A stretch of DNA of 64,000 bases from Candidatus Multivoradales bacterium. GTDB lineage: Bacteria; Acidobacteriota; Thermoanaerobaculia; Multivoradales; JAHEKO01. The notes beneath the pieces were generated by a model. It made no database searches and was not told the origin of the DNA. It saw nothing but the letters and a program-made list of their open reading frames with translations. The DNA lies in the NCBI GenBank assembly GCA_965223155.1, contig CBDCVR010000014.1, forward strand, positions 864,001-928,000. Direction: 5' to 3'. Below are positions 1 through 64,000 of this stretch, one piece after another (the first letter of the stretch is position 1; the number at the start of each line of letters is the position of its first letter). The translations under genes were made by a program, and so were the position numbers.

Positions 1-156
1 GATCTCGCGCGGCACCGACCGGTCGGAGAACTGGCGTACCGAGCGCCGGCGCTGCATCTCGACGAAAAAGCGCATGGCCCGCGCCTTCATCTCTTCTTCC
101 GGATACTCGATGTACTCGGTCAGCGGCAGAAACGCGTTGTTCGTGGCTTCGGTCAT
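1..156 (-). CDS. Nitroreductase family protein (iodotyrosine deiodinase-like), N-terminal part; runs off window edge
   Basis: Manual translation from ATG 156: MTEATNNAFLPLTEYIEYPEEEMKARAMRFFVEMQRRRSVRQFSDRSVPREI; RRSVRxF FMN-binding motif. Confidence 0.75.
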   Translation of the reverse strand, partial: MTEATNNAFLPLTEYIEYPEEEMKARAMRFFVEMQRRRSVRQFSDRSVPREI

Positions 157-283
157 GGGCGTCCTCGGCGGCTCCCTGCGGAGCGATTGATTCGTTCGGG
201 CCGCACGATACGACAAAGCCTCGCCTTTGGCACCAGCCGGCCGCAAGAAGCCGCGGCGGGCCTGAGGTGAGAGTCCCGCCGCG

Positions 284-571
284 CTAGCCGGAAGCCTGGG
301 CGATGCGCTCCGCCCGACGCTGCCAGCGGGCCCTGGCCTTGGCCCGTTCCTGCTCCCGGTCGCGCCGAGGAGCGCTTGTCTCGAGACCGTCCACGAGCTT
401 GCGGCTGGCCCGGGCGATCTCGGCCACCGCGGCGTCGAAGACAGCTTCGTTGACCTTGGACGGCTTGCGCATGCCGCTGATCTTGCGGACGTACTGCAAG
501 GCAGCGTCGTTGAGCTCCTCGTCGGTGGCCTCCGGCTCGAAGTTGAACAGAGGGCGAATGTTGCGGCACAT
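284..571 (-). CDS. DUF2277 family protein
   Basis: MCRNIRPLFNFEPEATDEE...AALQYVRKISG signature; ATG 571 within ORF 284..1468. Confidence 0.85.
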   Translation of the reverse strand: MCRNIRPLFNFEPEATDEELNDAALQYVRKISGMRKPSKVNEAVFDAAVAEIARASRKLVDGLETSAPRRDREQERAKARARWQRRAERIAQASG

Positions 572-592
572 AGGCGATCTCCTGCGGATAGG

Positions 593-1039
593 ATGGAACC
601 GCTCATGTCTACCATGCCGACGGTCAAGAGCGTGATGACGCCCTTTCCCTACACGATCGCCCTCGGAGACACGATTGCCCGGGCCCAGGATCTGATGGCC
701 GAGCATGAGATCCGGCATCTGCCGATCAAGGACGAGGACGGAGGTCTTCTGGGGGTGCTGAGCGAGCGGGAGGTCAACCGCCTTCTGGGACCCGACGGGA
801 CCGGTCCCGGTTCCGCCAGTGCCTTCCGTGTCCGCGACGCACCCATCCAAGACGTCTACGTCGTCGACATGGCGGCGCGGCTCGACGAAGTGGCCGAGAC
901 CATGGCCGACCGACGACTCGGCGCTGCCTTGGTCACCAAGGACGGCCGGCTGGCCGGCATCTTCACGGTCGTTGACGCCTGCCGGCTGCTGGCGGACTCG
1001 CTGCGGACTCAGTTCCCGGCGGGCGACGGCGCGGCCTAG
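593..1039 (+). CDS. CBS domain pair protein (start may be 605)
   Basis: VKSVMT...IRHLPI...LLGVLSERE and LAGIFTVVD CBS motifs. Confidence 0.85.
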   Translation: MEPLMSTMPTVKSVMTPFPYTIALGDTIARAQDLMAEHEIRHLPIKDEDGGLLGVLSEREVNRLLGPDGTGPGSASAFRVRDAPIQDVYVVDMAARLDEVAETMADRRLGAALVTKDGRLAGIFTVVDACRLLADSLRTQFPAGDGAA

Positions 1040-1213
1040 CAACTCGCTGCCATCGACACGGCCGGCCGGCAAAACCCGTTCGGCCCTCTCACCGAGTCTC
1101 CATAACGCAGCCGGTGAGAAATTGAGAAGATCGCGCCCAGGCGAACCTCGACGCCCCGGGGCCCGTACCAGCTCCTGAACCCGATGACCCACCGACCTTC
1201 GCGAGAGCCACCC

Positions 1214-2155
1214 ATGCAGCAAAGACTCCTCCGCACCGCGACCGCCCCCTTCCTTGCCTTCCTCCTGGCCTGTTCGCCACCGCTGGCGACACTCGGCACG
1301 GCGTCCGAAGTGCCGGGCCGGGCCGGCGGCGAGGACTTCGCCGCCTACTGGTACCAGGGAACCGCCGAAATCACCACCTACCGGCTCGAACAGGCCCGCT
1401 ACGGCGAGATCCACGAGGGCACCGCGGTTGCCATCTTCGTCACCGAGGATTTCTCGCGCTCCAAACACGTCAAGCTAGACCGGCCCGAGGCCGCGGGCGC
1501 CGACCGCGTCAAAGTGCTCAAGCTCAACCTGACCAAGGAGTTCCCCACCGGGGTCTATCCCTACTCGATGATGACCTCGGTCTTCACTCCCGTGGACCTG
1601 GACCGCGAGGCCAAGACCCTCAAGGTCACCACCTCCTCGCAAGAATGGTGCGGCCACACCTTCGAGCAGATCAACCGGACCGACGGCGGCTATACGGTCG
1701 AGCTCAGGTCCTATTTCGAGTCCGAAGGCGACCGGTCCGAACGTATCGGAGACGCCCACCTCGAAGACGGCCTCTGGACTTTGATCCGGCTCGATCCGTC
1801 CAAGCTTCCCACCGGCACTCTCGAAATGGTGCCGGGCACGATGTTCCAGAGGCTGCGGCACGCCGACCTTGCGGCCCAGCGCGTCCAAGCCCGCTTGGAA
1901 CCGGCCGACGGCGACTCCGGATCCTTGGAGTACACCGTACGCTATGCCGAGCTCGAGCGCACGCTCTCGATCCGGTTTGCCGCCGCGTTCCCCTACGAGA
2001 TCGAATCCTGGAAGGAAACCTACCGGTCCGGGTTCGGTCCGGGCGCCCGGACGCTCACCACCCGCGCCGTCGCCGCCAAGCGAACCATGCTCGACTACTG
2101 GCGCCGGAACTCGCGCGCGGACGCTCCACTTCGCACCGAGCTGGGCCTCGACTAG
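1214..2155 (+). CDS. Conserved exported/lipoprotein of unknown function
   Basis: Signal peptide with LLAC; YWYQGTAEIT..LEQARYGE and SSQEWCGH blocks; long ORF. Confidence 0.7.
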   Translation: MQQRLLRTATAPFLAFLLACSPPLATLGTASEVPGRAGGEDFAAYWYQGTAEITTYRLEQARYGEIHEGTAVAIFVTEDFSRSKHVKLDRPEAAGADRVKVLKLNLTKEFPTGVYPYSMMTSVFTPVDLDREAKTLKVTTSSQEWCGHTFEQINRTDGGYTVELRSYFESEGDRSERIGDAHLEDGLWTLIRLDPSKLPTGTLEMVPGTMFQRLRHADLAAQRVQARLEPADGDSGSLEYTVRYAELERTLSIRFAAAFPYEIESWKETYRSGFGPGARTLTTRAVAAKRTMLDYWRRNSRADAPLRTELGLD

Positions 2156-2183
2156 GCCGGCTAGGGCGCACCTAGGGGCCCTC

Positions 2184-3905
2184 CTAGGGTAGGCGACTCA
2201 GAACGACCTCGTCGGCCAGGAGCCGGCCCGACGCCCCCTTGGTGCCACTCGGAAACCCGAGGCGCACGGTAACCGCCGCTCGCCGTCCGGTCCGGAGATC
2301 GCCGAGCTCGCCGCGCATGCGCCCGCCCACGGTGAGGCGAGCAAGGCCGTCACCGGCACCGGCCGAAGACTCCCGCCGCCAGGCGACCTTCACCCGCGAT
2401 TCGTGGCGCTTGCCGATGGGCGCCGTTCCCACCAGCCTGCGGCCGCCCGCCTCGTTCACGTAGAGCGCCAGGCGGAACCGGCGCGGGCGAGGTTGTTCCA
2501 GAGTCAGGGCCAGATGCTCGCCGCGGCCGTCGGCGACGGTAAGGACATCCTCCTCGAGGCTCAGCCCGAGGTCAGCGACGCGCAAGACTAGTCCGGCCTC
2601 GAGATCGGCGAGTCTCCCTCCCGTCTTGGCGGCCACGACCGCCGCACCGCCCGCCGCCGAAGCCGAGAGCGCGAAGTCGCTTCCGGCGAGGCCGGCGGGA
2701 ACGACCTCGACGTCTCCCCGGCGCCTCCAACCTGTGAGATCGCCGCTCTCGAAGCCATCTGCGAAAACGTCAAGGCTGCTGATCGCAAGAACCCGTCCGG
2801 AAAAATCCAGCAATAGGAGCTCGCCCGCTTCGGTCTCGGCGAAGCTCACGATCGGAAGGCCGCTCTCCTCCAGCACTCGGGAAACCCAGCGGCCGTTGGC
2901 GTTGGGCCGAGCTCCCCAGATCGTGCCCGAGCAGAAGTCGCCGTAGACATAGAGACCTCGAAGAGGCGCTTCGCGGCGGCCGCGGTACCGAAAACCGCCC
3001 GTAACCGAACACCCGAGGTCGTGACCGTACTCGATGATCGCCGCCGTCAGCGCGCCGTCGTCACAATCTTCGGCTGGCTCGAAACAGTCCGAGCCCTCCT
3101 TGAGGCGCCAGCCGTAGTTCTCGCCGCCCCCGCTCGCCGCCGGCTGGAAGTTGATCTCCTCCGTGCGCTGCTGGCCCACGTCGCCAACCAGGAGATCGCC
3201 GGTCGTACGGTCGAACGAGAAACGCCAGGGATTCCGGAAACCGTAGGCCCAGATCTCGGGTAGTGCTTCGGGATCGCCAACGAACGGATTGTCGGGTGGC
3301 GCGGTTGCCGGCACGGTCGTGACGTCGAAGCGCAGGATCTTGCCGAGCGGGCTGGCCAGGCTCTGGGCGTTGTTGCCGGGATCGCCGCCGTTGCTGCCGT
3401 CGCCCGATCCAAGATACAGATAGCCGTCAGGACCGAAGGCGAGCTGGCCGGCGTTGTGGCCCGGCGTCGGCTGCTGGATACGGTACAGCTCGCGCTCGCT
3501 AGAGCGTTGCGCTCGGTCCCGGCCCGGTCCGGCGGCGCGCAGGCGCGAGATGACGTTATCGCCCCCCGCGTCCGTGTAGTTGATGAAGACGAAGCCGTTG
3601 TCGCCGAAGTCCGGGTGCGGCACGAAGCCCAGGAGCCCCTGCCCGCCGCAGCACGGCAATCGTCCGGAAAGATCCAGAAACGGGCGCCGTCGCCGCTTCC
3701 CCTCCGCGTCCAGGATCCACACCCGCCCCTCCTGTTCGGCGACAAAGAGCCTGCCGCTCCCGTCCGGCACCGGCGCCAGGGCAAGCGGCCGCTGCAACCC
3801 GACGGCGAGCTCGGTCAGCCGGAGTGTTGCCGACACTCGAGCGGCCGGCGCTGCCAGGGCAAGGATGCCGACAAAGATCAGGAAACGCGCGAATCGACGG
3901 TTCAT
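2184..3905 (-). CDS. PQQ-dependent glucose/sorbosone dehydrogenase family protein with C-terminal extra domain
   Basis: HNAGQLAFGPDGYLY, GKILR, IWAYGFRNPWRFSFD motifs; signal peptide; VFADGFESGD linker. Confidence 0.9.
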   Translation of the reverse strand: MNRRFARFLIFVGILALAAPAARVSATLRLTELAVGLQRPLALAPVPDGSGRLFVAEQEGRVWILDAEGKRRRRPFLDLSGRLPCCGGQGLLGFVPHPDFGDNGFVFINYTDAGGDNVISRLRAAGPGRDRAQRSSERELYRIQQPTPGHNAGQLAFGPDGYLYLGSGDGSNGGDPGNNAQSLASPLGKILRFDVTTVPATAPPDNPFVGDPEALPEIWAYGFRNPWRFSFDRTTGDLLVGDVGQQRTEEINFQPAASGGGENYGWRLKEGSDCFEPAEDCDDGALTAAIIEYGHDLGCSVTGGFRYRGRREAPLRGLYVYGDFCSGTIWGARPNANGRWVSRVLEESGLPIVSFAETEAGELLLLDFSGRVLAISSLDVFADGFESGDLTGWRRRGDVEVVPAGLAGSDFALSASAAGGAAVVAAKTGGRLADLEAGLVLRVADLGLSLEEDVLTVADGRGEHLALTLEQPRPRRFRLALYVNEAGGRRLVGTAPIGKRHESRVKVAWRRESSAGAGDGLARLTVGGRMRGELGDLRTGRRAAVTVRLGFPSGTKGASGRLLADEVVLSRLP

Positions 3906-4113
3906 CAATCTAGCCTATCGCCATCGCGCGGTCCGGGCCGGCCGTGCGGTGGCCTGATGGACGTCGCTCAGGGCGGCTTCGGCTTCCTGGTCACCCTGGG
4001 GCCGCGGTTGCGACGCCATCGGCATTTCGACAAAATGACGACAAGTCGAGTTGAGCAACTCAACGAGTCGAGCCAGCGCGCACTGGCGACTAATTGACAA
4101 GGAGGGATTCGAG

Positions 4114-6009
4114 ATGACGCAGCCCAAGCACCCGATCCTGGGATGGGTACTCAGGAGCTTCATGGCCGCGGGCCTTGGTATGGGACGTCACGGGGGACTT
4201 CACTGGGGCCTTGTCCGGGGCCCGCTTCTGGGCCTTCTCCTGATCGGGGTCCTCGTCTCGGCCGGAGCGGCGAGCGCCACCATCTACGTCGCGATGCCGG
4301 ACCGGGCTCTGCTCGAGCAAGCCGACCTGGTGGCCGAAGTCACGGTCTTGAACAAGCTCGGGTCTCTGGCCGGTACTCCGGCGGCGACCGACTACTTGGC
4401 CGTCGTCAACCGGACCGTCAAAGGCATTCCAGGCCGGCAGACGATCGTCCTTCGAAGCCCCGGCGGGTCGAGCATGGAGGGCGACGAGCTAGCCATCTCC
4501 GGGGCACCGGAGCTCCGGTCCGGAGATCGCCTGCTGGCCTTCCTTTACGCCGAGGGAGGCAACCGCTACTCCATTCTGCATCTCGGCCTGGGAGCCTTCT
4601 TCCGTCATGAGACGGACACCGGCGTTCTGGCGCTTCGGAGCCTCACCGGCACGACGCTTCTGGATTTCGACCTCGAGCCCACGAGCGACCCGGGGCGCGA
4701 CTACGAAGGCTTCATCGACTGGCTGGCGCGGCGCCAGCGCGGCCAAATCGAACCGGCCTCCTACTTCCGACGTGGCGAGGCTGCGGCAGCGTCCGACGGC
4801 GGCATTGGGCCGGCTGTCGAGCCGTTCCGGCTCACCAAGGTCAATCGCAAGCCGCTCCGCTGGTTCGAGTTCGACGACCGCAAGACCATCCCCTGGAAGA
4901 TCCGGAGCACGGACTCGAACGGCACGCAGAGCCAGTTCACCCAGTCCTTGAAGACCTGGAGCCGCTGCCCGGTCGACCTGCGTCTGGTCGGCGGCACCGG
5001 CAGCACCAACGGACTCAGCCGGTCCGACGGAACCAACGCGCTCATCTTCGGCGATCCCAAGAAGAACGTCGTCGGCATCTTCTCCTGCACCATGGGCGGC
5101 GTTCTGGCCGCCGGCGGCATCTGGTTCGATCCCTCTTCGACCGGAACCTACAAGGGCATGAAGTACATCCGCATCCGCGAGGCGGACATCGTGATCAACG
5201 ACGGCACCGAGTGCCTGCTGAGCACCAACAAGACCGCAGCCGCCGAGCTCTTTACCCACGAGATCGGGCACACCGTGGGCATCGATCACTCAGAGAAATC
5301 GGACGCGACCATGGCCGCGTTCTTCCACAACGACGGCCGCGGATCGAGTTTGCGAAGTGACGACATCAAGGCGCTCGAAACGCTGTACGGCACCTGTTCA
5401 AGCGGCGACGGCGGCGGCTCCGAGCCCGAGCCCGACGACCCCGAACCCGCCGCGGCGCTCGTGCCTCCGAGCAACTTGCGAGCCATGGCCCCGAAGGCCA
5501 AGCTAGTCCGGTTGCGCTGGAACGACAACAGCAAAGACGAGACCGCCTTTCAGATCTGGCGGCGCATCAAGGCCAAGCGCTGGAAGCTGTGGCAAACGGT
5601 CCCTGCCAACACCAAGGTGCTGACGAGCGACCAGGTCCGCCCGGGAACACCGTATACGTTCCGGGTACGCGCCCTGCGCGGCAGGGAGGCTTCCGAGTAC
5701 TCGAACGAGGCCCAGGTCAAGACACCCGCCAACCGGCTGGCCGCGCCCTCAGAGCTCACGGTCGAGGCAACCTCCCCGACCGAGGGCGTCCTCACCTGGA
5801 AGGACACCACCACCGGCGAGGCCAAGTTCCTGATCGAGCGCAAGCAAGGAGACGACGAGTGGCAGCCCTGGAAATCGGCTGACGCCAACTCCACCTCGAA
5901 GGAATTCGGAGACGGCGTCTCCGGCGCCACCTACAGCTTCCGCATGCGCGCCAAGAAAGCGGCGAAGTTCTCCAAGTACTCGAACATCGCCACCGTCACC
6001 ATGCCCTGA
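4114..6009 (+). CDS. Secreted matrixin-like (metzincin) metalloprotease with two fibronectin type III domains; start uncertain
   Basis: HEIGHTVGIDH zinc motif followed by Met-turn ATM; two PSxL..LxWxD..YxFRxRA..S.YSN FN3 repeats. Confidence 0.85.
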   Translation: MTQPKHPILGWVLRSFMAAGLGMGRHGGLHWGLVRGPLLGLLLIGVLVSAGAASATIYVAMPDRALLEQADLVAEVTVLNKLGSLAGTPAATDYLAVVNRTVKGIPGRQTIVLRSPGGSSMEGDELAISGAPELRSGDRLLAFLYAEGGNRYSILHLGLGAFFRHETDTGVLALRSLTGTTLLDFDLEPTSDPGRDYEGFIDWLARRQRGQIEPASYFRRGEAAAASDGGIGPAVEPFRLTKVNRKPLRWFEFDDRKTIPWKIRSTDSNGTQSQFTQSLKTWSRCPVDLRLVGGTGSTNGLSRSDGTNALIFGDPKKNVVGIFSCTMGGVLAAGGIWFDPSSTGTYKGMKYIRIREADIVINDGTECLLSTNKTAAAELFTHEIGHTVGIDHSEKSDATMAAFFHNDGRGSSLRSDDIKALETLYGTCSSGDGGGSEPEPDDPEPAAALVPPSNLRAMAPKAKLVRLRWNDNSKDETAFQIWRRIKAKRWKLWQTVPANTKVLTSDQVRPGTPYTFRVRALRGREASEYSNEAQVKTPANRLAAPSELTVEATSPTEGVLTWKDTTTGEAKFLIERKQGDDEWQPWKSADANSTSKEFGDGVSGATYSFRMRAKKAAKFSKYSNIATVTMP

Positions 6010-6229
6010 GGGCCGGCGCGGAACCGCGTATCCTCCTCAGAACCGAAGCCGGGAAGCCGCACACGGCGACTTGCGGCGCGTTCCCTGATCGACCGACGAG
6101 TGATCTCCGCCCTTGACCCCCGCGCCTGGCCTCGGTACAGTCCGGCCCGACGCCCCGGATCCTCGACTGTGGCGCGTCTCTAAATAGCCATCACAAAACA
6201 AGAATCCGAACTCAAACGGAGGAGCCTAT

Positions 6230-7246
6230 ATGTCGAAGCTCGCCAAGTTCGCCGCGGTTGCCGTGGCCCTGGTCGCGCTCTCCAGCGTTCCGGCGCTTGC
6301 CAACTGGGATCACCAGGTCGAGTCCACGCTGGAAGCCGATAACGGCAAGCATCCCAAGACGCTGACCCAGATGCTGGTCGTACCCGCGGCCGAAGGCCGG
6401 GGCAAGCGCAATCTCTGCGTCGGCTACGCCAACGATTTCAACAAGAAGAGCGCCGGCGATCTCAAGACGACTTTCGAGATTGCAGCCGTCGATCCAGTAA
6501 CCGAGGAAGAGTCCACCCAGAAGGTGGTCGTCCGCGGCACCCTGCGGCGCAACTTTCACATCAGCTGCCGCGAGGTCAAAGGACTCCAGCCTGGCGATAC
6601 GGTCATCGCCACCCATGAGTTCAAAGCGTTCCCCCGCTTCCGCGAGGGCACGATCAACATCATCGTCTCGATCGGCCGCGAGAAGCTCGAGCGCGACGCA
6701 CTGCTGCCGGCCCCGATTCCGCCCGCACCGCCCGCACCACCCGCTCCGCCGCCAGGCGGCGGTGGCGGCGGTGGCGACGGCGGCGGTGACGGCGGCGGCG
6801 GTGGCGGCGGGGGCACTCCGCCCCCGACCAGCGGCGCTCTGTCTGGAGCTGACCAGTCGGCGATCAACAAGCTCCGCGCTTGGGCCGCCGGCAGCCGCGG
6901 CGTCCAGCTGCGCATGCAGCCCGGCAACCGCCACTACGTGGATCGCCGAGTCAGCGGCGTGATCTCCGAGGTCGGTCCCTTTGGCTCGATCGCTGCCGCG
7001 GTCGATGCCCATTGCCGCGCCACCGGTTGCTCCGGCGGCGGCGGCCTGTCGGGCTCGGACCAGTCCTCGGTGGTCAAGATCCGCAACTGGTCGAACGGCA
7101 GCGGCCGGCGACTGGGCCTGCGCTTCGAAAGCGGCGGCCGGATCCATTTGGATTGGCAGCCGCCTCGCGAAGGCGTCCACACCGGTCCCTTCAGCTCGAT
7201 CACGGCGGCGGTCAACAACTTCTGCCGCATCACGCGAGCCTGCTAG
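6230..7246 (+). CDS. Secreted protein with Pro/Gly linker and duplicated C-terminal domain
   Basis: GGAGG RBS, signal peptide, downstream terminator. Confidence 0.8.
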   Translation: MSKLAKFAAVAVALVALSSVPALANWDHQVESTLEADNGKHPKTLTQMLVVPAAEGRGKRNLCVGYANDFNKKSAGDLKTTFEIAAVDPVTEEESTQKVVVRGTLRRNFHISCREVKGLQPGDTVIATHEFKAFPRFREGTINIIVSIGREKLERDALLPAPIPPAPPAPPAPPPGGGGGGGDGGGDGGGGGGGGTPPPTSGALSGADQSAINKLRAWAAGSRGVQLRMQPGNRHYVDRRVSGVISEVGPFGSIAAAVDAHCRATGCSGGGGLSGSDQSSVVKIRNWSNGSGRRLGLRFESGGRIHLDWQPPREGVHTGPFSSITAAVNNFCRITRAC

Positions 7247-7268
7247 GGCAGCCATCTCCGAAACGCAC

Positions 7269-7305
7269 AAAGCCCGCCGCGCACAAGCGCGGCGGGCTTT
7301 TTTTT
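7269..7305 (+). terminator. Rho-independent terminator
   Basis: AAAGCCCGCCGCGC-ACAA-GCGCGGCGGGCTTT followed by T run, between convergent genes. Confidence 0.9.
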
Positions 7306-7324
7306 CTCGGGCGGCGCGATTCGG

Positions 7325-8050
7325 CTAGCGGGCCGCGTCCAGGACCAGAGCCTCGAGCGCCAGATGCACCATCTCGTCGAAGGTGGATTGGCGCTCGTCC
7401 GACGAGGTGCTCTCGCCGGTGATGACGTGATCGCTCACAGTCATGATCCCGAGCGCTCGGGCGCCGCGCTCGGCGGCCAAGCCGTAGAGACCGGCGGCCT
7501 CCATCTCGACCGCCAGGACTCCCATCTTGAGCTTGGCGTCGAAAGGATTGGGCTCGGCACCGTAGAAGAGATCTGAGGTATGAACCAGGCCGGCCTTGGT
7601 CTCGATTCCAAGAGCATCGGCGGCGTCCGCCGCTGAGCGCAGAAGACCAAAGTCCGCGACCGCCGCGAAGTCCTTGCCGTCGTACCGGCGCCGGTTAACC
7701 AGCGAGTCGGTGCAAGCGCCCACCGCCAGGATGACGTCCCGGATGCCCACGGCCTCCGCGATACCACCGCAACTACCGACCCGGACCAGGCGGTTGACCC
7801 CATACTCGGCGACCAGCTCGGTGGCATAGATCGAAGCGGACGGAACACCCATCCCGGTACCCATGACCGAAACCGGCATGTCCTTGTAGCTGCCGGTGAA
7901 ACCGAGCATGTTGCGTACCGCCGTGACCTGCCGGGCGTCGTCCAGATGGTTGTCCGCGATGTGCTTGGCGCGGAGCGGGTCGCCCGGAAGCAGAACCGCT
8001 TCGGCGAAGTCGTCCGGCTGCGCGCTGATGTGAGGTGTCGGTGTCGCCAT
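7325..8050 (-). CDS. deoD: Purine nucleoside phosphorylase
   Basis: [41 protein letters not shown] motifs. Confidence 0.95.
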
Positions 8051-8115
8051 AAGCTCTGTCCTTTCGTATGAGCGGTCGATACTAGCCTGATTTTCCTGCG
8101 GTAGAGTCTTCGCCG

Positions 8116-8937
8116 ATGCAACCCGAGCTCACACCGGGGACCTGGCGTCACCGCATGCACGAGGTGATCTTCGAGGCGGACACGCCGGCCGGGAAGCGGT
8201 TCGACGTGGCTCTGCTGATCGCCATCGTCATCAGCGTGGTGGCAGTCCTGCTGGAGAGCGTGGCCTCGATCCAGGCCCGCTACGGCCCGATCTTGAGAGC
8301 GATCGAGTGGGGCATCACGATTCTCTTCACCGTCGAGTACGCATTGCGCCTGATCAGCGTGGGCAAGCCCACCCGCTACGCCGTCAGCTTCTTCGGCATC
8401 GTGGATCTGCTCTCGATCGTACCCACATACTTGAGCGTCTTGATCGCCGGCAGTCAATCACTGCTCGTCATCCGAGCGCTACGGCTGCTGCGGATCTTCC
8501 GGGTGCTCAAGCTCGCCCACTTCCTGACCGAGGCCCATTCCCTCTATGCCGCGCTCAGGGCCTCGAGCCGCAAGATCATCGTCTTCCTGGGCGCGGTCCT
8601 GACCGTCACCTTGATCGTGGGCTCGGCTATGTATCTCATCGAGGGCCCGGAGAACGGCTTCACCAGCATCCCCACCGCCGTCTACTGGGCGATCGTCACC
8701 ATGACCACCGTCGGCTATGGCGATCTCTCGCCGCAGACGCCGGCCGGTCAGTTTCTGGCGTCGATCATCATGATTCTGGGCTACGGCATCATTGCCGTGC
8801 CCACCGGCATCGTTTCGGTCGAGATCGCCGCGGCCCTGCGCAACGCCACCCACACCACGGCCTGCACCGAGTGCGGGGGCGAAGGCCACGCCGTCGATGC
8901 CCGTCACTGCAAGTACTGTGGCGCGCTCCTCGACTAG
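8116..8937 (+). CDS. Voltage-gated potassium channel family ion transporter
   Basis: S4 [13 protein letters not shown], pore [10 protein letters not shown]-terminal CxxC..CxxC. Confidence 0.92.
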
Positions 8938-8948
8938 CAGCCAGAGGC

Positions 8949-9608
8949 TCACGTGCCGGGCGCGGCAACCGGTGGCGGCAGCAGTGCGTCGGCTCGAGCC
9001 CGAATCATCGCCCGCGCCTCGGCGAGCGCTCGGAGCGTACGGTCCGGAAGCTCGGGGACGCCGACCCGGCGCATGACCTGGTTCAACCGGAACAGGAGCC
9101 GCTCGTCGTCGGCGTAGTCGCGTAGAAACTCGGAGCTCCGGAGGCGGCTAAGAAACGGCGCGAGCCGCGTGGACGCACCGGCCACCCGATCCAGAGCCCC
9201 CTCCACGGCCTCGACGTCGAGCGTGGCGAGGCCGGCATAGTAGTCGTCCACCAGCCCGGGCTCACGCCGCGCCAGGGCGCTGTCCAGGAGCACCTCGACC
9301 GCGACGTGGCCGAAGAAGCTCAAGCGATGGCGGCCGTCGCGGCCGACGACAGCCCGCAGGAGAGCCGTGACCTCGCGGCTGGTCTCGACGAAGACGGGGT
9401 TGCGGTGAAACCAGCGATCGTCGTCCAAGTGCCGGCGGATCCCGGCGGCCAGCTCGACGTCCGCCGGTGAGGCCGGGGCAAACGCATTCACCTCGGCTTC
9501 GCGGATCCGGAGCTTGCGGTTTACGACCGAAAGCCAATCGGGCGCGGCCGTCCCCGCCAGGAACCAGGGACGATTGACGAACCGATAGCCGTGGCCGAGA
9601 TAGTTCAT
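8949..9608 (-). CDS. ACP phosphodiesterase-like hypothetical protein
   Basis: MNYLGH start; GIRRHLDDDRWFH metal-binding motif. Confidence 0.65.
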   Translation of the reverse strand: MNYLGHGYRFVNRPWFLAGTAAPDWLSVVNRKLRIREAEVNAFAPASPADVELAAGIRRHLDDDRWFHRNPVFVETSREVTALLRAVVGRDGRHRLSFFGHVAVEVLLDSALARREPGLVDDYYAGLATLDVEAVEGALDRVAGASTRLAPFLSRLRSSEFLRDYADDERLLFRLNQVMRRVGVPELPDRTLRALAEARAMIRARADALLPPPVAAPGT

Positions 9609-9660
9609 GGCGGACCGAGGCTACCGGACAACTTGGCAGCACCCTACGCCAAGCGGGGCG

Positions 9661-10038
9661 CTAGGCCGAGGCGGATTCGAAGATCTCCCGGATCAAGGTT
9701 GCGTCGTAAAAGGACCGGATCTCCTGGATCCGTCCCTCCTCGACCCGGATCCAGTCCACAGTCTCGACCACTCCCCGGGGCGTCCGATTCTCGAACCGGA
9801 CGGCCGCCGTCGAACCGCTGACGATGGTCTCCAGCACCACGATCTCGGCAACGCTCTTGCGAGCCATCGGCTCGACCGTATCGAGATACGATTCCCGGCC
9901 TTCGAAGCTCCCGAACGGGCTCGTATGGACAAAGTCCGGCGCCAGGTTCCGGCGGAGCCAGTCCATGTCGTACCGACGCCAGGCATCGAACCAGCCGGCG
10001 GCGAGCTCGGCGGTGCGTTCTCTCGAAGGTGCCCTCAT
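9661..10038 (-). CDS. SnoaL/NTF2-like protein
   Basis: WFDAW..D...LAPDFVHTSP..GR; terminal GRIQEIRSFYD. Confidence 0.8.
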   Translation of the reverse strand: MRAPSRERTAELAAGWFDAWRRYDMDWLRRNLAPDFVHTSPFGSFEGRESYLDTVEPMARKSVAEIVVLETIVSGSTAAVRFENRTPRGVVETVDWIRVEEGRIQEIRSFYDATLIREIFESASA

Positions 10039-10226
10039 CGTGTTCCCGCCCACCACGCGTCTGAGACGCCCGGTGGCGGCCTTGAGCGAGACTCTAGCCG
10101 ATTGGACCCGCCCGCGGCCCGAGAGCTGGTCTTCAGCCGGGCCGCGGCCCCTCGAGCTCGGGGGGTTCTGCGCCGATCCCGGCGGCGGCTACAATCATCT
10201 CCTCACAGCTCAAGGAACCGCAGACG

Positions 10227-11312
10227 ATGGAATTCTTCGAAAACACCTTCTACGGCAACACGGTCGGCGAGTGGAGTCTGTGCTTCGCCACGATCCTGGG
10301 CGCGTTTCTCGTCGGCAAGGCGCTCTACTGGTTCACGACAACGGTCGTTCGCCGCGTGACCCGCAAGACCGAGACCCGGCTCGACGACATTGTCATCGAC
10401 ATGGTCGAAGAGCCAATCGTCTTCGCTGTCACCATCACCGGCATCTGGTACGGATTGCGCCAACTGTCTCTTTCCGATCGGGCCACAGAATGGGTGGGCG
10501 AAGGCCTACAGGTCCTTATCACGCTGGCCATCACCTGGCTCATCGCCCGCCTGCTGGAGGCCCTGTACCGCGAGTACCTAACGCCCCTGGCCGAAGCTTC
10601 GGAGACGGATCTCGACGACCAACTTCTGCCGATCCTCAACCGAGGCACCAAGATCGGGGTCTGGAGTCTGGGCATCATCGTCGCGCTCAACAATGCAGGC
10701 TACAACGTCGGCGCCATCCTCGCCGGATTGGGCATCGGCGGCCTGGCCCTGGCCATGGCGGCCAAGGACACCGTCTCGAACATGTTCGGAGGGGTCACGA
10801 TCTTCACCGACCAGCCGTTCATGATCAACGAGCGGATCAAGATTGAAGGTTTCGATGGCGTGGTCAAAGAGATCGGCATGCGGTCCACCCGGCTGGTCAC
10901 CGTCGAGGGCCGCCTGGTGACCATCCCGAACTCCATCTTCGCGGCTTCGCCGGTCGAGAACGTCAGCCGCGAGCCCTCGCGTCTGGTGATTCTGGATCTG
11001 GGCCTTACCTACGACACGCCCCCGGAGAAGATGCGCGAAGCGGTGGCAATCGTCGAGGCAATCATCCAAGACAGCCCGAACCTCGAAGACAAGCGGGTCG
11101 TCTCCTTCAACAACTTCGGTGATTTTGCCCTCAACATCTACATCCGTTACTTCATCCGCAAAGGCGCCGACATCTGGGCGATCAAGAGCGAGGTGAGCCT
11201 CGCGATCATGGAACGTTTCGCGGCCGCCGGCCTCGAGATGGCCTACCCCACCCAGACGATCTTCACCCACAGCGCCGACGCGGAAGCCGGCCCCGAAGGC
11301 TTGCAGGCCTGA
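10227..11312 (+). CDS. MscS family mechanosensitive channel
   Basis: LAGLGIGGLALAMAAKDT, GVVKEIGMRSTR, TIPNS, YPTQ motifs. Confidence 0.93.
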   Translation: MEFFENTFYGNTVGEWSLCFATILGAFLVGKALYWFTTTVVRRVTRKTETRLDDIVIDMVEEPIVFAVTITGIWYGLRQLSLSDRATEWVGEGLQVLITLAITWLIARLLEALYREYLTPLAEASETDLDDQLLPILNRGTKIGVWSLGIIVALNNAGYNVGAILAGLGIGGLALAMAAKDTVSNMFGGVTIFTDQPFMINERIKIEGFDGVVKEIGMRSTRLVTVEGRLVTIPNSIFAASPVENVSREPSRLVILDLGLTYDTPPEKMREAVAIVEAIIQDSPNLEDKRVVSFNNFGDFALNIYIRYFIRKGADIWAIKSEVSLAIMERFAAAGLEMAYPTQTIFTHSADAEAGPEGLQA

Positions 11313-11337
11313 GCCCGGCCACCGGATACCGACCCAA

Positions 11338-11940
11338 GTGATCGACACGATTCGCTACGGCCTGGCTCTGATGCTGCTCGTGACCCTGCCGTCGGCGGTC
11401 CTCTTCTGGTACCTGATCCATCCGCTGACCGACTTCTGGAAACGGATCGGGATGACCTGGACCTATGTGACGATGGCCGTCCTCGGGATCGGCCTCGCCG
11501 TGGCCCTGTGGCAGGTCCGAGAACCGATGACCGCGATTCGCTACCCGTTCCGATGGCCGCTGGCGGTTGCCGGCCTGGCCTTGTACGGCCTCGCCGCCGC
11601 CATCGAGGTCGCCTGCCGCAAGCATCTCAAGACCAGGATTCTGGTGGGCGCGCCCCAGCTCGGCGGCGACCCGACTCCGCTCCTGACCGAGGGGATCTAC
11701 GCCAAGACCCGCAATCCCCGATACCTGGGACTCATCATCGCGGTCTTCGGCCTGGCTCTCATCGCCCAGTACGCTAGCGTCTATCTGCTGGCGATCCTCT
11801 TCGTGCCGGCGCTCTATCTCGTCATCCTCCTGGAAGAACACGAGCTCGAACGGCGCTTCGGCCTGGAGTACCGTGAGTACCTGAAGACGGTTCCTCGCCT
11901 GTGGCCGAGGCTGGCGCCTCGCGCGCCGGACACCGCCTAG
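11338..11940 (+). CDS. Isoprenylcysteine carboxyl/phospholipid methyltransferase family membrane protein
   Basis: LLTEGIYAKTRNPRYLG and EE..L..RFG.EY.EY...VPR motifs. Confidence 0.85.
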   Translation: MIDTIRYGLALMLLVTLPSAVLFWYLIHPLTDFWKRIGMTWTYVTMAVLGIGLAVALWQVREPMTAIRYPFRWPLAVAGLALYGLAAAIEVACRKHLKTRILVGAPQLGGDPTPLLTEGIYAKTRNPRYLGLIIAVFGLALIAQYASVYLLAILFVPALYLVILLEEHELERRFGLEYREYLKTVPRLWPRLAPRAPDTA

Positions 11941-11967
11941 CTAGATCCGCGGATTGCGGTCCGGCGC

Positions 11968-11996
11968 TTGACATATTTCGATCTTTAGCTAAACAT
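11968..11996 (+). promoter_or_regulatory. Sigma70-type promoter for a leaderless ArsR gene
   Basis: TTGACA (11968-73), 17 bp, AAACAT (11991-96), 6 nt, ATG 12003. Confidence 0.6.
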
Positions 11997-12002
11997 GGAA
12001 CA

Positions 12003-12320
12003 ATGAACAAGGTCTTCAAGGCCCTCGCCGACCCAACCCGCCGCCGCGTTCTCGAGCTCCTGCGCGAAGGACCTAAGACAGCAGGCGAGCTGTCGGACGA
12101 GTTTCCGGTCTCGAAGCCCACGATGTCGGCTCACTTCGGAGTCCTCCGGGACGCCGACCTGGTCGCCACCGAGCGGCACGGCACCAGCATCCTCTACCGC
12201 CTCAAGATGTCGGTTCTGGAGGACGCCCTTCTCGCCTTCGCTCAGGCCGTCGGCGCAGCCAACCTCGCACCCAACGTCCCGGAGTCTCCACAGGCCAGAG
12301 AACGAAAGGAAACATCATGA
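12003..12320 (+). CDS. ArsR/SdpR-like transcriptional repressor
   Basis: VFKALADPTRRRVLELL..SKPTMSAHFGVL..G..I.Y winged HTH. Confidence 0.9.
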   Translation: MNKVFKALADPTRRRVLELLREGPKTAGELSDEFPVSKPTMSAHFGVLRDADLVATERHGTSILYRLKMSVLEDALLAFAQAVGAANLAPNVPESPQARERKETS

Positions 12321-12715
12321 AACTTCGCAACGCCCTGCTCCTTGCCGCCGGATTCCTCGCCCTGTCCTTCGCCGTCTCCCGCGCCTCGAGCGCCGGCGTC
12401 CTCGACGGCACCACCGCCAGACGCCTGGTCCAGATCGCCACGGGCCTCATCGTCGTCTACACCAGCAACCTGGCACCGAAGACGCTCGAGCCGCTGTCCG
12501 CGCGGTGCAGTCCCGCCCGGGCTCAGGCCGTGAAGCGCTTCAGCGCCTGGGCCCTGGTAGTGGGCGGCCTCGGCTACAGCCTGACCTGGCTCTTCGCGCC
12601 CATCGACGTCGCCAGGCCGGTCTCGATCGGAATCCTGGCATCGGCCCTCCTGCTCGTCCTGGGCCGGTGCGCGTGGACCCTGGCGACGCGGAATCGTTCC
12701 TCGGCCGAGACCTAG
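12317..12715 (+). CDS. Membrane protein with four predicted TM segments, coupled to the ArsR gene
   Basis: ATGA overlap; hydrophobic segments. Confidence 0.7.
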   Translation: MKLRNALLLAAGFLALSFAVSRASSAGVLDGTTARRLVQIATGLIVVYTSNLAPKTLEPLSARCSPARAQAVKRFSAWALVVGGLGYSLTWLFAPIDVARPVSIGILASALLLVLGRCAWTLATRNRSSAET

Positions 12716-12828
12716 TCCCAGCCGGATCGGTCCGAGCAGGCGCGCGCGGCGGACCGCATTTCTCGTCCGCAGGCAGCTCTCCGGTCCGCCTGCGCGACGC
12801 CCGAAACGGCGCCAAATGTTTTGCTACC

Positions 12829-13736
12829 ATGCCTCGGGTGGGGACGCCGAAGATCAGTGTCGTCATCGTCGCCTACGATATGCCGCCTCAGATCGCCCGC
12901 ACCCTCCGGTCCTTTGCGGCGACCTACCAACGCGGCGTAGGCGCCGATGACTACGAGGTGATCGTCGTGGACAACGGTTCGCCGACGCCAATCCAGAGCG
13001 ACTTTGTCCGCGCGTTCGGACCGAATTTCCGTTGCCTGAGAGTCGAGAACCCCCGACCCTCGCCGGTTGGCGCGATCAACGAAGGGGCCGCGCAAAGCCG
13101 CGGCGAGATCCTGGGTCTGGTCCTGGACGGCGCACGCCTCGCCACCCCAGGGCTGCTCAAGTACGCGAACCTCGCGTTCTCGATGCACGAAGACCCGACC
13201 GTCGCTACGCTCGCCTGGCATCTGGGACCGGCTCCCCAACAGGACTCCTACTTGACCGGCTTCGACTCCGAAGTCGAGAAGCGGCTGCTCGCCGGAATCT
13301 CTTGGCGACCCACGGCATCAGCGGCCAAGTGATCTCGATCGATGTCGAACCGCTCGTCGAGTTCTCCGACCCCCGCATCACCTTTCTCGGAGGCGACGCG
13401 CACAGCCTGGGAGAAGTGCTTTCGCAAGACCGGCTCGCGAAGCTGGCACATCCCTGGCTCGTCGTCGAAGACAGCAGCCACCGCTACGAGACATCAATGG
13501 CGGTGCTTCGATTCTTCGACGAGTGGCTCGTCTCGGGCGACTATCTCGTAGTTGAGGACGGCATCCTGTCCCAGTTCTCGGACCCGATGTACGAGAGGTA
13601 CGAAGACGGACCCAACCGAGCGGTAGCGGCCTTCCTGGAGAGCCATCCGGGCCGATACGAGATCGACGAAGAGCTCTGCGACCACTATGGCTACAACGCC
13701 ACCTTCAATCCCAACGGTTGGCTGCGACGCCGATAG
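12829..13736 (+). pseudogene. GT2 glycosyltransferase N-terminus joined out of frame to a CmcI-like methyltransferase C-terminus
   Basis: ISVVIVAY..YEVIVVDNGS frame stops at 13332; another frame from about 13305 gives VISID..LVVEDSSH..GDYLVVEDG..NPNGWLRR. Confidence 0.7.
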
Positions 13737-13982
13737 TCGCATTTGGCCGATTCTCGTTACCGGGACGCCGTCAGCCTGGCCGCTGGTTGCGCCCCACCAG
13801 CCCCAGGTCCCGAGTCCCAGAACCACGACCGCGGCCAGGACCGTCCCGCTGGAGTGCCGCGCCGAGAACGGGCAAGTCCGGCAATAGCGCCTGACCTGCT
13901 CCCTTTCTTGCCAGCGCTACTTGTGAGCGTCCCGATGGCGCTCGATTCCAAGTTCTTGAAGCACCTCGACGACCTTGACTGC

Positions 13983-14026
13983 CTATAAGCCGTAGAGTGC
14001 GGCCACGTCCTCCGGCACCTTGGTCA
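13983..14026 (-). repeat. Copy of the 3' end of the cupin gene (21081-21124)
   Basis: 13989-14026 identical to 21087-21124 (38 bp). Confidence 0.9.
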
Positions 14027-14144
14027 GCGCGCCCGCCAATCACGGCGATGCCGGCAACCGCGACTCATCGAGACGGCACCAGAAGATTCCCAGAAAACAG
14101 AGTTGGAACTTGGCTCTTTATCATAAGCAGGCTATGATCTAGCA

Positions 14145-14411
14145 ATGGACAAGAACGTCAAGCAGTACCTCGCCCGCATCGGGCGGCGTGGAGGACGCAA
14201 GAGCCGCCGAAAGCTCGACTCCGACACGGCCCGAGCCATGGTACACGTGCGCGAAGCGCGGCGTGCCTACAGGCGGTTCCATCCTCGGTGTTTCTGGTCC
14301 TTCGACCCCGACTACGTGGTCAACACATCGGATGTGCCTTGGGTGGCAGAGCAGCTCCGCAAACACGGCGGTCGGAAGGAATGGGAGGTCGCGGAAAAGC
14401 TATGCCCCTAA
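14145..14411 (+). CDS. Small basic protein, putative antitoxin/partner of downstream nucleotidyltransferase
   Basis: TATGAT-6nt-ATG leaderless start; CFWS motif; overlaps next gene. Confidence 0.75.
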   Translation: MDKNVKQYLARIGRRGGRKSRRKLDSDTARAMVHVREARRAYRRFHPRCFWSFDPDYVVNTSDVPWVAEQLRKHGGRKEWEVAEKLCP

Positions 14412-15184
14412 CCGAGTACCAAGCCCAGCTGGCTCGGCTCCTCTCCACGAACCGATCTCCCGATTCATTTCTAGCCGGCGGCGCCGCGATCCTGATCGAG
14501 CCTGACTCTCAGCGGTACAGCCGTGACCTCGACTACTTCCACGACTCACCAGCGCGGGTGGCCGAGGCCTTCCGCAACGACCGAGATCTACTCGTCGCAA
14601 ACGGCTATGCAATCGACATGGACCTCAATCAGCCCGGGTTCGTTCGGGCCGTCGTGCGCAAGGGTTCCGAGGCCACGAAGGTGGACTGGGCGCACGATTC
14701 GTCGTTTCGGTTCCTGCCCGCAGTGCGTGACCCGAGGGTGGGCTTTGCCCTGCATCCAATCGACCTCGCCGTCAACAAGATCCTGGCTCTTGCGGGCCGC
14801 GACGAACCGCGAGACGTTCTTGACACCGTGGACTTCCACAAACGGCTTCTGAGCCTGGGGATACTGTGCTGGGCGGCTTGCGGCAAGGATCCGGGTTTCA
14901 GCCCACTTTCACTCCTCGAGCTCCTGCGGCGGCGAGGCCGGGTTCGCCAGGACGACCTGGAGCGACTGAACCTTGCGCGGCAGGTCAACCTCCAAGAACT
15001 GAAACACGGCTGGCTCGAAGCGCTCGAATCGGTCGAGCCGTTCGCGGCCTCGCGGCCACCGGACGAGATCGGCTGCCTCTACTACAGCCCGGCCCAACGG
15101 GCCTTCGTCGATCCCCGCAAAGCGCCGGACGCCGTACCCCACTTCGGCCGCCCCGGCGGCCTCTTGCCACAAGTTCAGCAATAG
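14402..15184 (+). CDS. AbiEii-like nucleotidyltransferase (type IV TA toxin-like)
   Basis: FLAGGAA..RYSRDLDYF, NKILALAGRDEPRDVLD motifs. Confidence 0.8.
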   Translation: MPLTEYQAQLARLLSTNRSPDSFLAGGAAILIEPDSQRYSRDLDYFHDSPARVAEAFRNDRDLLVANGYAIDMDLNQPGFVRAVVRKGSEATKVDWAHDSSFRFLPAVRDPRVGFALHPIDLAVNKILALAGRDEPRDVLDTVDFHKRLLSLGILCWAACGKDPGFSPLSLLELLRRRGRVRQDDLERLNLARQVNLQELKHGWLEALESVEPFAASRPPDEIGCLYYSPAQRAFVDPRKAPDAVPHFGRPGGLLPQVQQ

Positions 15185-15390
15185 CGGCCAAGGGCACTCG
15201 GGCTGCAAGGAGACGCTCCTCGCCCACGAGACTCGCGGGGACGCACTGATCTGAGAATCGAGCGACCTTCAAGGTCGGCGAAGCTCATGAGGCGACGCCT
15301 GCAGACGACCAGCAACCGGAGAGGTCGGGCTCGTGCTGCGCCACCACGACGTGCTCGAAGCACCAGTCAGCACGCTAGAATCGCCCGGTC

Positions 15391-17673
15391 TTGATCGGCA
15401 GGAAGCTCGCCCACTATCAAGTGACCGCCAAGCTCGGTGAGGGCGGGATGGGCGAGGTGTTTCGAGCCACGGATACCAAGCTCGGACGCGAGGTAGCGCT
15501 CAAGGTGCTGCCCGAGGCGCTAGCCGAAGACGAGGGACGGCTGGCGCGCTTTCAGCGCGAGGCCAAGACCGTCGCCTCACTCAGTCATCCGAACATCGTC
15601 ACGATCTTCTCGGTCGAAGAGGACCAGGGCCTTCGTTTCCTGACCATGGAGTTAGTAGCCGGCAAGACGCTTTACGAGCTCTTGCCCCCCGACGGCTTTC
15701 CCCTGGACCGCTTGCTCGCCTTGGCGATTCCGATCGCGGATGCGGTCGCTGGAGCGCACGCCTGTGGCGTCGTTCATCGGGATCTGAAGCCCGCCAACGT
15801 GATGGTCGCCGATGAGAGCGATCTCGTGAAGGTGCTCGATTTCGGGCTGGCGAAGCTCACGGCGGCCGGCAACGGCGATCAAGACGATGCTTCGAGTCAG
15901 ATCGAGACCGCGACCCAGACGCAAGAGGGAACGATCGCCGGGACGCCACACTACATGTCTCCAGAGCAAGTTCGTGGCGACCGGATTGATCACAGGACCG
16001 ACATCTTCTCGCTCGGGGTGGTGCTTTTCGAGATGGCGACCGGAAAGCGCCCGTTCGAGGGCACGAGTGCGATCGAGCTCATGTCATCCGTGCTCAAGGA
16101 CCGTCCCCAGAGTCTGACCGAGATCAAGGCCGATCTTCCCAACCACTTGGGTCGAGTCATCGGCAGATGCCTCGAGAAGGCACCGAACGATCGGTATCAA
16201 ACCGCGCGCGACGTCAACAACGAGCTCAAGGCGCTACGTCGAGAGACCGCAGCTGCCACCGAGACCTCGATGGCAAGACCGGCACCCTCGCCCACCCCAG
16301 AAACGAGTAAAGCCGTCGCCGTTCTCCCGTTTGCCAACATGAGCCCCGACGCGCAGGACGAGTTCTTCAGCGATGGCCTCACCGAAGAGCTGATCAACGC
16401 GCTGGCGCGGGTGCCCGGCCTGCGAGTCGCTTCCCGATCGGCGGCCTTCCGCTTCAAGGAATCGAGCCAAGACGTGCGCTCGATTGGAGCCGAGCTAGGC
16501 GTCGGGTCGATCGTCGAGGGGAGTGTTCGCAGGGCTGGCGATCGCGTACGAGTCACGACCCAGCTGGTCGAAACCGGCACCGGCTACCAGGTCTGGTCGG
16601 AGCGCTACGACCGGATTCTGGACGACGTCTTCGCCCTCCAGGACGAGTTGACCGAGACCATCGTCGCCAAGCTTGAGGTGGACCTGACTCCGCTCGCCGC
16701 CGAGTCACGACCCCATCGGGCCAAGAACATCGCCGCCTACGATCTGTTCCTGGAAGGTCGATTCCATCTCGAGCTCCATACTCCGGATGGTTATGCTCGC
16801 GCCGCGGAGCTCTTAGAAAAGGCCAAGACCGCGGATCCCTCGTTCGCTCCGCCCTACGTCTGGCAGGCCTCGACCCTCGTCTACACCGCCAACTTCGGCC
16901 TCGCCCACCCCCGGGAGGTCATGCCGCTCGCCAAGGAGCTCGTGCTCAAGGCCGTCGAGCTGGACGAGAGGTCGGCCGAAGCGCAGATCGCGCTGGCTCT
17001 CGTCGCTCAGTACTGGGACTGGGACTGGGAGGCTACCGAAGCCGCGTACCTCCGGGCCCTGGAGCTGGCTCCCGGAGACTCCGTCACGCGCGCCTGGTAC
17101 GCGATCTTCCTGGCACGCTTCCCGCACCGATGGGACGACTGCAGGCACGAGGCAGTGCGAGCCGTCGAGCTGGACCCGACCGGGTTCGAGACGAACACGG
17201 CCTCTGCCCGGGCGCTTCTGGCAAACGATCTCGACCAGGCCCTAGCCTGTGCCGAAGCCGCAATCCGGTTCTATCCGGACCGCGCAATGTCGTATTTCAC
17301 GATGGGCGCGGTTCGCAACGAGCGGGGCGAATTCGAGGAAGCCCGCGAGAACCTCGAGCATGGCCGGAAGCTCGACCGGGTCTACCCTCTTGGCACCGCC
17401 CATCTGGCACACAGCCTAGGCCGACTCGGCGAAACAGATCGAGCGAAGAGCATCCTGGACGAGATGGTCCTTCCCGGCTCGGACTACCGCCCGGCGCTGT
17501 TTCAGGCTTGGGCCTGGGCCGGAATCGGCGACGTCGACCGAACTCTCGACCTTCTCGAGGAGGCCTTCGAGTGTCGCGACGGCGTGCTCACCTTCGTGCA
17601 CGTCTTGCGCACCTTCCAGCCGATCTGGGACGAGCCCCGCTTCCTCGAGTTGCGGCGGAAGGCCGGCTTCTAG
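15391..17673 (+). CDS. Ser/Thr protein kinase 1 (kinase + TolB-N-like + TPR)
   Basis: [28 protein letters not shown]; AVLPFANMS domain; helical repeats. Confidence 0.93.
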   Translation: MIGRKLAHYQVTAKLGEGGMGEVFRATDTKLGREVALKVLPEALAEDEGRLARFQREAKTVASLSHPNIVTIFSVEEDQGLRFLTMELVAGKTLYELLPPDGFPLDRLLALAIPIADAVAGAHACGVVHRDLKPANVMVADESDLVKVLDFGLAKLTAAGNGDQDDASSQIETATQTQEGTIAGTPHYMSPEQVRGDRIDHRTDIFSLGVVLFEMATGKRPFEGTSAIELMSSVLKDRPQSLTEIKADLPNHLGRVIGRCLEKAPNDRYQTARDVNNELKALRRETAAATETSMARPAPSPTPETSKAVAVLPFANMSPDAQDEFFSDGLTEELINALARVPGLRVASRSAAFRFKESSQDVRSIGAELGVGSIVEGSVRRAGDRVRVTTQLVETGTGYQVWSERYDRILDDVFALQDELTETIVAKLEVDLTPLAAESRPHRAKNIAAYDLFLEGRFHLELHTPDGYARAAELLEKAKTADPSFAPPYVWQASTLVYTANFGLAHPREVMPLAKELVLKAVELDERSAEAQIALALVAQYWDWDWEATEAAYLRALELAPGDSVTRAWYAIFLARFPHRWDDCRHEAVRAVELDPTGFETNTASARALLANDLDQALACAEAAIRFYPDRAMSYFTMGAVRNERGEFEEARENLEHGRKLDRVYPLGTAHLAHSLGRLGETDRAKSILDEMVLPGSDYRPALFQAWAWAGIGDVDRTLDLLEEAFECRDGVLTFVHVLRTFQPIWDEPRFLELRRKAGF

Positions 17674-17756
17674 ACCCAACCTAGAGCCCGACTCCCGCCT
17701 GGAGTCCCGCAATGCAGCCACGGGACTGCCCGTTGCCGCGTTAAGATCGCTGAGCT

Positions 17757-20069
17757 TTGATCGGCCAACGCCTGGCGCATTTCGAGGTAACCGCCAAGCT
17801 CGGCGAGGGCGGAATGGGCGAGGTCTACCGCGCCACCGATACCAAGCTGGGGCGTGAGGTGGCGCTCAAGGTGCTGCCCGCTGAGTTCGCCCGGGAGGCC
17901 GAGCGGGTCGAGCGATTCCGGCGCGAGGCGCAAGCGATCGCCGCTCTTAGCCACCCGAACATCGTCACGATCCACTCCGTGGAGGAGTCCGACGGCCGGC
18001 ACTTCCTCGTCATGGAGCTGGTCGAGGGCCAGACCCTGGACGAGCACACCGGGTCCCAACCGGTCCCTGTCCCCCGACTTCTGGCTCTGGTGACTCCGAT
18101 TGCCGAAGCTCTTGCGGCCGCGCACGAAAAAGGAATCGTCCACCGGGACTTGAAGCCGGGCAACGTGATGGTGACTGGAGATGCAGGAGTGAAGGTCCTG
18201 GACTTTGGCCTGGCCAAACAGGCCACCGCGGCGAACGACGAGTCGGCGCTGGCGACCCTGGCGGCGGACCTGACCTCGCCGGGGACGCTCGTCGGAACCC
18301 CAGCCTACATGTCGCCCGAGCAGGTGCGCGGTGAGCCGGCCGATGCTCGCTCGGATCTCTTCTCGCTGGGACTGATCATCCACGAGCTGGCGAGCGGTCG
18401 CCATCCGTTCCGGCGCAAGTCGCCGATGGAGACGGCGAGCGCCCTCCTGTCGGAACCAGCTCCCGCGCTGCTCGAAGTCGGGATCACCGCACCGCCACTC
18501 CTGGCACACCTGGTAGGTAAGCTCCTGGCCAAGCAGCCGAAGGACCGGTACCAGACAGCGCTCGGTCTCTTGAGCGACCTGCAGGCGCTGGCCGGCGCTA
18601 GCCCGGAGGCGAGTGCAACGGCACCAGACGCTTCGCGAGACCAGTTTTCCATCGCCGTTCTTCCGTTCCGCAACACGAGTGCCGATCCCGAGAACGACTT
18701 CCTCGCCGACGGCCTCGCCGAGGACCTGATCAACGATCTGGCCAGAATCGAGAGTATCAAGGTCGTGGCGCGGACCTCGGCCTTTCAGTTCCGCGGCAAG
18801 GACCTGGACATCCGCGAGATCGGCAGAAAACTAGGAGTCCGCACGATTCTCGAAGGCAGTGTGCGCGCCGCCGGCAAGAGGCTGCGGGTCACCGCGCAGC
18901 TCATCAACGTGGAAGACGGTTACCACCTCTGGTCAGATCGTTTCGATCGCGAGCAAGCCGACCTCTTCGACATCCAGGATGAGATCACCGCGGCCATCGG
19001 CGACCGGCTGCGAGCCACATTGGGTGGTGCCGGCGAAACCGCGCCGGCTGCGGTGGCATCGGCGGCGGCGACCCGACCAGGACCCGACCGCGACGCCGAG
19101 GCCCACACGGCCTTCATGAAGGGCCGGCACCGCATGATGGAGTTGACGCCCGTCGGAATGGAGAGCGCCAGGCGATACTTCGACAAGGCGCTCGAGATCG
19201 ATCCGTCCCATGCCGACACCCGCGCCGCGCTCTCGTGGCTGGCAATCAACTTGGCGCACTTCGGCGGCCAAGAGCCACAGCCGCTCTACGAGGAAGCCCG
19301 TTCACAGGCCGAGAGAGCTCTCAAGGTCTCCGACGCTATCGCCGATGCCCACGGCGGGCGCGGCTTTGTCCACATGTACGCGGATTGGAATTGGGCGGCC
19401 TCCGAGAAAGCGTTCTTGCGCGGTCTCGAGCTCGCACCCAACTCGGCGAGCCTCCATCTCTACTACGGTTGCCTGCTAAGTGTCATCGGCCGGCACGACG
19501 AGGCGGTCACCGTGATGTACCGCGCCCAGAGCCTCGATCCTTTGGCCGGAATCGTCAACGGCGCCGTGGCGCTGGCTTTACTCGGGGCCGGGCGATACGA
19601 CGAGGCCGTGCACGAGGCGACACGCGGCATCGACGGCGATCCTGACTACTGGCTGACCTACAGCCACCGGGGCCACGGTTACTACGTACTGGGCAACTTC
19701 GAGGAGTCAGCCGCCGACTATCAGGCTGCCTGGGAACGGAGCCAGGACCCATGGGCCCTAGGGGGTTGGATCTGCGCGCTGGATCAGGCCGGCCGCTCCG
19801 GCGAGGCGGCTCGGCGGCTCGCGCAGCTTCAGGGAATGGCCGACAGCCCGTTTGTGCGCCCTGTCCATTGGGCGCTACTCTTTCTCAACAGGGGAGAGTT
19901 GGATGAGGGGTTCGCCTGGTACGAGAAATCGCTCGACGCGCGCGACAGCCTGGTCCCGTGGATTCCGGAGTCGGCTTCCCTGCGCGGCACCCCGGCCGCG
20001 GCCGACCCGCGCTTCGAAGCCGCGCGCGAGCGGATGGGGATGCCCCCGCGGCCGATGGTTACGGCCTGA
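17757..20069 (+). CDS. Ser/Thr protein kinase 2 (kinase + TolB-N-like + TPR)
   Basis: HRDLKPGN, DFG, YMSPEQ; IAVLPFRN; TPRs. Confidence 0.93.
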   Translation: MIGQRLAHFEVTAKLGEGGMGEVYRATDTKLGREVALKVLPAEFAREAERVERFRREAQAIAALSHPNIVTIHSVEESDGRHFLVMELVEGQTLDEHTGSQPVPVPRLLALVTPIAEALAAAHEKGIVHRDLKPGNVMVTGDAGVKVLDFGLAKQATAANDESALATLAADLTSPGTLVGTPAYMSPEQVRGEPADARSDLFSLGLIIHELASGRHPFRRKSPMETASALLSEPAPALLEVGITAPPLLAHLVGKLLAKQPKDRYQTALGLLSDLQALAGASPEASATAPDASRDQFSIAVLPFRNTSADPENDFLADGLAEDLINDLARIESIKVVARTSAFQFRGKDLDIREIGRKLGVRTILEGSVRAAGKRLRVTAQLINVEDGYHLWSDRFDREQADLFDIQDEITAAIGDRLRATLGGAGETAPAAVASAAATRPGPDRDAEAHTAFMKGRHRMMELTPVGMESARRYFDKALEIDPSHADTRAALSWLAINLAHFGGQEPQPLYEEARSQAERALKVSDAIADAHGGRGFVHMYADWNWAASEKAFLRGLELAPNSASLHLYYGCLLSVIGRHDEAVTVMYRAQSLDPLAGIVNGAVALALLGAGRYDEAVHEATRGIDGDPDYWLTYSHRGHGYYVLGNFEESAADYQAAWERSQDPWALGGWICALDQAGRSGEAARRLAQLQGMADSPFVRPVHWALLFLNRGELDEGFAWYEKSLDARDSLVPWIPESASLRGTPAAADPRFEAARERMGMPPRPMVTA

Positions 20070-20218
20070 GAGACCGGCCGCGCCTGAGAACCACGTCTCC
20101 GCTTCTCTCCTCGAATCGCGCCTCCGTCGATCTACGAAGGCAAGTCGTGGCGGAAGCCTCTCGGGCTCGCTAGCGTCCAGGAGTTGCGTCCGCGAGGTGC
20201 CGGCGGTTGCGTGAAGCA

Positions 20219-20800
20219 CTAGGTTCCTCTGGCCTGATCGAGCAAGTCTTCGATACCGAGTCGCTTCGCCCACAGCTCGAGGTAGTCGAAGTCGAGGTCG
20301 GGCCCCTGGCTTTGCATGACGCCCAGGACATCGTCCCACTGGCGCTCCGAAGTCTCCCCGCCCAAACGAAACCACTGGAGCTTGCGCAGGATCGTGTCTT
20401 CGGCCGACTTCACGCGAAGCCGACGATCAGGTGCTGAGGGCAGACGAACTTCGCAGCTGCGCGACAGCTCCACCCGGTCGTAGGGCTCGGCACCGGCGAC
20501 GAACAGGTCGATCTTGACCCCACTGCCAAGGTGGATCACATTGAAACTAGCCCGACTTCGAACCGCTTCCCCGGCGGCTTCAGCATCACGGTAGTAGTCA
20601 TCTGGTAGCCGGTCCAGGAGCATGATGACCGAGGCTTCATCGAGATCGACGACGAAGTCGATGTCCTGAGTCTGTCTCGGAATCCCGTGAATCGAGCTGG
20701 CATAGGAACCGCCCAGATGGTACTCGATCCCCAACTCCGCGAACACCTCGACGACCTCGAGCGCCACCCGCAGCGTTTCCGGCTGCTCCGGAGTCATCAC
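20219..20800 (-). CDS. Pol-beta-fold nucleotidyltransferase-like protein
   Basis: LGGSYASSIHGIPRQTQDIDFV, KIDLF, EDTILRKL, RQWDD motifs. Confidence 0.8.
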   Translation of the reverse strand: MMTPEQPETLRVALEVVEVFAELGIEYHLGGSYASSIHGIPRQTQDIDFVVDLDEASVIMLLDRLPDDYYRDAEAAGEAVRSRASFNVIHLGSGVKIDLFVAGAEPYDRVELSRSCEVRLPSAPDRRLRVKSAEDTILRKLQWFRLGGETSERQWDDVLGVMQSQGPDLDFDYLELWAKRLGIEDLLDQARGT

Positions 20801-21039
20801 ACCGGGCCGTAAACACGCACCGCCAACTCGGGACCGAGAATCAAGTCGAACAGCCTCCGACGGAGGCGCTCGGGTGGATCCTCCGGGTAGCGCTGAGCGA
20901 GACCGGCCAGCGCCAAGAGGCGAGCGGTCTGGTTGGCGTCCTCGACCAGCTCGAGCTTACGCTCCGGCGGCATCTCGCGATAGATCTCAAGCTGTCGCCT
21001 TGCCGCCTCGGGCGAGGTGTCTCGCAGCGGAACTTCCAT
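20797..21039 (-). CDS. Small DTSP-motif protein, partner of nucleotidyltransferase
   Basis: DTSPEA..Y..M.P..KL; paralog at 31140; stop overlaps NTase start. Confidence 0.8.
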   Translation of the reverse strand: MEVPLRDTSPEAARRQLEIYREMPPERKLELVEDANQTARLLALAGLAQRYPEDPPERLRRRLFDLILGPELAVRVYGPV

Positions 21040-21080
21040 CGCGGTCGAGTCTACCGCGCACTACGGACCGGCAGTGCCGA

Positions 21081-21677
21081 TTACAGGCCGTAGAGTGCGG
21101 CCACGTCCTCCGGCACCTTGGTCATGTCGATGACGATGCCGCGCTCCGCGCCGAGACGGCCGACAATCGCGCCGATCTCGGCCGGCGTGCCGGCGTTGGA
21201 CTCGCGCGCCTCGATGGCGACCGCGTCGAAGAAATCTCCGAACTTCCCGGCCGACGTTCCCACCAGCAGGATGGCGTCCTCGGCACTCGTGTTCCACATG
21301 GCGTGCAGGCTGTGCCGCGGCAAGAGGACGAAGCCCCCGGCCTTGAGTGTCCTGCGCTCGTCATTCACCATGAAGGTGACCGTCCCCTCGCGCACGTAGA
21401 AGAACTCGTCCTCGTGCGTGTGGGTATGAGGCGGCGCTCCGGGCGCTCCCGCGGCGATGCGGATCTCGAAAAAACTCATCCCGGCGAGGTTCGAGTCGGC
21501 ATCGGCCAGGCGCAGAGTCGGATGAAGCGGAAAGGCGATGGCCTCGCCTTCACCGCCATCCAACAAGATGGGCGGCCGCTTCTCCGTATCCGAGCCCGCG
21601 GCCCCGTCTTGTTCCAAACCCAGCACCACAACACTGCATGCCACAAACACCGCCAGGCCGACGGCAGCGTATTTCAT
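21081..21677 (-). CDS. Exported cupin domain protein
   Basis: PPHTHTHEDEFFYVREG and PRHSLHA cupin motifs; signal peptide. Confidence 0.88.
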   Translation of the reverse strand: MKYAAVGLAVFVACSVVVLGLEQDGAAGSDTEKRPPILLDGGEGEAIAFPLHPTLRLADADSNLAGMSFFEIRIAAGAPGAPPHTHTHEDEFFYVREGTVTFMVNDERRTLKAGGFVLLPRHSLHAMWNTSAEDAILLVGTSAGKFGDFFDAVAIEARESNAGTPAEIGAIVGRLGAERGIVIDMTKVPEDVAALYGL

Positions 21678-21849
21678 CAATCTGCTCCCTTCACGAATTG
21701 CTGTCTCCGTTCGATGCCCGGACTCTAAGCCGCGTCAGGACACCAATCAAGATTCGGCGAAGCTACGCCGCGACTGCTCTCCACAGGCACCAAACCTCCT
21801 CCGACGAAGTTGTCAGAGTGAGCGTTCGTGGCGCCGCCGCCTCTCCACC

Positions 21850-24558
21850 TCACGACGGGATCTCGTATTTCGACTCGAACTCCGCGAATCGCGGCAAGTC
21901 CCAGAGCGGCTCCCAGCGCGGGTCGAGCTTGAGCCACGGGATCGAGACCGGGGCCGACAGGTTCAGCAACACCTCGAGTTCGTCGAGGGCCAGGTCAAGC
22001 TCACCCACCATCGTATGCACCAAAGCCGCATCTTTCAGAGGAGACTGCCCCCAGTAGGGCTCACTTTCGATCGGCATCAGAGCCAGCGCCCGCTCAGTAG
22101 CCTCGAGTGCCTTGTCCTTCAGCTCGAGGCCCGCGTAGGCCATGGCGAGAGCCGAATGGAGATTGGCGTCCTCGGGGAAATCACGCACCGCGCTTTCGAG
22201 TTCTTCCCGCGCCTGCTGCCACGAGGCCCGCTCGAGCGCGCTCTGGCCGGATAGTCGATAGACCCACGCTCTCAGGGACGAAGTCGACGTAGCGTGCAGG
22301 TCAACCGAATACGTCGGTCGGTCGGGCATCGCTGCGAGACCCGCCACCGCCTCCTCGAACCTCCCTTCATAGACGCGCTGCCAGTACCAGTACCACTGAG
22401 AACGAGGCCGCGAGGTCGAGGAGCCCATCAGCTCGAGTAACTCGCGAGCTTCTCGCGTCTCGCCCTTCCACAGCCAGTACGCCAAGGCCGAGCGGTAGTA
22501 GAGCGAGTCGAAGTCGGGAGAGATTTCGGATGTGCGTTCCGCCAGCTCGATCGCCTGCGCGTAGTTCCGCATCCAGAGATGAGTGAAGGCCAAACGCGCC
22601 ATCGCGTCTTCGGACAGCGGGTCGATCTCGATAGCGCGCCGGAAGGCATTGAGAGCCTCGGGCCAGCGGCCGAGGCGCCGGTAGATTCTGCCCTGGCCGA
22701 AGAAGATGTCGAACGAAGTGATCTGCTTGGCGGCCCGTTCCAGCGCCGCGAGCGCCCGGGGATAGTTGCGCTCCACCTGAGTAAAGTACTGAGCCCTGGC
22801 CACCTCCACTTCCCAGGCTCCGGAAGCCAGAGCCTCGGCACTGTCGAGGGCTTTCCGTGAGGCGGCACCGTCCGCCTCCGAATGCTCCGGGCAGTGACTG
22901 ACGGCCGCCGCATAACCGCGCGCCAGAGCCGACCAAGCTTCCGTGAACCCTGGATCCAGGCTCAGCGCAGCCTCGAGCATCGGGATGTTCTCGCGAGCTC
23001 CCCAACAACTCGTGGCGTCACGCGCGAAACGCCCTCGGAGATAGAGTTGATACGCCTCTTGGTTGGAGGTCTTGTGCTTTTCGAATCGGGAGCGATCCGT
23101 ATCCAACAGCGCTGCGCCAAGCTCCCGCGCAACGTTGAGCGCAATCTCGGCCTGCAGCTCGAATATCTGCTCCATTGTCCGGTCATAGCCTTCGGCCCAC
23201 AGGTGGACATTGTCCGCAACTCGGACTAGACGGGGGCGGATCTTGACGCGGCTGCTGCCGTCGGCCGCCTTGGTCCATTGGATCGAGCCCGACAATACGA
23301 AATCCACCCCGAGCTGTTCCCCGATGTCGTCGGGTCCAAACTCAGCATCGCGGGGCGACTTCATACTGGCCGCCGACACGAGGTCGAGTCCCGGCAGCGT
23401 GGCGAGTTTGGTGATGATCTCCTCGGTAATGCCGGCAGCGAAGTATTCGTCCTCGGCCGGGCCGAGGTTGCGCAACGGCAACACCGCGATGAGCTTGCGA
23501 GGGTGTGCGGCGTCGGTCGCAACCAGCTCGGGCTCAACGGTAGAGCCACCCGAATCGTCCGCTCCTGTGCCGAGCCAGATCGCGGCCGCGACCGCGACCG
23601 CCAGCCCGGCAGCGGCGAGACCCATCCAGAGTCCGCGACGGGTCGACTCCGCCGTCCTTGCTGCGGCCGAGGAGACCCGACCCGAGGTCGAGTCCCTCCC
23701 CAACCGTTGCAGATCCGCCCGGAGATCCGCCGCGTGTTGGTAGCGTAGAGTTCTGTCCTTCTCCAGCGCCTTCCCGAGGATCCTCTCGAGCTCGGCGGGC
23801 ACATCCGGGTTGACTCGCCCCGGCTGCGTGGGCTCCCTGTTCAAGATCCCGTCGAAGATCGCCCCCGCCGTCCCGGCCTCGAAAGGTCCCTTCCCCGTCG
23901 CCATCTCATAGAGCACGACACCCAGCGAAAACAGATCGGTTCGCTCGTCGAGCTCAGTGCCCCGCACCTGCTCGGGAGACATGTAGCCGATCGTCCCCAT
24001 CGAGGTACCGGGCGTCGTCAGTCGTTCCGGAGCGAGTTCCGTCTCCGCCGCCTCTGAGGCCATTTTCGGTGCTTGCCCCGCGCGCACCTCGGTAACCTTC
24101 GCCAAACCGAAGTCCAGCACCTTGGCATCGCCGCGTTTCGTGACGAATAGGTTCGCCGGCTTGAGGTCCCGATGAACGATGCCGGCCGCATGCGCCGCTT
24201 CCAGGGCGTCCGCCACCTGCGAACCGAATCGCACGATCTCTTCGATCGGCACCGGCCTGCCGCGAATCCGATACTTAAGCGTCTCACCGTCAAGCAGCTC
24301 CATCACGAGGAAGTGGCGGCCCTCCTCTTCGCCCAGTTCGTGGACGGTGCAGATACTTGGGTGGTTTAGCGCCGAAGCCGCTCGTGCCTCGCGCTGGAAT
24401 CGTGCTAGAGCCGCGGCATCCTCGGCCAGATCGTCGGGCAAAAACTTGAGCGCCACCTGGCGGCCCAAGGTCAGATCCTCAGCCTGGTAGACGACCCCCA
24501 TGCCGCCACTCCCTAGCCTCTTGAGGATCTTGTAGTGGGTGACGGTAGTACCGATCAT
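21850..24558 (-). CDS. Ser/Thr protein kinase 3 (kinase + TM + TolB-N-like + TPR)
   Basis: [18 protein letters not shown]; [22 protein letters not shown]; IAVLPLRN. Confidence 0.93.
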
Positions 24559-24833
24559 CGAATCGACCCTGTCGGAGGACAGCCTCCATTGTCTCTACGT
24601 TGCCGGAATTCTAACGGAGATCGCGAAGCACCACGGGAACTGAGCACCTGCGTGGTCCGCCGCTACCGCGGGACCTCGTTCACCACGCTGGTCAACGTTC
24701 GGCCATCTGCCAAACAAGCAGTTCCGACGCGCGGTGCTGAGGACATGTTAAGGAAAGCAGCCAGCAGTTGCCTGCCACCTCACCGCCAGCGCACCACAAG
24801 AATCGCTGGTCGGGACGCTAGAATCGATCCGAC

Positions 24834-27590
24834 TTGATCGGTCAGCGACTCTTACACTACGAAATCACCGCCAAGCTCGGCGAGGGCGGGATGGGCGAAG
24901 TGTATCGAGCCCGAGACCGAAAGCTGGGGCGTGACGTCGCCATCAAGGTGCTGCCGGCGGATTTCCTCGCCGACGCGGAGCGACTGACACGGTTCGAGCG
25001 CGAAGCAAGAGCCCTGGCGTCGCTCAACCACGCCAACGTCGCCACGCTCCACGGTTTCGAGCGCGACGGGGACCTCCGGTTTCTGATCATGGAGCTGGTC
25101 GAGGGGGAAGACCTGAAGGCCAGGATCGCCCGCGGATCTATGCCCGCCAGCAAAGCCGTTCCGCTCCTTCTCCAAATCGCCGCTGGACTCGAAACTGCCC
25201 ACGAGCGTGGCATCGTGCATCGGGATCTCAAGCCCGCCAACATCAGGATCACGGCGAATGGCGACGTCAAGCTCCTCGACTTCGGACTTGCCAAGGCCCT
25301 GGTAGAGGACGAGAAGACGGTCGGATCTTCCCGCTCGCCGACACAGCCGGCAGAGGCCACCGCAGCCGGAGCTCTGATGGGTACGGCTCCCTACATGAGC
25401 CCAGAGCAGCTTCGCGGCGCACCGGTGGACCGTCGTACCGACATCTGGTCCTTCGGCTGTCTCATGTTCGAGGTCCTCTCGGGCCGTCGAGCCTTCCAAC
25501 ACGACTCGATCGCCGAGGAGACGGCAGCAATCCTCAAGGAGGAGCCAGAGTGGTCGCTCCTGCCCTCTTCGGTGCCGCCGTTGCTGAACCGGCTCCTTCA
25601 TTGGTGCTTGACCAAGGACGTCCGGCACCGTTTCCAGCACATCGGCGACGTCAGGATCCTTCTGGGCGAAGCTCTCGAAGAGGATCCTGTCGGCAACCAA
25701 GTCGGTTCGTCGGCGCGGGGCCCGTCCTGGCGACGACTCCTGCCTGCAGGCCTGGCGGCGTTTGTCGCGGGTGCGGCGATCATGTGGCTAGTGCGTGGCC
25801 CAGAATCGTCGCCGCAGCAGCCACAGCCGGCCGCAGCCGCCTGGGATGCCCGCCCCCTGACAGTCACCGGCGATGCCTGGAACGTCACGATCTCACCCGA
25901 CGGCGAGACGGTCGCCTACCTGACCGCCGAGGGTTTGGTGACCCACGATGTCCAGGCCGGGGGCCCCAACCTGATTCTGCCGGACCCGGGCTGGGGGCGC
26001 GGAGAGCGAGTTCAGAGGCTTGGTATGGCGCGGGGAGAACCGCAGTGGCTTTGGGATGGCTCCGGCATCGCTTTCAATGTCCGCGTCGACTCCTCGACCC
26101 TCGGAATTTCCTCGGTGCCCCGCATGGGTGGCGAACCGGTCCCGAAACTCGTGACCTCGTTCCGCGGCGGTGAAGTCGAGGCCAACTTTCAGTCACTTCC
26201 CGGGGACGCCTTCCTGCTCGCCAGGGTTCTCGAGGACCGAACGGCCGCTCCCTGGCTCCGATTGCTGGGCGAAGAATCGGAAGTCCGGATCGACGTTCCA
26301 ACTGAAATCGAGAACTTGTGGGACGCCGCAGCCTCGCCAGACGCTGGCTGGATCGCATACATCGGTGAGCGGGCTGACCGCACGAACATCGTGGCCACGA
26401 TCTCTCGGGATGGAAACCAACACCATCTCATCGCTCAACGAGGGACTGAGCTTTCGAAGTGGGGCGAACTGTCCACCAACCGTCAATGGGCCGACCACGA
26501 GATCATGCGGTGGCCGCGCGGCGACCGCGTCTACTACAGGCAGTACTCATCGCGCGGGATGGATATCCACGCGGTGACGATCGATCTCGACACCGGCAAA
26601 GCTGTCGGGAACCCTGAGTTGGTTCTCGCAGGGCTGCCTCCGGGTTCTACATTCGATGTAGCAGCGGGCGGCCAGCGTTTGGTCTACTCGGGCGGCATCG
26701 TCAAGACACAGATCCGACTGTTCCGGTTCGATCTGAATCGCGGCGGCGACCCGACCGAGGATCGTGCGCTCACCCGGGGGACGGCGCGGCACGTCGCGCC
26801 ACGGTTCTCACCCGACGGCAAGCGGCTCGCGTATATCCGCAAAACGGGGCGCTCGGAAGACATCTTCGTCGTGCCGGCAGCCGGCGGCGATGCCAGGCGC
26901 TTGCGCGTCCTCTCCAAGTGGAATGAGATCGTCGATCTGAAGTGGTCACCGAGTGGCGACGCCTTGGCAGTCTACGCACTCACTCCGAGCGGGACGAAGC
27001 TGATGATCGTCTCGCTCTCCGACTCGCGGGTCCGAGAGCTTTCGACGCGGCCCGTTCACAGCACATGGTTTGACTGGTCGCCCGACGGGGAATGGATCAC
27101 CTATGGCACCGCCTCCGACATGGTCTATGTGCTCCACCACCTTTCCACGGGCGAGGAGCGCGAGATGTTTCGAGAGCTCGACGGCGAGAAGATCCAAGCG
27201 ATTTTCTCGGCCACGGGCCGCGAGCTGCTGGTCAACAACATCGGCTTGGCCGCGCAGGGACTGTGGGCCAAGGAGCTCGACGGCGAGGAGGTGCGACTCG
27301 TCACGTCGGAGGCCTCGTTACGGACGTATCCGTTGGAGTGGACTCAGGACGGCACGATCTACCTGCTCGACCCGAATGGAGTCCTCTTCACCCTCTCCGC
27401 CTCGGGTGGATCTCTCCGGGAGTTCGGTCGCATCCCAGGGGCGCCGATCTGGGAGGGCTGGGCCGACATGTGGATCGAGGGTGGGTCCCTCTACCTTGCC
27501 TGTGCTATCGATGAGCCTCGCGAGTCTGACGTCTGGGTTCTAGATCGCGTCGATGCGCCCGCCGGGGGCGGGCGTGCCTCCTCTTCGTGA
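24834..27590 (+). CDS. Ser/Thr protein kinase 4 (kinase + TM + TolB-like beta-propeller)
   Basis: Kinase motifs; repeated SPDG..AY blades. Confidence 0.92.
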   Translation: MIGQRLLHYEITAKLGEGGMGEVYRARDRKLGRDVAIKVLPADFLADAERLTRFEREARALASLNHANVATLHGFERDGDLRFLIMELVEGEDLKARIARGSMPASKAVPLLLQIAAGLETAHERGIVHRDLKPANIRITANGDVKLLDFGLAKALVEDEKTVGSSRSPTQPAEATAAGALMGTAPYMSPEQLRGAPVDRRTDIWSFGCLMFEVLSGRRAFQHDSIAEETAAILKEEPEWSLLPSSVPPLLNRLLHWCLTKDVRHRFQHIGDVRILLGEALEEDPVGNQVGSSARGPSWRRLLPAGLAAFVAGAAIMWLVRGPESSPQQPQPAAAAWDARPLTVTGDAWNVTISPDGETVAYLTAEGLVTHDVQAGGPNLILPDPGWGRGERVQRLGMARGEPQWLWDGSGIAFNVRVDSSTLGISSVPRMGGEPVPKLVTSFRGGEVEANFQSLPGDAFLLARVLEDRTAAPWLRLLGEESEVRIDVPTEIENLWDAAASPDAGWIAYIGERADRTNIVATISRDGNQHHLIAQRGTELSKWGELSTNRQWADHEIMRWPRGDRVYYRQYSSRGMDIHAVTIDLDTGKAVGNPELVLAGLPPGSTFDVAAGGQRLVYSGGIVKTQIRLFRFDLNRGGDPTEDRALTRGTARHVAPRFSPDGKRLAYIRKTGRSEDIFVVPAAGGDARRLRVLSKWNEIVDLKWSPSGDALAVYALTPSGTKLMIVSLSDSRVRELSTRPVHSTWFDWSPDGEWITYGTASDMVYVLHHLSTGEEREMFRELDGEKIQAIFSATGRELLVNNIGLAAQGLWAKELDGEEVRLVTSEASLRTYPLEWTQDGTIYLLDPNGVLFTLSASGGSLREFGRIPGAPIWEGWADMWIEGGSLYLACAIDEPRESDVWVLDRVDAPAGGGRASSS

Positions 27591-27827
27591 GCTGTGCACG
27601 TCCCTTAGCCTGGTTCCTGGAGCTCGATCGGGGACCCGCCTCGCAAGCAAGAGGAGAGCACGCCCGCCAAGGCGGGAAGACGAATCGTGACCGAACACCA
27701 CGGCCCGTCGTTCGCAGAGATCATTGCATCGGCTCTCGGGTGCGGCTAGGCCAGCACGCGGTTGTCCGGCCCTGAGTCCCCCGAGCAGATCGGCCTTCCT
27801 GATGTGCCACAGGAAGGCACAGGTGAT

Positions 27828-27865
27828 GCCAGCGTAGCGGCCGAGCGAACCCGGATAGGTGCCCA
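27828..27865 (-). repeat. 38-bp copy of an internal mpaA-like gene segment (41540-41577)
   Basis: 36/38 identity by eye; encodes GTYPGSLGRYAG. Confidence 0.85.
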
Positions 27866-27898
27866 AACCACCATTCGAGACGCTAGAATTAGCCTAAC

Positions 27899-30577
27899 TT
27901 GATCGGCGAGCGATTCGCACATTACGAGATCAGCGCCAAGCTCGGTGAAGGCGGCATGGGCGAGGTGTACCGCTCCACGGACACCAAGCTCGGACGCGAG
28001 GTGGCCATGAAGCTCCTTCCGGCCGAGATGTCGAAAGACCCCGGGCGGCTCGAGCGCTTCAAGCGCGAGGCGCAGACCATCGCTTCGCTCAACCATCCCA
28101 ACATCGTCACCATCCACTCGGTCGAAGAAGAGGGTGGGCGTCACTTCCTGACCATGGAGCTGGTCGATGGCCAGACCCTCGACCGCCTCATGAGGTTCGG
28201 CGGCCTGCCGGTCTCCCGGCTCTTCGAGCTGGCGATTCCCATCGCCGACGCCCCTGCCGAAGCCCATGCGCAGGGGATCACCCATAGAGACATCAAGCCC
28301 GCCAACGTGATGGTCAACGGGAAAGGCCAAGTCAAGATCCTCGACTTCGGCCTCGCCAAACTCGCCGAGGACGGCGCTGTTGACGGTGGAACCGCTACCG
28401 AGGCTCTGACCCAAGACGGCTTAGTGGTCGGAACCGTTCACTACATGTCGCCCGAGCAAGCGCGCGGCGAGCCCGCGGACCCGCGCTCCGACGTCTTCTC
28501 GCTCGGCGTGCTTCTCTTCGAGATAGCCACGGGCACGCTGCCCTTCCAAGGCAACAGTTCAGTAGAGATCCTGTCGTCGATCTTGAGAGACGAACCGGCC
28601 TCGGTCTCCGACGTCAACGCCGAGCTTCCGAATCACCTGGGCAGAGTTGTTCGGCGGTGCCTAGAGAAGGATCCCGACAAGCGCTATCAGTCGGCCCTTG
28701 ACATTCGCAACGAACTCCAGAGCCTAAGAAGGGAAATCGACTCCGGGGTGTCGAGGACGGCGGCGGTGCCTCCACCAGCGGCTTCCTCATCCGCTCCGGA
28801 TTGGAAGCGCCTCGTGCCCTATCTGCTCGCGGTCCTGATTGCAGCGCCGTTCACCTGGTGGGCTCTGCGCGATCGCGCCGCCGACCCGCCAGGCTCGGAG
28901 GCCGGCTCGGCGTCCCGCGCCGCAGCCGAGCGCCCGATGATCGTGGTTCTGCCCTTCGAGAACTTGGGCTCACCGGACGACGAATACTTCTCGGAGGGCA
29001 TGACCGACGAAGTGATCAACCGGCTGACGTCAGTGGCGGGTCTTGGCGTCATTTCGCGTACCACGGCTTTTCAGTACTCCACCGAGGGCAAGTCGTTGCC
29101 CACGATCGCTCGGGAGCTGCGCGTAGATCACGTGGTGACCGGCACGGTACGCTGGTCCAAGGGCAGTGACGGACCCAGCCGCGTGCGAATCACGCCACGG
29201 CTGGCCAATGCGGCAGAGGATCGCCAAGTCTGGTCTCAGACCTTCGAACGCGACGTTGCCGACGTTTTTGCCGTCCAAGACGAGATCGCTTCCAAGGTCG
29301 CCGCCAGCCTCGGTCTCGCCTTCGCCACCGCCGAGAGAGCGGCTTTCCAAGGGGCCACCCCCGAGGCATATCAGGCCTACCTCAAGGCGAACTCGCACCA
29401 CGTTCGACCCGGCGGCCATAGCCACGATCTGCGCCAAGCGCTCCGGCTGGCAGAGACCGCGACCGACCTCGCTCCCGGATTCGCTGCGGCTTGGGCTCTT
29501 CTCGCGGAGGCGAACGCCGTCTTCGTGATCTGGGGAAGAGACCTGCGACCCGAGCGCCTCGAGCAGGCGCGAGCGGCCCTGGCACGCGCCCAGGCCCTCG
29601 CGCCCGACTCTCCGGAGGCGATTTGGGCGCGCGCCCGTATTCTCTATGCCGAGGGCGACTACGAGGCGGCCCTCGCGGCCTATCAGGACTTGAATCGCTT
29701 GGAGCCCGCGAACCCACGGGTGGCGAACAGATTGGGCTCGATCTATCGTCGATTGGGTCGCTTCGAGGAGTCGGCCGAAGAGCTCGAGCGGGCAGCAGAG
29801 TTGGACCCCTTGGATGCATCGTCGAATCTGGCCTCGACTTGCGTCATGCTCCGCCGCCACGAGTGTGCGGATCGCGCGAGCTCGCGAGCGATCGAACTCG
29901 TACCCGACCAGGTGATCGGGCACTTCCTGAAGTTCCTGAATCTGCTTCTCTGGAGGGGAGACCTGGAGGCTGCGGCTCAGGTTGCGGCAGGTCTCGAACA
30001 GGCCGAAGGATTCTGGGCGGTCTGGATCAAATACCATGCCGCCCTGCTGGCTCGGGATGGCGCCGCGGCTCTGGCGGTCTTGGATGAAACCTCGCTCGAT
30101 GCGCTGACGCACTTCCGCGGGTACTGGCCCAAGGACCTCCTCAGGGCCAGGGCCTACCGGATCACAGGTGAGGCTGAGGCCGAGCGCCTTGCGCTCGAAG
30201 CGGCTGAGCAGCACCTCCGGGGGGAGCTGGATCGGCGGCCCAAGGACCCCCGGATCTGGGCGACGCTCGGCATTGTTCTGTCTCGCCTCGATCGGCCCGT
30301 CGCCGCAGTCGAGGCCGGCGAACAGGCGGTCTCGCTTTTCCCTCTCGAGCGCGATCCGTATACTGCACCGGCCTTCCTGGTGGATCTGGCGGAAACCTAC
30401 GCGCACAGCGGCCGGCCAGATGACGCGGTCGCGACGCTGGAGCAGGTACTCTCCATTCCCGAATTGTTGACGCCGCACTACATTCAGCTGGATCCGCGCT
30501 GGGATCCACTCCGGGGTCAGCCCGGCTTCGAGCGCATCACCGCAGCAGAGGTGAAGGGGCCGCGCACGTCTCCGTGA
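27899..30577 (+). CDS. Ser/Thr protein kinase 5 (kinase + TM + TolB-N-like + TPR)
   Basis: [17 protein letters not shown]; IVVLPFEN; TPRs. Confidence 0.93.
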
Positions 30578-30626
30578 TCGATTCGAGGCGAATCGATGTC
30601 TGAACCGAGTCGATAGCAGCTGGGTC

Positions 30627-30813
30627 TGGTGGAAGCGCGCTGGGCCACTCCAGAGCGCCCGAGCCACAGACGAGGACGCGACGACCGATGAGCATGCGCA
30701 TCCGGTGTCTGCGGAGCAGATGGCGGAAGCGCATGGGTCGCTCTAGAGCGCCCGAGCCGCAGGCGAGGACGCGACGACCGATGAGCATGCGGGTCCGGTG
30801 TCTGCGGAGCAGA
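30627..30813 (-). repeat. Two ~93-bp tRNA-Sec-3'-end repeat units (array A)
   Basis: Units start 30627 (degenerate) and 30721; begin TGGCGGAAGCGCATGGG on + strand. Confidence 0.92.
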
Positions 30814-30881
30814 TGGCGGAAGCGCATGGGAATCGAACCCACTCCCGACGTGGCATCCCACGCCGGACTACGGTCTTGAAG
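30814..30881 (-). mobile_element. Displaced selC 3' fragment A (att-like junction)
   Basis: 68 bp matching 41115-41182; ends at the anticodon loop. Confidence 0.9.
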
Positions 30882-31019
30882 GTTGGCGCGATCCAACTGA
30901 CGACAACAGTCGGCAGCTGGTAACCACAGCCAACGCAGATGGTTGCGGGGCCCTGTCTTGTTGAGGGCTGTTGCGGAGAGTGGGCATGAGTTGCCGCCTG
31001 CTGCACCACCAGTGCACCA
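30882..31019. promoter_or_regulatory. Conserved att-arm-like module A
   Basis: CAAC at +13/+23, CAGC at +33, GTTG at +61/+79/+89/+109, TGCACCA at 31002 and 31013. Confidence 0.75.
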
Positions 31020-31139
31020 CCAAACCCGCGGTTCAAAGAGTCGAGGAGACCAAGCCCCCCCACAACCCGCTTCTGCGAAGTGCGCGAGCGTTCTGGCGTC
31101 CACCCAAGATCCTCTCACTCGGTGCTCTATACTCCTTCC

Positions 31140-31403
31140 ATGCGGTCTGGAAAGAGCGACACCTCCCCCGACGTCGACGAGATACTCGTCGCGGGCTACC
31201 GCCGCATGACGCCTGGACAGAGGATGGACCGGGTCACCGATCTGAACCGCGCGCTACGCGAGCTGGCCCTCGCAGGTATCCGTCAGCGCCACGGCTCGGA
31301 CCTAACGGCGGAAGAGGAGAAACTCCACCTGGCCGCCCTCTCGATCGACCGGGAAACCATGATCCGCGCCTTTGGATGGGATCCCGACGAGCATGGCCTC
31401 TGA
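31140..31403 (+). CDS. Small DTSP-motif protein, partner of nucleotidyltransferase
   Basis: TATACT-6nt-ATG; DTSPDV..GYRRMTPGQR; paralog of 20797-21039. Confidence 0.8.
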   Translation: MRSGKSDTSPDVDEILVAGYRRMTPGQRMDRVTDLNRALRELALAGIRQRHGSDLTAEEEKLHLAALSIDRETMIRAFGWDPDEHGL

Positions 31404-31986
31404 CGCCGGCGCCGACGCCCTTGAGCTAGCTCTGCGCGTGATCCGGATCCTGGAGGATCTGGGCGCGCCGGCCTGGATCGGAGGCTCGCTCGCCAGCTCG
31501 ATATTCGGGATCCCACGAGCCACGCAGGATGCGGACATCGTTGCCGATCTGCGCGCCGAAATGGTCCGCCCCTTCATCGAGAGGTTGGGTGAACACTTCT
31601 ACGCCGACTCCGAGCGCATCCGCGAGGGCGTCGAGCGGCGGTCATCGTTCAATCTGATCTACCTGCCCACCATGTTCAAGATCGACGTTTTCGTCCTCGG
31701 TCATGATTCCCGTTCACAGCGTGAGCTCGAACGGCGTCGCCATGTCGAGATCGGTGAAGCTCGAGGCCGAGTGCCCGTCACATCGCCGGAAGACATCGTG
31801 GTGCGCAAGCTCGCTTGGTACCGCGACGGGGGCTCGGTTTCCGATCGCCAGTGGCGAGACGCCCTGGGTGTCGCTCGAGTCCAGCGAGAGCGACTCGACT
31901 TGGACTACCTGAGTGGGGCGGCCGACGAGCTGGCGGTTACCGATCTTCTGGACGAGCTGCTCGCGGAGGCGGGGATAGCGCCCTAG
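31393..31986 (+). CDS. Pol-beta-fold nucleotidyltransferase-like protein
   Basis: IGGSLASSIFGIPRATQDADIV, KIDVF, EDIVVRKL, RQWRD; paralog of 20219-20800. Confidence 0.8.
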   Translation: MASDAGADALELALRVIRILEDLGAPAWIGGSLASSIFGIPRATQDADIVADLRAEMVRPFIERLGEHFYADSERIREGVERRSSFNLIYLPTMFKIDVFVLGHDSRSQRELERRRHVEIGEARGRVPVTSPEDIVVRKLAWYRDGGSVSDRQWRDALGVARVQRERLDLDYLSGAADELAVTDLLDELLAEAGIAP

Positions 31987-31996
31987 CAGGCATACC

Positions 31997-32347
31997 TCAA
32001 CCTTCGTTCCTAGCTGCCTCTTTGATGGCTGCGGTGAGAAGCTCCTTGCCGGGCCAGTCCTGGCAGTCCTGGTAGCGATAGGCGAGACGAACGACGCCAG
32101 CCTGATCCACGACGAATTCGCCGGGTAAGAGCCAGGGATTGGCCACCAACGCTGTTGCGGAGCCGTGGCGGGACTGCTGCAGTTCGCGCCCGGTCTCGAA
32201 GTCGAATCGCATGTACTCCTCCGGCGCGTCGTCCATGATCTGTGAGACTTGGCCTTCGAGAAGGTCGAACGCGTTGTATGCGCTATATGTCGGATCGGAC
32301 AGGATAGGAGTTGGCAGGTCCTGCGCCTCGTCCAGCTGGACACCCGT
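31997..32347 (-). pseudogene. 5'-truncated AhpC/TSA peroxiredoxin-like fragment
   Basis: Frame gives LPTPILSDPTYSAYNAFDL...LPGEFVVDQAGVVRLAY; no N-terminal active site, stop upstream. Confidence 0.6.
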
Positions 32348-32530
32348 TCAGCTATCGGGAAACCAGGGATGTGAGCGATCAAGAAGCTGGGCCTCCTACT
32401 CCGCTCCCACTCCCTCTCAGGCGGACTGGTGCGAGCACTACCCAGTGCGCAGGAGCGGGATCCCGCCCCCCGCGGAGGCCCCTCGCCCCAGCCGGAGTCC
32501 ACGAGGCTCGCGCCCAGTGAGATGCTGCGC

Positions 32531-32556
32531 TAAAATCTTGCTAGCAATTGATAGCA
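32531..32556 (+). promoter_or_regulatory. -10 box and palindromic operator of RelBE-like operon
   Basis: TAAAAT 32531-36; TGCTAgCAATTGaTAGCA inverted repeat 32539-56. Confidence 0.65.
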
Positions 32557-32569
32557 CCAGGGAGATTCA

Positions 32570-32788
32570 ATGGCTACCGTACAGATCAACGCCCGAGTGG
32601 ATCCGGCACTGAAGAAGGCAATCGACGAGTACTGTCGCTCACGTGGCGTGGTCCTCAACCACTTCGTTCAGGAGGCGTTGATCGACCGCCTCGAGGAGCT
32701 CGAGGACGTCGAGGACCTCAAGAGCATCCGCCATGAGCCGACGCGCCCACTAGCTGAGGTGCTCTCCGAGCTCGATCTCGATGGCTAG
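32570..32788 (+). CDS. Ribbon-helix-helix antitoxin
   Basis: VQINARVD RHH-like N-terminus, acidic C-terminus, overlaps toxin gene. Confidence 0.8.
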   Translation: MATVQINARVDPALKKAIDEYCRSRGVVLNHFVQEALIDRLEELEDVEDLKSIRHEPTRPLAEVLSELDLDG

Positions 32789-33041
32789 CTACGCGATCGA
32801 GATCTCGAGAAGCGCAGAGAAGCAGCTCAGGAAGCTAGCCCGAGGCGAACAGGAGCGGATCGTCAGCGCGATTCTGCCACTAGCCCAGAACCCCCGCCCG
32901 CGCGGCGCCCGGAAGCTATCCGGCTACGACGACGTCTTCCGGATCCGTGTTGGGCACTATCGGGTTCTCTACAGTGTCTCGAGCGGAACCCTGGTCGTCA
33001 TCGTTTTGAAGATCGGTCACCGGCGCGACGTCTACCGATAG
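32781..33041 (+). CDS. relE: RelE/ParE family toxin
   Basis: AEKQLRKL, NPRPRGARKLSG, FRIRVGHYRVLY, IGHRRDVYR. Confidence 0.9.
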   Translation: MASYAIEISRSAEKQLRKLARGEQERIVSAILPLAQNPRPRGARKLSGYDDVFRIRVGHYRVLYSVSSGTLVVIVLKIGHRRDVYR

Positions 33042-33059
33042 CGGTCAACGGTAGAAGTA

Positions 33060-33299
33060 CCTGGCAGAACCCTGCTCGAGCTCGCCGCGCTCGTGTCCGG
33101 GGCCCTAGAGGCTGCGGGCATCGTCGCGACACTGTCGGGTGGAAGCGCCGTGTCCGCCTACACCGAGAACGGCTACGAGTCGGCGGATCTCGATTTCGTG
33201 ACGTCCGCTCTTCGGGAGACCCTCGAACCCGTCCTGCGGCCCCTGGGCTTTGTAGCTGCGCAGAATCCTCGCCTTTCGGTCGTCTTCCGGCCGAGGTGA
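33060..33299 (+). pseudogene. Truncated nucleotidyltransferase fragment
   Basis: LELAALVSGALEAAGIVATLSGGSAVSAY..SADLDFV then premature end. Confidence 0.65.
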
Positions 33300-33386
33300 T
33301 AGCACCCGCCGCCCACGAGAAGCCCCCGCCAGTCGAGCCAGACTCTGTAGGCGGCCAGGCCGTGACAGCGGTGCCGGGCCAGCCGT

Positions 33387-34025
33387 TCAGAAGTTGTAGC
33401 GGAACCCGGCCGTGAGGCTGAACGACGAGTAGTCGACCGCTATCGGCTGTGCACCGACGGCCGGCGCTGTCTCGAAGGCGCCGTCCTCCGTGGCGTAGTA
33501 GCGCAAGCTGAAGTCGACGATCCAGTGCTCGTCGACGTCGATCCCCACGCCGGCGAGGAACTGCCATGCGAACAGGGTGTCCTCCGCAGAGACGATCTGG
33601 GGGTTCTCGTCGGTGCCGAAGTCTGTCAGCTCGATCTCCGCCCAACCGATCCCGGCGCCGACATAGGGGGAGACCCGCTTGTCCTTGTTGAAGTCGTACA
33701 CGATATTGCCCATGCCGGCTTCCGATTGGACGTCACCGCGTGATCCGGCCTGATCGACTCCGTTGAGACGGTGTACATCGACGTCGGTCTCGCGGGGAGT
33801 GTCGAGCTCGCCGTCGAGGCGAAAATGTTTGAATTGGTACCCGCCCCCGACGCTCCAGAGGTACCCGTCATCGAGCAATGTCTCGATGGCGCCGGCATCG
33901 ACGTCGAACTCGATATCGTCCGCGAAGTTCGCTCCGACGAAGGCTTGCACGTACCAGCCACCGGTGGCGGCAGGAGCTGCCACGAGGGTCAAAAGCGTGA
34001 AAACTACTGATCGGACGGTTCGCAT
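33387..34025 (-). CDS. Outer membrane beta-barrel protein (opacity/porin-like)
   Basis: Signal peptide; SPYVGAGIG, FAWQFLAG, terminal GFRYNF. Confidence 0.88.
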   Translation of the reverse strand: MRTVRSVVFTLLTLVAAPAATGGWYVQAFVGANFADDIEFDVDAGAIETLLDDGYLWSVGGGYQFKHFRLDGELDTPRETDVDVHRLNGVDQAGSRGDVQSEAGMGNIVYDFNKDKRVSPYVGAGIGWAEIELTDFGTDENPQIVSAEDTLFAWQFLAGVGIDVDEHWIVDFSLRYYATEDGAFETAPAVGAQPIAVDYSSFSLTAGFRYNF

Positions 34026-34097
34026 GGGCTTCCTCCGTTTGTTGCGTGTGCCGTCCCTATGCGTTCCGAGTTGCTGCGCGGGACTAAGAATAGCAAG

Positions 34098-35381
34098 TCA
34101 ATGACCTGCGACCCAGCTCCAGAACGCCAGGTGATCCTGGTCTTTGACCAGTACGCCTCCGTCGACAGGAACGAGATGAGCCCATGTTGAGCTCTCCGCG
34201 ACCGCATAGCGCGCAAGCTCATCGTAGCTCTTGTCGTTGTCGCTCAGCACGATCAGTTCGGCCGAACCCGTGAGGGCGAGGATCGCCCCATCCACGACAA
34301 GGAGCGATGCGTAGTTTCCTGTTCGCCCGGGGCCGGTCCACAGGATCTCACCACTTGCCGCGTCCAGGCTGAAGATGCGGCCCTTGTCTTGGTGCGAAAG
34401 ACCGTAGATACGGCCATCGCTCTGAACCGGTGAGCTCATGTCCATCGCCAGCGAGTCGATCTGCCACGCCGGTTCGACCGACCAGCCGTCGGCGCCGCTC
34501 GAGGCCCGCAGCGCGATGATCCCGCGGCCCTTGCCGCTGATCACTACCAGGTCGCCGACGGACAGCGGGGTCACGATGTTGTGATGCACCATCGACTGCG
34601 GGAAAGTGTAGCGCCACCCGGGCCGACCCGTTTGTACATCGAAGCTGACGACCGCCTCTGCGCTGATCGTCACGACCTGCTGCGAGCCACCGAAAGCGGT
34701 GACGATCGCGGACGCATAGCTCGCCCCGTCGCTCGAGCCCGCCCAGACCTCTTCACCCGTCTCGACGTCGAACGCGATCACGCCACCGTCCTTGCCGCCG
34801 AAGTTGGAAATTACCCGCGAGCCATTCACCAGTGGAGATGCCGCCGCGCCGAAGTGTGGCAATGTCTTCTTGAAGCGATCTGCGAAGTCCTCCCGCCACA
34901 ACAGCTCGCCGCTGTCGGCGGCCCAGGCCGAGAGCACGCCGGTGATGCTGGTCGTAAACAGCCTCTCACCGTCGTAGGCGGGGCTGGCCTTGGGACCCGG
35001 CCCATGGCGACCCGAACCCATCCGGGGATTGAACGGCACGGCGTAGCGCTGGCTCCACAGAACCCCGCCACTGGCCAGCTCCAGGGCGCGTACCACCTCG
35101 TGCCCATCCTCACGGGACTGGACGAACACCCTGCCTCCGGCAACCACCGGAGCGGAGTAACCCGAGCCGACGCGGACCCTCCAGCGCCGCTGGAGCTCCT
35201 CGGGCCAGGCTTCGGGTACCGTGAACCCCACCGCGGTTCCGTCGCGTTCGGGACCGCGCCAGCCGGGCCAATCCGCGGCCCCGGCCAGACTCAGTTCTTC
35301 CCCATGCGCGAAAGAGGACCCCAAGGCAACCGCTACTGCGGCAATCGCCCAGATCGTTGATCTCCAGGTCGTGGGTCTCAT
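34098..35381 (-). CDS. PQQ-binding-like beta-propeller repeat protein
   Basis: DWPGWRGPERDG, GYSAPVV, repeated ..G..LW blades. Confidence 0.88.
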   Translation of the reverse strand: MRPTTWRSTIWAIAAVAVALGSSFAHGEELSLAGAADWPGWRGPERDGTAVGFTVPEAWPEELQRRWRVRVGSGYSAPVVAGGRVFVQSREDGHEVVRALELASGGVLWSQRYAVPFNPRMGSGRHGPGPKASPAYDGERLFTTSITGVLSAWAADSGELLWREDFADRFKKTLPHFGAAASPLVNGSRVISNFGGKDGGVIAFDVETGEEVWAGSSDGASYASAIVTAFGGSQQVVTISAEAVVSFDVQTGRPGWRYTFPQSMVHHNIVTPLSVGDLVVISGKGRGIIALRASSGADGWSVEPAWQIDSLAMDMSSPVQSDGRIYGLSHQDKGRIFSLDAASGEILWTGPGRTGNYASLLVVDGAILALTGSAELIVLSDNDKSYDELARYAVAESSTWAHLVPVDGGVLVKDQDHLAFWSWVAGH

Positions 35382-35625
35382 CCGTATCAGTGCTTCAGCG
35401 CCAGCGTTCCCACCTATGTCTGCTCCTTCGTTCGTCCGTGGCTCGCCGATGCTACCGCCATGCGTTGCCACCACCGCGAGCCCCAGCGCTCGAGGAGGGC
35501 ACCGAAGGCCTCGAGCCGAAGGCGGCATCGGCAGCAGGAATCGCTCCGAGTGACCGAGCCGAAGGCGAGGGAACGACGACCGCGTACCCAGGCGGTTCCG
35601 TCCATCTCCTCGCGACGCCAGCAAA

Positions 35626-35718
35626 TGGCGGAAGCGCATGGGTCGCTCTAGCGCGCCCGAGCCACAGGCGAGGACGCGACGACCGATGAGCATGCGCGTC
35701 CGGTGTCTGCGGAGCAGA
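35626..35718 (-). repeat. 93-bp tRNA-Sec-3'-end repeat (array B); degenerate extra unit about 35537-35582
   Basis: Same unit as arrays A and C. Confidence 0.9.
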
Positions 35719-35786
35719 TGGCGGAAGCGCATGGGAATCGAAGCCACTCCCGACGTGGCATCCCACGCCGGACTACGGTCTTGAAG
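35719..35786 (-). mobile_element. Displaced selC 3' fragment B (att-like junction)
   Basis: 68-bp match to 41115-41182. Confidence 0.9.
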
Positions 35787-35963
35787 ATTGCCGGGATCCA
35801 ACTGACGACAACTGTCGGCAGCTGACAACCACAGACGCACAAGGTAGTTGCGAGGCGTCGTGTTGATGAGGATTGCTGAGCCGAACGGCCGGAGGTTGGC
35901 GTCTATTGCACCACCAGCGCACCGTAAGAACCGCTGTTCGGACGCTAGAGTCGGCCTGACTTG
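35787..35963. promoter_or_regulatory. Conserved att-arm-like module B plus kinase-type promoter
   Basis: CAAC +13/+23; TGCACCA 35907 and CGCACCG 35918; TAGAGT-N9-TTG 35946-35963. Confidence 0.75.
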
Positions 35964-36154
35964 CGCATCAGACGGGCCTCACTCGCTTCGCTCGCTGAGC
36001 CGAACTTGCGAACACCAGCTTCAAGCCGCCAGGGGCGCAGGCCATAGGCCAACTCGGTCAAATCGCAGGCGATTCTCAGGTTCTCAGAATCGAGTGGTCT
36101 CAGTCTTCTGGGACCAGGCATCTCAGCCACGGACGTGTACTTGGTAACAGGCAC
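35945..36154 (-). CDS. Small protein downstream of nucleotidyltransferase
   Basis: MPVTKYTSVAEM..GVRKFGS; abuts NTase stop. Confidence 0.65.
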   Translation of the reverse strand: MPVTKYTSVAEMPGPRRLRPLDSENLRIACDLTELAYGLRPWRLEAGVRKFGSASEASEARLMRKSGRL

Positions 36155-36637
36155 CTACGAGCTCTCCTCGTCCAGATCGAAGGCCTCGCGAATCCTCGCG
36201 GCGTCCGCGCGATCCTGGGGACGCACGGTATCCCGCTTCATGCGGTACAGCATTCGGGGGCTGGCGACACGAACCTTCAGATCCCCCAGGTCGATCTCCT
36301 CACTCCCCGACGCGAGATCCTCCCACGAGAAAGCCTCCCCGAGCCGGGTCAAGAAGTCCAGCGAATACCGACCGTGCGGTGGAACGTACTCGACTGCCGG
36401 ATACCTGCCCGCAAGCTCCTGAGGGTCGATTTCATCGATGCTGGAATCGTCGAAGAGAGACTTCAGAGCCCGCTTCAGAGCTTCGAGATTGTCGAGCGCT
36501 GGCGCCACGAAAAGATCCAGATCCTGAGTCGCTCGTGGAAGGCCCTGCGCCGCCATCGCCATCGAACCGATGACGACGAAGTCGACGCCCTCGTTCACCA
36601 AGGCTGTCAATACGGCCTTGACTTCTTCAAATGTCAC
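36155..36637 (-). CDS. Nucleotidyltransferase family protein
   Basis: VVIGSMAM..GLPRATQDLDLF, MKRDTVRPQDRAD. Confidence 0.85.
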   Translation of the reverse strand: MTFEEVKAVLTALVNEGVDFVVIGSMAMAAQGLPRATQDLDLFVAPALDNLEALKRALKSLFDDSSIDEIDPQELAGRYPAVEYVPPHGRYSLDFLTRLGEAFSWEDLASGSEEIDLGDLKVRVASPRMLYRMKRDTVRPQDRADAARIREAFDLDEESS

Positions 36638-36763
36638 AACATTCCCTCATAGCCATTGTATTTCAGGGCTTCTGACGATAGCTCTGGGCTCAGCCTGGCA
36701 CAGCCCGGCACGCAGTCGCTCCGGGCACGATTGTGGCCTTCGCGGTGGTCGGTCTGAAGCGAA

Positions 36764-37042
36764 CGGCGGAAGCGCATGGGTCACTCTAGAGCGCCCGAGC
36801 CACAGGCGAGGACGCGACGACCGATGAGCATGCGCATCCGCTGTCTGCGGAGCAAATGGCGGAAGCGCATGGGTCACTCTAGAGCGCCCGAGCCACAGGC
36901 GAGGACGCGACGACCGATGAGCATGCGCATCCGCTGTCTGCGGAGCAAGTGGCGGAAGCGCATGGGTCGCTCTAGAGCGCCCGAGCCGCAGGCGAGGACG
37001 CGACGACCGATGAGCATGCGCGTCCGCTGTCTGTGGAGCAGA
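36764..37042 (-). repeat. Three tandem 93-bp tRNA-Sec-3'-end repeats (array C)
   Basis: Units start 36764, 36857, 36950; period 93. Confidence 0.95.
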
Positions 37043-37110
37043 TGGCGGAAGCGCATGGGAATCGAACCCACCCCCGACGTGGCATCCCACGCCAGACAAC
37101 GGTCTTGAAG
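37043..37110 (-). mobile_element. Displaced selC 3' fragment C (att-like junction)
   Basis: 68-bp match to 41115-41182. Confidence 0.9.
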
Positions 37111-37248
37111 GCTGGCGCGATCCAACTCGCCACAACTGTCGCCAACAGATAGCCACAGAAGATCGAGTTGGATGTGGGCCGCTGGCCTGTTGGCGACTGT
37201 TGAACACAGTGGTCAGGAGTTGCCGTCTACTGCACCAGGAGTGCACCA
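37111..37248. promoter_or_regulatory. Conserved att-arm-like module C
   Basis: CAAC +13/+23/+33; GTTG +79/+89/+109; TGCACCA at 37231 and 37242. Confidence 0.75.
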
Positions 37249-37284
37249 TGAAGAACAGCATGCTATCCGTGCTATCATGCTCCC

Positions 37285-37578
37285 GTGATCCGCTCTTTCG
37301 GAGATGTCGGCACCGAAGACATCTTCAATGGGCGTAACACCAAAGCCGCGAGGCGAACCTGCCCTCGGAATCTCTGGCAGGTAGCAGTGCGGAAGCTGGA
37401 GCAACTCGACTCCGCCGAGAATCTCGATGACCTCAGGGTGCCGCCGGGCAACCGACTCGAGGCCCTGACCGGCAACCGAAGTGGGCAATTCAGTGTTCGG
37501 ATCAACAGTCAGTACAGGGTCTGCTTCGCCTGGTCCGAAGCGGGTCCTGATGAAGTCGAAGTTGTCGATTATCACTAG
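37285..37578 (+). CDS. higB: HigB-type (RelE-fold) toxin
   Basis: MIRSF, RKL..LD.A..L.DLRVPPGNRLEAL.G.R.GQFSVRINSQYRVCF; TATCAT-6nt-GTG. Confidence 0.92.
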   Translation: MIRSFGDVGTEDIFNGRNTKAARRTCPRNLWQVAVRKLEQLDSAENLDDLRVPPGNRLEALTGNRSGQFSVRINSQYRVCFAWSEAGPDEVEVVDYH

Positions 37579-37590
37579 GGAATAGCCATC

Positions 37591-37905
37591 ATGGTCCGAG
37601 TACCCACACATCGCACACCGACTCATCCCGGGGAAATGCTCCTGGAGGAGTTCCTCAAGCCGATGAAGATGAGCCAGAGCGATCTCGCCAAGAAGATCCA
37701 TGTCCCCTACCAGCGGATCAACGAGCTGGTGAACGGCAAGCGCGGCATCACGCCGGCTACCGCCCTTCGGCTCGCCAAGTTCTTCGGGATGTCGGCCGGG
37801 TTCTGGATGAACCTCCAGCTCCGCTGGGACTTGTTTCACGCTCAGCGAGCTGAAGCCGAGGAACTGAAGAGGATTCGAAAGATCCGCCGGCCAGTCGGAG
37901 TGTGA
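37591..37905 (+). CDS. higA: HigA antitoxin (HTH)
   Basis: PTHPGEML.EEFL.P, RINELVNGKRGIT..TALRL..FWMNLQ. Confidence 0.93.
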   Translation: MVRVPTHRTPTHPGEMLLEEFLKPMKMSQSDLAKKIHVPYQRINELVNGKRGITPATALRLAKFFGMSAGFWMNLQLRWDLFHAQRAEAEELKRIRKIRRPVGV

Positions 37906-38071
37906 GGTAGCAGCGGCCCCCGCACCAGGACTACGACTTCACCTTCCCAAGGGAGGTCGCAAGGGGCAGTGGGCAAGTCGCAATCCAACAGGTGACAACG
38001 GCCGGCAACTCGTAACCACTGCTGTACAGAGAGGTTGCGACCTGCGAACCGCCGGTTGAGTCGGACATCGA

Positions 38072-40908
38072 TTACGCCGCCTCCCGTGCCTCCAACTGCT
38101 CGAGCACCGCTTGCCTCTGGCGCTCGCGCTCGCGGTCCCAGTCGGCAATGATCTCCTTGAAGGATGGGTCGTCGAGAAGCACGCGAAAAGTAGGATCGAG
38201 GCTCGGGTTGACCGCGATCCAGCGGGCTTCGACCAGCTCGCGCCACACGTCGATCGCTTCCTCCTCACGACCCTCGAGGACAAGCACCCTCGCCCGTGCA
38301 AGTTGCATCTGCGGATGCACGACTCCGGCCGCGCGAGCCTCGTCACAGTACGCCCTGAGCTCGGTGAGCAAAGCCTCGGCTCCAGCCGAGTCGCCCGTCG
38401 CCCGTCGAGCCTGGATGAGCCAAACCGCGCCCTGATCCCAAAACGCAGCAAAGAGAGCCCGACGTGCCCTACCGTCTTGTCCGCCAGCGGCTCGAGGTAG
38501 CCGCGGGCGGCCTCGGCATCGCCCGCCCAGAGGTGAGCTCGCCCTGCCATTTCGGACGAGAAGGTGCTCGGATGCTCTCGAGCCCAGGTGCGAGCGAACG
38601 CGGCGGCCTCCGCGAATCGACCCGCTTCTTGCAGAGACACGACTCTTTCGAGGGGTCCCGTCCTGAGCTCTTGCGCTCGGTCGAAGAGTCCCAAGATGCT
38701 GTAGAGGTAGCTCAGGAAGCGTCCGATGGAGGCGTCCTCGGGTGCCAGCTCCAGCGCCCGCAGTAAGCCCTTGTGCTGTTCATCCCCGTGCCCCCTTATC
38801 CGGTGGAGCGCCGTCAGGGCCTTGTAGCTCGCCGCGTCTCCCCGGACTCGGACCAGCCTCTCCGCCGTTTCGCGAGCCTCGTCGTAGCGGCCCCTCCAGC
38901 TCGCCACAACGACCCAGTTCTGGACCGCCACATAGGACAGCGGATCCAGGGCCACCGCCCGCTTCAAAGCGGCGAACCCTTCGTCGTAACGGTTGAGATC
39001 GACCAACGACTGCGCTCGCCAAAGTACCGCTCGCGCCATGTTGGGGCTCTTCGCGAGAGCCCTATCGAACGTCGCAACGGCTTCTTCGTGAAGTTCCCGA
39101 TTCTTGAACAAGAGTCCCTCGGCGACCTGGACCTCCGGCGAGTCCGGAGCCAGCAACCGGGCGCGCTCGATCAGAGGCTCGACCCGCGCGATCGCCTCGG
39201 TCAGCGGGATGTCACCGTAGTGGCCGGGGGTGTCCTGCAGAAGAAGGGTCGTCTCCACCAGCGCAGCGTAGGCCGGCGCGTACTCGGGGTCGAGCGCGAT
39301 CGCTGTCTCGAAAGACCCAAGGGCCTGCTCCAAAGGCTTCTGACCACGCTTCTCCATCAAGTAACGGCCCTCCAGATAGGCGCTATAGGCCTCCGTACTC
39401 GCGCTCCGCACCGCCTCCGGAGCCTCGGCCGCGAGCCCCAGCTTCTCCTCGAGCGCCGCGACGATCGAACGTGCGATCTCGTCCTGGATCGCGAACACGT
39501 CCTCAAGCTCACGGTCGTAGGTGTCCGACCACAGGTGAAAGCCCGAGTCGGCGTCGATCAACTGGGCGGTGATCCGGAGCGTCGTGCCGGCCTTGCGCAC
39601 GCTTCCCTCGAGGACGTTCTCCACCTCCAGGGCCTCGGCGATCTTCTTGACATCCTCGTTCTTGCCCTTGAACGCGAACGACGACGTGCGAGCGGCGACC
39701 TTCAGACCCGGGAGCCTGGCCAGGAGATTCAACAGCTCCTCCGAGATCCCGTCCGAGAAATACTCCTGATCGCGCTGCGGGCTCATATCGGCGAAGGGGA
39801 GCACCGCGATCGAGGCGTGGCCGGCCTCGACGGCGGCCTGACCGGCGGTCTCTCTGGGCGAGTCTCTTCCCGTGCCGAACCAGAAACCGGCTGCGAGCGC
39901 TACGGCCAGGGCTGCCGCTCCCAGCCCGATCCAGAGACTCCGACTCGAAGGCGTCGCGCTCGACTCGGTCGTTGAAGCCTGTGCGCGTTCCGGAGCCGCT
40001 GGCCCGGCCGCCGCTGGAGCCGTGACCGACACAGATGCAGCGACGGCATCCCGCTGCAGCCTGCTGAGGTCGGCTTTGAGTTCGGAGGCGTGCTGGTACC
40101 GAAGCGTCTTGTCCTTCTCGAGCGCCTTGTCGAGGATGCGTTCGAGCTCGTCGGGCAGATCCGGGTTGATGCGGACCGGGGCGGTCGGGGCCTCGCTCAG
40201 AATCCGATTGAAGATCGCCCCGGCGGTCTTGCCAGCGAAGGGCTGCTTGCCCGTCGTCATTTCGTAGAGCACAACTCCCAGCGAGAAGAGATCGGTTCGC
40301 GCGTCGAGCTCCTCTCCGCGCACCTGCTCGGGCGACATGTAGGCAACTGTGCCGATCGCAGTGCCGGGAGTCGTCAACTGCTCGCGAGCCGGCTCGGTCT
40401 CGGCATCTTCGGAGTGGGACTCCCGTCGTGCCCGGTCTTCGCTCACCTTGGCGAGCCCGAAGTCGAGCACTTTGGCGTCACCGCGGCGGGTCAGGAACAG
40501 ATTCGCCGGCTTGAGGTCGCGATGGACTATGCCTGCACCGTGCGCTGCGTCCAAGGCATCCGCCACCTGAGCACCGAGTCGGACTACCTGCTCGACGGAC
40601 ATTGGCTCGCCGCTGATCCGGTACTTCAGGGTCTGGCCGTCCATCAGCTCCATGACGATGAAGGCGCGGCCCTCCTCCTCCCCCAACTCGTGGACCGTGC
40701 AGATGTGCGGGTGGTTGAGCGCCGATGCCGCCCGGGCCTCGCGCTTAAAACGCGCCAGCGCTTCGGGATCCTCGGCCAGTTCGTCAGGTAGGAACTTGAG
40801 TGCCACCCGCCGGCGCAGCGTCAAGTCCTCCGCCTGAAACACCACTCCCATCCCGCCACCACCGAGCTTCTCCAAGATCTTGTAATGGGAGACAGTGGTT
40901 CCAATCAT
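38072..40908 (-). pseudogene. Ser/Thr protein kinase 6 (kinase + TM + TolB-N-like + TPR), frameshifted near 38455
   Basis: Intact kinase motifs; family-typical C-terminus ([18 protein letters not shown]) lies in another frame ending at TAA 38072. Confidence 0.8.
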
Positions 40909-41018
40909 GGGACCCGTCCTGTCGGGAGACTCCTTTCTCGTCAGGTTGCTCGAATTCTAGCGGAGCGGTGTCTTCGCAAACCAACGGAGGAACCTCACTT
41001 ACCGCCTTGGCGGCGAAA

Positions 41019-41114
41019 TGGCGGAAGCGCATGGGAATCGCTCTAGAGCAGCGTCGCCGTCAGGCGGCGGTGCGACGACCGATGACCATGCGACTCGGCC
41101 ATTCGCATAGCGAA
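41019..41114 (-). repeat. 96-bp divergent version of the tRNA-3'-end repeat directly downstream of selC
   Basis: Shares TGGCGGAAGCGCATGGG, GCTCTAGAGC and GCGACGACCGATGA blocks. Confidence 0.88.
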
Positions 41115-41214
41115 TGGCGGAAGCGCATGGGAATCGAACCCACCCCCGACGTGGCATCCCACGCCGGACTACGGTTTTGAAGACCGCGGGAGGCACCAGC
41201 CCCCGAGCGCTTCC
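41115..41214 (-). tRNA. selC: tRNA-Sec (anticodon UCA)
   Basis: 8-bp acceptor GGAAGCGC/GCGCTTCC, 6-bp D stem with 4-nt loop, loop CTTCAAA, long variable arm, 5-bp T stem with TTCGATT, G73 and CCA. Confidence 0.97.
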
Positions 41215-41221
41215 GCGGGGG

Positions 41222-41227
41222 ATTGTA
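41222..41227 (-). promoter_or_regulatory. -10 box of selC
   Basis: TACAAT 7 nt upstream of the mature 5' end. Confidence 0.65.
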
Positions 41228-41338
41228 CGGCAGGAGGCGCCGGGCCGACTGGCGGCTCGTCGCACCGGTTTCTTGGCTGGAACGAGCGGCGGTCTGTGTC
41301 GCGGCCACCGCTGGCACCCCTCGACGGCTAGTGCTTCG

Positions 41339-42742
41339 CTACTCGCCGCCGAGACCCGGAGTCTCGGCTTCGGCCGGAGCGTCGGCATCGGCCGCCGCGG
41401 TCAGGTCGGGCCGCTGCTTGGGCACGTTGACCTTGAGCCAGGCGATGAGGTCGCGCCAGATGCGAAGCTGCTCGGCCTCGCTCACCATGATGCCCGCGCT
41501 GGGCAGCTCGATAGTGACCACGGGCAGGCCCAGATGGACGCCGGCGTAGCGGCCGAGCGAGCCCGGATAGGTGCCCATCTGTTTCAGGTAGAGGGAGCCG
41601 AGTTTTTCTGGGGGCTCCGGCGGGCCGTCGTAGTCAACGACCTTGCTCGGAGCATGGACGGAGACGATCGCCGACGGGCGGAAGGTCTGGATCTGATCGA
41701 AAAGCCACTGAGACTCGGGCTCGCTCAAGGGGTCGGTACCGGGATACCGGCGCGGATTCCGTGACGTACGCCGGATCCAGTAGTCCGACGCCTCGACGTG
41801 CCAGTTGGGGCTCGGAAAGTTGCGGTTGAGATCGACGCCATGCTCGTTCATGCGCTGCGCCTTGGAGCGCAGCAGGCCGTCGGGATTCAAGAGCGGCACC
41901 ACCCGCCAGTGAAACATCCCCGAGTGGTTGCGCTGGAGGATCGACAGCCATTTGAAGACGATGGAAACCGAGGAGTACTCGTCTCCGTGAATGCCCCCGA
42001 AAAGCAGCACCCGGCCGAGCGACTCGCGAGCGGCAAGGGGCGGGAACTCGGCCATCAGAATGGGGGCGCCGTTGACCGAACGGGCGCCCGTCGTGGCAAG
42101 CCGGCTGTCGACGCAATCACTCCGATCAACGCTCCCCAGCTTGCGACCGATCCGTCCGCACAGGTCGAGACGTGCGGTGTTGACGGCGTCTGGACTCTGA
42201 GCCGATGGATCGACATCCTCGAGAGCCGAGTGGGCACTCTCGGTATCGCCGACGACCGTGTCGGCAGCAGCCGGCGTCTGCAGCGCGGAGTGCGAGGCCA
42301 TCCCGGCCTCAGCCGCCGGTGTAGACGAAACGGCCGGACTCCCGGCGAGATCCTCGCCGGGCGGGCGATCCGAGTCGTGGGCTGGGTCTCCGGACGCGTC
42401 GGATCGAACGATCTGTTGGCTCTCGACGGCTTCGGACTCCGGACCCGGAGGCTCCGGATCTCCCGCCGCAGCAACCGAGGCTTCCTTGCCGCCGGCGCCT
42501 CGGACGTCTGTAGGTGCCAGGTGCCGCGCCAGGTAGGTGACCCCCAAGACCAGCGCGCCGAGGATCAGAAGGGTCGTCAGCGCGCCCCAGGGCGAGTCGT
42601 CTTCGGCCTCCAGCTCGGCCAACTCGATCGATTCGGTCGAATCGGCCTCGGGCGAAGCGGGCGAACCAACCAGATCGGACGCCTGGGGCGACTCCGGAAG
42701 CTCGGCCTCGATCGGCTCCGGGTCTCGTTCGTCGTCGGTCAT
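41339..42742 (-). CDS. mpaA: M14 murein peptide amidase A-like zinc carboxypeptidase with N-terminal TM and acidic linker
   Basis: GGIHGDE, NPDG, GVDLNRNF, SEPE, SVH, PGSLG, TIEL motifs. Confidence 0.85.
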   Translation of the reverse strand: MTDDERDPEPIEAELPESPQASDLVGSPASPEADSTESIELAELEAEDDSPWGALTTLLILGALVLGVTYLARHLAPTDVRGAGGKEASVAAAGDPEPPGPESEAVESQQIVRSDASGDPAHDSDRPPGEDLAGSPAVSSTPAAEAGMASHSALQTPAAADTVVGDTESAHSALEDVDPSAQSPDAVNTARLDLCGRIGRKLGSVDRSDCVDSRLATTGARSVNGAPILMAEFPPLAARESLGRVLLFGGIHGDEYSSVSIVFKWLSILQRNHSGMFHWRVVPLLNPDGLLRSKAQRMNEHGVDLNRNFPSPNWHVEASDYWIRRTSRNPRRYPGTDPLSEPESQWLFDQIQTFRPSAIVSVHAPSKVVDYDGPPEPPEKLGSLYLKQMGTYPGSLGRYAGVHLGLPVVTIELPSAGIMVSEAEQLRIWRDLIAWLKVNVPKQRPDLTAAADADAPAEAETPGLGGE

Positions 42743-42886
42743 GGTTCTTCGCGCTAGCCGTCGCGGCTCGCTGGAGCCGATCGGGTCATCCTGGCTCAGA
42801 CACTCGGCTCTGGCTGTGGAACGTGTTACGGCCCCGGCCGGAAGTGTATCGCTATACTGCCGGCGCTCACCGGTCGGACGAACCGC

Positions 42887-43804
42887 ATGGCGCTATTCAA
42901 CCGAAGATCGTTCCTCAAGGCCTTGCCCGTGGCGGGCTGCGCTTGCGCGCTCGAGGGAACTCGCCGGGTGCGCGTCATCCCGCCGTCCGACCGACCGGCG
43001 CCCGACCGACCGGCGCCCGACCCCGGCCTGGCCGATTCCGGCATCGCTCACATCGATCCTCCCTCGGATGAGGGCTCCGGACACCGAAGCGGCGGCCATC
43101 TGCACAAGATCCAGGATTTCGACCGCACCTACGACGACGACTACCTACTGGCGGCAAGCCGGGTCGAGCTCTTGGAAGCCAGCGCAGCCCGGGTCGAGCG
43201 CGCCCTCCGCTACATCGGGCACGGGCACTTCAATCTCGTTTCCTTCGATGAGCTCCTCAAGTACGCGGCACGCTACAGCGCCATCGGAGCCTTCCCGCGC
43301 CAAGAGATCGAGTTTCTGGATGAGATCTTCCATACCGATGCCGCGAACTACGGTTTCTTTGGGGACAAGGTACTCACCCGCCAAACGGCAGTCATCGCCG
43401 AACGGGACGTCAAGAAGATCGCAGGATCGGGCCACTATTTGCTCCGTGGCGAGCCGCTGGCAAGGTTCGACCAGATCCGGCGCGACCTGGGTGAGCGGGT
43501 CGTCTTGACCTCGGGCGTCCGAGGCATCGCCAAGCAGTACCAGCTCTTCCTTTCGAAGGCGGTCGAGACCGGCGGTAACTTGTCCCAGGCTTCGCGTTCG
43601 CTGGCGCCTCCAGGCTACTCGTACCACGCGATCGGAGACTTCGACATCGGCCGCGTGGACTACGGGCTCAAGAACTTCTCGGCCGAGTTCGCCCTGACGC
43701 CCGAGTACCGCCAGTTGATTCGCCTCGGCTACGTTGAGATCCGCTACACCGAGACCAATCCGTTCGGTGTCCGCCACGAGCCCTGGCACATCAAGATCGC
43801 CTAG
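42887..43804 (+). CDS. Tat-exported M15B D,D-carboxypeptidase (VanY-like)
   Basis: NRRSFLK Tat motif; SGVR..Q, APPGYSYH..GDFD, EPWH. Confidence 0.85.
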   Translation: MALFNRRSFLKALPVAGCACALEGTRRVRVIPPSDRPAPDRPAPDPGLADSGIAHIDPPSDEGSGHRSGGHLHKIQDFDRTYDDDYLLAASRVELLEASAARVERALRYIGHGHFNLVSFDELLKYAARYSAIGAFPRQEIEFLDEIFHTDAANYGFFGDKVLTRQTAVIAERDVKKIAGSGHYLLRGEPLARFDQIRRDLGERVVLTSGVRGIAKQYQLFLSKAVETGGNLSQASRSLAPPGYSYHAIGDFDIGRVDYGLKNFSAEFALTPEYRQLIRLGYVEIRYTETNPFGVRHEPWHIKIA

Positions 43805-43893
43805 GCCCGTTTCCACAACCGGCGCGGCAGCCGCCCGCGCCGGACCCCCGGCGATCGGAGGCGGATCGAAGCCGGCTCCGGTACCATGCGCCG

Positions 43894-44643
43894 ATGAACG
43901 GCCGCTTCTTTCGAGCCCGCGTCACGGTCCTTCTTCTGACTCCGGTCCTGCTGGCAAGCGGCTGCTCGAGCACGGCTCTGGACGAGATCCTTGCGGGCGC
44001 CCTAGAGCCCTCGCAGGCTCTCGACCGAGAGACCGTGATCGCCGGACTGCGCGAAGCCCTCGAGGTCAGCGCCGAGCGAACCGTCGAGCGGACCGCCCGT
44101 ATTGACGGCTTCCTGGCCAATGAGCTCATCCGGATCGCGATTCCGGACGAGCTCGACAAGCTGGCTTCGGCACTTCGTCGGCTGGGGCTCGGAGGCAAAG
44201 TGGATGAGCTCGAGATCCAGATGAACCGCGCCGCCGAGGAAGCGGCCGGCGAGGCCCGCGAGATTTTCTGGGACGAGATTCGCAGCCTGACCTTCCCCGA
44301 TGCCGTGGCAATCCTCGAGGGCGGCGGCACCGCCGCCACCGACTTTCTCGAAGAGCGCACCGGCGGCGAGATCCGTAGCCGGTTCGAACCGGTCGTCGTC
44401 GAGACTATGAATGAAGTTGGCCTGGCGCGCCTCTACGCCGATCTGGCCGAGACCTACAACCGGCTGCCGCTAGTGACCACGCCGGCGATCAATCTCGAGG
44501 ACTACGTGACCGAGGAAGCGCTCGAGGGTCTGTTTACGGTCCTCCGAGAGGAAGAGGCACGCATCCGGGAGGATCCCCTGGCGCGGACGACCGATCTGCT
44601 GCGGCGGGTGTTCGGGCGCGAACGCGCCACGCAATCGCGCTAG
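43894..44643 (+). CDS. DUF4197 family lipoprotein
   Basis: LASGC lipobox; GLREAL, MNRAAEEA, IREDPLARTTDLLRRVFG. Confidence 0.88.
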   Translation: MNGRFFRARVTVLLLTPVLLASGCSSTALDEILAGALEPSQALDRETVIAGLREALEVSAERTVERTARIDGFLANELIRIAIPDELDKLASALRRLGLGGKVDELEIQMNRAAEEAAGEAREIFWDEIRSLTFPDAVAILEGGGTAATDFLEERTGGEIRSRFEPVVVETMNEVGLARLYADLAETYNRLPLVTTPAINLEDYVTEEALEGLFTVLREEEARIREDPLARTTDLLRRVFGRERATQSR

Positions 44644-46100
44644 CTGAGGTCCGTCTCGCGGCCGAAGCCCGTTCCGATCGCGATCAGCACCATCACGAGG
44701 AGCGCCCAGGAGTGGGCGTTCGCCACCCCCACTTCGAAGGGCGACACGCGGGGCATGCCCTCGGCGCCGGCGCTCAAGCTCGACGCCAGCAAGGTCGGAA
44801 TGCAGTACGGCACCAGAAAGGGATACGTGCAGACTGTGACGTCCAGAAGGTTCGCGCGCCGGTTGGGCGAAAGACCGAAACGCTCCCCGGCGCGCCGGGC
44901 AAACGGACCGACCGCCAGGAGCGCCACGACCGAGTGTGTCGTCAGCAACACGGCAGCCGAAATGGTGGCGAAGGTCCAGAGCTCGGCTCCACGCGCCGTC
45001 CGCGTGCGGCGCTCGGCCCCTTCGATCAACCGGCTCAGGAGCCCCGAGGCCTCGAAGCCCGCGACCAGGGCCATGAGTAGAAGCGTGAAGACCGAGATAC
45101 CGACGCCGCGGCCGATACCCTCGATCACCAATCCCTTGGCCGAATAGGCCTCCCGATCGATCCAGAAGATCTGGCTGGGCTCGATCAGACCCAGGACCGG
45201 CGCCAGAACGGCAGCCGCCACGACGCCGGCAAAGAGCCCTTCGAGAAGGTGCCTGCGCGACAGCAACAAGGCCAGAATCAGTACCGGCGAAGCCAGCATC
45301 ACCAGCGCCACGGGCTCGAACGCCGGTCCGGCAGCCGATCCCGCCGCCGCCTGCCCAACCGGACCACCGCCGGTCCCCCCCAAGAGTCCGTACCCGAGGA
45401 TCGCCACCGCCGCCGCCGGCAGCGCGTACTTCAAACGGCTCCGCACCACCGAACCGATCTCGGCTCCCTGGGTCGATGCCGAGGCGATCGTGGTGTCCGA
45501 GACCGGGGAGATGTTGTCGCCGAAGGTCGCTCCGCCCAGGATCGCGCCCATGAGAACCGCCGGAACGGCGCCCAGCTCCGCTCCCGGCGGATAGAGAAGC
45601 GGCGCGCACAGAATCAGGGTCCCGAGGCTTGTGCCGGTGGCCGTCGAGACCAGGCAGCAAACGAAGAAAGCCGCTACCGCATAGGCGCCACCGGTCAAGC
45701 CGGCCGCGCCGGCAAGACCCGCGAGGGCCTCGACCAAGCCGCTCGCGCGCAGCAGTGTCGCCAGCACCCCGGCCAGGAACCAGGCCAGGAGCATGAGCGC
45801 GACGATCGGCCGGCTCATGCCGGCAAGTACCGTTTCCGAATAAGCGGTCCGGTCCCGAGCCAGAAACAGCCCTAGCGCCAGGGCGGCCAGAAGGATCGGC
45901 CAGAAGCCGCGCTCGTCGGGGGCGCCCGAGAGCCCCAGCCACACGACGCCGGCCAGAAACAGGGCAATCGGCGCTACGGCACCGGTGACGCCTCCGAAAA
46001 ACGTCAGGCGCTTCTGGCCGCCATCGTTGGTCCTGCGATCCTTCACGACTCGAAAATGGAGGGTACCAGCCGCGCATGCTCGTCCACTGCCCGGCCTCAA
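44640..46100 (-). CDS. NhaC family Na+/H+ antiporter-like transporter; start uncertain (perhaps GTG 46046)
   Basis: ATGTSLGT and GATFGDNISPVSDTTIAS motifs. Confidence 0.88.
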   Translation of the reverse strand: MRPGSGRACAAGTLHFRVVKDRRTNDGGQKRLTFFGGVTGAVAPIALFLAGVVWLGLSGAPDERGFWPILLAALALGLFLARDRTAYSETVLAGMSRPIVALMLLAWFLAGVLATLLRASGLVEALAGLAGAAGLTGGAYAVAAFFVCCLVSTATGTSLGTLILCAPLLYPPGAELGAVPAVLMGAILGGATFGDNISPVSDTTIASASTQGAEIGSVVRSRLKYALPAAAVAILGYGLLGGTGGGPVGQAAAGSAAGPAFEPVALVMLASPVLILALLLSRRHLLEGLFAGVVAAAVLAPVLGLIEPSQIFWIDREAYSAKGLVIEGIGRGVGISVFTLLLMALVAGFEASGLLSRLIEGAERRTRTARGAELWTFATISAAVLLTTHSVVALLAVGPFARRAGERFGLSPNRRANLLDVTVCTYPFLVPYCIPTLLASSLSAGAEGMPRVSPFEVGVANAHSWALLVMVLIAIGTGFGRETDLS

Positions 46101-46245
46101 GGCCCCTTGCCCGACGCTCGGAACGAATACACGGGTGACGATCCTGGCACGCCGTTTTCGGCTTGGGAGGGCGTGTTATGCTGTTTGAAACACATCAGAT
46201 GTCGGGTACGGACGCGCGGCGGCGCTGTCCGAACACGGAGGGGCC

Positions 46246-46575
46246 ATGAAACGAATTCTCGGTTTGATTGCGGTTGCGATGTTCCTCGGCGCCTGCTGTC
46301 CCAACGGCTTCAGCAACACGGTCACCAGCGAAGCGGTCTACTACCCGGACGCCGACGCTTGTGAGCAGGCGGTCCGGGACGGCCGTGAGGGCCTCATCCA
46401 GACCGCCGAGAACGGCTGCGAGAACTCCTGCAAGCCTTGCGACGGTACCGTCCAGGATGTCGGCGGCGAGCCCGATTTTTCCGTCCTCTGCGAAGAGGTG
46501 CCGGACTCGCCACAAGGACCCGAGCTGTCCTGGCGAGGCGTGGGCAGCTACACCTACGGCTGCGACTGTGCCTAG
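46246..46575 (+). CDS. Small Cys-rich lipoprotein
   Basis: GGAGG RBS; MKR..FLGA-C lipobox; ends YGCDCA. Confidence 0.78.
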   Translation: MKRILGLIAVAMFLGACCPNGFSNTVTSEAVYYPDADACEQAVRDGREGLIQTAENGCENSCKPCDGTVQDVGGEPDFSVLCEEVPDSPQGPELSWRGVGSYTYGCDCA

Positions 46576-46585
46576 GAGGGACCCG

Positions 46586-47875
46586 ATGCAGGCACTCAAA
46601 GGACCCGACGTGAAATGGCTCCGGATCCTGACGCGCCTTGCCGCGCTGGGGATCGTCGTCTACATCGGCTCGGTTGGCTGTTCGTTGTTCGTCGTGGCCT
46701 CGGGAGGCGATTCAGACTCCACACCGGCTCCGGCACAAGATGAATACGGCTGCGACTGCCTGTGCCAGGTCTGCGAGGGAACCTGGATCGGCGAGGCCTG
46801 TGTCGACGAGAACGACAGCCCGACCGAGATCGGGACGCGTACGGACACCCTTCGCTTTTGCGCGCCGCCAGACACACCCCAGACCGAGCTCATCACCGAG
46901 TGTGACGCCCTGTGCGTGTCCACGCCCGAGCAACCCGGACACGAGTTCGAGATCTGCGAGCGGGCCAGCGCAGTGACCCAGTTCGACACCGCGACCTGTC
47001 CGCCCGAGACCGAGACCGTGTATTCGGACGGCAGAACCAACGTCGGCGATGCCCTCACCATCACTCTCGACGAGGCCTCGCACGCCAACGTGACCCTCTC
47101 CGGACCGCTGGCCAATTTCGCGACCCCGAACATTCCGATCTCGGGCTCGTTCCGGCTGTTCATCGACGGTTGCGAGGAGCAGGAGGGAGCCTGCTCGGTG
47201 TCGGTGGCCGACGCCGATGTCTCCGCCGGAGACGCCGCTATCGGACCGTTCCAATTGAGCGGTTTGACGCTCATCCTGGCCGATCCCGCGCCGGGCACGA
47301 TGGACGAAGACGGCAACCTGAGCTTCCCGTCGGTGCGCTTGCACGGCGGCGTCGACTATCTCGGCCTGCGCTCGGTCGGCAACCTGGAGATCCTGCCAGA
47401 GCACGTCGTAAGCGCGCGCCTGGATCGGGAGGACCGGGAGTTCCGGGCCGATGGGCAGATGACGGGCAGCTTCAGCGTGCCGCCATTCGGCCAACTCACC
47501 GAGACCGTGCTGGTCAGCCTCAGAGGCTCGGTCGCAAACTTCCCGCCGGTGGCCAGAATCAGTCAGACGGACACTGCGGTGCTGTCGTCGGCCGAGAGCT
47601 CGGACCGGGACGGACTGGGCACGATCGCTCATCGTCGCTGGTTCGATTCGGCCGACGGCGCCTTCCTCGGATCGGGCATGGAGCTCGAGCTCGAGCCGGG
47701 GGAGCACGCGGTCAGCCTGATCGTGACCGACGCCAGCGGCGCCCAGGATCGAGCCGACTTCACGCTCGTGGTGCCTCAGGCCCTGCCCTGGCTGCCGCTT
47801 GTCGTGACCGCTCTGGTTCTACTGCTTCTGGTGTGGTGGCTGCGCCGGCCCAAGACCAAGGCCGCTCCCGCCTAG
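46586..47875 (+). CDS. Cys-rich membrane-anchored protein with PKD-like domain and C-terminal TM/basic tail
   Basis: AGGAGG RBS; YGCDCLCQVC; NFPPVA..SSDRDG..GEHAVSLIVTDASG; TM then RRPK. Confidence 0.78.
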   Translation: MQALKGPDVKWLRILTRLAALGIVVYIGSVGCSLFVVASGGDSDSTPAPAQDEYGCDCLCQVCEGTWIGEACVDENDSPTEIGTRTDTLRFCAPPDTPQTELITECDALCVSTPEQPGHEFEICERASAVTQFDTATCPPETETVYSDGRTNVGDALTITLDEASHANVTLSGPLANFATPNIPISGSFRLFIDGCEEQEGACSVSVADADVSAGDAAIGPFQLSGLTLILADPAPGTMDEDGNLSFPSVRLHGGVDYLGLRSVGNLEILPEHVVSARLDREDREFRADGQMTGSFSVPPFGQLTETVLVSLRGSVANFPPVARISQTDTAVLSSAESSDRDGLGTIAHRRWFDSADGAFLGSGMELELEPGEHAVSLIVTDASGAQDRADFTLVVPQALPWLPLVVTALVLLLLVWWLRRPKTKAAPA

Positions 47876-47958
47876 GGCTGTTTCAGGGTAGGCCGCTGCC
47901 GGGGGCCCTTGGTGCCCTCGGCTGGAACCATGCCCACCACTGGCCGCGGCAACGGGCT

Positions 47959-49500
47959 CTAGAGGATCCGCCGGCGGGCTGAACCCAGCCAACCCGAACC
48001 GAGGCCGGCAAGGACCGCGAGAAGGCTCATCCAGGCGAGCCAGTCGCCGAGGCGCGCGTACACCGTGCGACCGTCGAGAAGCGGCAGGTTGCCCGCCAGG
48101 GTGGCTTCGGCGTCCAGCCGAGTCCGGGCCAGGATTCTCCCTGTAGGCCCGACGAAGCCGCTGATCCCGGTATTGGTTGCCCGAGCCATCGCGCGCCGGA
48201 ACTCGATCGTGCGGAGCGAGGCGAGGACGAGATGTTGCTTGGGCTCATGGCCGTTGCCGTACCAGGAGTCGTTGGTCAAGTTGACCAGAAGCTCCGGAAC
48301 CGGTTCGTGTCCGAACGTGCGCCGGGTCACTCCCGGAAAGAGGCTTTCATAACAGATTGTCACCGCCAGCCCGCGTCCATCGAAAACGATCGGGTCGTCC
48401 TCAGCGCCGGCCACCAGCCGGCGGTTGCCGACTTCGCGAGCCAGAGACGGCGCTCGGTCCAGAACCGAGTCCACCACCGGCAGATACTCGCCGAAGGGCA
48501 CTCGCTTTCTCTTGTCGTAGCGCGCCAGCGCAACGCCGTCCGGTCCAGCCAGAATCGCCGAGCCGAAGAGCCGGTTGCCTTCGGGAGCGGCCTCGTCCAC
48601 GAGGGCGCCAAACAGCGTGGGCAAACCCGTGGGGGCGAGGACCCGGCGGCCGGCGGCCGTCTCTCCGGCCGCAAGGGACATGCGAACGACCGTTTCCGGC
48701 CACACCACGAGATCGAGATCCGCGGCCCCAGCCAGCTCGTGAGTCAGCCGGTGATGTCGGCGGGCATAGGCGGCGGGATCCCGGTGGGCCTCCCGGGCCC
48801 CGATACCCGCTTGAACGAGGCCCACCTCGAGTCTCGGAGCCACGGCCGCGCGCCCTTCCATCTGCTGAATGCGCACGAAGCCGTACAGAATCGTCACGGC
48901 CAGAAGCGCGAGCATGCCGGCCACGGGAGCGAGCCTACGAGTCCTAAGGGTCTCGTAGAGAGCCCCGTTTGCCAGAACCACCAAGAAGGAAAGTCCCGCC
49001 TGTCCCGTGACGTCCGCGACCTGGATCAAGGTGCTGAGCCGGTACTGAGCGGCGCCAAGCTGGAAGGGAAAAAGGAACGGAAACACGAACTCGACCGCGA
49101 CCCAGGCGAACGGCAACGACCAAGCCATGGGCAGGTCGGTCCGGATGGCCAGCCGGCGCACGGCCCAGGCAATGGCCCCGCCAAAGAGCCCATGGAAGGC
49201 GGTGATCCCAACGAGAGCGGCCAGGGCCACGGGCCGGGAGGCGCCGCTGAACTGATGGACGGCGTAAGCGATCCAGGGCATCGCCCCGAGCATCGATACC
49301 GAGGCCGCCACCCATCCCAGGGCGAAGGCGCGGCCGGGAGACGCGTCCCGGACCATCCAGAGAAACGGCACCAGGAAGAACCAATGCAGGTACCCCTGAT
49401 CGAAGCCGACGTAGCCGAGAAAAGCCAGGACGCCGACCGCCACGGCGATCGGCCAGTGCCACTTGGCGGGTGGAGGCTCCGGGAAAGGACGGTGCGACAT
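47959..49500 (-). CDS. lnt: Apolipoprotein N-acyltransferase
   Basis: VVWPET, YDKR..VPFGEY, ICYES, TNDSWY, RATNTGISG. Confidence 0.92.
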   Translation of the reverse strand: MSHRPFPEPPPAKWHWPIAVAVGVLAFLGYVGFDQGYLHWFFLVPFLWMVRDASPGRAFALGWVAASVSMLGAMPWIAYAVHQFSGASRPVALAALVGITAFHGLFGGAIAWAVRRLAIRTDLPMAWSLPFAWVAVEFVFPFLFPFQLGAAQYRLSTLIQVADVTGQAGLSFLVVLANGALYETLRTRRLAPVAGMLALLAVTILYGFVRIQQMEGRAAVAPRLEVGLVQAGIGAREAHRDPAAYARRHHRLTHELAGAADLDLVVWPETVVRMSLAAGETAAGRRVLAPTGLPTLFGALVDEAAPEGNRLFGSAILAGPDGVALARYDKRKRVPFGEYLPVVDSVLDRAPSLAREVGNRRLVAGAEDDPIVFDGRGLAVTICYESLFPGVTRRTFGHEPVPELLVNLTNDSWYGNGHEPKQHLVLASLRTIEFRRAMARATNTGISGFVGPTGRILARTRLDAEATLAGNLPLLDGRTVYARLGDWLAWMSLLAVLAGLGSGWLGSARRRIL

Positions 49501-49750
49501 GACGGATTCGAGTTGTGACGGCGAAGCCTATCGCGCGCTCGGCGGCCGGCGCGGCGCGCGAGCGGGCATCGCGCCGGGCCAAACTACCCGGACGTTCTGG
49601 GCTTGAGGGTCAGATCGACTCCAAGCTGAGGTGCCCAGTGCTTGAGAGATCGACGAGTGCAAAGCACGGTGGACTCGGCCGTTTCGGGCCTCACGATCGA
49701 AGTCCGGAGAGGCGGGCAGGCTAGACTCGCGATTCCGAAGGAGACCGACT

Positions 49751-50098
49751 ATGAGCCACGACGACGCGTTCACCCTCTACGACCTTCGGATCGAGGTCGT
49801 CGCCTCGGACAAGCCGATGGTCTGCAATCACAAAGAGGGCGACTTCTTCGAGCTCTCCGGTGAGAACCTGTCGCTGCCGGCCGGCCAGACCTTCCCGATC
49901 TATCCGCTAGCGGCGCTCTTGCCGCTCCTGCCCGCCAAGCAGCGCGAGACCGCCGCCACCGATTGGATGACCACCGACACCGACATCGCCTGTCCCGATC
50001 CCAACTGCGGCGGCGTCTTTCGCATCACCCGCACCGGCCGGCGCACCTTCCGGCACGGCGAGGTGACCTTGACGCCCCTCAAGCCCGGCGCCGAGTGA
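49751..50098 (+). CDS. TIGR04076-like family protein
   Basis: C.HKEGDFF and IACPDPNCG..FRI motifs; AAGGAG RBS. Confidence 0.8.
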   Translation: MSHDDAFTLYDLRIEVVASDKPMVCNHKEGDFFELSGENLSLPAGQTFPIYPLAALLPLLPAKQRETAATDWMTTDTDIACPDPNCGGVFRITRTGRRTFRHGEVTLTPLKPGAE

Positions 50099-51192
50099 CT
50101 CCGGCCGCCGCCGGCCGGGTCGAACTCGCGCCCGGCTACCCCATCGCGCCGGTTCTGACCGGTTGCTGGCAGCTCGCCGCCGGCCACGGCGGTACCCGGC
50201 CGTCCGATTTCGGTGAGCTGGAGCGGCGCTTGGCCGAGCTGGTCGATGGCGGCTTGACCACCTTCGACTGCGCCGACATCTACACCGGCGTCGAGAACGC
50301 CCTCGGCCGCTTTCTGGCGCGATGCGCGCGGCGCGCGGAGGTTCAGATCCACACCAAGTACGTTCCCGACCTCGACGAGCTGCCGACCCTGACCCGGAAC
50401 TCGGTCGCCGGCGCCATCGAGTGCTCGCTCGGGCGTCTCGGGGTCGAGCGTCTGGACCTCGTCCAGTTCCACTGGTGGGACTACGAAGTACCGGGAGCGG
50501 TGGCGGTCGCGGGCTGGCTCGACGAGCTCCGGCTCGAAGGCAAGATCCGGCATCTGGGAGTCACCAACTTCGATGCCGAGCATCTCGAGCCCATCCTCGC
50601 GGCAGGCGTGCCGATCGTCAGCAATCAGGTTCAGTATTCGGTCGTGGACCGGCGTCCGGCGGGCGCGATGACCACGCTCGCCCGACGCTCCGGCTTCCGG
50701 CTCCTGACCTATGGCTCGCTGGCCGGAGGCTTCCTGACCGATCGCTACCGGGGCCGCGAGCGGCCCGACGGCGAGCTCGCCAACCGCTCGCTGGTGAAGT
50801 ACCGCGAGATTCTGGACGAGCTGGGCTGGGAGACCTTCCAGGAGCTTCTCGGCGCGGTCGCGACGGCCGCCGCCCGCCACGAGGTGCCGACCGCCCGACT
50901 CGCCGCCGGCTGGGTCCTGAGCCAGCCGGAGGTGGCTGGCATCATCCTGGGACTGGGCTCGCGGAACCGCCTCGAGGAGCGCTTGGCCCTCGCCCAGCGG
51001 GTCAGACAAGACCTAGGTACTAGCGAACGAGGTACCAGGCTCGAACAAGCCCTCGCCGAGCTCGACGACATCGTCGCCCGCTACCCCGGCATCGCCGGTC
51101 CCGTCTTCGGGCTAGAGCGCGAGCCGTATGGCCGCCACCTCAAGCTCCTCAAGCGGAACTTGCGGTCGGGCTCCCAAGGGCAGGTCAGCTAG
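50095..51192 (+). CDS. Aldo/keto reductase
   Basis: GCWQLAAGH, FDCADIY, HTK, LDLVQFHWW, GKIRHLGVTNF; GTGA overlap. Confidence 0.9.
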   Translation: MTPAAAGRVELAPGYPIAPVLTGCWQLAAGHGGTRPSDFGELERRLAELVDGGLTTFDCADIYTGVENALGRFLARCARRAEVQIHTKYVPDLDELPTLTRNSVAGAIECSLGRLGVERLDLVQFHWWDYEVPGAVAVAGWLDELRLEGKIRHLGVTNFDAEHLEPILAAGVPIVSNQVQYSVVDRRPAGAMTTLARRSGFRLLTYGSLAGGFLTDRYRGRERPDGELANRSLVKYREILDELGWETFQELLGAVATAAARHEVPTARLAAGWVLSQPEVAGIILGLGSRNRLEERLALAQRVRQDLGTSERGTRLEQALAELDDIVARYPGIAGPVFGLEREPYGRHLKLLKRNLRSGSQGQVS

Positions 51193-51237
51193 ACCGAATC
51201 AATTCGGTCAGAACCGCCCCTCCGCTAGACTGCCGGC

Positions 51238-53040
51238 ATGAACCGATTGACTTGGCTCGCCGCCGTCTTGGCCCTCCTGAGCGGCGCCGACGGCGCGCTA
51301 GGCGGCGAACCGGCCTCCAGCTACGGCCCTCCCCTGGCCCAGGCCTACGTCGAACGTTACTTCGAGACCTTTCCCACCCGAGCGACCGCGGCCGGACGGC
51401 ACGAATTCGACTCGCGGCTCGAAGACCTCTCGCCCGAGACGCTCGGCGCCTGGGTCGATTTCAACCGGACGATCGCGGCCCAGATCGAAAACGCTCTGGC
51501 TGGAACGGATCTCGGCTTCGACGACCGGCGGGATCTGGAGCTGGTGCTGCGGCGGGCACAAAGGGAGCTCTTCGACCACGAAGTCCTCCACCTGCCGGCG
51601 ACCTATCCCTTGTACTGGAGCGGCCTGGCAAGCAACGCCACCGTGATGCTCCTGGTCCGCGACGACCTGCCTTTGTCCAAGAGGCTGAGCGCGGCCCGCG
51701 ACCGCGCCGCCCTGCTGCCCCGGCTGGCGGCGCAAGCCCAAGCCGCGCTGAGCGCGAGTGATCCGGGGCGGGTCGCGCCCGAGATCGCGCGCATGGCCGC
51801 CGGCCAGCTCCGCGCCTCGGCCAGGTTCTACCGGGAGGGCTTCGCCCGGGCGGGGGACGCCGACCCCGCTCTCGAAGCCACTCTCGACGCCGCTCTCGAA
51901 GCGGGGCTCGAGGCGGGGCTTCGCCCTTCACTCGAGCTCACCGGCGCCGCCGCGGCCGCGGCTCTGGACAAGCTGGCCGCGAGCGTTGAAACGCTCGCCG
52001 AGCGCGCCACCGGCGCCCCCCGTCTGGGCAAACACTACGCCGAGCGCTTCCGGCGAGTAACCGGCCTCCAGACTCCCCTAGCCGAGGTACTGGCCCGGGC
52101 CGAGGCGGCGCTGGGCGAGAAGCGGGCCGAAGCCGCGGCTTTCGGCCGCTCGGTCTGGGAGGACCTCTTGCCCGGGCAAGAGGCTCCGGCCAAAGACCGG
52201 GAGCTTCTGGCTGCTCTCTTCGACCGGGTCGCCCGGGATCACGCCGCCGACACCGACGAGTTTCTCGAGGACTACCGAACCCTGGTTGCCGAATCCGTCG
52301 CCTTCGTGCGCGAGCGCGACGTCATGACCCTGCCCGAGCCCTTGACCCTCATCATCGATCGATCGCCACCGTTTTTCGTGGGTCAGAGCGTGGGCGGCGT
52401 CTACGCCGCCGGGCCGTTCGCCGACGCCGACTCCAAGACGTTGCTCTTCCTGCCGACGCCGCGGCCGGACGCGAGCGCCGAGGAGCTCGAGGGCTTCTTC
52501 CGGGACTTCAACCACCATTTCAACGTCATGATCACGCCGCACGAGATCATTCCCGGCCACTATCTCCAGCTCAAGCTGGCCGCCCGGCATCCGCGCAAGG
52601 TGCGCGCGCTCTTCGGCGATGGCGTCTACATCGAAGGCTGGGGAACCTTCTGCGAACGCCTGATGCTGGATCTCGGCTGGGGCGGCCCGCTGGACCGGCT
52701 GGCCCATCTCAAGAAGCAGCTCGAGAACATCGCCCGCACCATCGTCGACATCCGCGTTCACACCCAGGGCATGACCCGGGACGAGGTCCTGGCCTTCGTC
52801 CGCGACGAAGCGCTCCAGGACGAGCAGTTCGCCGCCAACATGTGGCGCCGGTCGATCACCAGCGCTCCCCAGCTCACCAGCTACTTCCAGGGATACGAGC
52901 AGGTCATGAGCCTGTACGAGGAAGTCCAGCGCTCCCGCGGCCCGGACTTCGACTTGAAGGAGTTCCTGGACGGCATGATGCGCATGGGTCCGATCCCGGT
53001 ACGATTCTACCGGGAGGCCATGCTCGGCGACGCCGGCTAA
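51238..53040 (+). CDS. DUF885 family protein
   Basis: HEIIPGHYLQ, EGWG..E, QLTSYFQG. Confidence 0.9.
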   Translation: MNRLTWLAAVLALLSGADGALGGEPASSYGPPLAQAYVERYFETFPTRATAAGRHEFDSRLEDLSPETLGAWVDFNRTIAAQIENALAGTDLGFDDRRDLELVLRRAQRELFDHEVLHLPATYPLYWSGLASNATVMLLVRDDLPLSKRLSAARDRAALLPRLAAQAQAALSASDPGRVAPEIARMAAGQLRASARFYREGFARAGDADPALEATLDAALEAGLEAGLRPSLELTGAAAAAALDKLAASVETLAERATGAPRLGKHYAERFRRVTGLQTPLAEVLARAEAALGEKRAEAAAFGRSVWEDLLPGQEAPAKDRELLAALFDRVARDHAADTDEFLEDYRTLVAESVAFVRERDVMTLPEPLTLIIDRSPPFFVGQSVGGVYAAGPFADADSKTLLFLPTPRPDASAEELEGFFRDFNHHFNVMITPHEIIPGHYLQLKLAARHPRKVRALFGDGVYIEGWGTFCERLMLDLGWGGPLDRLAHLKKQLENIARTIVDIRVHTQGMTRDEVLAFVRDEALQDEQFAANMWRRSITSAPQLTSYFQGYEQVMSLYEEVQRSRGPDFDLKEFLDGMMRMGPIPVRFYREAMLGDAG

Positions 53041-54221
53041 GCCGGGTCGTCGGGCTCGAGAGCGGCCGCTAGCTCGGCCCGGATCTCCTCGTTGTGCTCG
53101 CCCAGAAGCGGCGGGTGGCGCCTGTAGGTCGGGCCCGCCGACGTCGCCTTGATGGGGAGCCCGATCGAGCGCACCAGGCCCAGGAGCGGGTGCTCCAGCT
53201 CGACGATCATGCCCCGCGCCCGGACGTGCTCGTCGGCCACGGCCTCGTCCGGGAAGTTGATCGGGCCGGCGGGAATGCCTTCGGCCACCAGGGCCTCAGC
53301 CCAGTCCGCAGCGTCCCGGGTGGCGAAGATCGCCTCGAGCGCCGGCAGGAGCTCGGCCCGGTTCCGGATCCGGTCCGGGTTGGTGGCGAAGCGGGGATCC
53401 TCCATCAGAGTCTCCTCCACTCCCAGAACCCGGCAGAAGCGCCGCCATAGCGGCTCGGTCCCGACTCCCACGATCAGGTCCTTGTCCCGCGCCCGGAACG
53501 GCTGGTAGGGCACGATCGACGGATGGGCGTTGCCGATCTTGACCGGGCGCTCGCCGGTGGCGAAGTAGGATCCGGCGATGTTGGCCAGCCAGGTGAGCTG
53601 GCTATCGACAAGCGAGACGTCCACGAGCTGGCCGCGTCCGGTACCCTGCCCCTCCCGGTCGCGCTCGTACAGAGCCGCCAGAATGCCCAGCAGGGCGTAG
53701 ACGCCGGCCGAGATGTCGGCCATCGCGGTCGGGTAGCGCATCGGCCCATCGTCCGGACCGCCGGTGATCGCCATCAAACCCGCCTCGCCCTGGGCGATGA
53801 CGTCGTAGCCGCCGCGGCCGGCCTTGAGGCCGGTGTGCCCGTAGCCGCTGATCGCGCCATACACCAGGGCCGGGTTGAGACCGGCGACGGTATGCGGGTC
53901 CAGCCGGTACCGCGCGAGCGAGTCCATGCGCGGATTGTTGGTCAAGAAGACGTCGGCCGAAGCGATCAACCCGTGCAGAACGGCAAGATCGCCGGCATCG
54001 CGGATGTCCAGCTCGATCGAGCGCTTGTTGCGGTTGACCGACAGGAAATAGGCACTCTCCCCGTCCAGGAACGGCGGTCCCCAGCGCCGCGATTGGTCAC
54101 CGAGACCGCGCCGCTCGATCTTGATGACGTCGGCCCCCAGGTCCCCCAACGCCATCGCGCAGTAGGGTCCGGCCAACGCCTCGGTCATCTCGAGCACGCG
54201 GATTCCGTCGAGTACCGCCAT
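53037..54221 (-). CDS. CaiB/BaiF family III CoA-transferase
   Basis: LDGIRVLE..AGPY..LGDLGADVIKIE, NRNKRSI, PPLLGEHN. Confidence 0.93.
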   Translation of the reverse strand: MAVLDGIRVLEMTEALAGPYCAMALGDLGADVIKIERRGLGDQSRRWGPPFLDGESAYFLSVNRNKRSIELDIRDAGDLAVLHGLIASADVFLTNNPRMDSLARYRLDPHTVAGLNPALVYGAISGYGHTGLKAGRGGYDVIAQGEAGLMAITGGPDDGPMRYPTAMADISAGVYALLGILAALYERDREGQGTGRGQLVDVSLVDSQLTWLANIAGSYFATGERPVKIGNAHPSIVPYQPFRARDKDLIVGVGTEPLWRRFCRVLGVEETLMEDPRFATNPDRIRNRAELLPALEAIFATRDAADWAEALVAEGIPAGPINFPDEAVADEHVRARGMIVELEHPLLGLVRSIGLPIKATSAGPTYRRHPPLLGEHNEEIRAELAAALEPDDPA

Positions 54222-54294
54222 TCCGCAACTCTATCGAGCCCCGGCCCGCGCGTCCGAACCGGTCTCGGAACGCTCCTGCTGGTAGCGAATCCGG

Positions 54295-54891
54295 CTAGCC
54301 GGCGTCGGACGCAGCGCCTTCGCCTTCGCCTTCGCCCTCATCCCCGGCCTGGCCGAAGAGAGCGAGGTAGCGGCCGTAGCCTTCGGCTTCGAGCTCGGCG
54401 ACCGGAATGAACCGCAGCGCCGCCGAGTTCATGCAGTAGCGCAAACCGGTGGGCCGAGGTCCGTCGGTGAAGACGTGGCCCAGATGGGAATCGCCGTGCT
54501 TTGAGCGGATCTCGGTGCGGGTCATGAAGAGCTTGCGGTCCACCTTCTCGACCAAATTGCCCGGCTCGAGGGGTTCCCAGAACGACGGCCATCCGGTGCC
54601 CGACCGATACTTGGCGAGCGAGCTAAAAAGCGGCTCCCCGCTCACGATGTCGACGTAGATGCCCGCCTTCTTGTTGTCCCAGTACTCATTGGCGAAAGGC
54701 CGCTCGGTGGCGTCCTCCTGGGTCACGCTATACTGCAAAGGCGTCAGCTTCGAGCGTAACTCGTCGTCACTAGGCTTCGAATACACGGTCTCTCCGGCTG
54801 AGTCGCCACCGGCCTCGGCTTCGGCCCGGGCACTGGCAACCGCTGTCAATGTACCAAGTGCGACGACGACGGCTAGGGTTGGGTGGGTCAT
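54295..54891 (-). CDS. msrB: Exported peptide methionine (R)-sulfoxide reductase
   Basis: [30 protein letters not shown]; signal peptide. Confidence 0.92.
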
Positions 54892-55096
54892 ATGGGTCTC
54901 CTCCGCTGGAGTACGAATGACATCACGCCGGAGCCGCCAAGTCCTCACGAAGGATTCACATTTCCGGCCGGACAGCGTGAAGATTTCGTGAGGTTGGGCG
55001 CATAGACTTTCGCGAGCCGCGAACCCGAGCACGGCATGCGGTTGAGCCGAGCGGACTCCCAGGTTCCGAACCCCAGACCTGCCCAATGACAGCCCC

Positions 55097-55807
55097 ATGA
55101 CTGCCCAGCGCCAGGTCCTCTTGATCGAAGACGATCCCGACATCGCTCATCTGGTGGAGCTCCACCTCAGGGATCTCGACTGCCGGACCACAATCGAGCA
55201 TCGGGGACCGGAAGGCCTGGCTCGGGCCGAGGCCGGGAATATCGACCTCGTGATCCTGGATCTGATGCTGCCCGGACTGGACGGTCTCGAGATCTGCAAG
55301 CGCCTCCGAGCGGGGGCCAAGCGACACGTGCCGATCCTGATGCTCACCGCCCGCTCGACCGAGCTCGACCGCGTCCTCGGACTCGAGATCGGCGCCGATG
55401 ACTACCTCACCAAGCCCTTCTCCATCCTGGAGCTGGTGGCGCGGGTCAAGGCTTTGTTCCGGCGAGTCGAGGCCTTGGCGGCTCGCGGGACCGAGGCGCC
55501 ACTGGCCGCGATCCAGCACGGGGCGCTCCGCATCCAGCCGGCGGAGCGGCAGGTCACGGTCGACGGCGAAGAGATCCGGCTGACGGCAAAGGAGTTCGAC
55601 CTGCTTGTGCACTTCGCCTCTCACCCCGGACGGGTCTTCACCCGGGCGCAGCTCCTGGACTCGGTCTGGGGCTACGGGCACGAGGGCTACGAACACACCG
55701 TCAACTCGCACATCAACCGATTGCGGGCCAAGATCGAGCCCGAGCCCTCCCGACCCCGCTGGATCGAGACGGTTTGGGGCGTCGGATACAAGTTTCCGGG
55801 AGCCTGA
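55097..55807 (+). CDS. OmpR family response regulator
   Basis: [39 protein letters not shown]. Confidence 0.95.
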
Positions 55808-57282
55808 TGTTCAAGACCCTGTACACGCGGCTGGCGGCCGCTCTAATGGGAATCCTGCTCCTCGCCGCGGTACTGCTGATTGCCTTCGACCTCATCTCGA
55901 ACCGCAGACTGCTGCAAGAGATCAATCAGGATGTCCACCGCGATCTGGCCGGCCAGCTCCTGGACGAGTCGATTCCGATCCAGGATGGCCGCATCGATCC
56001 CGACGCCCTCGAGCACATCTTCCACATGCTGATGGTCATCAACCCGGCGATCGAGGTGTATCTGCTCGACCCCGGGGGTGCGGTGCTGGCCTACTCCGCC
56101 AAGCCCGGCAGCGTGGTCCGCATGAGGGTAGACACCGAACCGATCCGGCGCTTCCTCGAACCCGGGGCCCGCCTCCCCCTATTCGGAGACGATCCCAAGT
56201 CGGCGGCCAAGCGCAAGGTCTTCTCAGCGGCTCCGATCCCGGCCGACCGCGGCGGCGGCTACCTCTACGTCATCCTCGGCGGCCAGCAGTACGAATCCAC
56301 GGCCTCGATGCTTCAGACCAGCCGCAGCTTGCGCTTGGGCGCTGCAGCGCTGGTCGGGATCCTGGCCGCCGCCGCCGCGGCCGGTCTGCTGCTCTTCGCC
56401 TCGATCACGCGACCCGTGCGCACGCTCGTGGGCTCGGTCAAGCGCTTCCAGTCCTCGAACTTCGCCGGTGTCTTCGAGGCCTCCGGAGCTCCGGCGACGG
56501 CGGAGCTCGAAGACCTGGAGCGGGCCTTCGCCGACATGGCGGAGCGTTTGGCCGAGCATATGAGCGAGCTTCGCAAGACGGATGAGCTCCGCCGCGACCT
56601 CATCGCCAACGTCTCCCACGACCTGCGAACCCCGATCACCTCGCTGCGCGGATATCTGGAGACCCTGTCGCTCAAAGCGCACCTCCTGTCCGAGACCGAG
56701 AGGAAGGAGTATCTCGACGTCGCCCTGCGGCACAGCGAACGGCTCGGCAAGCTGGTCGCCGATCTCTTCGAGCTCGCCCGCCTGGATTCTCTCGCCACTG
56801 AGCTCGCCTGTGAGCCGGTGGCCCTTGCCGAGCTCCTGGCCGACATCCTCCAGGGCTTCGAGCTCGAAGCCGAGCGGCAGAAGGTCACGTTGCAGGCAGC
56901 CATCGACGCCTCCGACTCGGCCTTCGCGGAAACCGATGCGGGCCTCATCGAACGGATTCTCGGGAACTTGCTGGACAACGCCATCCGGCATACTCCGCAA
57001 GGCGGCCACGTCACGCTCGGCCTCGCCCCAGCGCCGGACGGTTACCGCATCACGGTCCAAGACACAGGGCCGGGAATCGCACCTGAAGACCTGCCCCACC
57101 TGTTCGACCGCTTCTTCCGCAGGGCCACCGGGCCTTCGGCCTCGCGGGACGGCGCCGGCTTGGGCCTGGCGATCGCCCAACAGGCCCTCAACGTCCTGGG
57201 AAGCGAGCTCGAGGTCTCGTCCGGAACTCCGGATTCGCCCGGCGCCACCTTCGCCTTCGTTCTCGGATCGAAGCCTTCGTGA
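55807..57282 (+). CDS. HAMP-domain sensor histidine kinase
   Basis: SHDLRTP H-box, NLLDNA, DTGPGI, GLGLAI. Confidence 0.95.
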   Translation: MFKTLYTRLAAALMGILLLAAVLLIAFDLISNRRLLQEINQDVHRDLAGQLLDESIPIQDGRIDPDALEHIFHMLMVINPAIEVYLLDPGGAVLAYSAKPGSVVRMRVDTEPIRRFLEPGARLPLFGDDPKSAAKRKVFSAAPIPADRGGGYLYVILGGQQYESTASMLQTSRSLRLGAAALVGILAAAAAAGLLLFASITRPVRTLVGSVKRFQSSNFAGVFEASGAPATAELEDLERAFADMAERLAEHMSELRKTDELRRDLIANVSHDLRTPITSLRGYLETLSLKAHLLSETERKEYLDVALRHSERLGKLVADLFELARLDSLATELACEPVALAELLADILQGFELEAERQKVTLQAAIDASDSAFAETDAGLIERILGNLLDNAIRHTPQGGHVTLGLAPAPDGYRITVQDTGPGIAPEDLPHLFDRFFRRATGPSASRDGAGLGLAIAQQALNVLGSELEVSSGTPDSPGATFAFVLGSKPS

Positions 57283-57388
57283 ACGAAACGTGAGACTTCG
57301 CGGATCACTCCGTGAAGGTCTCCCGTCATCGTTCGGTTGTTCCCAATGGGCGCTCCACTCGGAGCGCCCACAACCCAAGGAGGACTTG

Positions 57389-58036
57389 ATGACCAAGAAC
57401 ACCAAACCGCTTCGAGCCTTACTGGCGCCGGCACTCGGCTGTCTCGCCCTGGTGCTCGCCACCGCCGGCGTCGCCCAGGCCGCACCCTTCGACGTCACCA
57501 TCTACAACGCTTCGGCCCAGATCTTCTCGCCGCCGATCGTGGTGACCCACCGAGCAGCGCTCGATCTGGTATCGGTCGGCGAGACCGCGTCGAGTGAGCT
57601 CGCGGCGGTGGCCGAAGACGCCGACAGCGAGGGCTACCTGGCGGCGCTCCAGACGCTGGGCGGCGTGCGGGACGTCGCCATCGGCGACGGCGTCATCCTG
57701 CCCGGCGAATCGATGACCGTACGCGTCGATGGCAACAACTCGACGTTCACCGTGCTCGGGATGATGGTCACCACCAACGACACGCTCTACGTCGCTCGCC
57801 AGCGCGTCAAGGCCCGAGCTTCCTTCTTCGGTAGCGCCTACGATGCCGGCAGCGAGGCCAACACTCTCGACTGTGCCCACATTCCGGGACCTCCCTGCGG
57901 CAATGCCGGCGTCAGGGTGACGAACGGCGCCGAGGGCAAGATCACCATCAGCCAGGGGATCAACCGCGGCCGGCTCCGGCCCTTCGACTGGCGCGATCCC
58001 GTGGTCAAGGTAAGCATCCGCCGCGCCAGCAACTAG
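57389..58036 (+). CDS. Spondin_N domain secreted protein
   Basis: FSPPIVVTH, AE.AD, MMVTTND, AYDAGSEAN. Confidence 0.85.
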   Translation: MTKNTKPLRALLAPALGCLALVLATAGVAQAAPFDVTIYNASAQIFSPPIVVTHRAALDLVSVGETASSELAAVAEDADSEGYLAALQTLGGVRDVAIGDGVILPGESMTVRVDGNNSTFTVLGMMVTTNDTLYVARQRVKARASFFGSAYDAGSEANTLDCAHIPGPPCGNAGVRVTNGAEGKITISQGINRGRLRPFDWRDPVVKVSIRRASN

Positions 58037-58073
58037 GCTCGAGCCTCGCGACCAAGCTCGCCACCCGCCACGT

Positions 58074-58114
58074 CTCCCGTGCGGGCCGGGACTGCGGTTC
58101 CGCCCGCACGGGAG
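58074..58114. terminator. Long GC hairpin between convergent genes (no U-tract)
   Basis: CTCCCGTGCGGGC ... GCCCGCACGGGAG. Confidence 0.5.
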
Positions 58115-58230
58115 CTGGACCGGCCTGGACTGCGCTCGGCGCAGGACCCAGTAGCGACCGTCTCGCCGCTGGGCGCTCGACCGTGCTTCCGAGTCGAGCT
58201 GGGATGGAGATCCGGCCGCGGCCGTCGCCG

Positions 58231-58833
58231 TCAGTTGTCCTGAGCTCGGGTCTCGAGCCGGGACAGGGTCACCGCTTGCCCACCGCCGGCGCCTTCGTGG
58301 CAGCCTGGCAGGCTCGAGAGATCCGCCTTCTTCTCGACCACATCGACACAGAGCGTCAGCTCGGTGTTCCGGGCCAAGCGGCTCCCCACCGGCTCGATGG
58401 TGACCATGAGAACAGAGCCCGCACGCGCGTTCTTGGTCAGCCTCTTCGACGCCGAGAAGGATCCGTCCGCGGCCAGAACGACCGGAATCGAGAGCTTGCC
58501 CCCGGCCCGGCCGCTCGCGGCGTCTTCGAAGCGCGCCATCACGAGAACTCGCCCGGGCAACGCGCCACCCGGGGGCGCCTCCGCCAGACCCGAGATTCGC
58601 GCGTACCGCTTCTTGAGCTTGAGAGCGTCGGGAAAGAACCAGGTATGAACCAAGCTCGCGTCACCGGCGTCGAGGGTCCTCGAGAGTCTAATGAAGAACC
58701 GCAGCCGCTGGAACCGATCGCCCGAGAAGTCCAACGCGCACCCCTGAGCCACCAGAAGCGAGAACGCGAGCACCCAGAGCAGGCAACGGCTGGCGACCCG
58801 TGCAGGCGGACGACGGCGTGAATTGAAGCGCAT
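58231..58833 (-). CDS. Hypothetical exported/lipoprotein
   Basis: Hydrophobic N-terminus with AQGC; follows maoC-like gene. Confidence 0.55.
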   Translation of the reverse strand: MRFNSRRRPPARVASRCLLWVLAFSLLVAQGCALDFSGDRFQRLRFFIRLSRTLDAGDASLVHTWFFPDALKLKKRYARISGLAEAPPGGALPGRVLVMARFEDAASGRAGGKLSIPVVLAADGSFSASKRLTKNARAGSVLMVTIEPVGSRLARNTELTLCVDVVEKKADLSSLPGCHEGAGGGQAVTLSRLETRAQDN

Positions 58834-58873
58834 GCCTTGCCTACGTGGCGGGCTATTCCCAACCGCCGTTGGC

Positions 58874-59344
58874 CTAGCCCTCCCCGGAACAGACGAAGAG
58901 ACCCAGAGTGCGAGCGGCCAGGGCCGGGCGCTGGCGCCCTTCGATCTCGACCTCGACCTCTACGGTCACCAGGAAGCGTCCGGGCCGGCGCTCGGTCACC
59001 TCGACGACCTCGCCCCGCGCTCGCACCCGGGACCCGCTCGGCACCGGCTCGATCCAGCGCACCCGATCGATACCGTAGTTGATGGCCCGCTCCAACCCTC
59101 GCGGCAAGAGCATGGACTCCTCGAGAAGCTTGGGCAGCAACGACAGCGTCAGAAAACCGTGCGCGATCGTCCCCCCGAGTCCGGCGGCCACAGCCCGGGC
59201 AGGATCCACGTGCAGAAACTGGCGATCCTCAGTAGCTTCGGCGAACGCGTCGATACGGTCCTGGTCGACTTCGAACCATGGCGAAGGCTCGAGCCGGGTG
59301 CCCGCCAGCTCGCGAAAGCGTTCGATGGGAAGAAGCCTATCCAC
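58874..59344 (-). CDS. MaoC family dehydratase
   Basis: FAEATEDRQFLHVD, IAHGFLTLSL, NYGIDRVR. Confidence 0.9.
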   Translation of the reverse strand: MDRLLPIERFRELAGTRLEPSPWFEVDQDRIDAFAEATEDRQFLHVDPARAVAAGLGGTIAHGFLTLSLLPKLLEESMLLPRGLERAINYGIDRVRWIEPVPSGSRVRARGEVVEVTERRPGRFLVTVEVEVEIEGRQRPALAARTLGLFVCSGEG

Positions 59345-59359
59345 GTCCAGAGTTCAGGA

Positions 59360-60460
59360 TCACCCTAGCAGGCGATCGATGCGTTGCAGGTCGATCGAGC
59401 GCGCGGCTGTGAGACCACATCCTCGCACGCCGTCGAGGAGCGAGGCGAAACGCGGATCGCGAGTGTGCCCCCGGAGGTAGCGAGCGTAGATCTGCTGGAT
59501 GATGACCGCCAGCTTGAACACCCCGTAGACATAGTAGAAGACCAATCCGTCGAGGCCGGTGCCGCCGAGCTCGGTGTAGCGCTGCGCAACCTCCGCCCGC
59601 TCCGGATTGCCGGGCAGTGTCGTGGGACTCAAAGCAAGCTTGTGGAGCTCCTCCGGATCGTCCGCGTCGATCCAGTATCCGAGCATCGTTCCCAGATCCA
59701 TCAAGGGATCGCCAACGGTGGCCATCTCCCAATCGAGCACTGCCCGAACCCGAGCCGGGTCCGCAGCGTCCAGAACCAGATTGTCGTACTTGAAGTCGTT
59801 GTGGACGAGCGCGGCCCGACGCCCGCCGGCATCCTCGTGGTCCGGCATCGAGTCCAGAAGCCAGCGGGCCACCTTCTCCATCGCGGCCACCTCATCGGTC
59901 CTGGCGGCCCGCCACCTCTCGGTCCAGCCCTCGATCTGGCGGCGCACGTACCCCTGCGGACGTCCCAGCTCACAAAGCCCGGGCCGGGTGGCATCGAGGC
60001 CGTGCAACTCGACCAGCGTACGGACCAGCGAGTCCGCGATCGCCGCCATCAGCTCCTCAGAAGGCACCTCGTCCGAGGCCATGCAGCCTCGCAGCACCAC
60101 GCCCTCGACCCGCTCCATCAGGTAGAACGGTCCACCCAGGACGCTCGGATCGGCGCACGCGACGAGGGGCTTCGGCGCCTTGTCGTAGAGGCCGTCGAGC
60201 GCCGACAGGATCCTGTACTCGCGCCCAACGTCATGGCCGCTAGGGACATTGGCTCCCGGCGGCGGCCGGCGCAGGACCAGATCGCGGCCGGCGACCCGGA
60301 CGCGGTAGGTGAGATGCGAGTAGCCGTGCGGAAACTGGCCGATCTCGACCGGTCCGGCCAACTCCGGCGCGACCGTCGCGAAGAAGGCCTCGAGGGCGGT
60401 CACGTCGAGCTCTTCGCCGGGACGAACCGCGGTCGCACGATCGGTTGGGAGTCCGGCCAC
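59360..60460 (-). CDS. APH-like phosphotransferase family protein
   Basis: VLRRPP, HNDFKYDN, LDWEM..GDPLMDLG. Confidence 0.9.
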   Translation of the reverse strand: MAGLPTDRATAVRPGEELDVTALEAFFATVAPELAGPVEIGQFPHGYSHLTYRVRVAGRDLVLRRPPPGANVPSGHDVGREYRILSALDGLYDKAPKPLVACADPSVLGGPFYLMERVEGVVLRGCMASDEVPSEELMAAIADSLVRTLVELHGLDATRPGLCELGRPQGYVRRQIEGWTERWRAARTDEVAAMEKVARWLLDSMPDHEDAGGRRAALVHNDFKYDNLVLDAADPARVRAVLDWEMATVGDPLMDLGTMLGYWIDADDPEELHKLALSPTTLPGNPERAEVAQRYTELGGTGLDGLVFYYVYGVFKLAVIIQQIYARYLRGHTRDPRFASLLDGVRGCGLTAARSIDLQRIDRLLG

Positions 60461-60552
60461 CTCGTCGACTTTCTCCAGTCGCCTGACTACCTTACCAAGA
60501 AGGCAACCGACGGCCGGCCGGCGCCGGATGTCCGCCGGCGCGGCTCTCCGTC

Positions 60553-61824
60553 ATGGATCGTTCCGTACCCGACAGCCTCCGGTCCACGCTCGATCGCATC
60601 GAAACGTTCGTCGAAGACGAGCTCGTGCCGCTCGAACCGCGGTTCGTGAGCGAACCATTCCGGAGCCTGCTGCCCGATCTGGAACGATTGCGGGACCGCG
60701 TTCGGGAGCTGGGCCTTTGGGCGCCAAATCATCCCGCCGAGTACGGCGGAATGGGTTTGGGACTGGTCGATTTCGGATTCCTGTCCGAGGTGCTCGGCAC
60801 TTCGCCCCTGGGCCACTTCGTCTTTGGATGCCAGGCTCCGGACGCCGGCAACATCGAGATTCTCGACAGCCACGGCACGGCCGACCAGAAGGATCGTTGG
60901 CTCGGGCCCCTCGTGCGAGGCACAGTCCGAAGCTGTTTTTCGATGACCGAGGTGGACCGGCCCGGATCGAATCCGGTACTCCTCGACACCACGGCCGAGC
61001 GGGACGGCGACGACTACGTCATCAACGGCCGCAAGTGGTATGCGACGGGCGCCGATGGCGCGGCTCTGGCCGTGGTCATGGCGATCACCAATCCCGACGA
61101 GGCCGCTCACAAGCGAGCGTCCATGATCCTGGTCCCAACGGACACCCCCGGATTCGAGATCGTCCGCAACCTAGCGGTCATGGGCGAGTCGGGCGAGGAC
61201 TGGCTGAGTCACGGCGAGGTCGTCTACGACGGCTGCCGGGTACCCAGGGCCAACCGGCTCGGTCCCGAGGGATCCGGGTTCCAAATCGCCCAGGAACGGC
61301 TCGGACCGGGGCGGATCCACCACTGCATGCGCTGGCTGGGAATCTCCCGGCGGGCGCTCGACCTCTTGTGCCGCCGGGCGGTCCGCCGCCCGATGGCCGA
61401 GGCCGAGACCCTCGCTGACAAGGAAATCGTCCAGGCCTGGATCGCCGAGTCGGCCGCCGAAATCGCGGCCGCCCGAGCCCTGACCCTCGAAACCGCCAGC
61501 AAGATCGAAGACGACGGGTGGCGGGCGGCCCGGGCCGAGATCTCGATGATCAAGTTCCTGGTCGCCGGCACCATGCTGCGCGTAGTCGACCGGGCGCTTC
61601 AGGTCCACGGCGGCCTGGGCATGACCGATGAGACGCCGCTGGCCTTCTGGTACCGGCACGAGCGCGCGGCCAGGATCTATGACGGCCCCGACGAGACCCA
61701 CAAGCAGGCCTTGGCTCGGGCGCTGCTAAGGCGCTACCGAAACGACGCTACGGCGGGGCACGGAACGCGCGGACTCGGCCGCGCACCGCGTCCTTTCCGG
61801 ACACTCGATCCGCTGAGCGCCTAG
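60553..61824 (+). CDS. Acyl-CoA dehydrogenase
   Basis: APDAGN, FSMTE, INGRKW, RLGPGRIHHCMR, QVHGG, RIYDGPDE. Confidence 0.93.
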   Translation: MDRSVPDSLRSTLDRIETFVEDELVPLEPRFVSEPFRSLLPDLERLRDRVRELGLWAPNHPAEYGGMGLGLVDFGFLSEVLGTSPLGHFVFGCQAPDAGNIEILDSHGTADQKDRWLGPLVRGTVRSCFSMTEVDRPGSNPVLLDTTAERDGDDYVINGRKWYATGADGAALAVVMAITNPDEAAHKRASMILVPTDTPGFEIVRNLAVMGESGEDWLSHGEVVYDGCRVPRANRLGPEGSGFQIAQERLGPGRIHHCMRWLGISRRALDLLCRRAVRRPMAEAETLADKEIVQAWIAESAAEIAAARALTLETASKIEDDGWRAARAEISMIKFLVAGTMLRVVDRALQVHGGLGMTDETPLAFWYRHERAARIYDGPDETHKQALARALLRRYRNDATAGHGTRGLGRAPRPFRTLDPLSA

Positions 61825-61837
61825 CTCGCGGCGGCGC

Positions 61838-62377
61838 TCAGGCCGCCGGCTCTTCGTCGTCCGAACCGGAAAACGGCCCGCGCGGCATGCACACCACGAT
61901 GTTGTCGCGCAGGAAGATTCCCATGAAGCCGCTACGGAGCTTCTCGGCGGCTCCGAGCGCGCAATCGATCTCGGTGCTCTGATCGTCGGTCAGAGTGAGG
62001 ACGAGCTTGCGGGGCGACTTCTTCGACCAGGCGATGCCCCAAGTCGGTGGATCGAAGGTGATCTCTTCGACCTCGGCCTTCTTGCCAGGATCCACCGCGT
62101 CCACTCGGTACGAGTCGTCGACCATGAGCTGGCGCTCCTCGGCGTAGTCGAAGGAGACCCAAGCCAGCGCCGCGGCCATCCACTCTTCCTCGGTCATCCG
62201 GTCGAGCTCGGCCTGGAACTCCTTGAGCTCCTCCTTGGCCAGGTCAATGTCAGTCTGCCAGAGGAAGCCGTCCCGGCCCATGGTGGTCTTGCCGGCCCCG
62301 GGATTCCCCTGGGCGAGCGCAGGACCAGCGATCAAGGCGCCCAGCGCGAGTGTCAGTAGCGTGTTGCGTGCTTTCAT
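61838..62377 (-). CDS. Hypothetical secreted protein
   Basis: Signal peptide ending ALA; purine-rich RBS. Confidence 0.7.
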   Translation of the reverse strand: MKARNTLLTLALGALIAGPALAQGNPGAGKTTMGRDGFLWQTDIDLAKEELKEFQAELDRMTEEEWMAAALAWVSFDYAEERQLMVDDSYRVDAVDPGKKAEVEEITFDPPTWGIAWSKKSPRKLVLTLTDDQSTEIDCALGAAEKLRSGFMGIFLRDNIVVCMPRGPFSGSDDEEPAA

Positions 62378-62556
62378 GATCCTCTCCTTCGAAAATTGTC
62401 GTCACAAAGCCGACTCGGGAACCCTAACTCCTGGTTCAGGGTCTTGCAAGAGTCGGACCGGGCGCACACGCCGGCAGCCGCCACTAGAGCCCGCACCGCT
62501 GCCTTCGGTCACGCCGCTTTCGACCCGGCAGGGGACGCCGCCGCCGGTCGCGGCCC

Positions 62557-63597
62557 TTAGCCGGACTCGTCCACCAGCCGGACGATCTGCTTGCCCACGT
62601 TCTCGCCCGCGAACATGCCCAGAAAGGCTCGCGGCGCGCTCCGGAGCCCCTCGGCCACGGTCTCCCGGTAGCGCAGACGTCCCTCGGCCAGCCAGCCGCT
62701 CCCCACCGAGAGCCACTCCGCGCAAAGCTCGGGGTAGTCGGAGACGATAAACCCCTGCATGCGCAGGCTCCGGCCGATCATGACGAACAAGCCGCGCGGG
62801 CCGGGTGGCAGATCCTTCGGCTCGGCGTTGTAGTCCGCGATCATTCCGCACAGGACGATCCGGCCGCGCGGCCGCATGTTCAGGATGGCGGCTTCGAACA
62901 TCGGACCGCCCACGTTTTCGAAGTGGACGTCGATGCCTTCCGGGCAGAGCTCGCGAAGCGCCCGCACCGGATCCTCAAGAGTCTTGTAGTTGACCGCGGC
63001 GTCGAAGCCCAGCTCACCCGTCAGGAAGTCGACCTTCTCATCGCTTCCGGCCGAGCCGGCCACTCGGCACCCGAGGTTCTTGGCGATCTGGCCGGCCACC
63101 GAGCCGACCGCGCCAGAGGCCGCGGTCACGAACACCCGCTCGCCTTCCTGGAGCTCGCCGATGCCCCGGAGTCCGACCCAGGCGGTCATGCCGGGCATGC
63201 CCAGAATGCCCAGGTGGTAGGACAGTGGCACCGGACCTCGACCGATCTTGCGCAAGCCGCGCCCATCCGACGCCGAATAGAGCTCCCAGCGCAGCATGCC
63301 GACCACGAGATCGCCCTCGGCAAAGCCCGGATTGCGGCTGGCGACCACTTCCGCCACGACCCCGCCTTCGAGCGGCTCCCCCAGGACGAACGGCTCGATG
63401 TAGGACTGGACGTCATTCATCCTGCCGCGCATGTACGGATCGACCGACAGGTAGAGGTTGCGGGTCAGGATCTCGCCCTCGCCCGGCTCGGCGACCGGTT
63501 GTTCGTCGAAGGCGAAATGCTCCTCGGCAGGACGGCCGACGGGGCGGCTCGCCAAGAGGATCCTCTGATTCATGCGATCTCGCTGAGCTGGCGGCAT
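62557..63597 (-). CDS. NADP-dependent oxidoreductase (CurA/PTGR-like MDR family)
   Basis: YLSVDPYMRGRM, LGMPGMTA, AASGAVGS, ENVGG. Confidence 0.92.
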   Translation of the reverse strand: MPPAQRDRMNQRILLASRPVGRPAEEHFAFDEQPVAEPGEGEILTRNLYLSVDPYMRGRMNDVQSYIEPFVLGEPLEGGVVAEVVASRNPGFAEGDLVVGMLRWELYSASDGRGLRKIGRGPVPLSYHLGILGMPGMTAWVGLRGIGELQEGERVFVTAASGAVGSVAGQIAKNLGCRVAGSAGSDEKVDFLTGELGFDAAVNYKTLEDPVRALRELCPEGIDVHFENVGGPMFEAAILNMRPRGRIVLCGMIADYNAEPKDLPPGPRGLFVMIGRSLRMQGFIVSDYPELCAEWLSVGSGWLAEGRLRYRETVAEGLRSAPRAFLGMFAGENVGKQIVRLVDESG

Positions 63598-64000
63598 CAG
63601 CCGGACTCCGGATCGAGGACGGCGTTGAGCGCCATCGCCGTCACTTGCTCGACCACCTCTTCGCTCGACAGCCGGCCCTCCTCCCGGTACCACTTGGTGA
63701 GCCAGAGGATCATCCCCAGGATGCTGAACGCGGCCACCGTGGTGTCTACGTCCCGGAGGCGTCCCTGAGCCTTCAGCGCTTCCAGCAACCGCTCCAGCTT
63801 GCGGTAGTACTCGCGCTTTCGATCGTCGATGTCGGCGCGAGCGGCCGGATCCAGGACCTTCGTCTCATCGATCACCAGGATGCTGAGCGCGCCGTCGGCT
63901 TCCTCGCAGATGAGTCGCGCGTGCCCCCGCACCAGCCAGCGCAGGCCCTCTCCAGGATCGTCCGTATCGCGGGCCGCCGCGGTCGCCCGCTCGAGCTCAT
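63597..64000 (-). CDS. TetR family regulator, C-terminal part (5' end outside window)
   Basis: G.LRDVD..VAAFSILGM..W..KWYR.EG.LS.EEV. Confidence 0.8.
   Translation of the reverse strand, partial: ELERATAAARDTDDPGEGLRWLVRGHARLICEEADGALSILVIDETKVLDPAARADIDDRKREYYRKLERLLEALKAQGRLRDVDTTVAAFSILGMILWLTKWYREEGRLSSEEVVEQVTAMALNAVLDPESG

Follow-up and report, generated by a model that had tools for sequence, protein, structure and literature searches.

The selC locus described here is probably an accretion stack of integrase-less mini-islands resembling cis-mobilizable elements (CIME-like), recombined site-specifically and ferried by integrase-bearing relatives, a reading to which we give a probability of about 0.6. 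The stack looks like cargo dropped or ferried by a conjugative-type island family, rather than a new integron-like machine.

The recombination modules downstream of selC

The single tRNA gene detected by ARAGORN in the window (the whole 64,000-nucleotide stretch analysed) is tRNA-Sec, which Rfam scores at 73 bits (gathering score, 47), and the genome also encodes selA and selB. This intact selC is the attB/attL end of the stack. Downstream of it, a 68-nt copy of its 3' part recurs three times in one shared orientation (37043-37110, 35719-35786 and 30814-30881), with 3, 3 and 2 differences, respectively, from the final 68 nt of selC. Identity to selC begins at the anticodon loop, and the base just 3' of the anticodon is G in all three copies and A in intact selC. 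The start-to-start spacings are 4072, 1324 and 4905 nt. A 17-mer from the tRNA-Sec 3' terminus occurs nine times in the 4.0-Mb genome, each time within the selC locus, so the copies are not due to chance. An initial annotation had reported exactly these copies, their break at the anticodon loop and segments of 4.1, 1.3 and 4.9 kb. The 68-nt repeat that it recognized is part of a larger one, consisting of a rigid arm of about 137-140 nt upstream, the tRNA-Sec copy, and one to three tandem 93-nt units downstream, every unit terminating in the last 17 nt of tRNA-Sec.

41115-41214, minus: selC, intact tRNA-Sec, anticodon TCA (ARAGORN; Rfam RF01852)
41019-41114, minus: 96-nt unit abutting selC, a diverged copy of the 93-nt unit, ending in the last 17 nt of the tRNA; fold z-score -3.65
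36764-37249, minus: module 1; arm 37111-37249 with arm-type pair 37231-37247, tRNA-Sec copy 37043-37110, three 93-nt units 36764-37042
35541-35925, minus: module 2; arm 35787-35925 with variant pair 35907-35923, tRNA-Sec copy 35719-35786, 93-nt unit 35626-35718, diverged unit 35541-35625
30627-31020, minus: module 3; arm 30882-31020 with pair 31002-31018, tRNA-Sec copy 30814-30881, two units 30627-30813

The modules are 82-87% identical to one another across 316-393 nt and the DNA between them is unrelated, the recombination module being conserved despite its unrelated cargo. Within each arm lie two arm-type sites as a direct pair, two CAAC motifs and three GTTG motifs in 10-nt phase. A scan recovered 26 arms from 20 sources; counted from the arm-type pair, the anticodon loop starts at position 138 in 23 arms and at 137, 139 and 147 in the remaining three. 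This 138-position plan is independent of the tRNA to which the arm is fused (Sec, Ser(TGA), Leu(TAA), Leu(TAG) or Lys). Across the 4.0-Mb genome, the strict motif of the pair is matched eight times, always within an att arm, and no arm is present upstream of intact selC. The arms of two contigs of genome G002 show a single mismatch in ~176 nt as far as the 3' side of the loop, after which they continue into different tRNA-Sec alleles. The arm represents the P side of an attachment site for a tyrosine integrase, and the junctions are real att-type sites produced by recombination at the anticodon loop.

The arm is not under overall constraint, since its identity between this genome and G001 is 85.2%, compared with 85.7% for the third codon positions of HigB and 90.5% for those of HigA; this counts against the CIME-like reading. 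By a post hoc count, none of the 22 arm differences from G001 falls in the hexamer motifs. In the 93-nt unit, an inner core is conserved and the 5' strand pairs with the copy of the tRNA end; an Rfam scan of these units gave no match. Such units, which bear no arm-type pair, form the tRNA-proximal (P') ends of the cassettes, where the pair is confined to the P arm. In all five integrase-bearing elements examined, a second arm-type pair is found 72-104 nt past the tRNA end, just ahead of the integrase start, and the P' arm is AT-rich. The lambda-type attP layout, with arm-type sites on both P and P', is thus seen in these five elements and not in the cassettes.

Cargo and decay of the stack

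The genes and remnants recognized between and beyond the modules are as follows.

37939-40908, minus: 989-aa Ser/Thr protein kinase carrying TPR repeats, cargo gene of the cassette next to selC (Pfam Pkinase, 162 bits)
37979-38040, minus: what remains of a decayed arm-proximal block (blastn E 2.6e-5 against arms c2 and c3)
37591-37905, plus: HTH antitoxin HigA (Pfam HTH_3, 47 bits)
37285-37578, plus: HigB toxin (Pfam HigB-like, 64.5 bits)
36155-36637, minus: truncated AbiEii-like nucleotidyltransferase ORF, 160 aa (PF08843, 32 bits, profile positions 8-166 of 238)
33281-35540, minus: PQQ-OMP cassette; block 33281-35642 is common to G052, at 90% DNA identity
~34098-35417, minus: PQQ-type beta-propeller gene (Pfam PQQ_2, 131.6 bits)
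33387-34025, minus: beta-barrel OMP gene (Pfam OMP_b-brl, 63 bits)
31080-33299, plus: second cassette, fused to its neighbour; no module now separates it from the OMP gene (ParE_toxin, 52 bits; antitoxin and NTase matches below cut-off)
33093-33299, plus: NTase-like fragment (match below cut-off)
32781-33041, plus: ParE-family toxin (Pfam ParE_toxin, 52 bits)
32570-32788, plus: small antitoxin ORF, 72 aa, upstream of the ParE toxin (matches below cut-off)
31372-31986, plus: NTase-like ORF (match below cut-off)
31080-31403, plus: small ORF, in the fused cassette with the ParE-family toxin
24834-27590 and 27899-30577, plus: two more Ser/Thr kinase genes (Pfam)
24781-24836, and weakly 27866-27901: decayed arm-distal remnants just upstream of the two kinase starts (blastn against arm c2, E 1.2e-9 and 0.16)

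HigB and HigA (37285-37905) make up a discrete cassette about 0.85 kb long, whose proteins are 96-98% identical in G001 and 81-92% identical in G052, in different contexts there. The N-terminal part of the selC-proximal kinase gene has 77% DNA identity to a kinase gene in the G052 array. Judged by a toxin domain above its Pfam cut-off next to a small antitoxin gene, HigBA and the ParE-family pair are type II toxin-antitoxin (TA) modules. The initial gene calls held for the kinase, HigBA, the propeller and the OMP, and the toxin that had been called RelBE is a ParE-family one with a small antitoxin. The supposed NTase pairs reduce to the truncated AbiEii-like ORF, which is the sole recognizable cargo of the 1.3-kb segment, the others being sub-threshold or motif-level matches only. 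A further correction is that segments 1 and 3 are each made of two fused cassettes. Retention of every cassette by a TA module, as had been proposed, is not general: in the arrays of relatives, the cargo consists mostly of kinases, which are common, surface-repeat proteins and enzymes.

The remnant at 37979-38040 marks a module lost between the kinase and HigBA cassettes, and the kinase genes at 24834-27590 and 27899-30577 are probably older cassettes whose modules have been lost. From these remnants, including the weak one at 27866-27901, it follows that the stack formerly had more modules and extends to about 24780. One observation counts against the accretion order: the kinase cassette nearest selC should have arrived last, yet its arm is the most decayed.

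Integrases and arrays in related genomes

The window was found to be free of integrases, as the initial annotation had stated: a whole-genome profile search with PF00589, PF00239 and PF00665 gave no match within it, tblastn with 10 integrases detected no remnant in it, and Pfam scans of its ORFs revealed no integration or transfer genes. The nearest tyrosine recombinase matches on the contig lie ~50 kb past the window end and ~480 kb ahead of its start. No integrase fragment was found in any of 14 array sequences searched.

Integrases adjoin selC in G017, G008, G004 (same genus) and G040. The search for a related integrase in this genome, which had been suggested as a check, was positive. The closest one shares 71-72% identity with the G017 integrase; it is intact and lies beside tRNA-Lys, in an 18-kb IME/ICE-like island that is bounded by a 45-bp repeat and carries the same arm-type motif, its pair matching that of module 1 at 17 of 17 positions. 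This island encodes Replic_Relax, two T4CP-like ATPases and a primase, all of them common to the G017 selC island. The arm plan could be aligned between the G040 selC island, the tRNA-Lys island and attR-type arms on other contigs of G004, G008 and G017. The core target of the tRNA-Lys integrase differs from selC, which counts against the CIME-like reading. The arm would belong to a single family of tyrosine integrases; the IME/ICE-like islands that carry this family (integrase, small HTH-like ORF, Replic_Relax, two TraG/TrwB-like ATPases) seem to target the anticodon loops of several tRNAs. Our search found no integrase-bearing element with a unit-type P' end. The family integrases are broken in G003 and G052, both of which bear arrays. 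In G022, a deletion scar adjoins selC, where a P' pair without integrase is followed by an arm-proximal block.

Integrase-less arrays comparable to the present one were found in 11 of 45 family genomes (arm-only matches, 1-6 per genome), most relatives being metagenome bins in which repeats are prone to misassembly. The array of G052 has 8 modules in 20.5 kb. Across genera, cassettes are 90-92% identical, versus only 83-84% for rpoB: the PQQ-OMP block is 90% identical in G052, which belongs to another genus, and the HigBA cassette 92% in G001. The ends of the shared blocks coincide with a tRNA copy or an arm, their order and neighbours vary by genome, and a unit-like P' end accompanies the PQQ-OMP cassette between genera. 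The cassettes are thus discrete and horizontally exchanged between lineages, and the comparison of selC loci that had been proposed did reveal varying content and order. The initial annotation had opposed its model to one of large integrase-bearing islands in relatives with an unvarying set of cassettes; such islands, with the same arm plan, do occur at selC in relatives, one of the same genus, but the cassette content varies.

Origin of the stack and comparison with known systems

In the CIME-like reading, each cassette ends in an attR-type junction, where the P arm meets the displaced tRNA-Sec 3' part on the 3' side of the anticodon loop. Cassettes would enter at selC via site-specific recombination, the newest lying beside the tRNA. 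We infer the catalyst of these moves and the route. Most likely, carriage would be in cis, an integrase-bearing relative integrating alongside the cassettes and excising by use of the distal attR; a resident relative, for example the tRNA-Lys island integrase, could possibly serve in trans. After insertion, modules decay and adjacent cassettes fuse. Independent integration of free cassette circles is doubtful because the cassettes have no tRNA-proximal arm-type pair, which is present in all integrase-bearing members. Of the original proposal that a trans-acting integrase inserts small cassettes sequentially, the att-type junctions, integrase-less segments and variable order therefore stand, whereas the free circles do not fit well, the P' pair being missing. 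Simple internal deletion of integrase-bearing elements is also insufficient, because the tRNA-proximal ends of the cassettes are 93-nt units and not an AT-rich P' arm.

The last point bears on a rival that we consider unlikely: the segments may be inert fossils of successive full-size selC islands gutted by deletion, which never moved as units, the similarity across genomes reflecting transfer of the parent islands. The selC islands of four related genomes that bear an integrase and share the arm plan, the G022 locus with all deleted between the P' pair and the arm-proximal block, module decay in the window, arm divergence near the synonymous rate, and arrays in G003 and G052 next to broken family integrases only are all consistent with it. 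However, besides the unit-type ends, 0.85-kb and 2.4-kb cassettes recur in three genomes with both ends at att cores and with changed neighbours and order, all 14 array sequences searched are free of integrase fragments, and dozens of independent deletions would be required, each sparing one or two genes and an intact arm.

It is conceivable, but we hold it to be quite improbable, that the locus is a tRNA-anchored integron analogue, in which the 137-nt arm and the tRNA core form a portable recombination site, single-gene cassettes circulate among Thermoanaerobaculia, their integrase is supplied by sibling IME/ICE-like islands, entry takes place at selC and other tRNA genes, and the tRNA-linked 93-nt minihelix unit is the second cassette end. 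The integron-like platform of the initial annotation appears likewise improbable. There, an integrase acting in trans captures free circles (unit, cargo, arm and core) at selC, from which they can be excised one by one, arm plus core corresponding to attC and selC to attI. Cassettes of one or two genes, up to 8 in tandem, with a conserved module around unrelated cargo would suit it, as would the unit-like end moving with the PQQ-OMP cassette, the intact hexamer motifs, and a resident intact integrase whose arm-type pair is identical to that of module 1; against it, no integrase is linked to any array, the P' side has no arm-type sites, some array-bearing genomes have no intact family integrase, modules decay, and retention by TA modules is not general. 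An integrase-free origin, by segmental duplication of the selC 3' region or RecA recombination between units with the arm as a duplicated flank, would explain the similarity of the modules and the varying number of 93-nt units, as from unequal crossing-over, but is close to refuted by the unrelated inter-module DNA, the armless intact selC, the arm shared with integrase-bearing islands at other tRNAs, and identical arms whose junction with different alleles of tRNA-Sec falls precisely at the anticodon loop.

The rtT repeats of E. coli tyrT are tandem units downstream of a tRNA gene, each ending in a copy of the tRNA 3' terminus. The 93-nt units are likewise tandem and terminated by the tRNA 3' end, but they differ in sequence and size, and in their conserved inner core and paired 5' strand. 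Integrons stack one- or two-gene cassettes, each with a recombination site, next to a fixed point of entry, and in some genomes they hold many TA modules. The selC stack similarly consists of small site-bearing cassettes beside a fixed entry site. It differs in having no linked integrase (no tyrosine recombinase match adjoins the array in the window) and apparently no attC-type folded site and no common promoter; its sites are lambda-type arms with direct arm-type repeats and a tRNA core.

Tycheposons and the Prochlorococcus islands share with it tRNA-gene stacks split by partial tRNAs, in which newcomers push older elements inward, and degenerate remnants and extra partial tRNAs scattered in the islands (10.1101/2020.12.28.424599). 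Tycheposons are, however, defined by their own integrase and replication genes, and regular arm-bearing integrase-less cassettes are not described for them in the consulted part of that work. The tDNA islands collected by Islander, as far as the available part of its description goes (PMC4383910), resemble the selC locus in an intact tDNA followed by same-orientation 3' fragments, a crossover centred on the anticodon loop and an attP of a few hundred bp; here too, the fragments lie on the correct side of selC. Islander accepts only integrase-holding candidates of at least 2 kb and requires an integrase for each member of an array, counting 125 tandems of at least two and 4 of at least three among 3919 islands (PMC4383910). 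Its design excludes integrase-less arrays like the selC stack, in which no integrase is present and segment 2 measures 1.26 kb.

The closest parallel is offered by CIMEs, for which a three-step scheme, covering CIMEs and accretion, has been published from work on Streptococcus ICESt1 and ICESt3 (PMC5704250). Compared with the elements of that account, the selC units are much shorter, at 0.85-4.9 kb with 1-2 genes each, and there are more of them, 3 intact ones in this window and 8 in G052. They retain only the P-arm side of the parental site, the other end being a tRNA-linked 93-nt unit, and they occur in uncultured Thermoanaerobaculia, where cis-mobilisation is our proposal. In favour of descent from ICEs or IMEs by decay are the arm common to IME/ICE-like islands and the G022 scar; against it, the P' end is a unit and not the parental arm. 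As in the CIMEs of that account, the selC units carry no integration or transfer genes of their own in the window and keep att sites derived from the 3' end of the target gene, the 68-nt copies bounding all segments with an integrase-family arm at each distal end; they form a tandem stack at a single site, and they have autonomous kin with a tyrosine integrase and conjugation-type genes (PMC5704250). This fit of the published scheme to the selC stack was counted in favour of the CIME-like reading.

The selC module and its copies

The window holds a single tRNA gene, selC, which is expected to be in use since the source genome encodes both SelA and SelB. Downstream of the gene, reading along the minus strand, its last 68 nt recur three times. 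The main features of the locus are as follows.

Features of the selC locus, from selC outward
41115-41214, minus strand: intact tRNA-Sec (TCA) gene, selC; Rfam score 73 bits
41019-41114: diverged copy (96 nt) of the 93-nt unit, trailing selC
37979-38040: arm-proximal remnant between the kinase gene and HigA
37043-37110: 68-nt copy in module 1, 3 differences from selC; 93-nt units at 36764-37042
35719-35786: 68-nt copy in module 2, 3 differences; 93-nt units at 35541-35718
30814-30881: 68-nt copy in module 3, 2 differences; 93-nt units at 30627-30813
27866-27901: weak remnant
24781-24836: arm-distal remnant upstream of the kinase gene at 24834

The base 3' of the anticodon is A in intact selC and G in all three copies. 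The terminal 17 nt of tRNA-Sec occurs nine times in the 4.0-Mb genome, every time inside the selC locus. The initial annotation had described the copies correctly in coordinates, orientation, spacing and breakpoint at the anticodon loop, and was also right that the window is free of integrase genes: none of the seven PF00589 matches of the genome falls within it. The 68-nt copies are thus real, but the repeated module is larger than first noted. Self-comparison of the window revealed, around each copy, a block of 316-393 nt (82-87% identity) composed of an upstream arm, the 68-nt copy and one to three tandem 93-nt units ending in the 17-nt tRNA terminus. Intact selC is also trailed by one diverged unit. 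When the module was searched for elsewhere in the genome with blastn, the two short matches obtained corresponded to an arm of a tRNA-Lys island and to the decayed remnant at 24781-24836.

The region 5' of selC (41339-43804) holds two genes, one M14 peptidase-like and one VanY-like. Eight of the nine relatives compared do not share it, members of the genus included; the exception is G020, where the order is inverted. Synteny upstream of selC (10 genomes) was uninformative, given flanks that vary even between genomes of one genus.

Arm plan and the associated integrase family

Scanning of 20 sources provided 26 arms. The arm spans 137 nt from a hexamer pair to the anticodon loop, the loop starting at 138 nt from the first base of the pair in 23 arms and at 137, 139 or 147 nt in the other three. 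The hexamers are direct repeats of GGTGCA or GGCACA, 11 nt apart, and are accompanied by CAAC at fixed positions and by three GTTG in 10-nt phase. This one plan is joined to the 3' parts of tRNA-Sec, tRNA-Ser(TGA), tRNA-Leu(TAA), tRNA-Leu(TAG) and tRNA-Lys(TTT).

A tyrosine integrase gene lies directly downstream of selC in four relatives: G017, G008, G004 (same genus as the source genome) and G040. The selC island of G040 (21 kb) is bounded by the same 68-nt repeat, and that of G017 (about 30 kb) by a 27-32-nt repeat. The arm at the far end of the G040 island follows the cassette arm plan, as do attR-type arms located on further contigs of G004, G008 and G017. In all five integrase-bearing elements examined (these four and the tRNA-Lys island of the source genome), the hexamer pair recurs on the opposite side, immediately ahead of the integrase start and 72-104 nt past the end of the tRNA. 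Its type is identical on both arms of each element, being GGTGCA in G040 and the tRNA-Lys island and GGCACA in G004, G008 and G017. The strict pair has eight matches in the whole source genome, all within att arms.

Strict-pair matches in the source genome
selC modules: 2
tRNA-Lys island arms: 2
near tRNA-Ser(TGA) on contig C15: 2
small contig C3: 2

Its position and the agreement of pair type across arms lead us to infer that the hexamer pair is a candidate arm-type binding site of the integrase family.

The source genome encodes an intact integrase whose island carries the same arm-type pair and which is a possible candidate for the trans-acting enzyme envisaged in the initial annotation. 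This integrase, from the tRNA-Lys(TTT) island (C14 383507-384550), shares 71-72% identity with its selC-adjacent counterpart in G017 and 56-64% with the counterparts in G040, G004 and G008, and the P-arm (distal) pair of its island is identical to that of selC module 1 at 17/17 positions. The island (C14 365500-385400, locus L034) measures 18.3 kb, has an exact 45-bp repeat at its bounds and a G+C content of 0.585, compared with 0.66 for the contig. Besides the integrase, it encodes Replic_Relax, two TraG/TrwB-like ATPases, a primase zinc-finger protein, RadC and a DNA methylase. It shares with the G017 selC island the integrase (71%), an adjoining 78-aa ORF (78%; HTH_17 likeness below threshold only), one ATPase (52%) and Replic_Relax (36%). 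This gene set and its sharing with the G017 island indicate that the integrase-bearing members are IME/ICE-like. A Schlafen/AlbA_2 protein and a SEC-C protein are also encoded in the tRNA-Lys island. A further family integrase (C7 24405-25271, L036), truncated at its N-terminus where a 25-kb contig of lower G+C (0.616) stops, is 48% identical to the tRNA-Lys enzyme and 49-51% to the selC-adjacent ones of G017 and G040.

The tRNA-proximal ends of the cassettes are made of units and not of the P' (tRNA-proximal) arm of the integrase-bearing members, and no integrase-bearing element with a unit-type end was found. The unit folds as a minihelix formed between its 5' strand and the copy of the tRNA 3' end (ending in GCCA; z-scores -1.6 to -3.65). 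Its inner core comprises a 10-nt and a 12-nt box with, between them, a variable hairpin that shows compensatory changes; no Rfam family matched. The core pattern was matched in 8 of 151 genomes of the order (reversed control, 0).

Units or unit cores at loci elsewhere
L024: about 2330-2500
L023: 7470-7690
L053, L055, L058, L052: further unit or unit-core loci

Five of six inspected unit-core loci follow a tRNA or tRNA fragment, namely tRNA-Leu(CAA), tRNA-Glu(CTC), tRNA-Glu(TTC), an unnamed fragment (G022) and a tRNA-Sec copy (G046), the exception being G099, with no tRNA nearby. The 5' strand is altered to fit the local tRNA. A unit-like stretch travels with the PQQ-OMP cassette. As units with tRNA-end copies also trail selC in array-free genomes, for example G020, the cassette lineage may have acquired its attP by the copying of a selC-unit locus in a chromosome.

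Cargo, exchange and decay

An arm-only query matched 11 of 45 family genomes (1-6 matches each). One unpublished genome, G005, was counted in this and some other tallies but supports none of the claims. In G022, three segments follow selC (about 2.0, 2.0 and 2.8 kb), and an arm and a copy mark the end of each. G003 carries at least four modules over two contigs, G015 a single one, and G052, from another genus, eight within 20.5 kb of selC. No integrase fragment was detected in 14 array sequences, the only matches coming from an over-long G040 ORF running through the tRNA. In relatives, each segment bears one or two cargo genes, whose products include Ser/Thr kinases, Lcl_C and FG-GAP proteins, a BBE-type oxidase, an amidohydrolase, SnoaL, DsbA, DsbB, an alcohol dehydrogenase and an IS3 transposase. 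The proposal that a toxin-antitoxin module retains each cassette did not extend to relatives, as none of the 26 cargo ORFs of these arrays matched a toxin or antitoxin family. Toxin-antitoxin genes were found in the source genome, G001 and G052 only, HigBA of the latter two being detected by tblastn alone. A 16-kb part of the window contains three large genes for Ser/Thr kinases that have TPR or beta-propeller tails (24834-30577, 37939-40908), and similar kinases are the commonest cargo of relatives' selC arrays. Small ORFs of the window (31080-31403, 31997-32236, 32139-32612, 35848-36147, 36135-36422 and others) gave no Pfam match.

Several blocks are shared between genomes. The PQQ-propeller and OMP block (33281-35642), which ends at a 17-nt tRNA terminus on one side and within about 20 nt of an arm on the other, is 90% identical to that of G052. 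For the HigBA cassette and its arm, identity is 92% with G001 and 85% with G052; in G001 the cassette takes up only about 0.85 kb, delimited by two tRNA copies. The rpoB region of these genomes is only 84% (G001) and 83% (G052) identical to that of the source genome; the cassettes being more alike, the shared accessory blocks are judged from these identities to be younger than the lineages holding them. Comparison of selC loci also confirmed that cassette order varies: kinase and HigBA lie closer to selC than PQQ-OMP in the source genome, whereas the order in G052 from selC outward is PQQ-OMP, HigBA, kinase. The arms on two G002 contigs differ at a single position over about 176 nt, as far as the 3' side of the anticodon loop, beyond which the contigs run into different tRNA-Sec alleles; this places the exchange point at the loop. 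G003 likewise has a mixture of two alleles. This allele switch argues for site-specific recombination.

Locus L020 of G001 (contig C207, 6415 nt) bears three arms (1504-1718, 2864-3078, 5012-5226) joined to parts of tRNA-Leu(TAG), tRNA-Leu(TAA) and a truncated tRNA-Sec, with a lone arm-type pair at 4887. It looks like cassettes of different tRNA sites travelling together.

In the source genome, a second integrase-less stack with arms of the same family (GGCACA type) lies downstream of tRNA-Ser(TGA) (C15 725844-725933).

Positions at the tRNA-Ser stack and on contig C3
C15: 715824 and 723397-723611 (L049)
C3: 33 and 3965-4179 (L048)

The tRNA-Ser 3' part joined to the C3 arm is unlike the C15 copy in its variable arm and T stem, and so may come from a foreign donor. 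An IS3-type transposase is also present on C3, which ends inside an arm, the probable reason for the assembly break.

Signs of decay were also detected. The copies do delimit three segments, as initially annotated, but the first and third each consist of two fused cassettes, given the remnant at 37979-38040 and the absence of a module separating the OMP gene from the ParE pair. The stack is likely to reach as far as about 24780. In G022, a P' pair lies 73 nt past selC, followed by an arm-proximal block with no integrase; this selC-adjacent configuration is a deletion scar. The family integrase is present in G003 and G052 as broken copies only. Between the source genome and G001, the arm (85.2% identity) is no better conserved than HigB third codon positions (85.7%). 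None of the 22 arm differences falls in the hexamer motifs, which is only suggestive since the motifs were defined partly from these sequences.

Sequencing runs were examined for excision products or circles; four of one study shared 0.77-0.97 of the sampled words and eighteen others 0.07-0.09. Assembled contigs of runs X19, X21, X22 and X1 break off at every module. The in-array joints obtained (35835 to 37231, 37252 to 41115) have just 22 letters on the shorter side, inside repeated arms. Run X1, which shared only a small part of the words, contained relatives (90-95%) of the PQQ/OMP, HigA and NTase-like parts, to which no weight is given.

Origin of the stack and comparison with known systems

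We considered whether the array arose by duplication or through RecA. This was rejected: the DNA between modules is unrelated, no arm precedes intact selC, the arm is common to integrase-bearing islands at other tRNAs, and the same arms join different tRNA-Sec alleles at the anticodon loop. The idea that arm and copy form a second tRNA-like gene was dismissed on a single 23-bit tRNA-Sec match at module 1 (gathering score, 47), beyond which Rfam gave no match over units or arms (29000-43000, E up to 1).

Sequence comparison leads us to conclude that the junctions are genuine att sites belonging to a defined integrase family and that site-specific recombination built up the stack. Cassettes may move in cis with a visiting element, in trans via the tRNA-Lys integrase, or no longer.

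The locus ties an arm with a two-sided motif pair to its likely integrase family, and a single arm plan is reused across five tRNA targets. Integrase-less stacks hold the variable genes of a tRNA hotspot in 11 of 45 family genomes. A concrete, testable pair exists within one genome, made up of the integrase from the tRNA-Lys island and the cassette sites at selC. Cassettes mobile alone would represent a second, unrelated path to integron-like gene shuffling; if they are not mobile alone, the stack is a clean natural series of cargo shedding and decay by conjugative-type islands.

According to passages of PMC4383910, island finders accept no candidate that lacks an integrase or falls short of a minimum size, and stacks of this kind are therefore invisible to them. 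Set against the passages of PMC5704250 that concern cis-mobilizable elements (CIMEs), the locus fits best as a CIME or accretion stack in miniature, in an unusually regular form. Comparable stacking, with partial tRNAs and remnants, appears in the portions of bioRxiv 10.1101/2020.12.28.424599 dealing with tycheposon islands.
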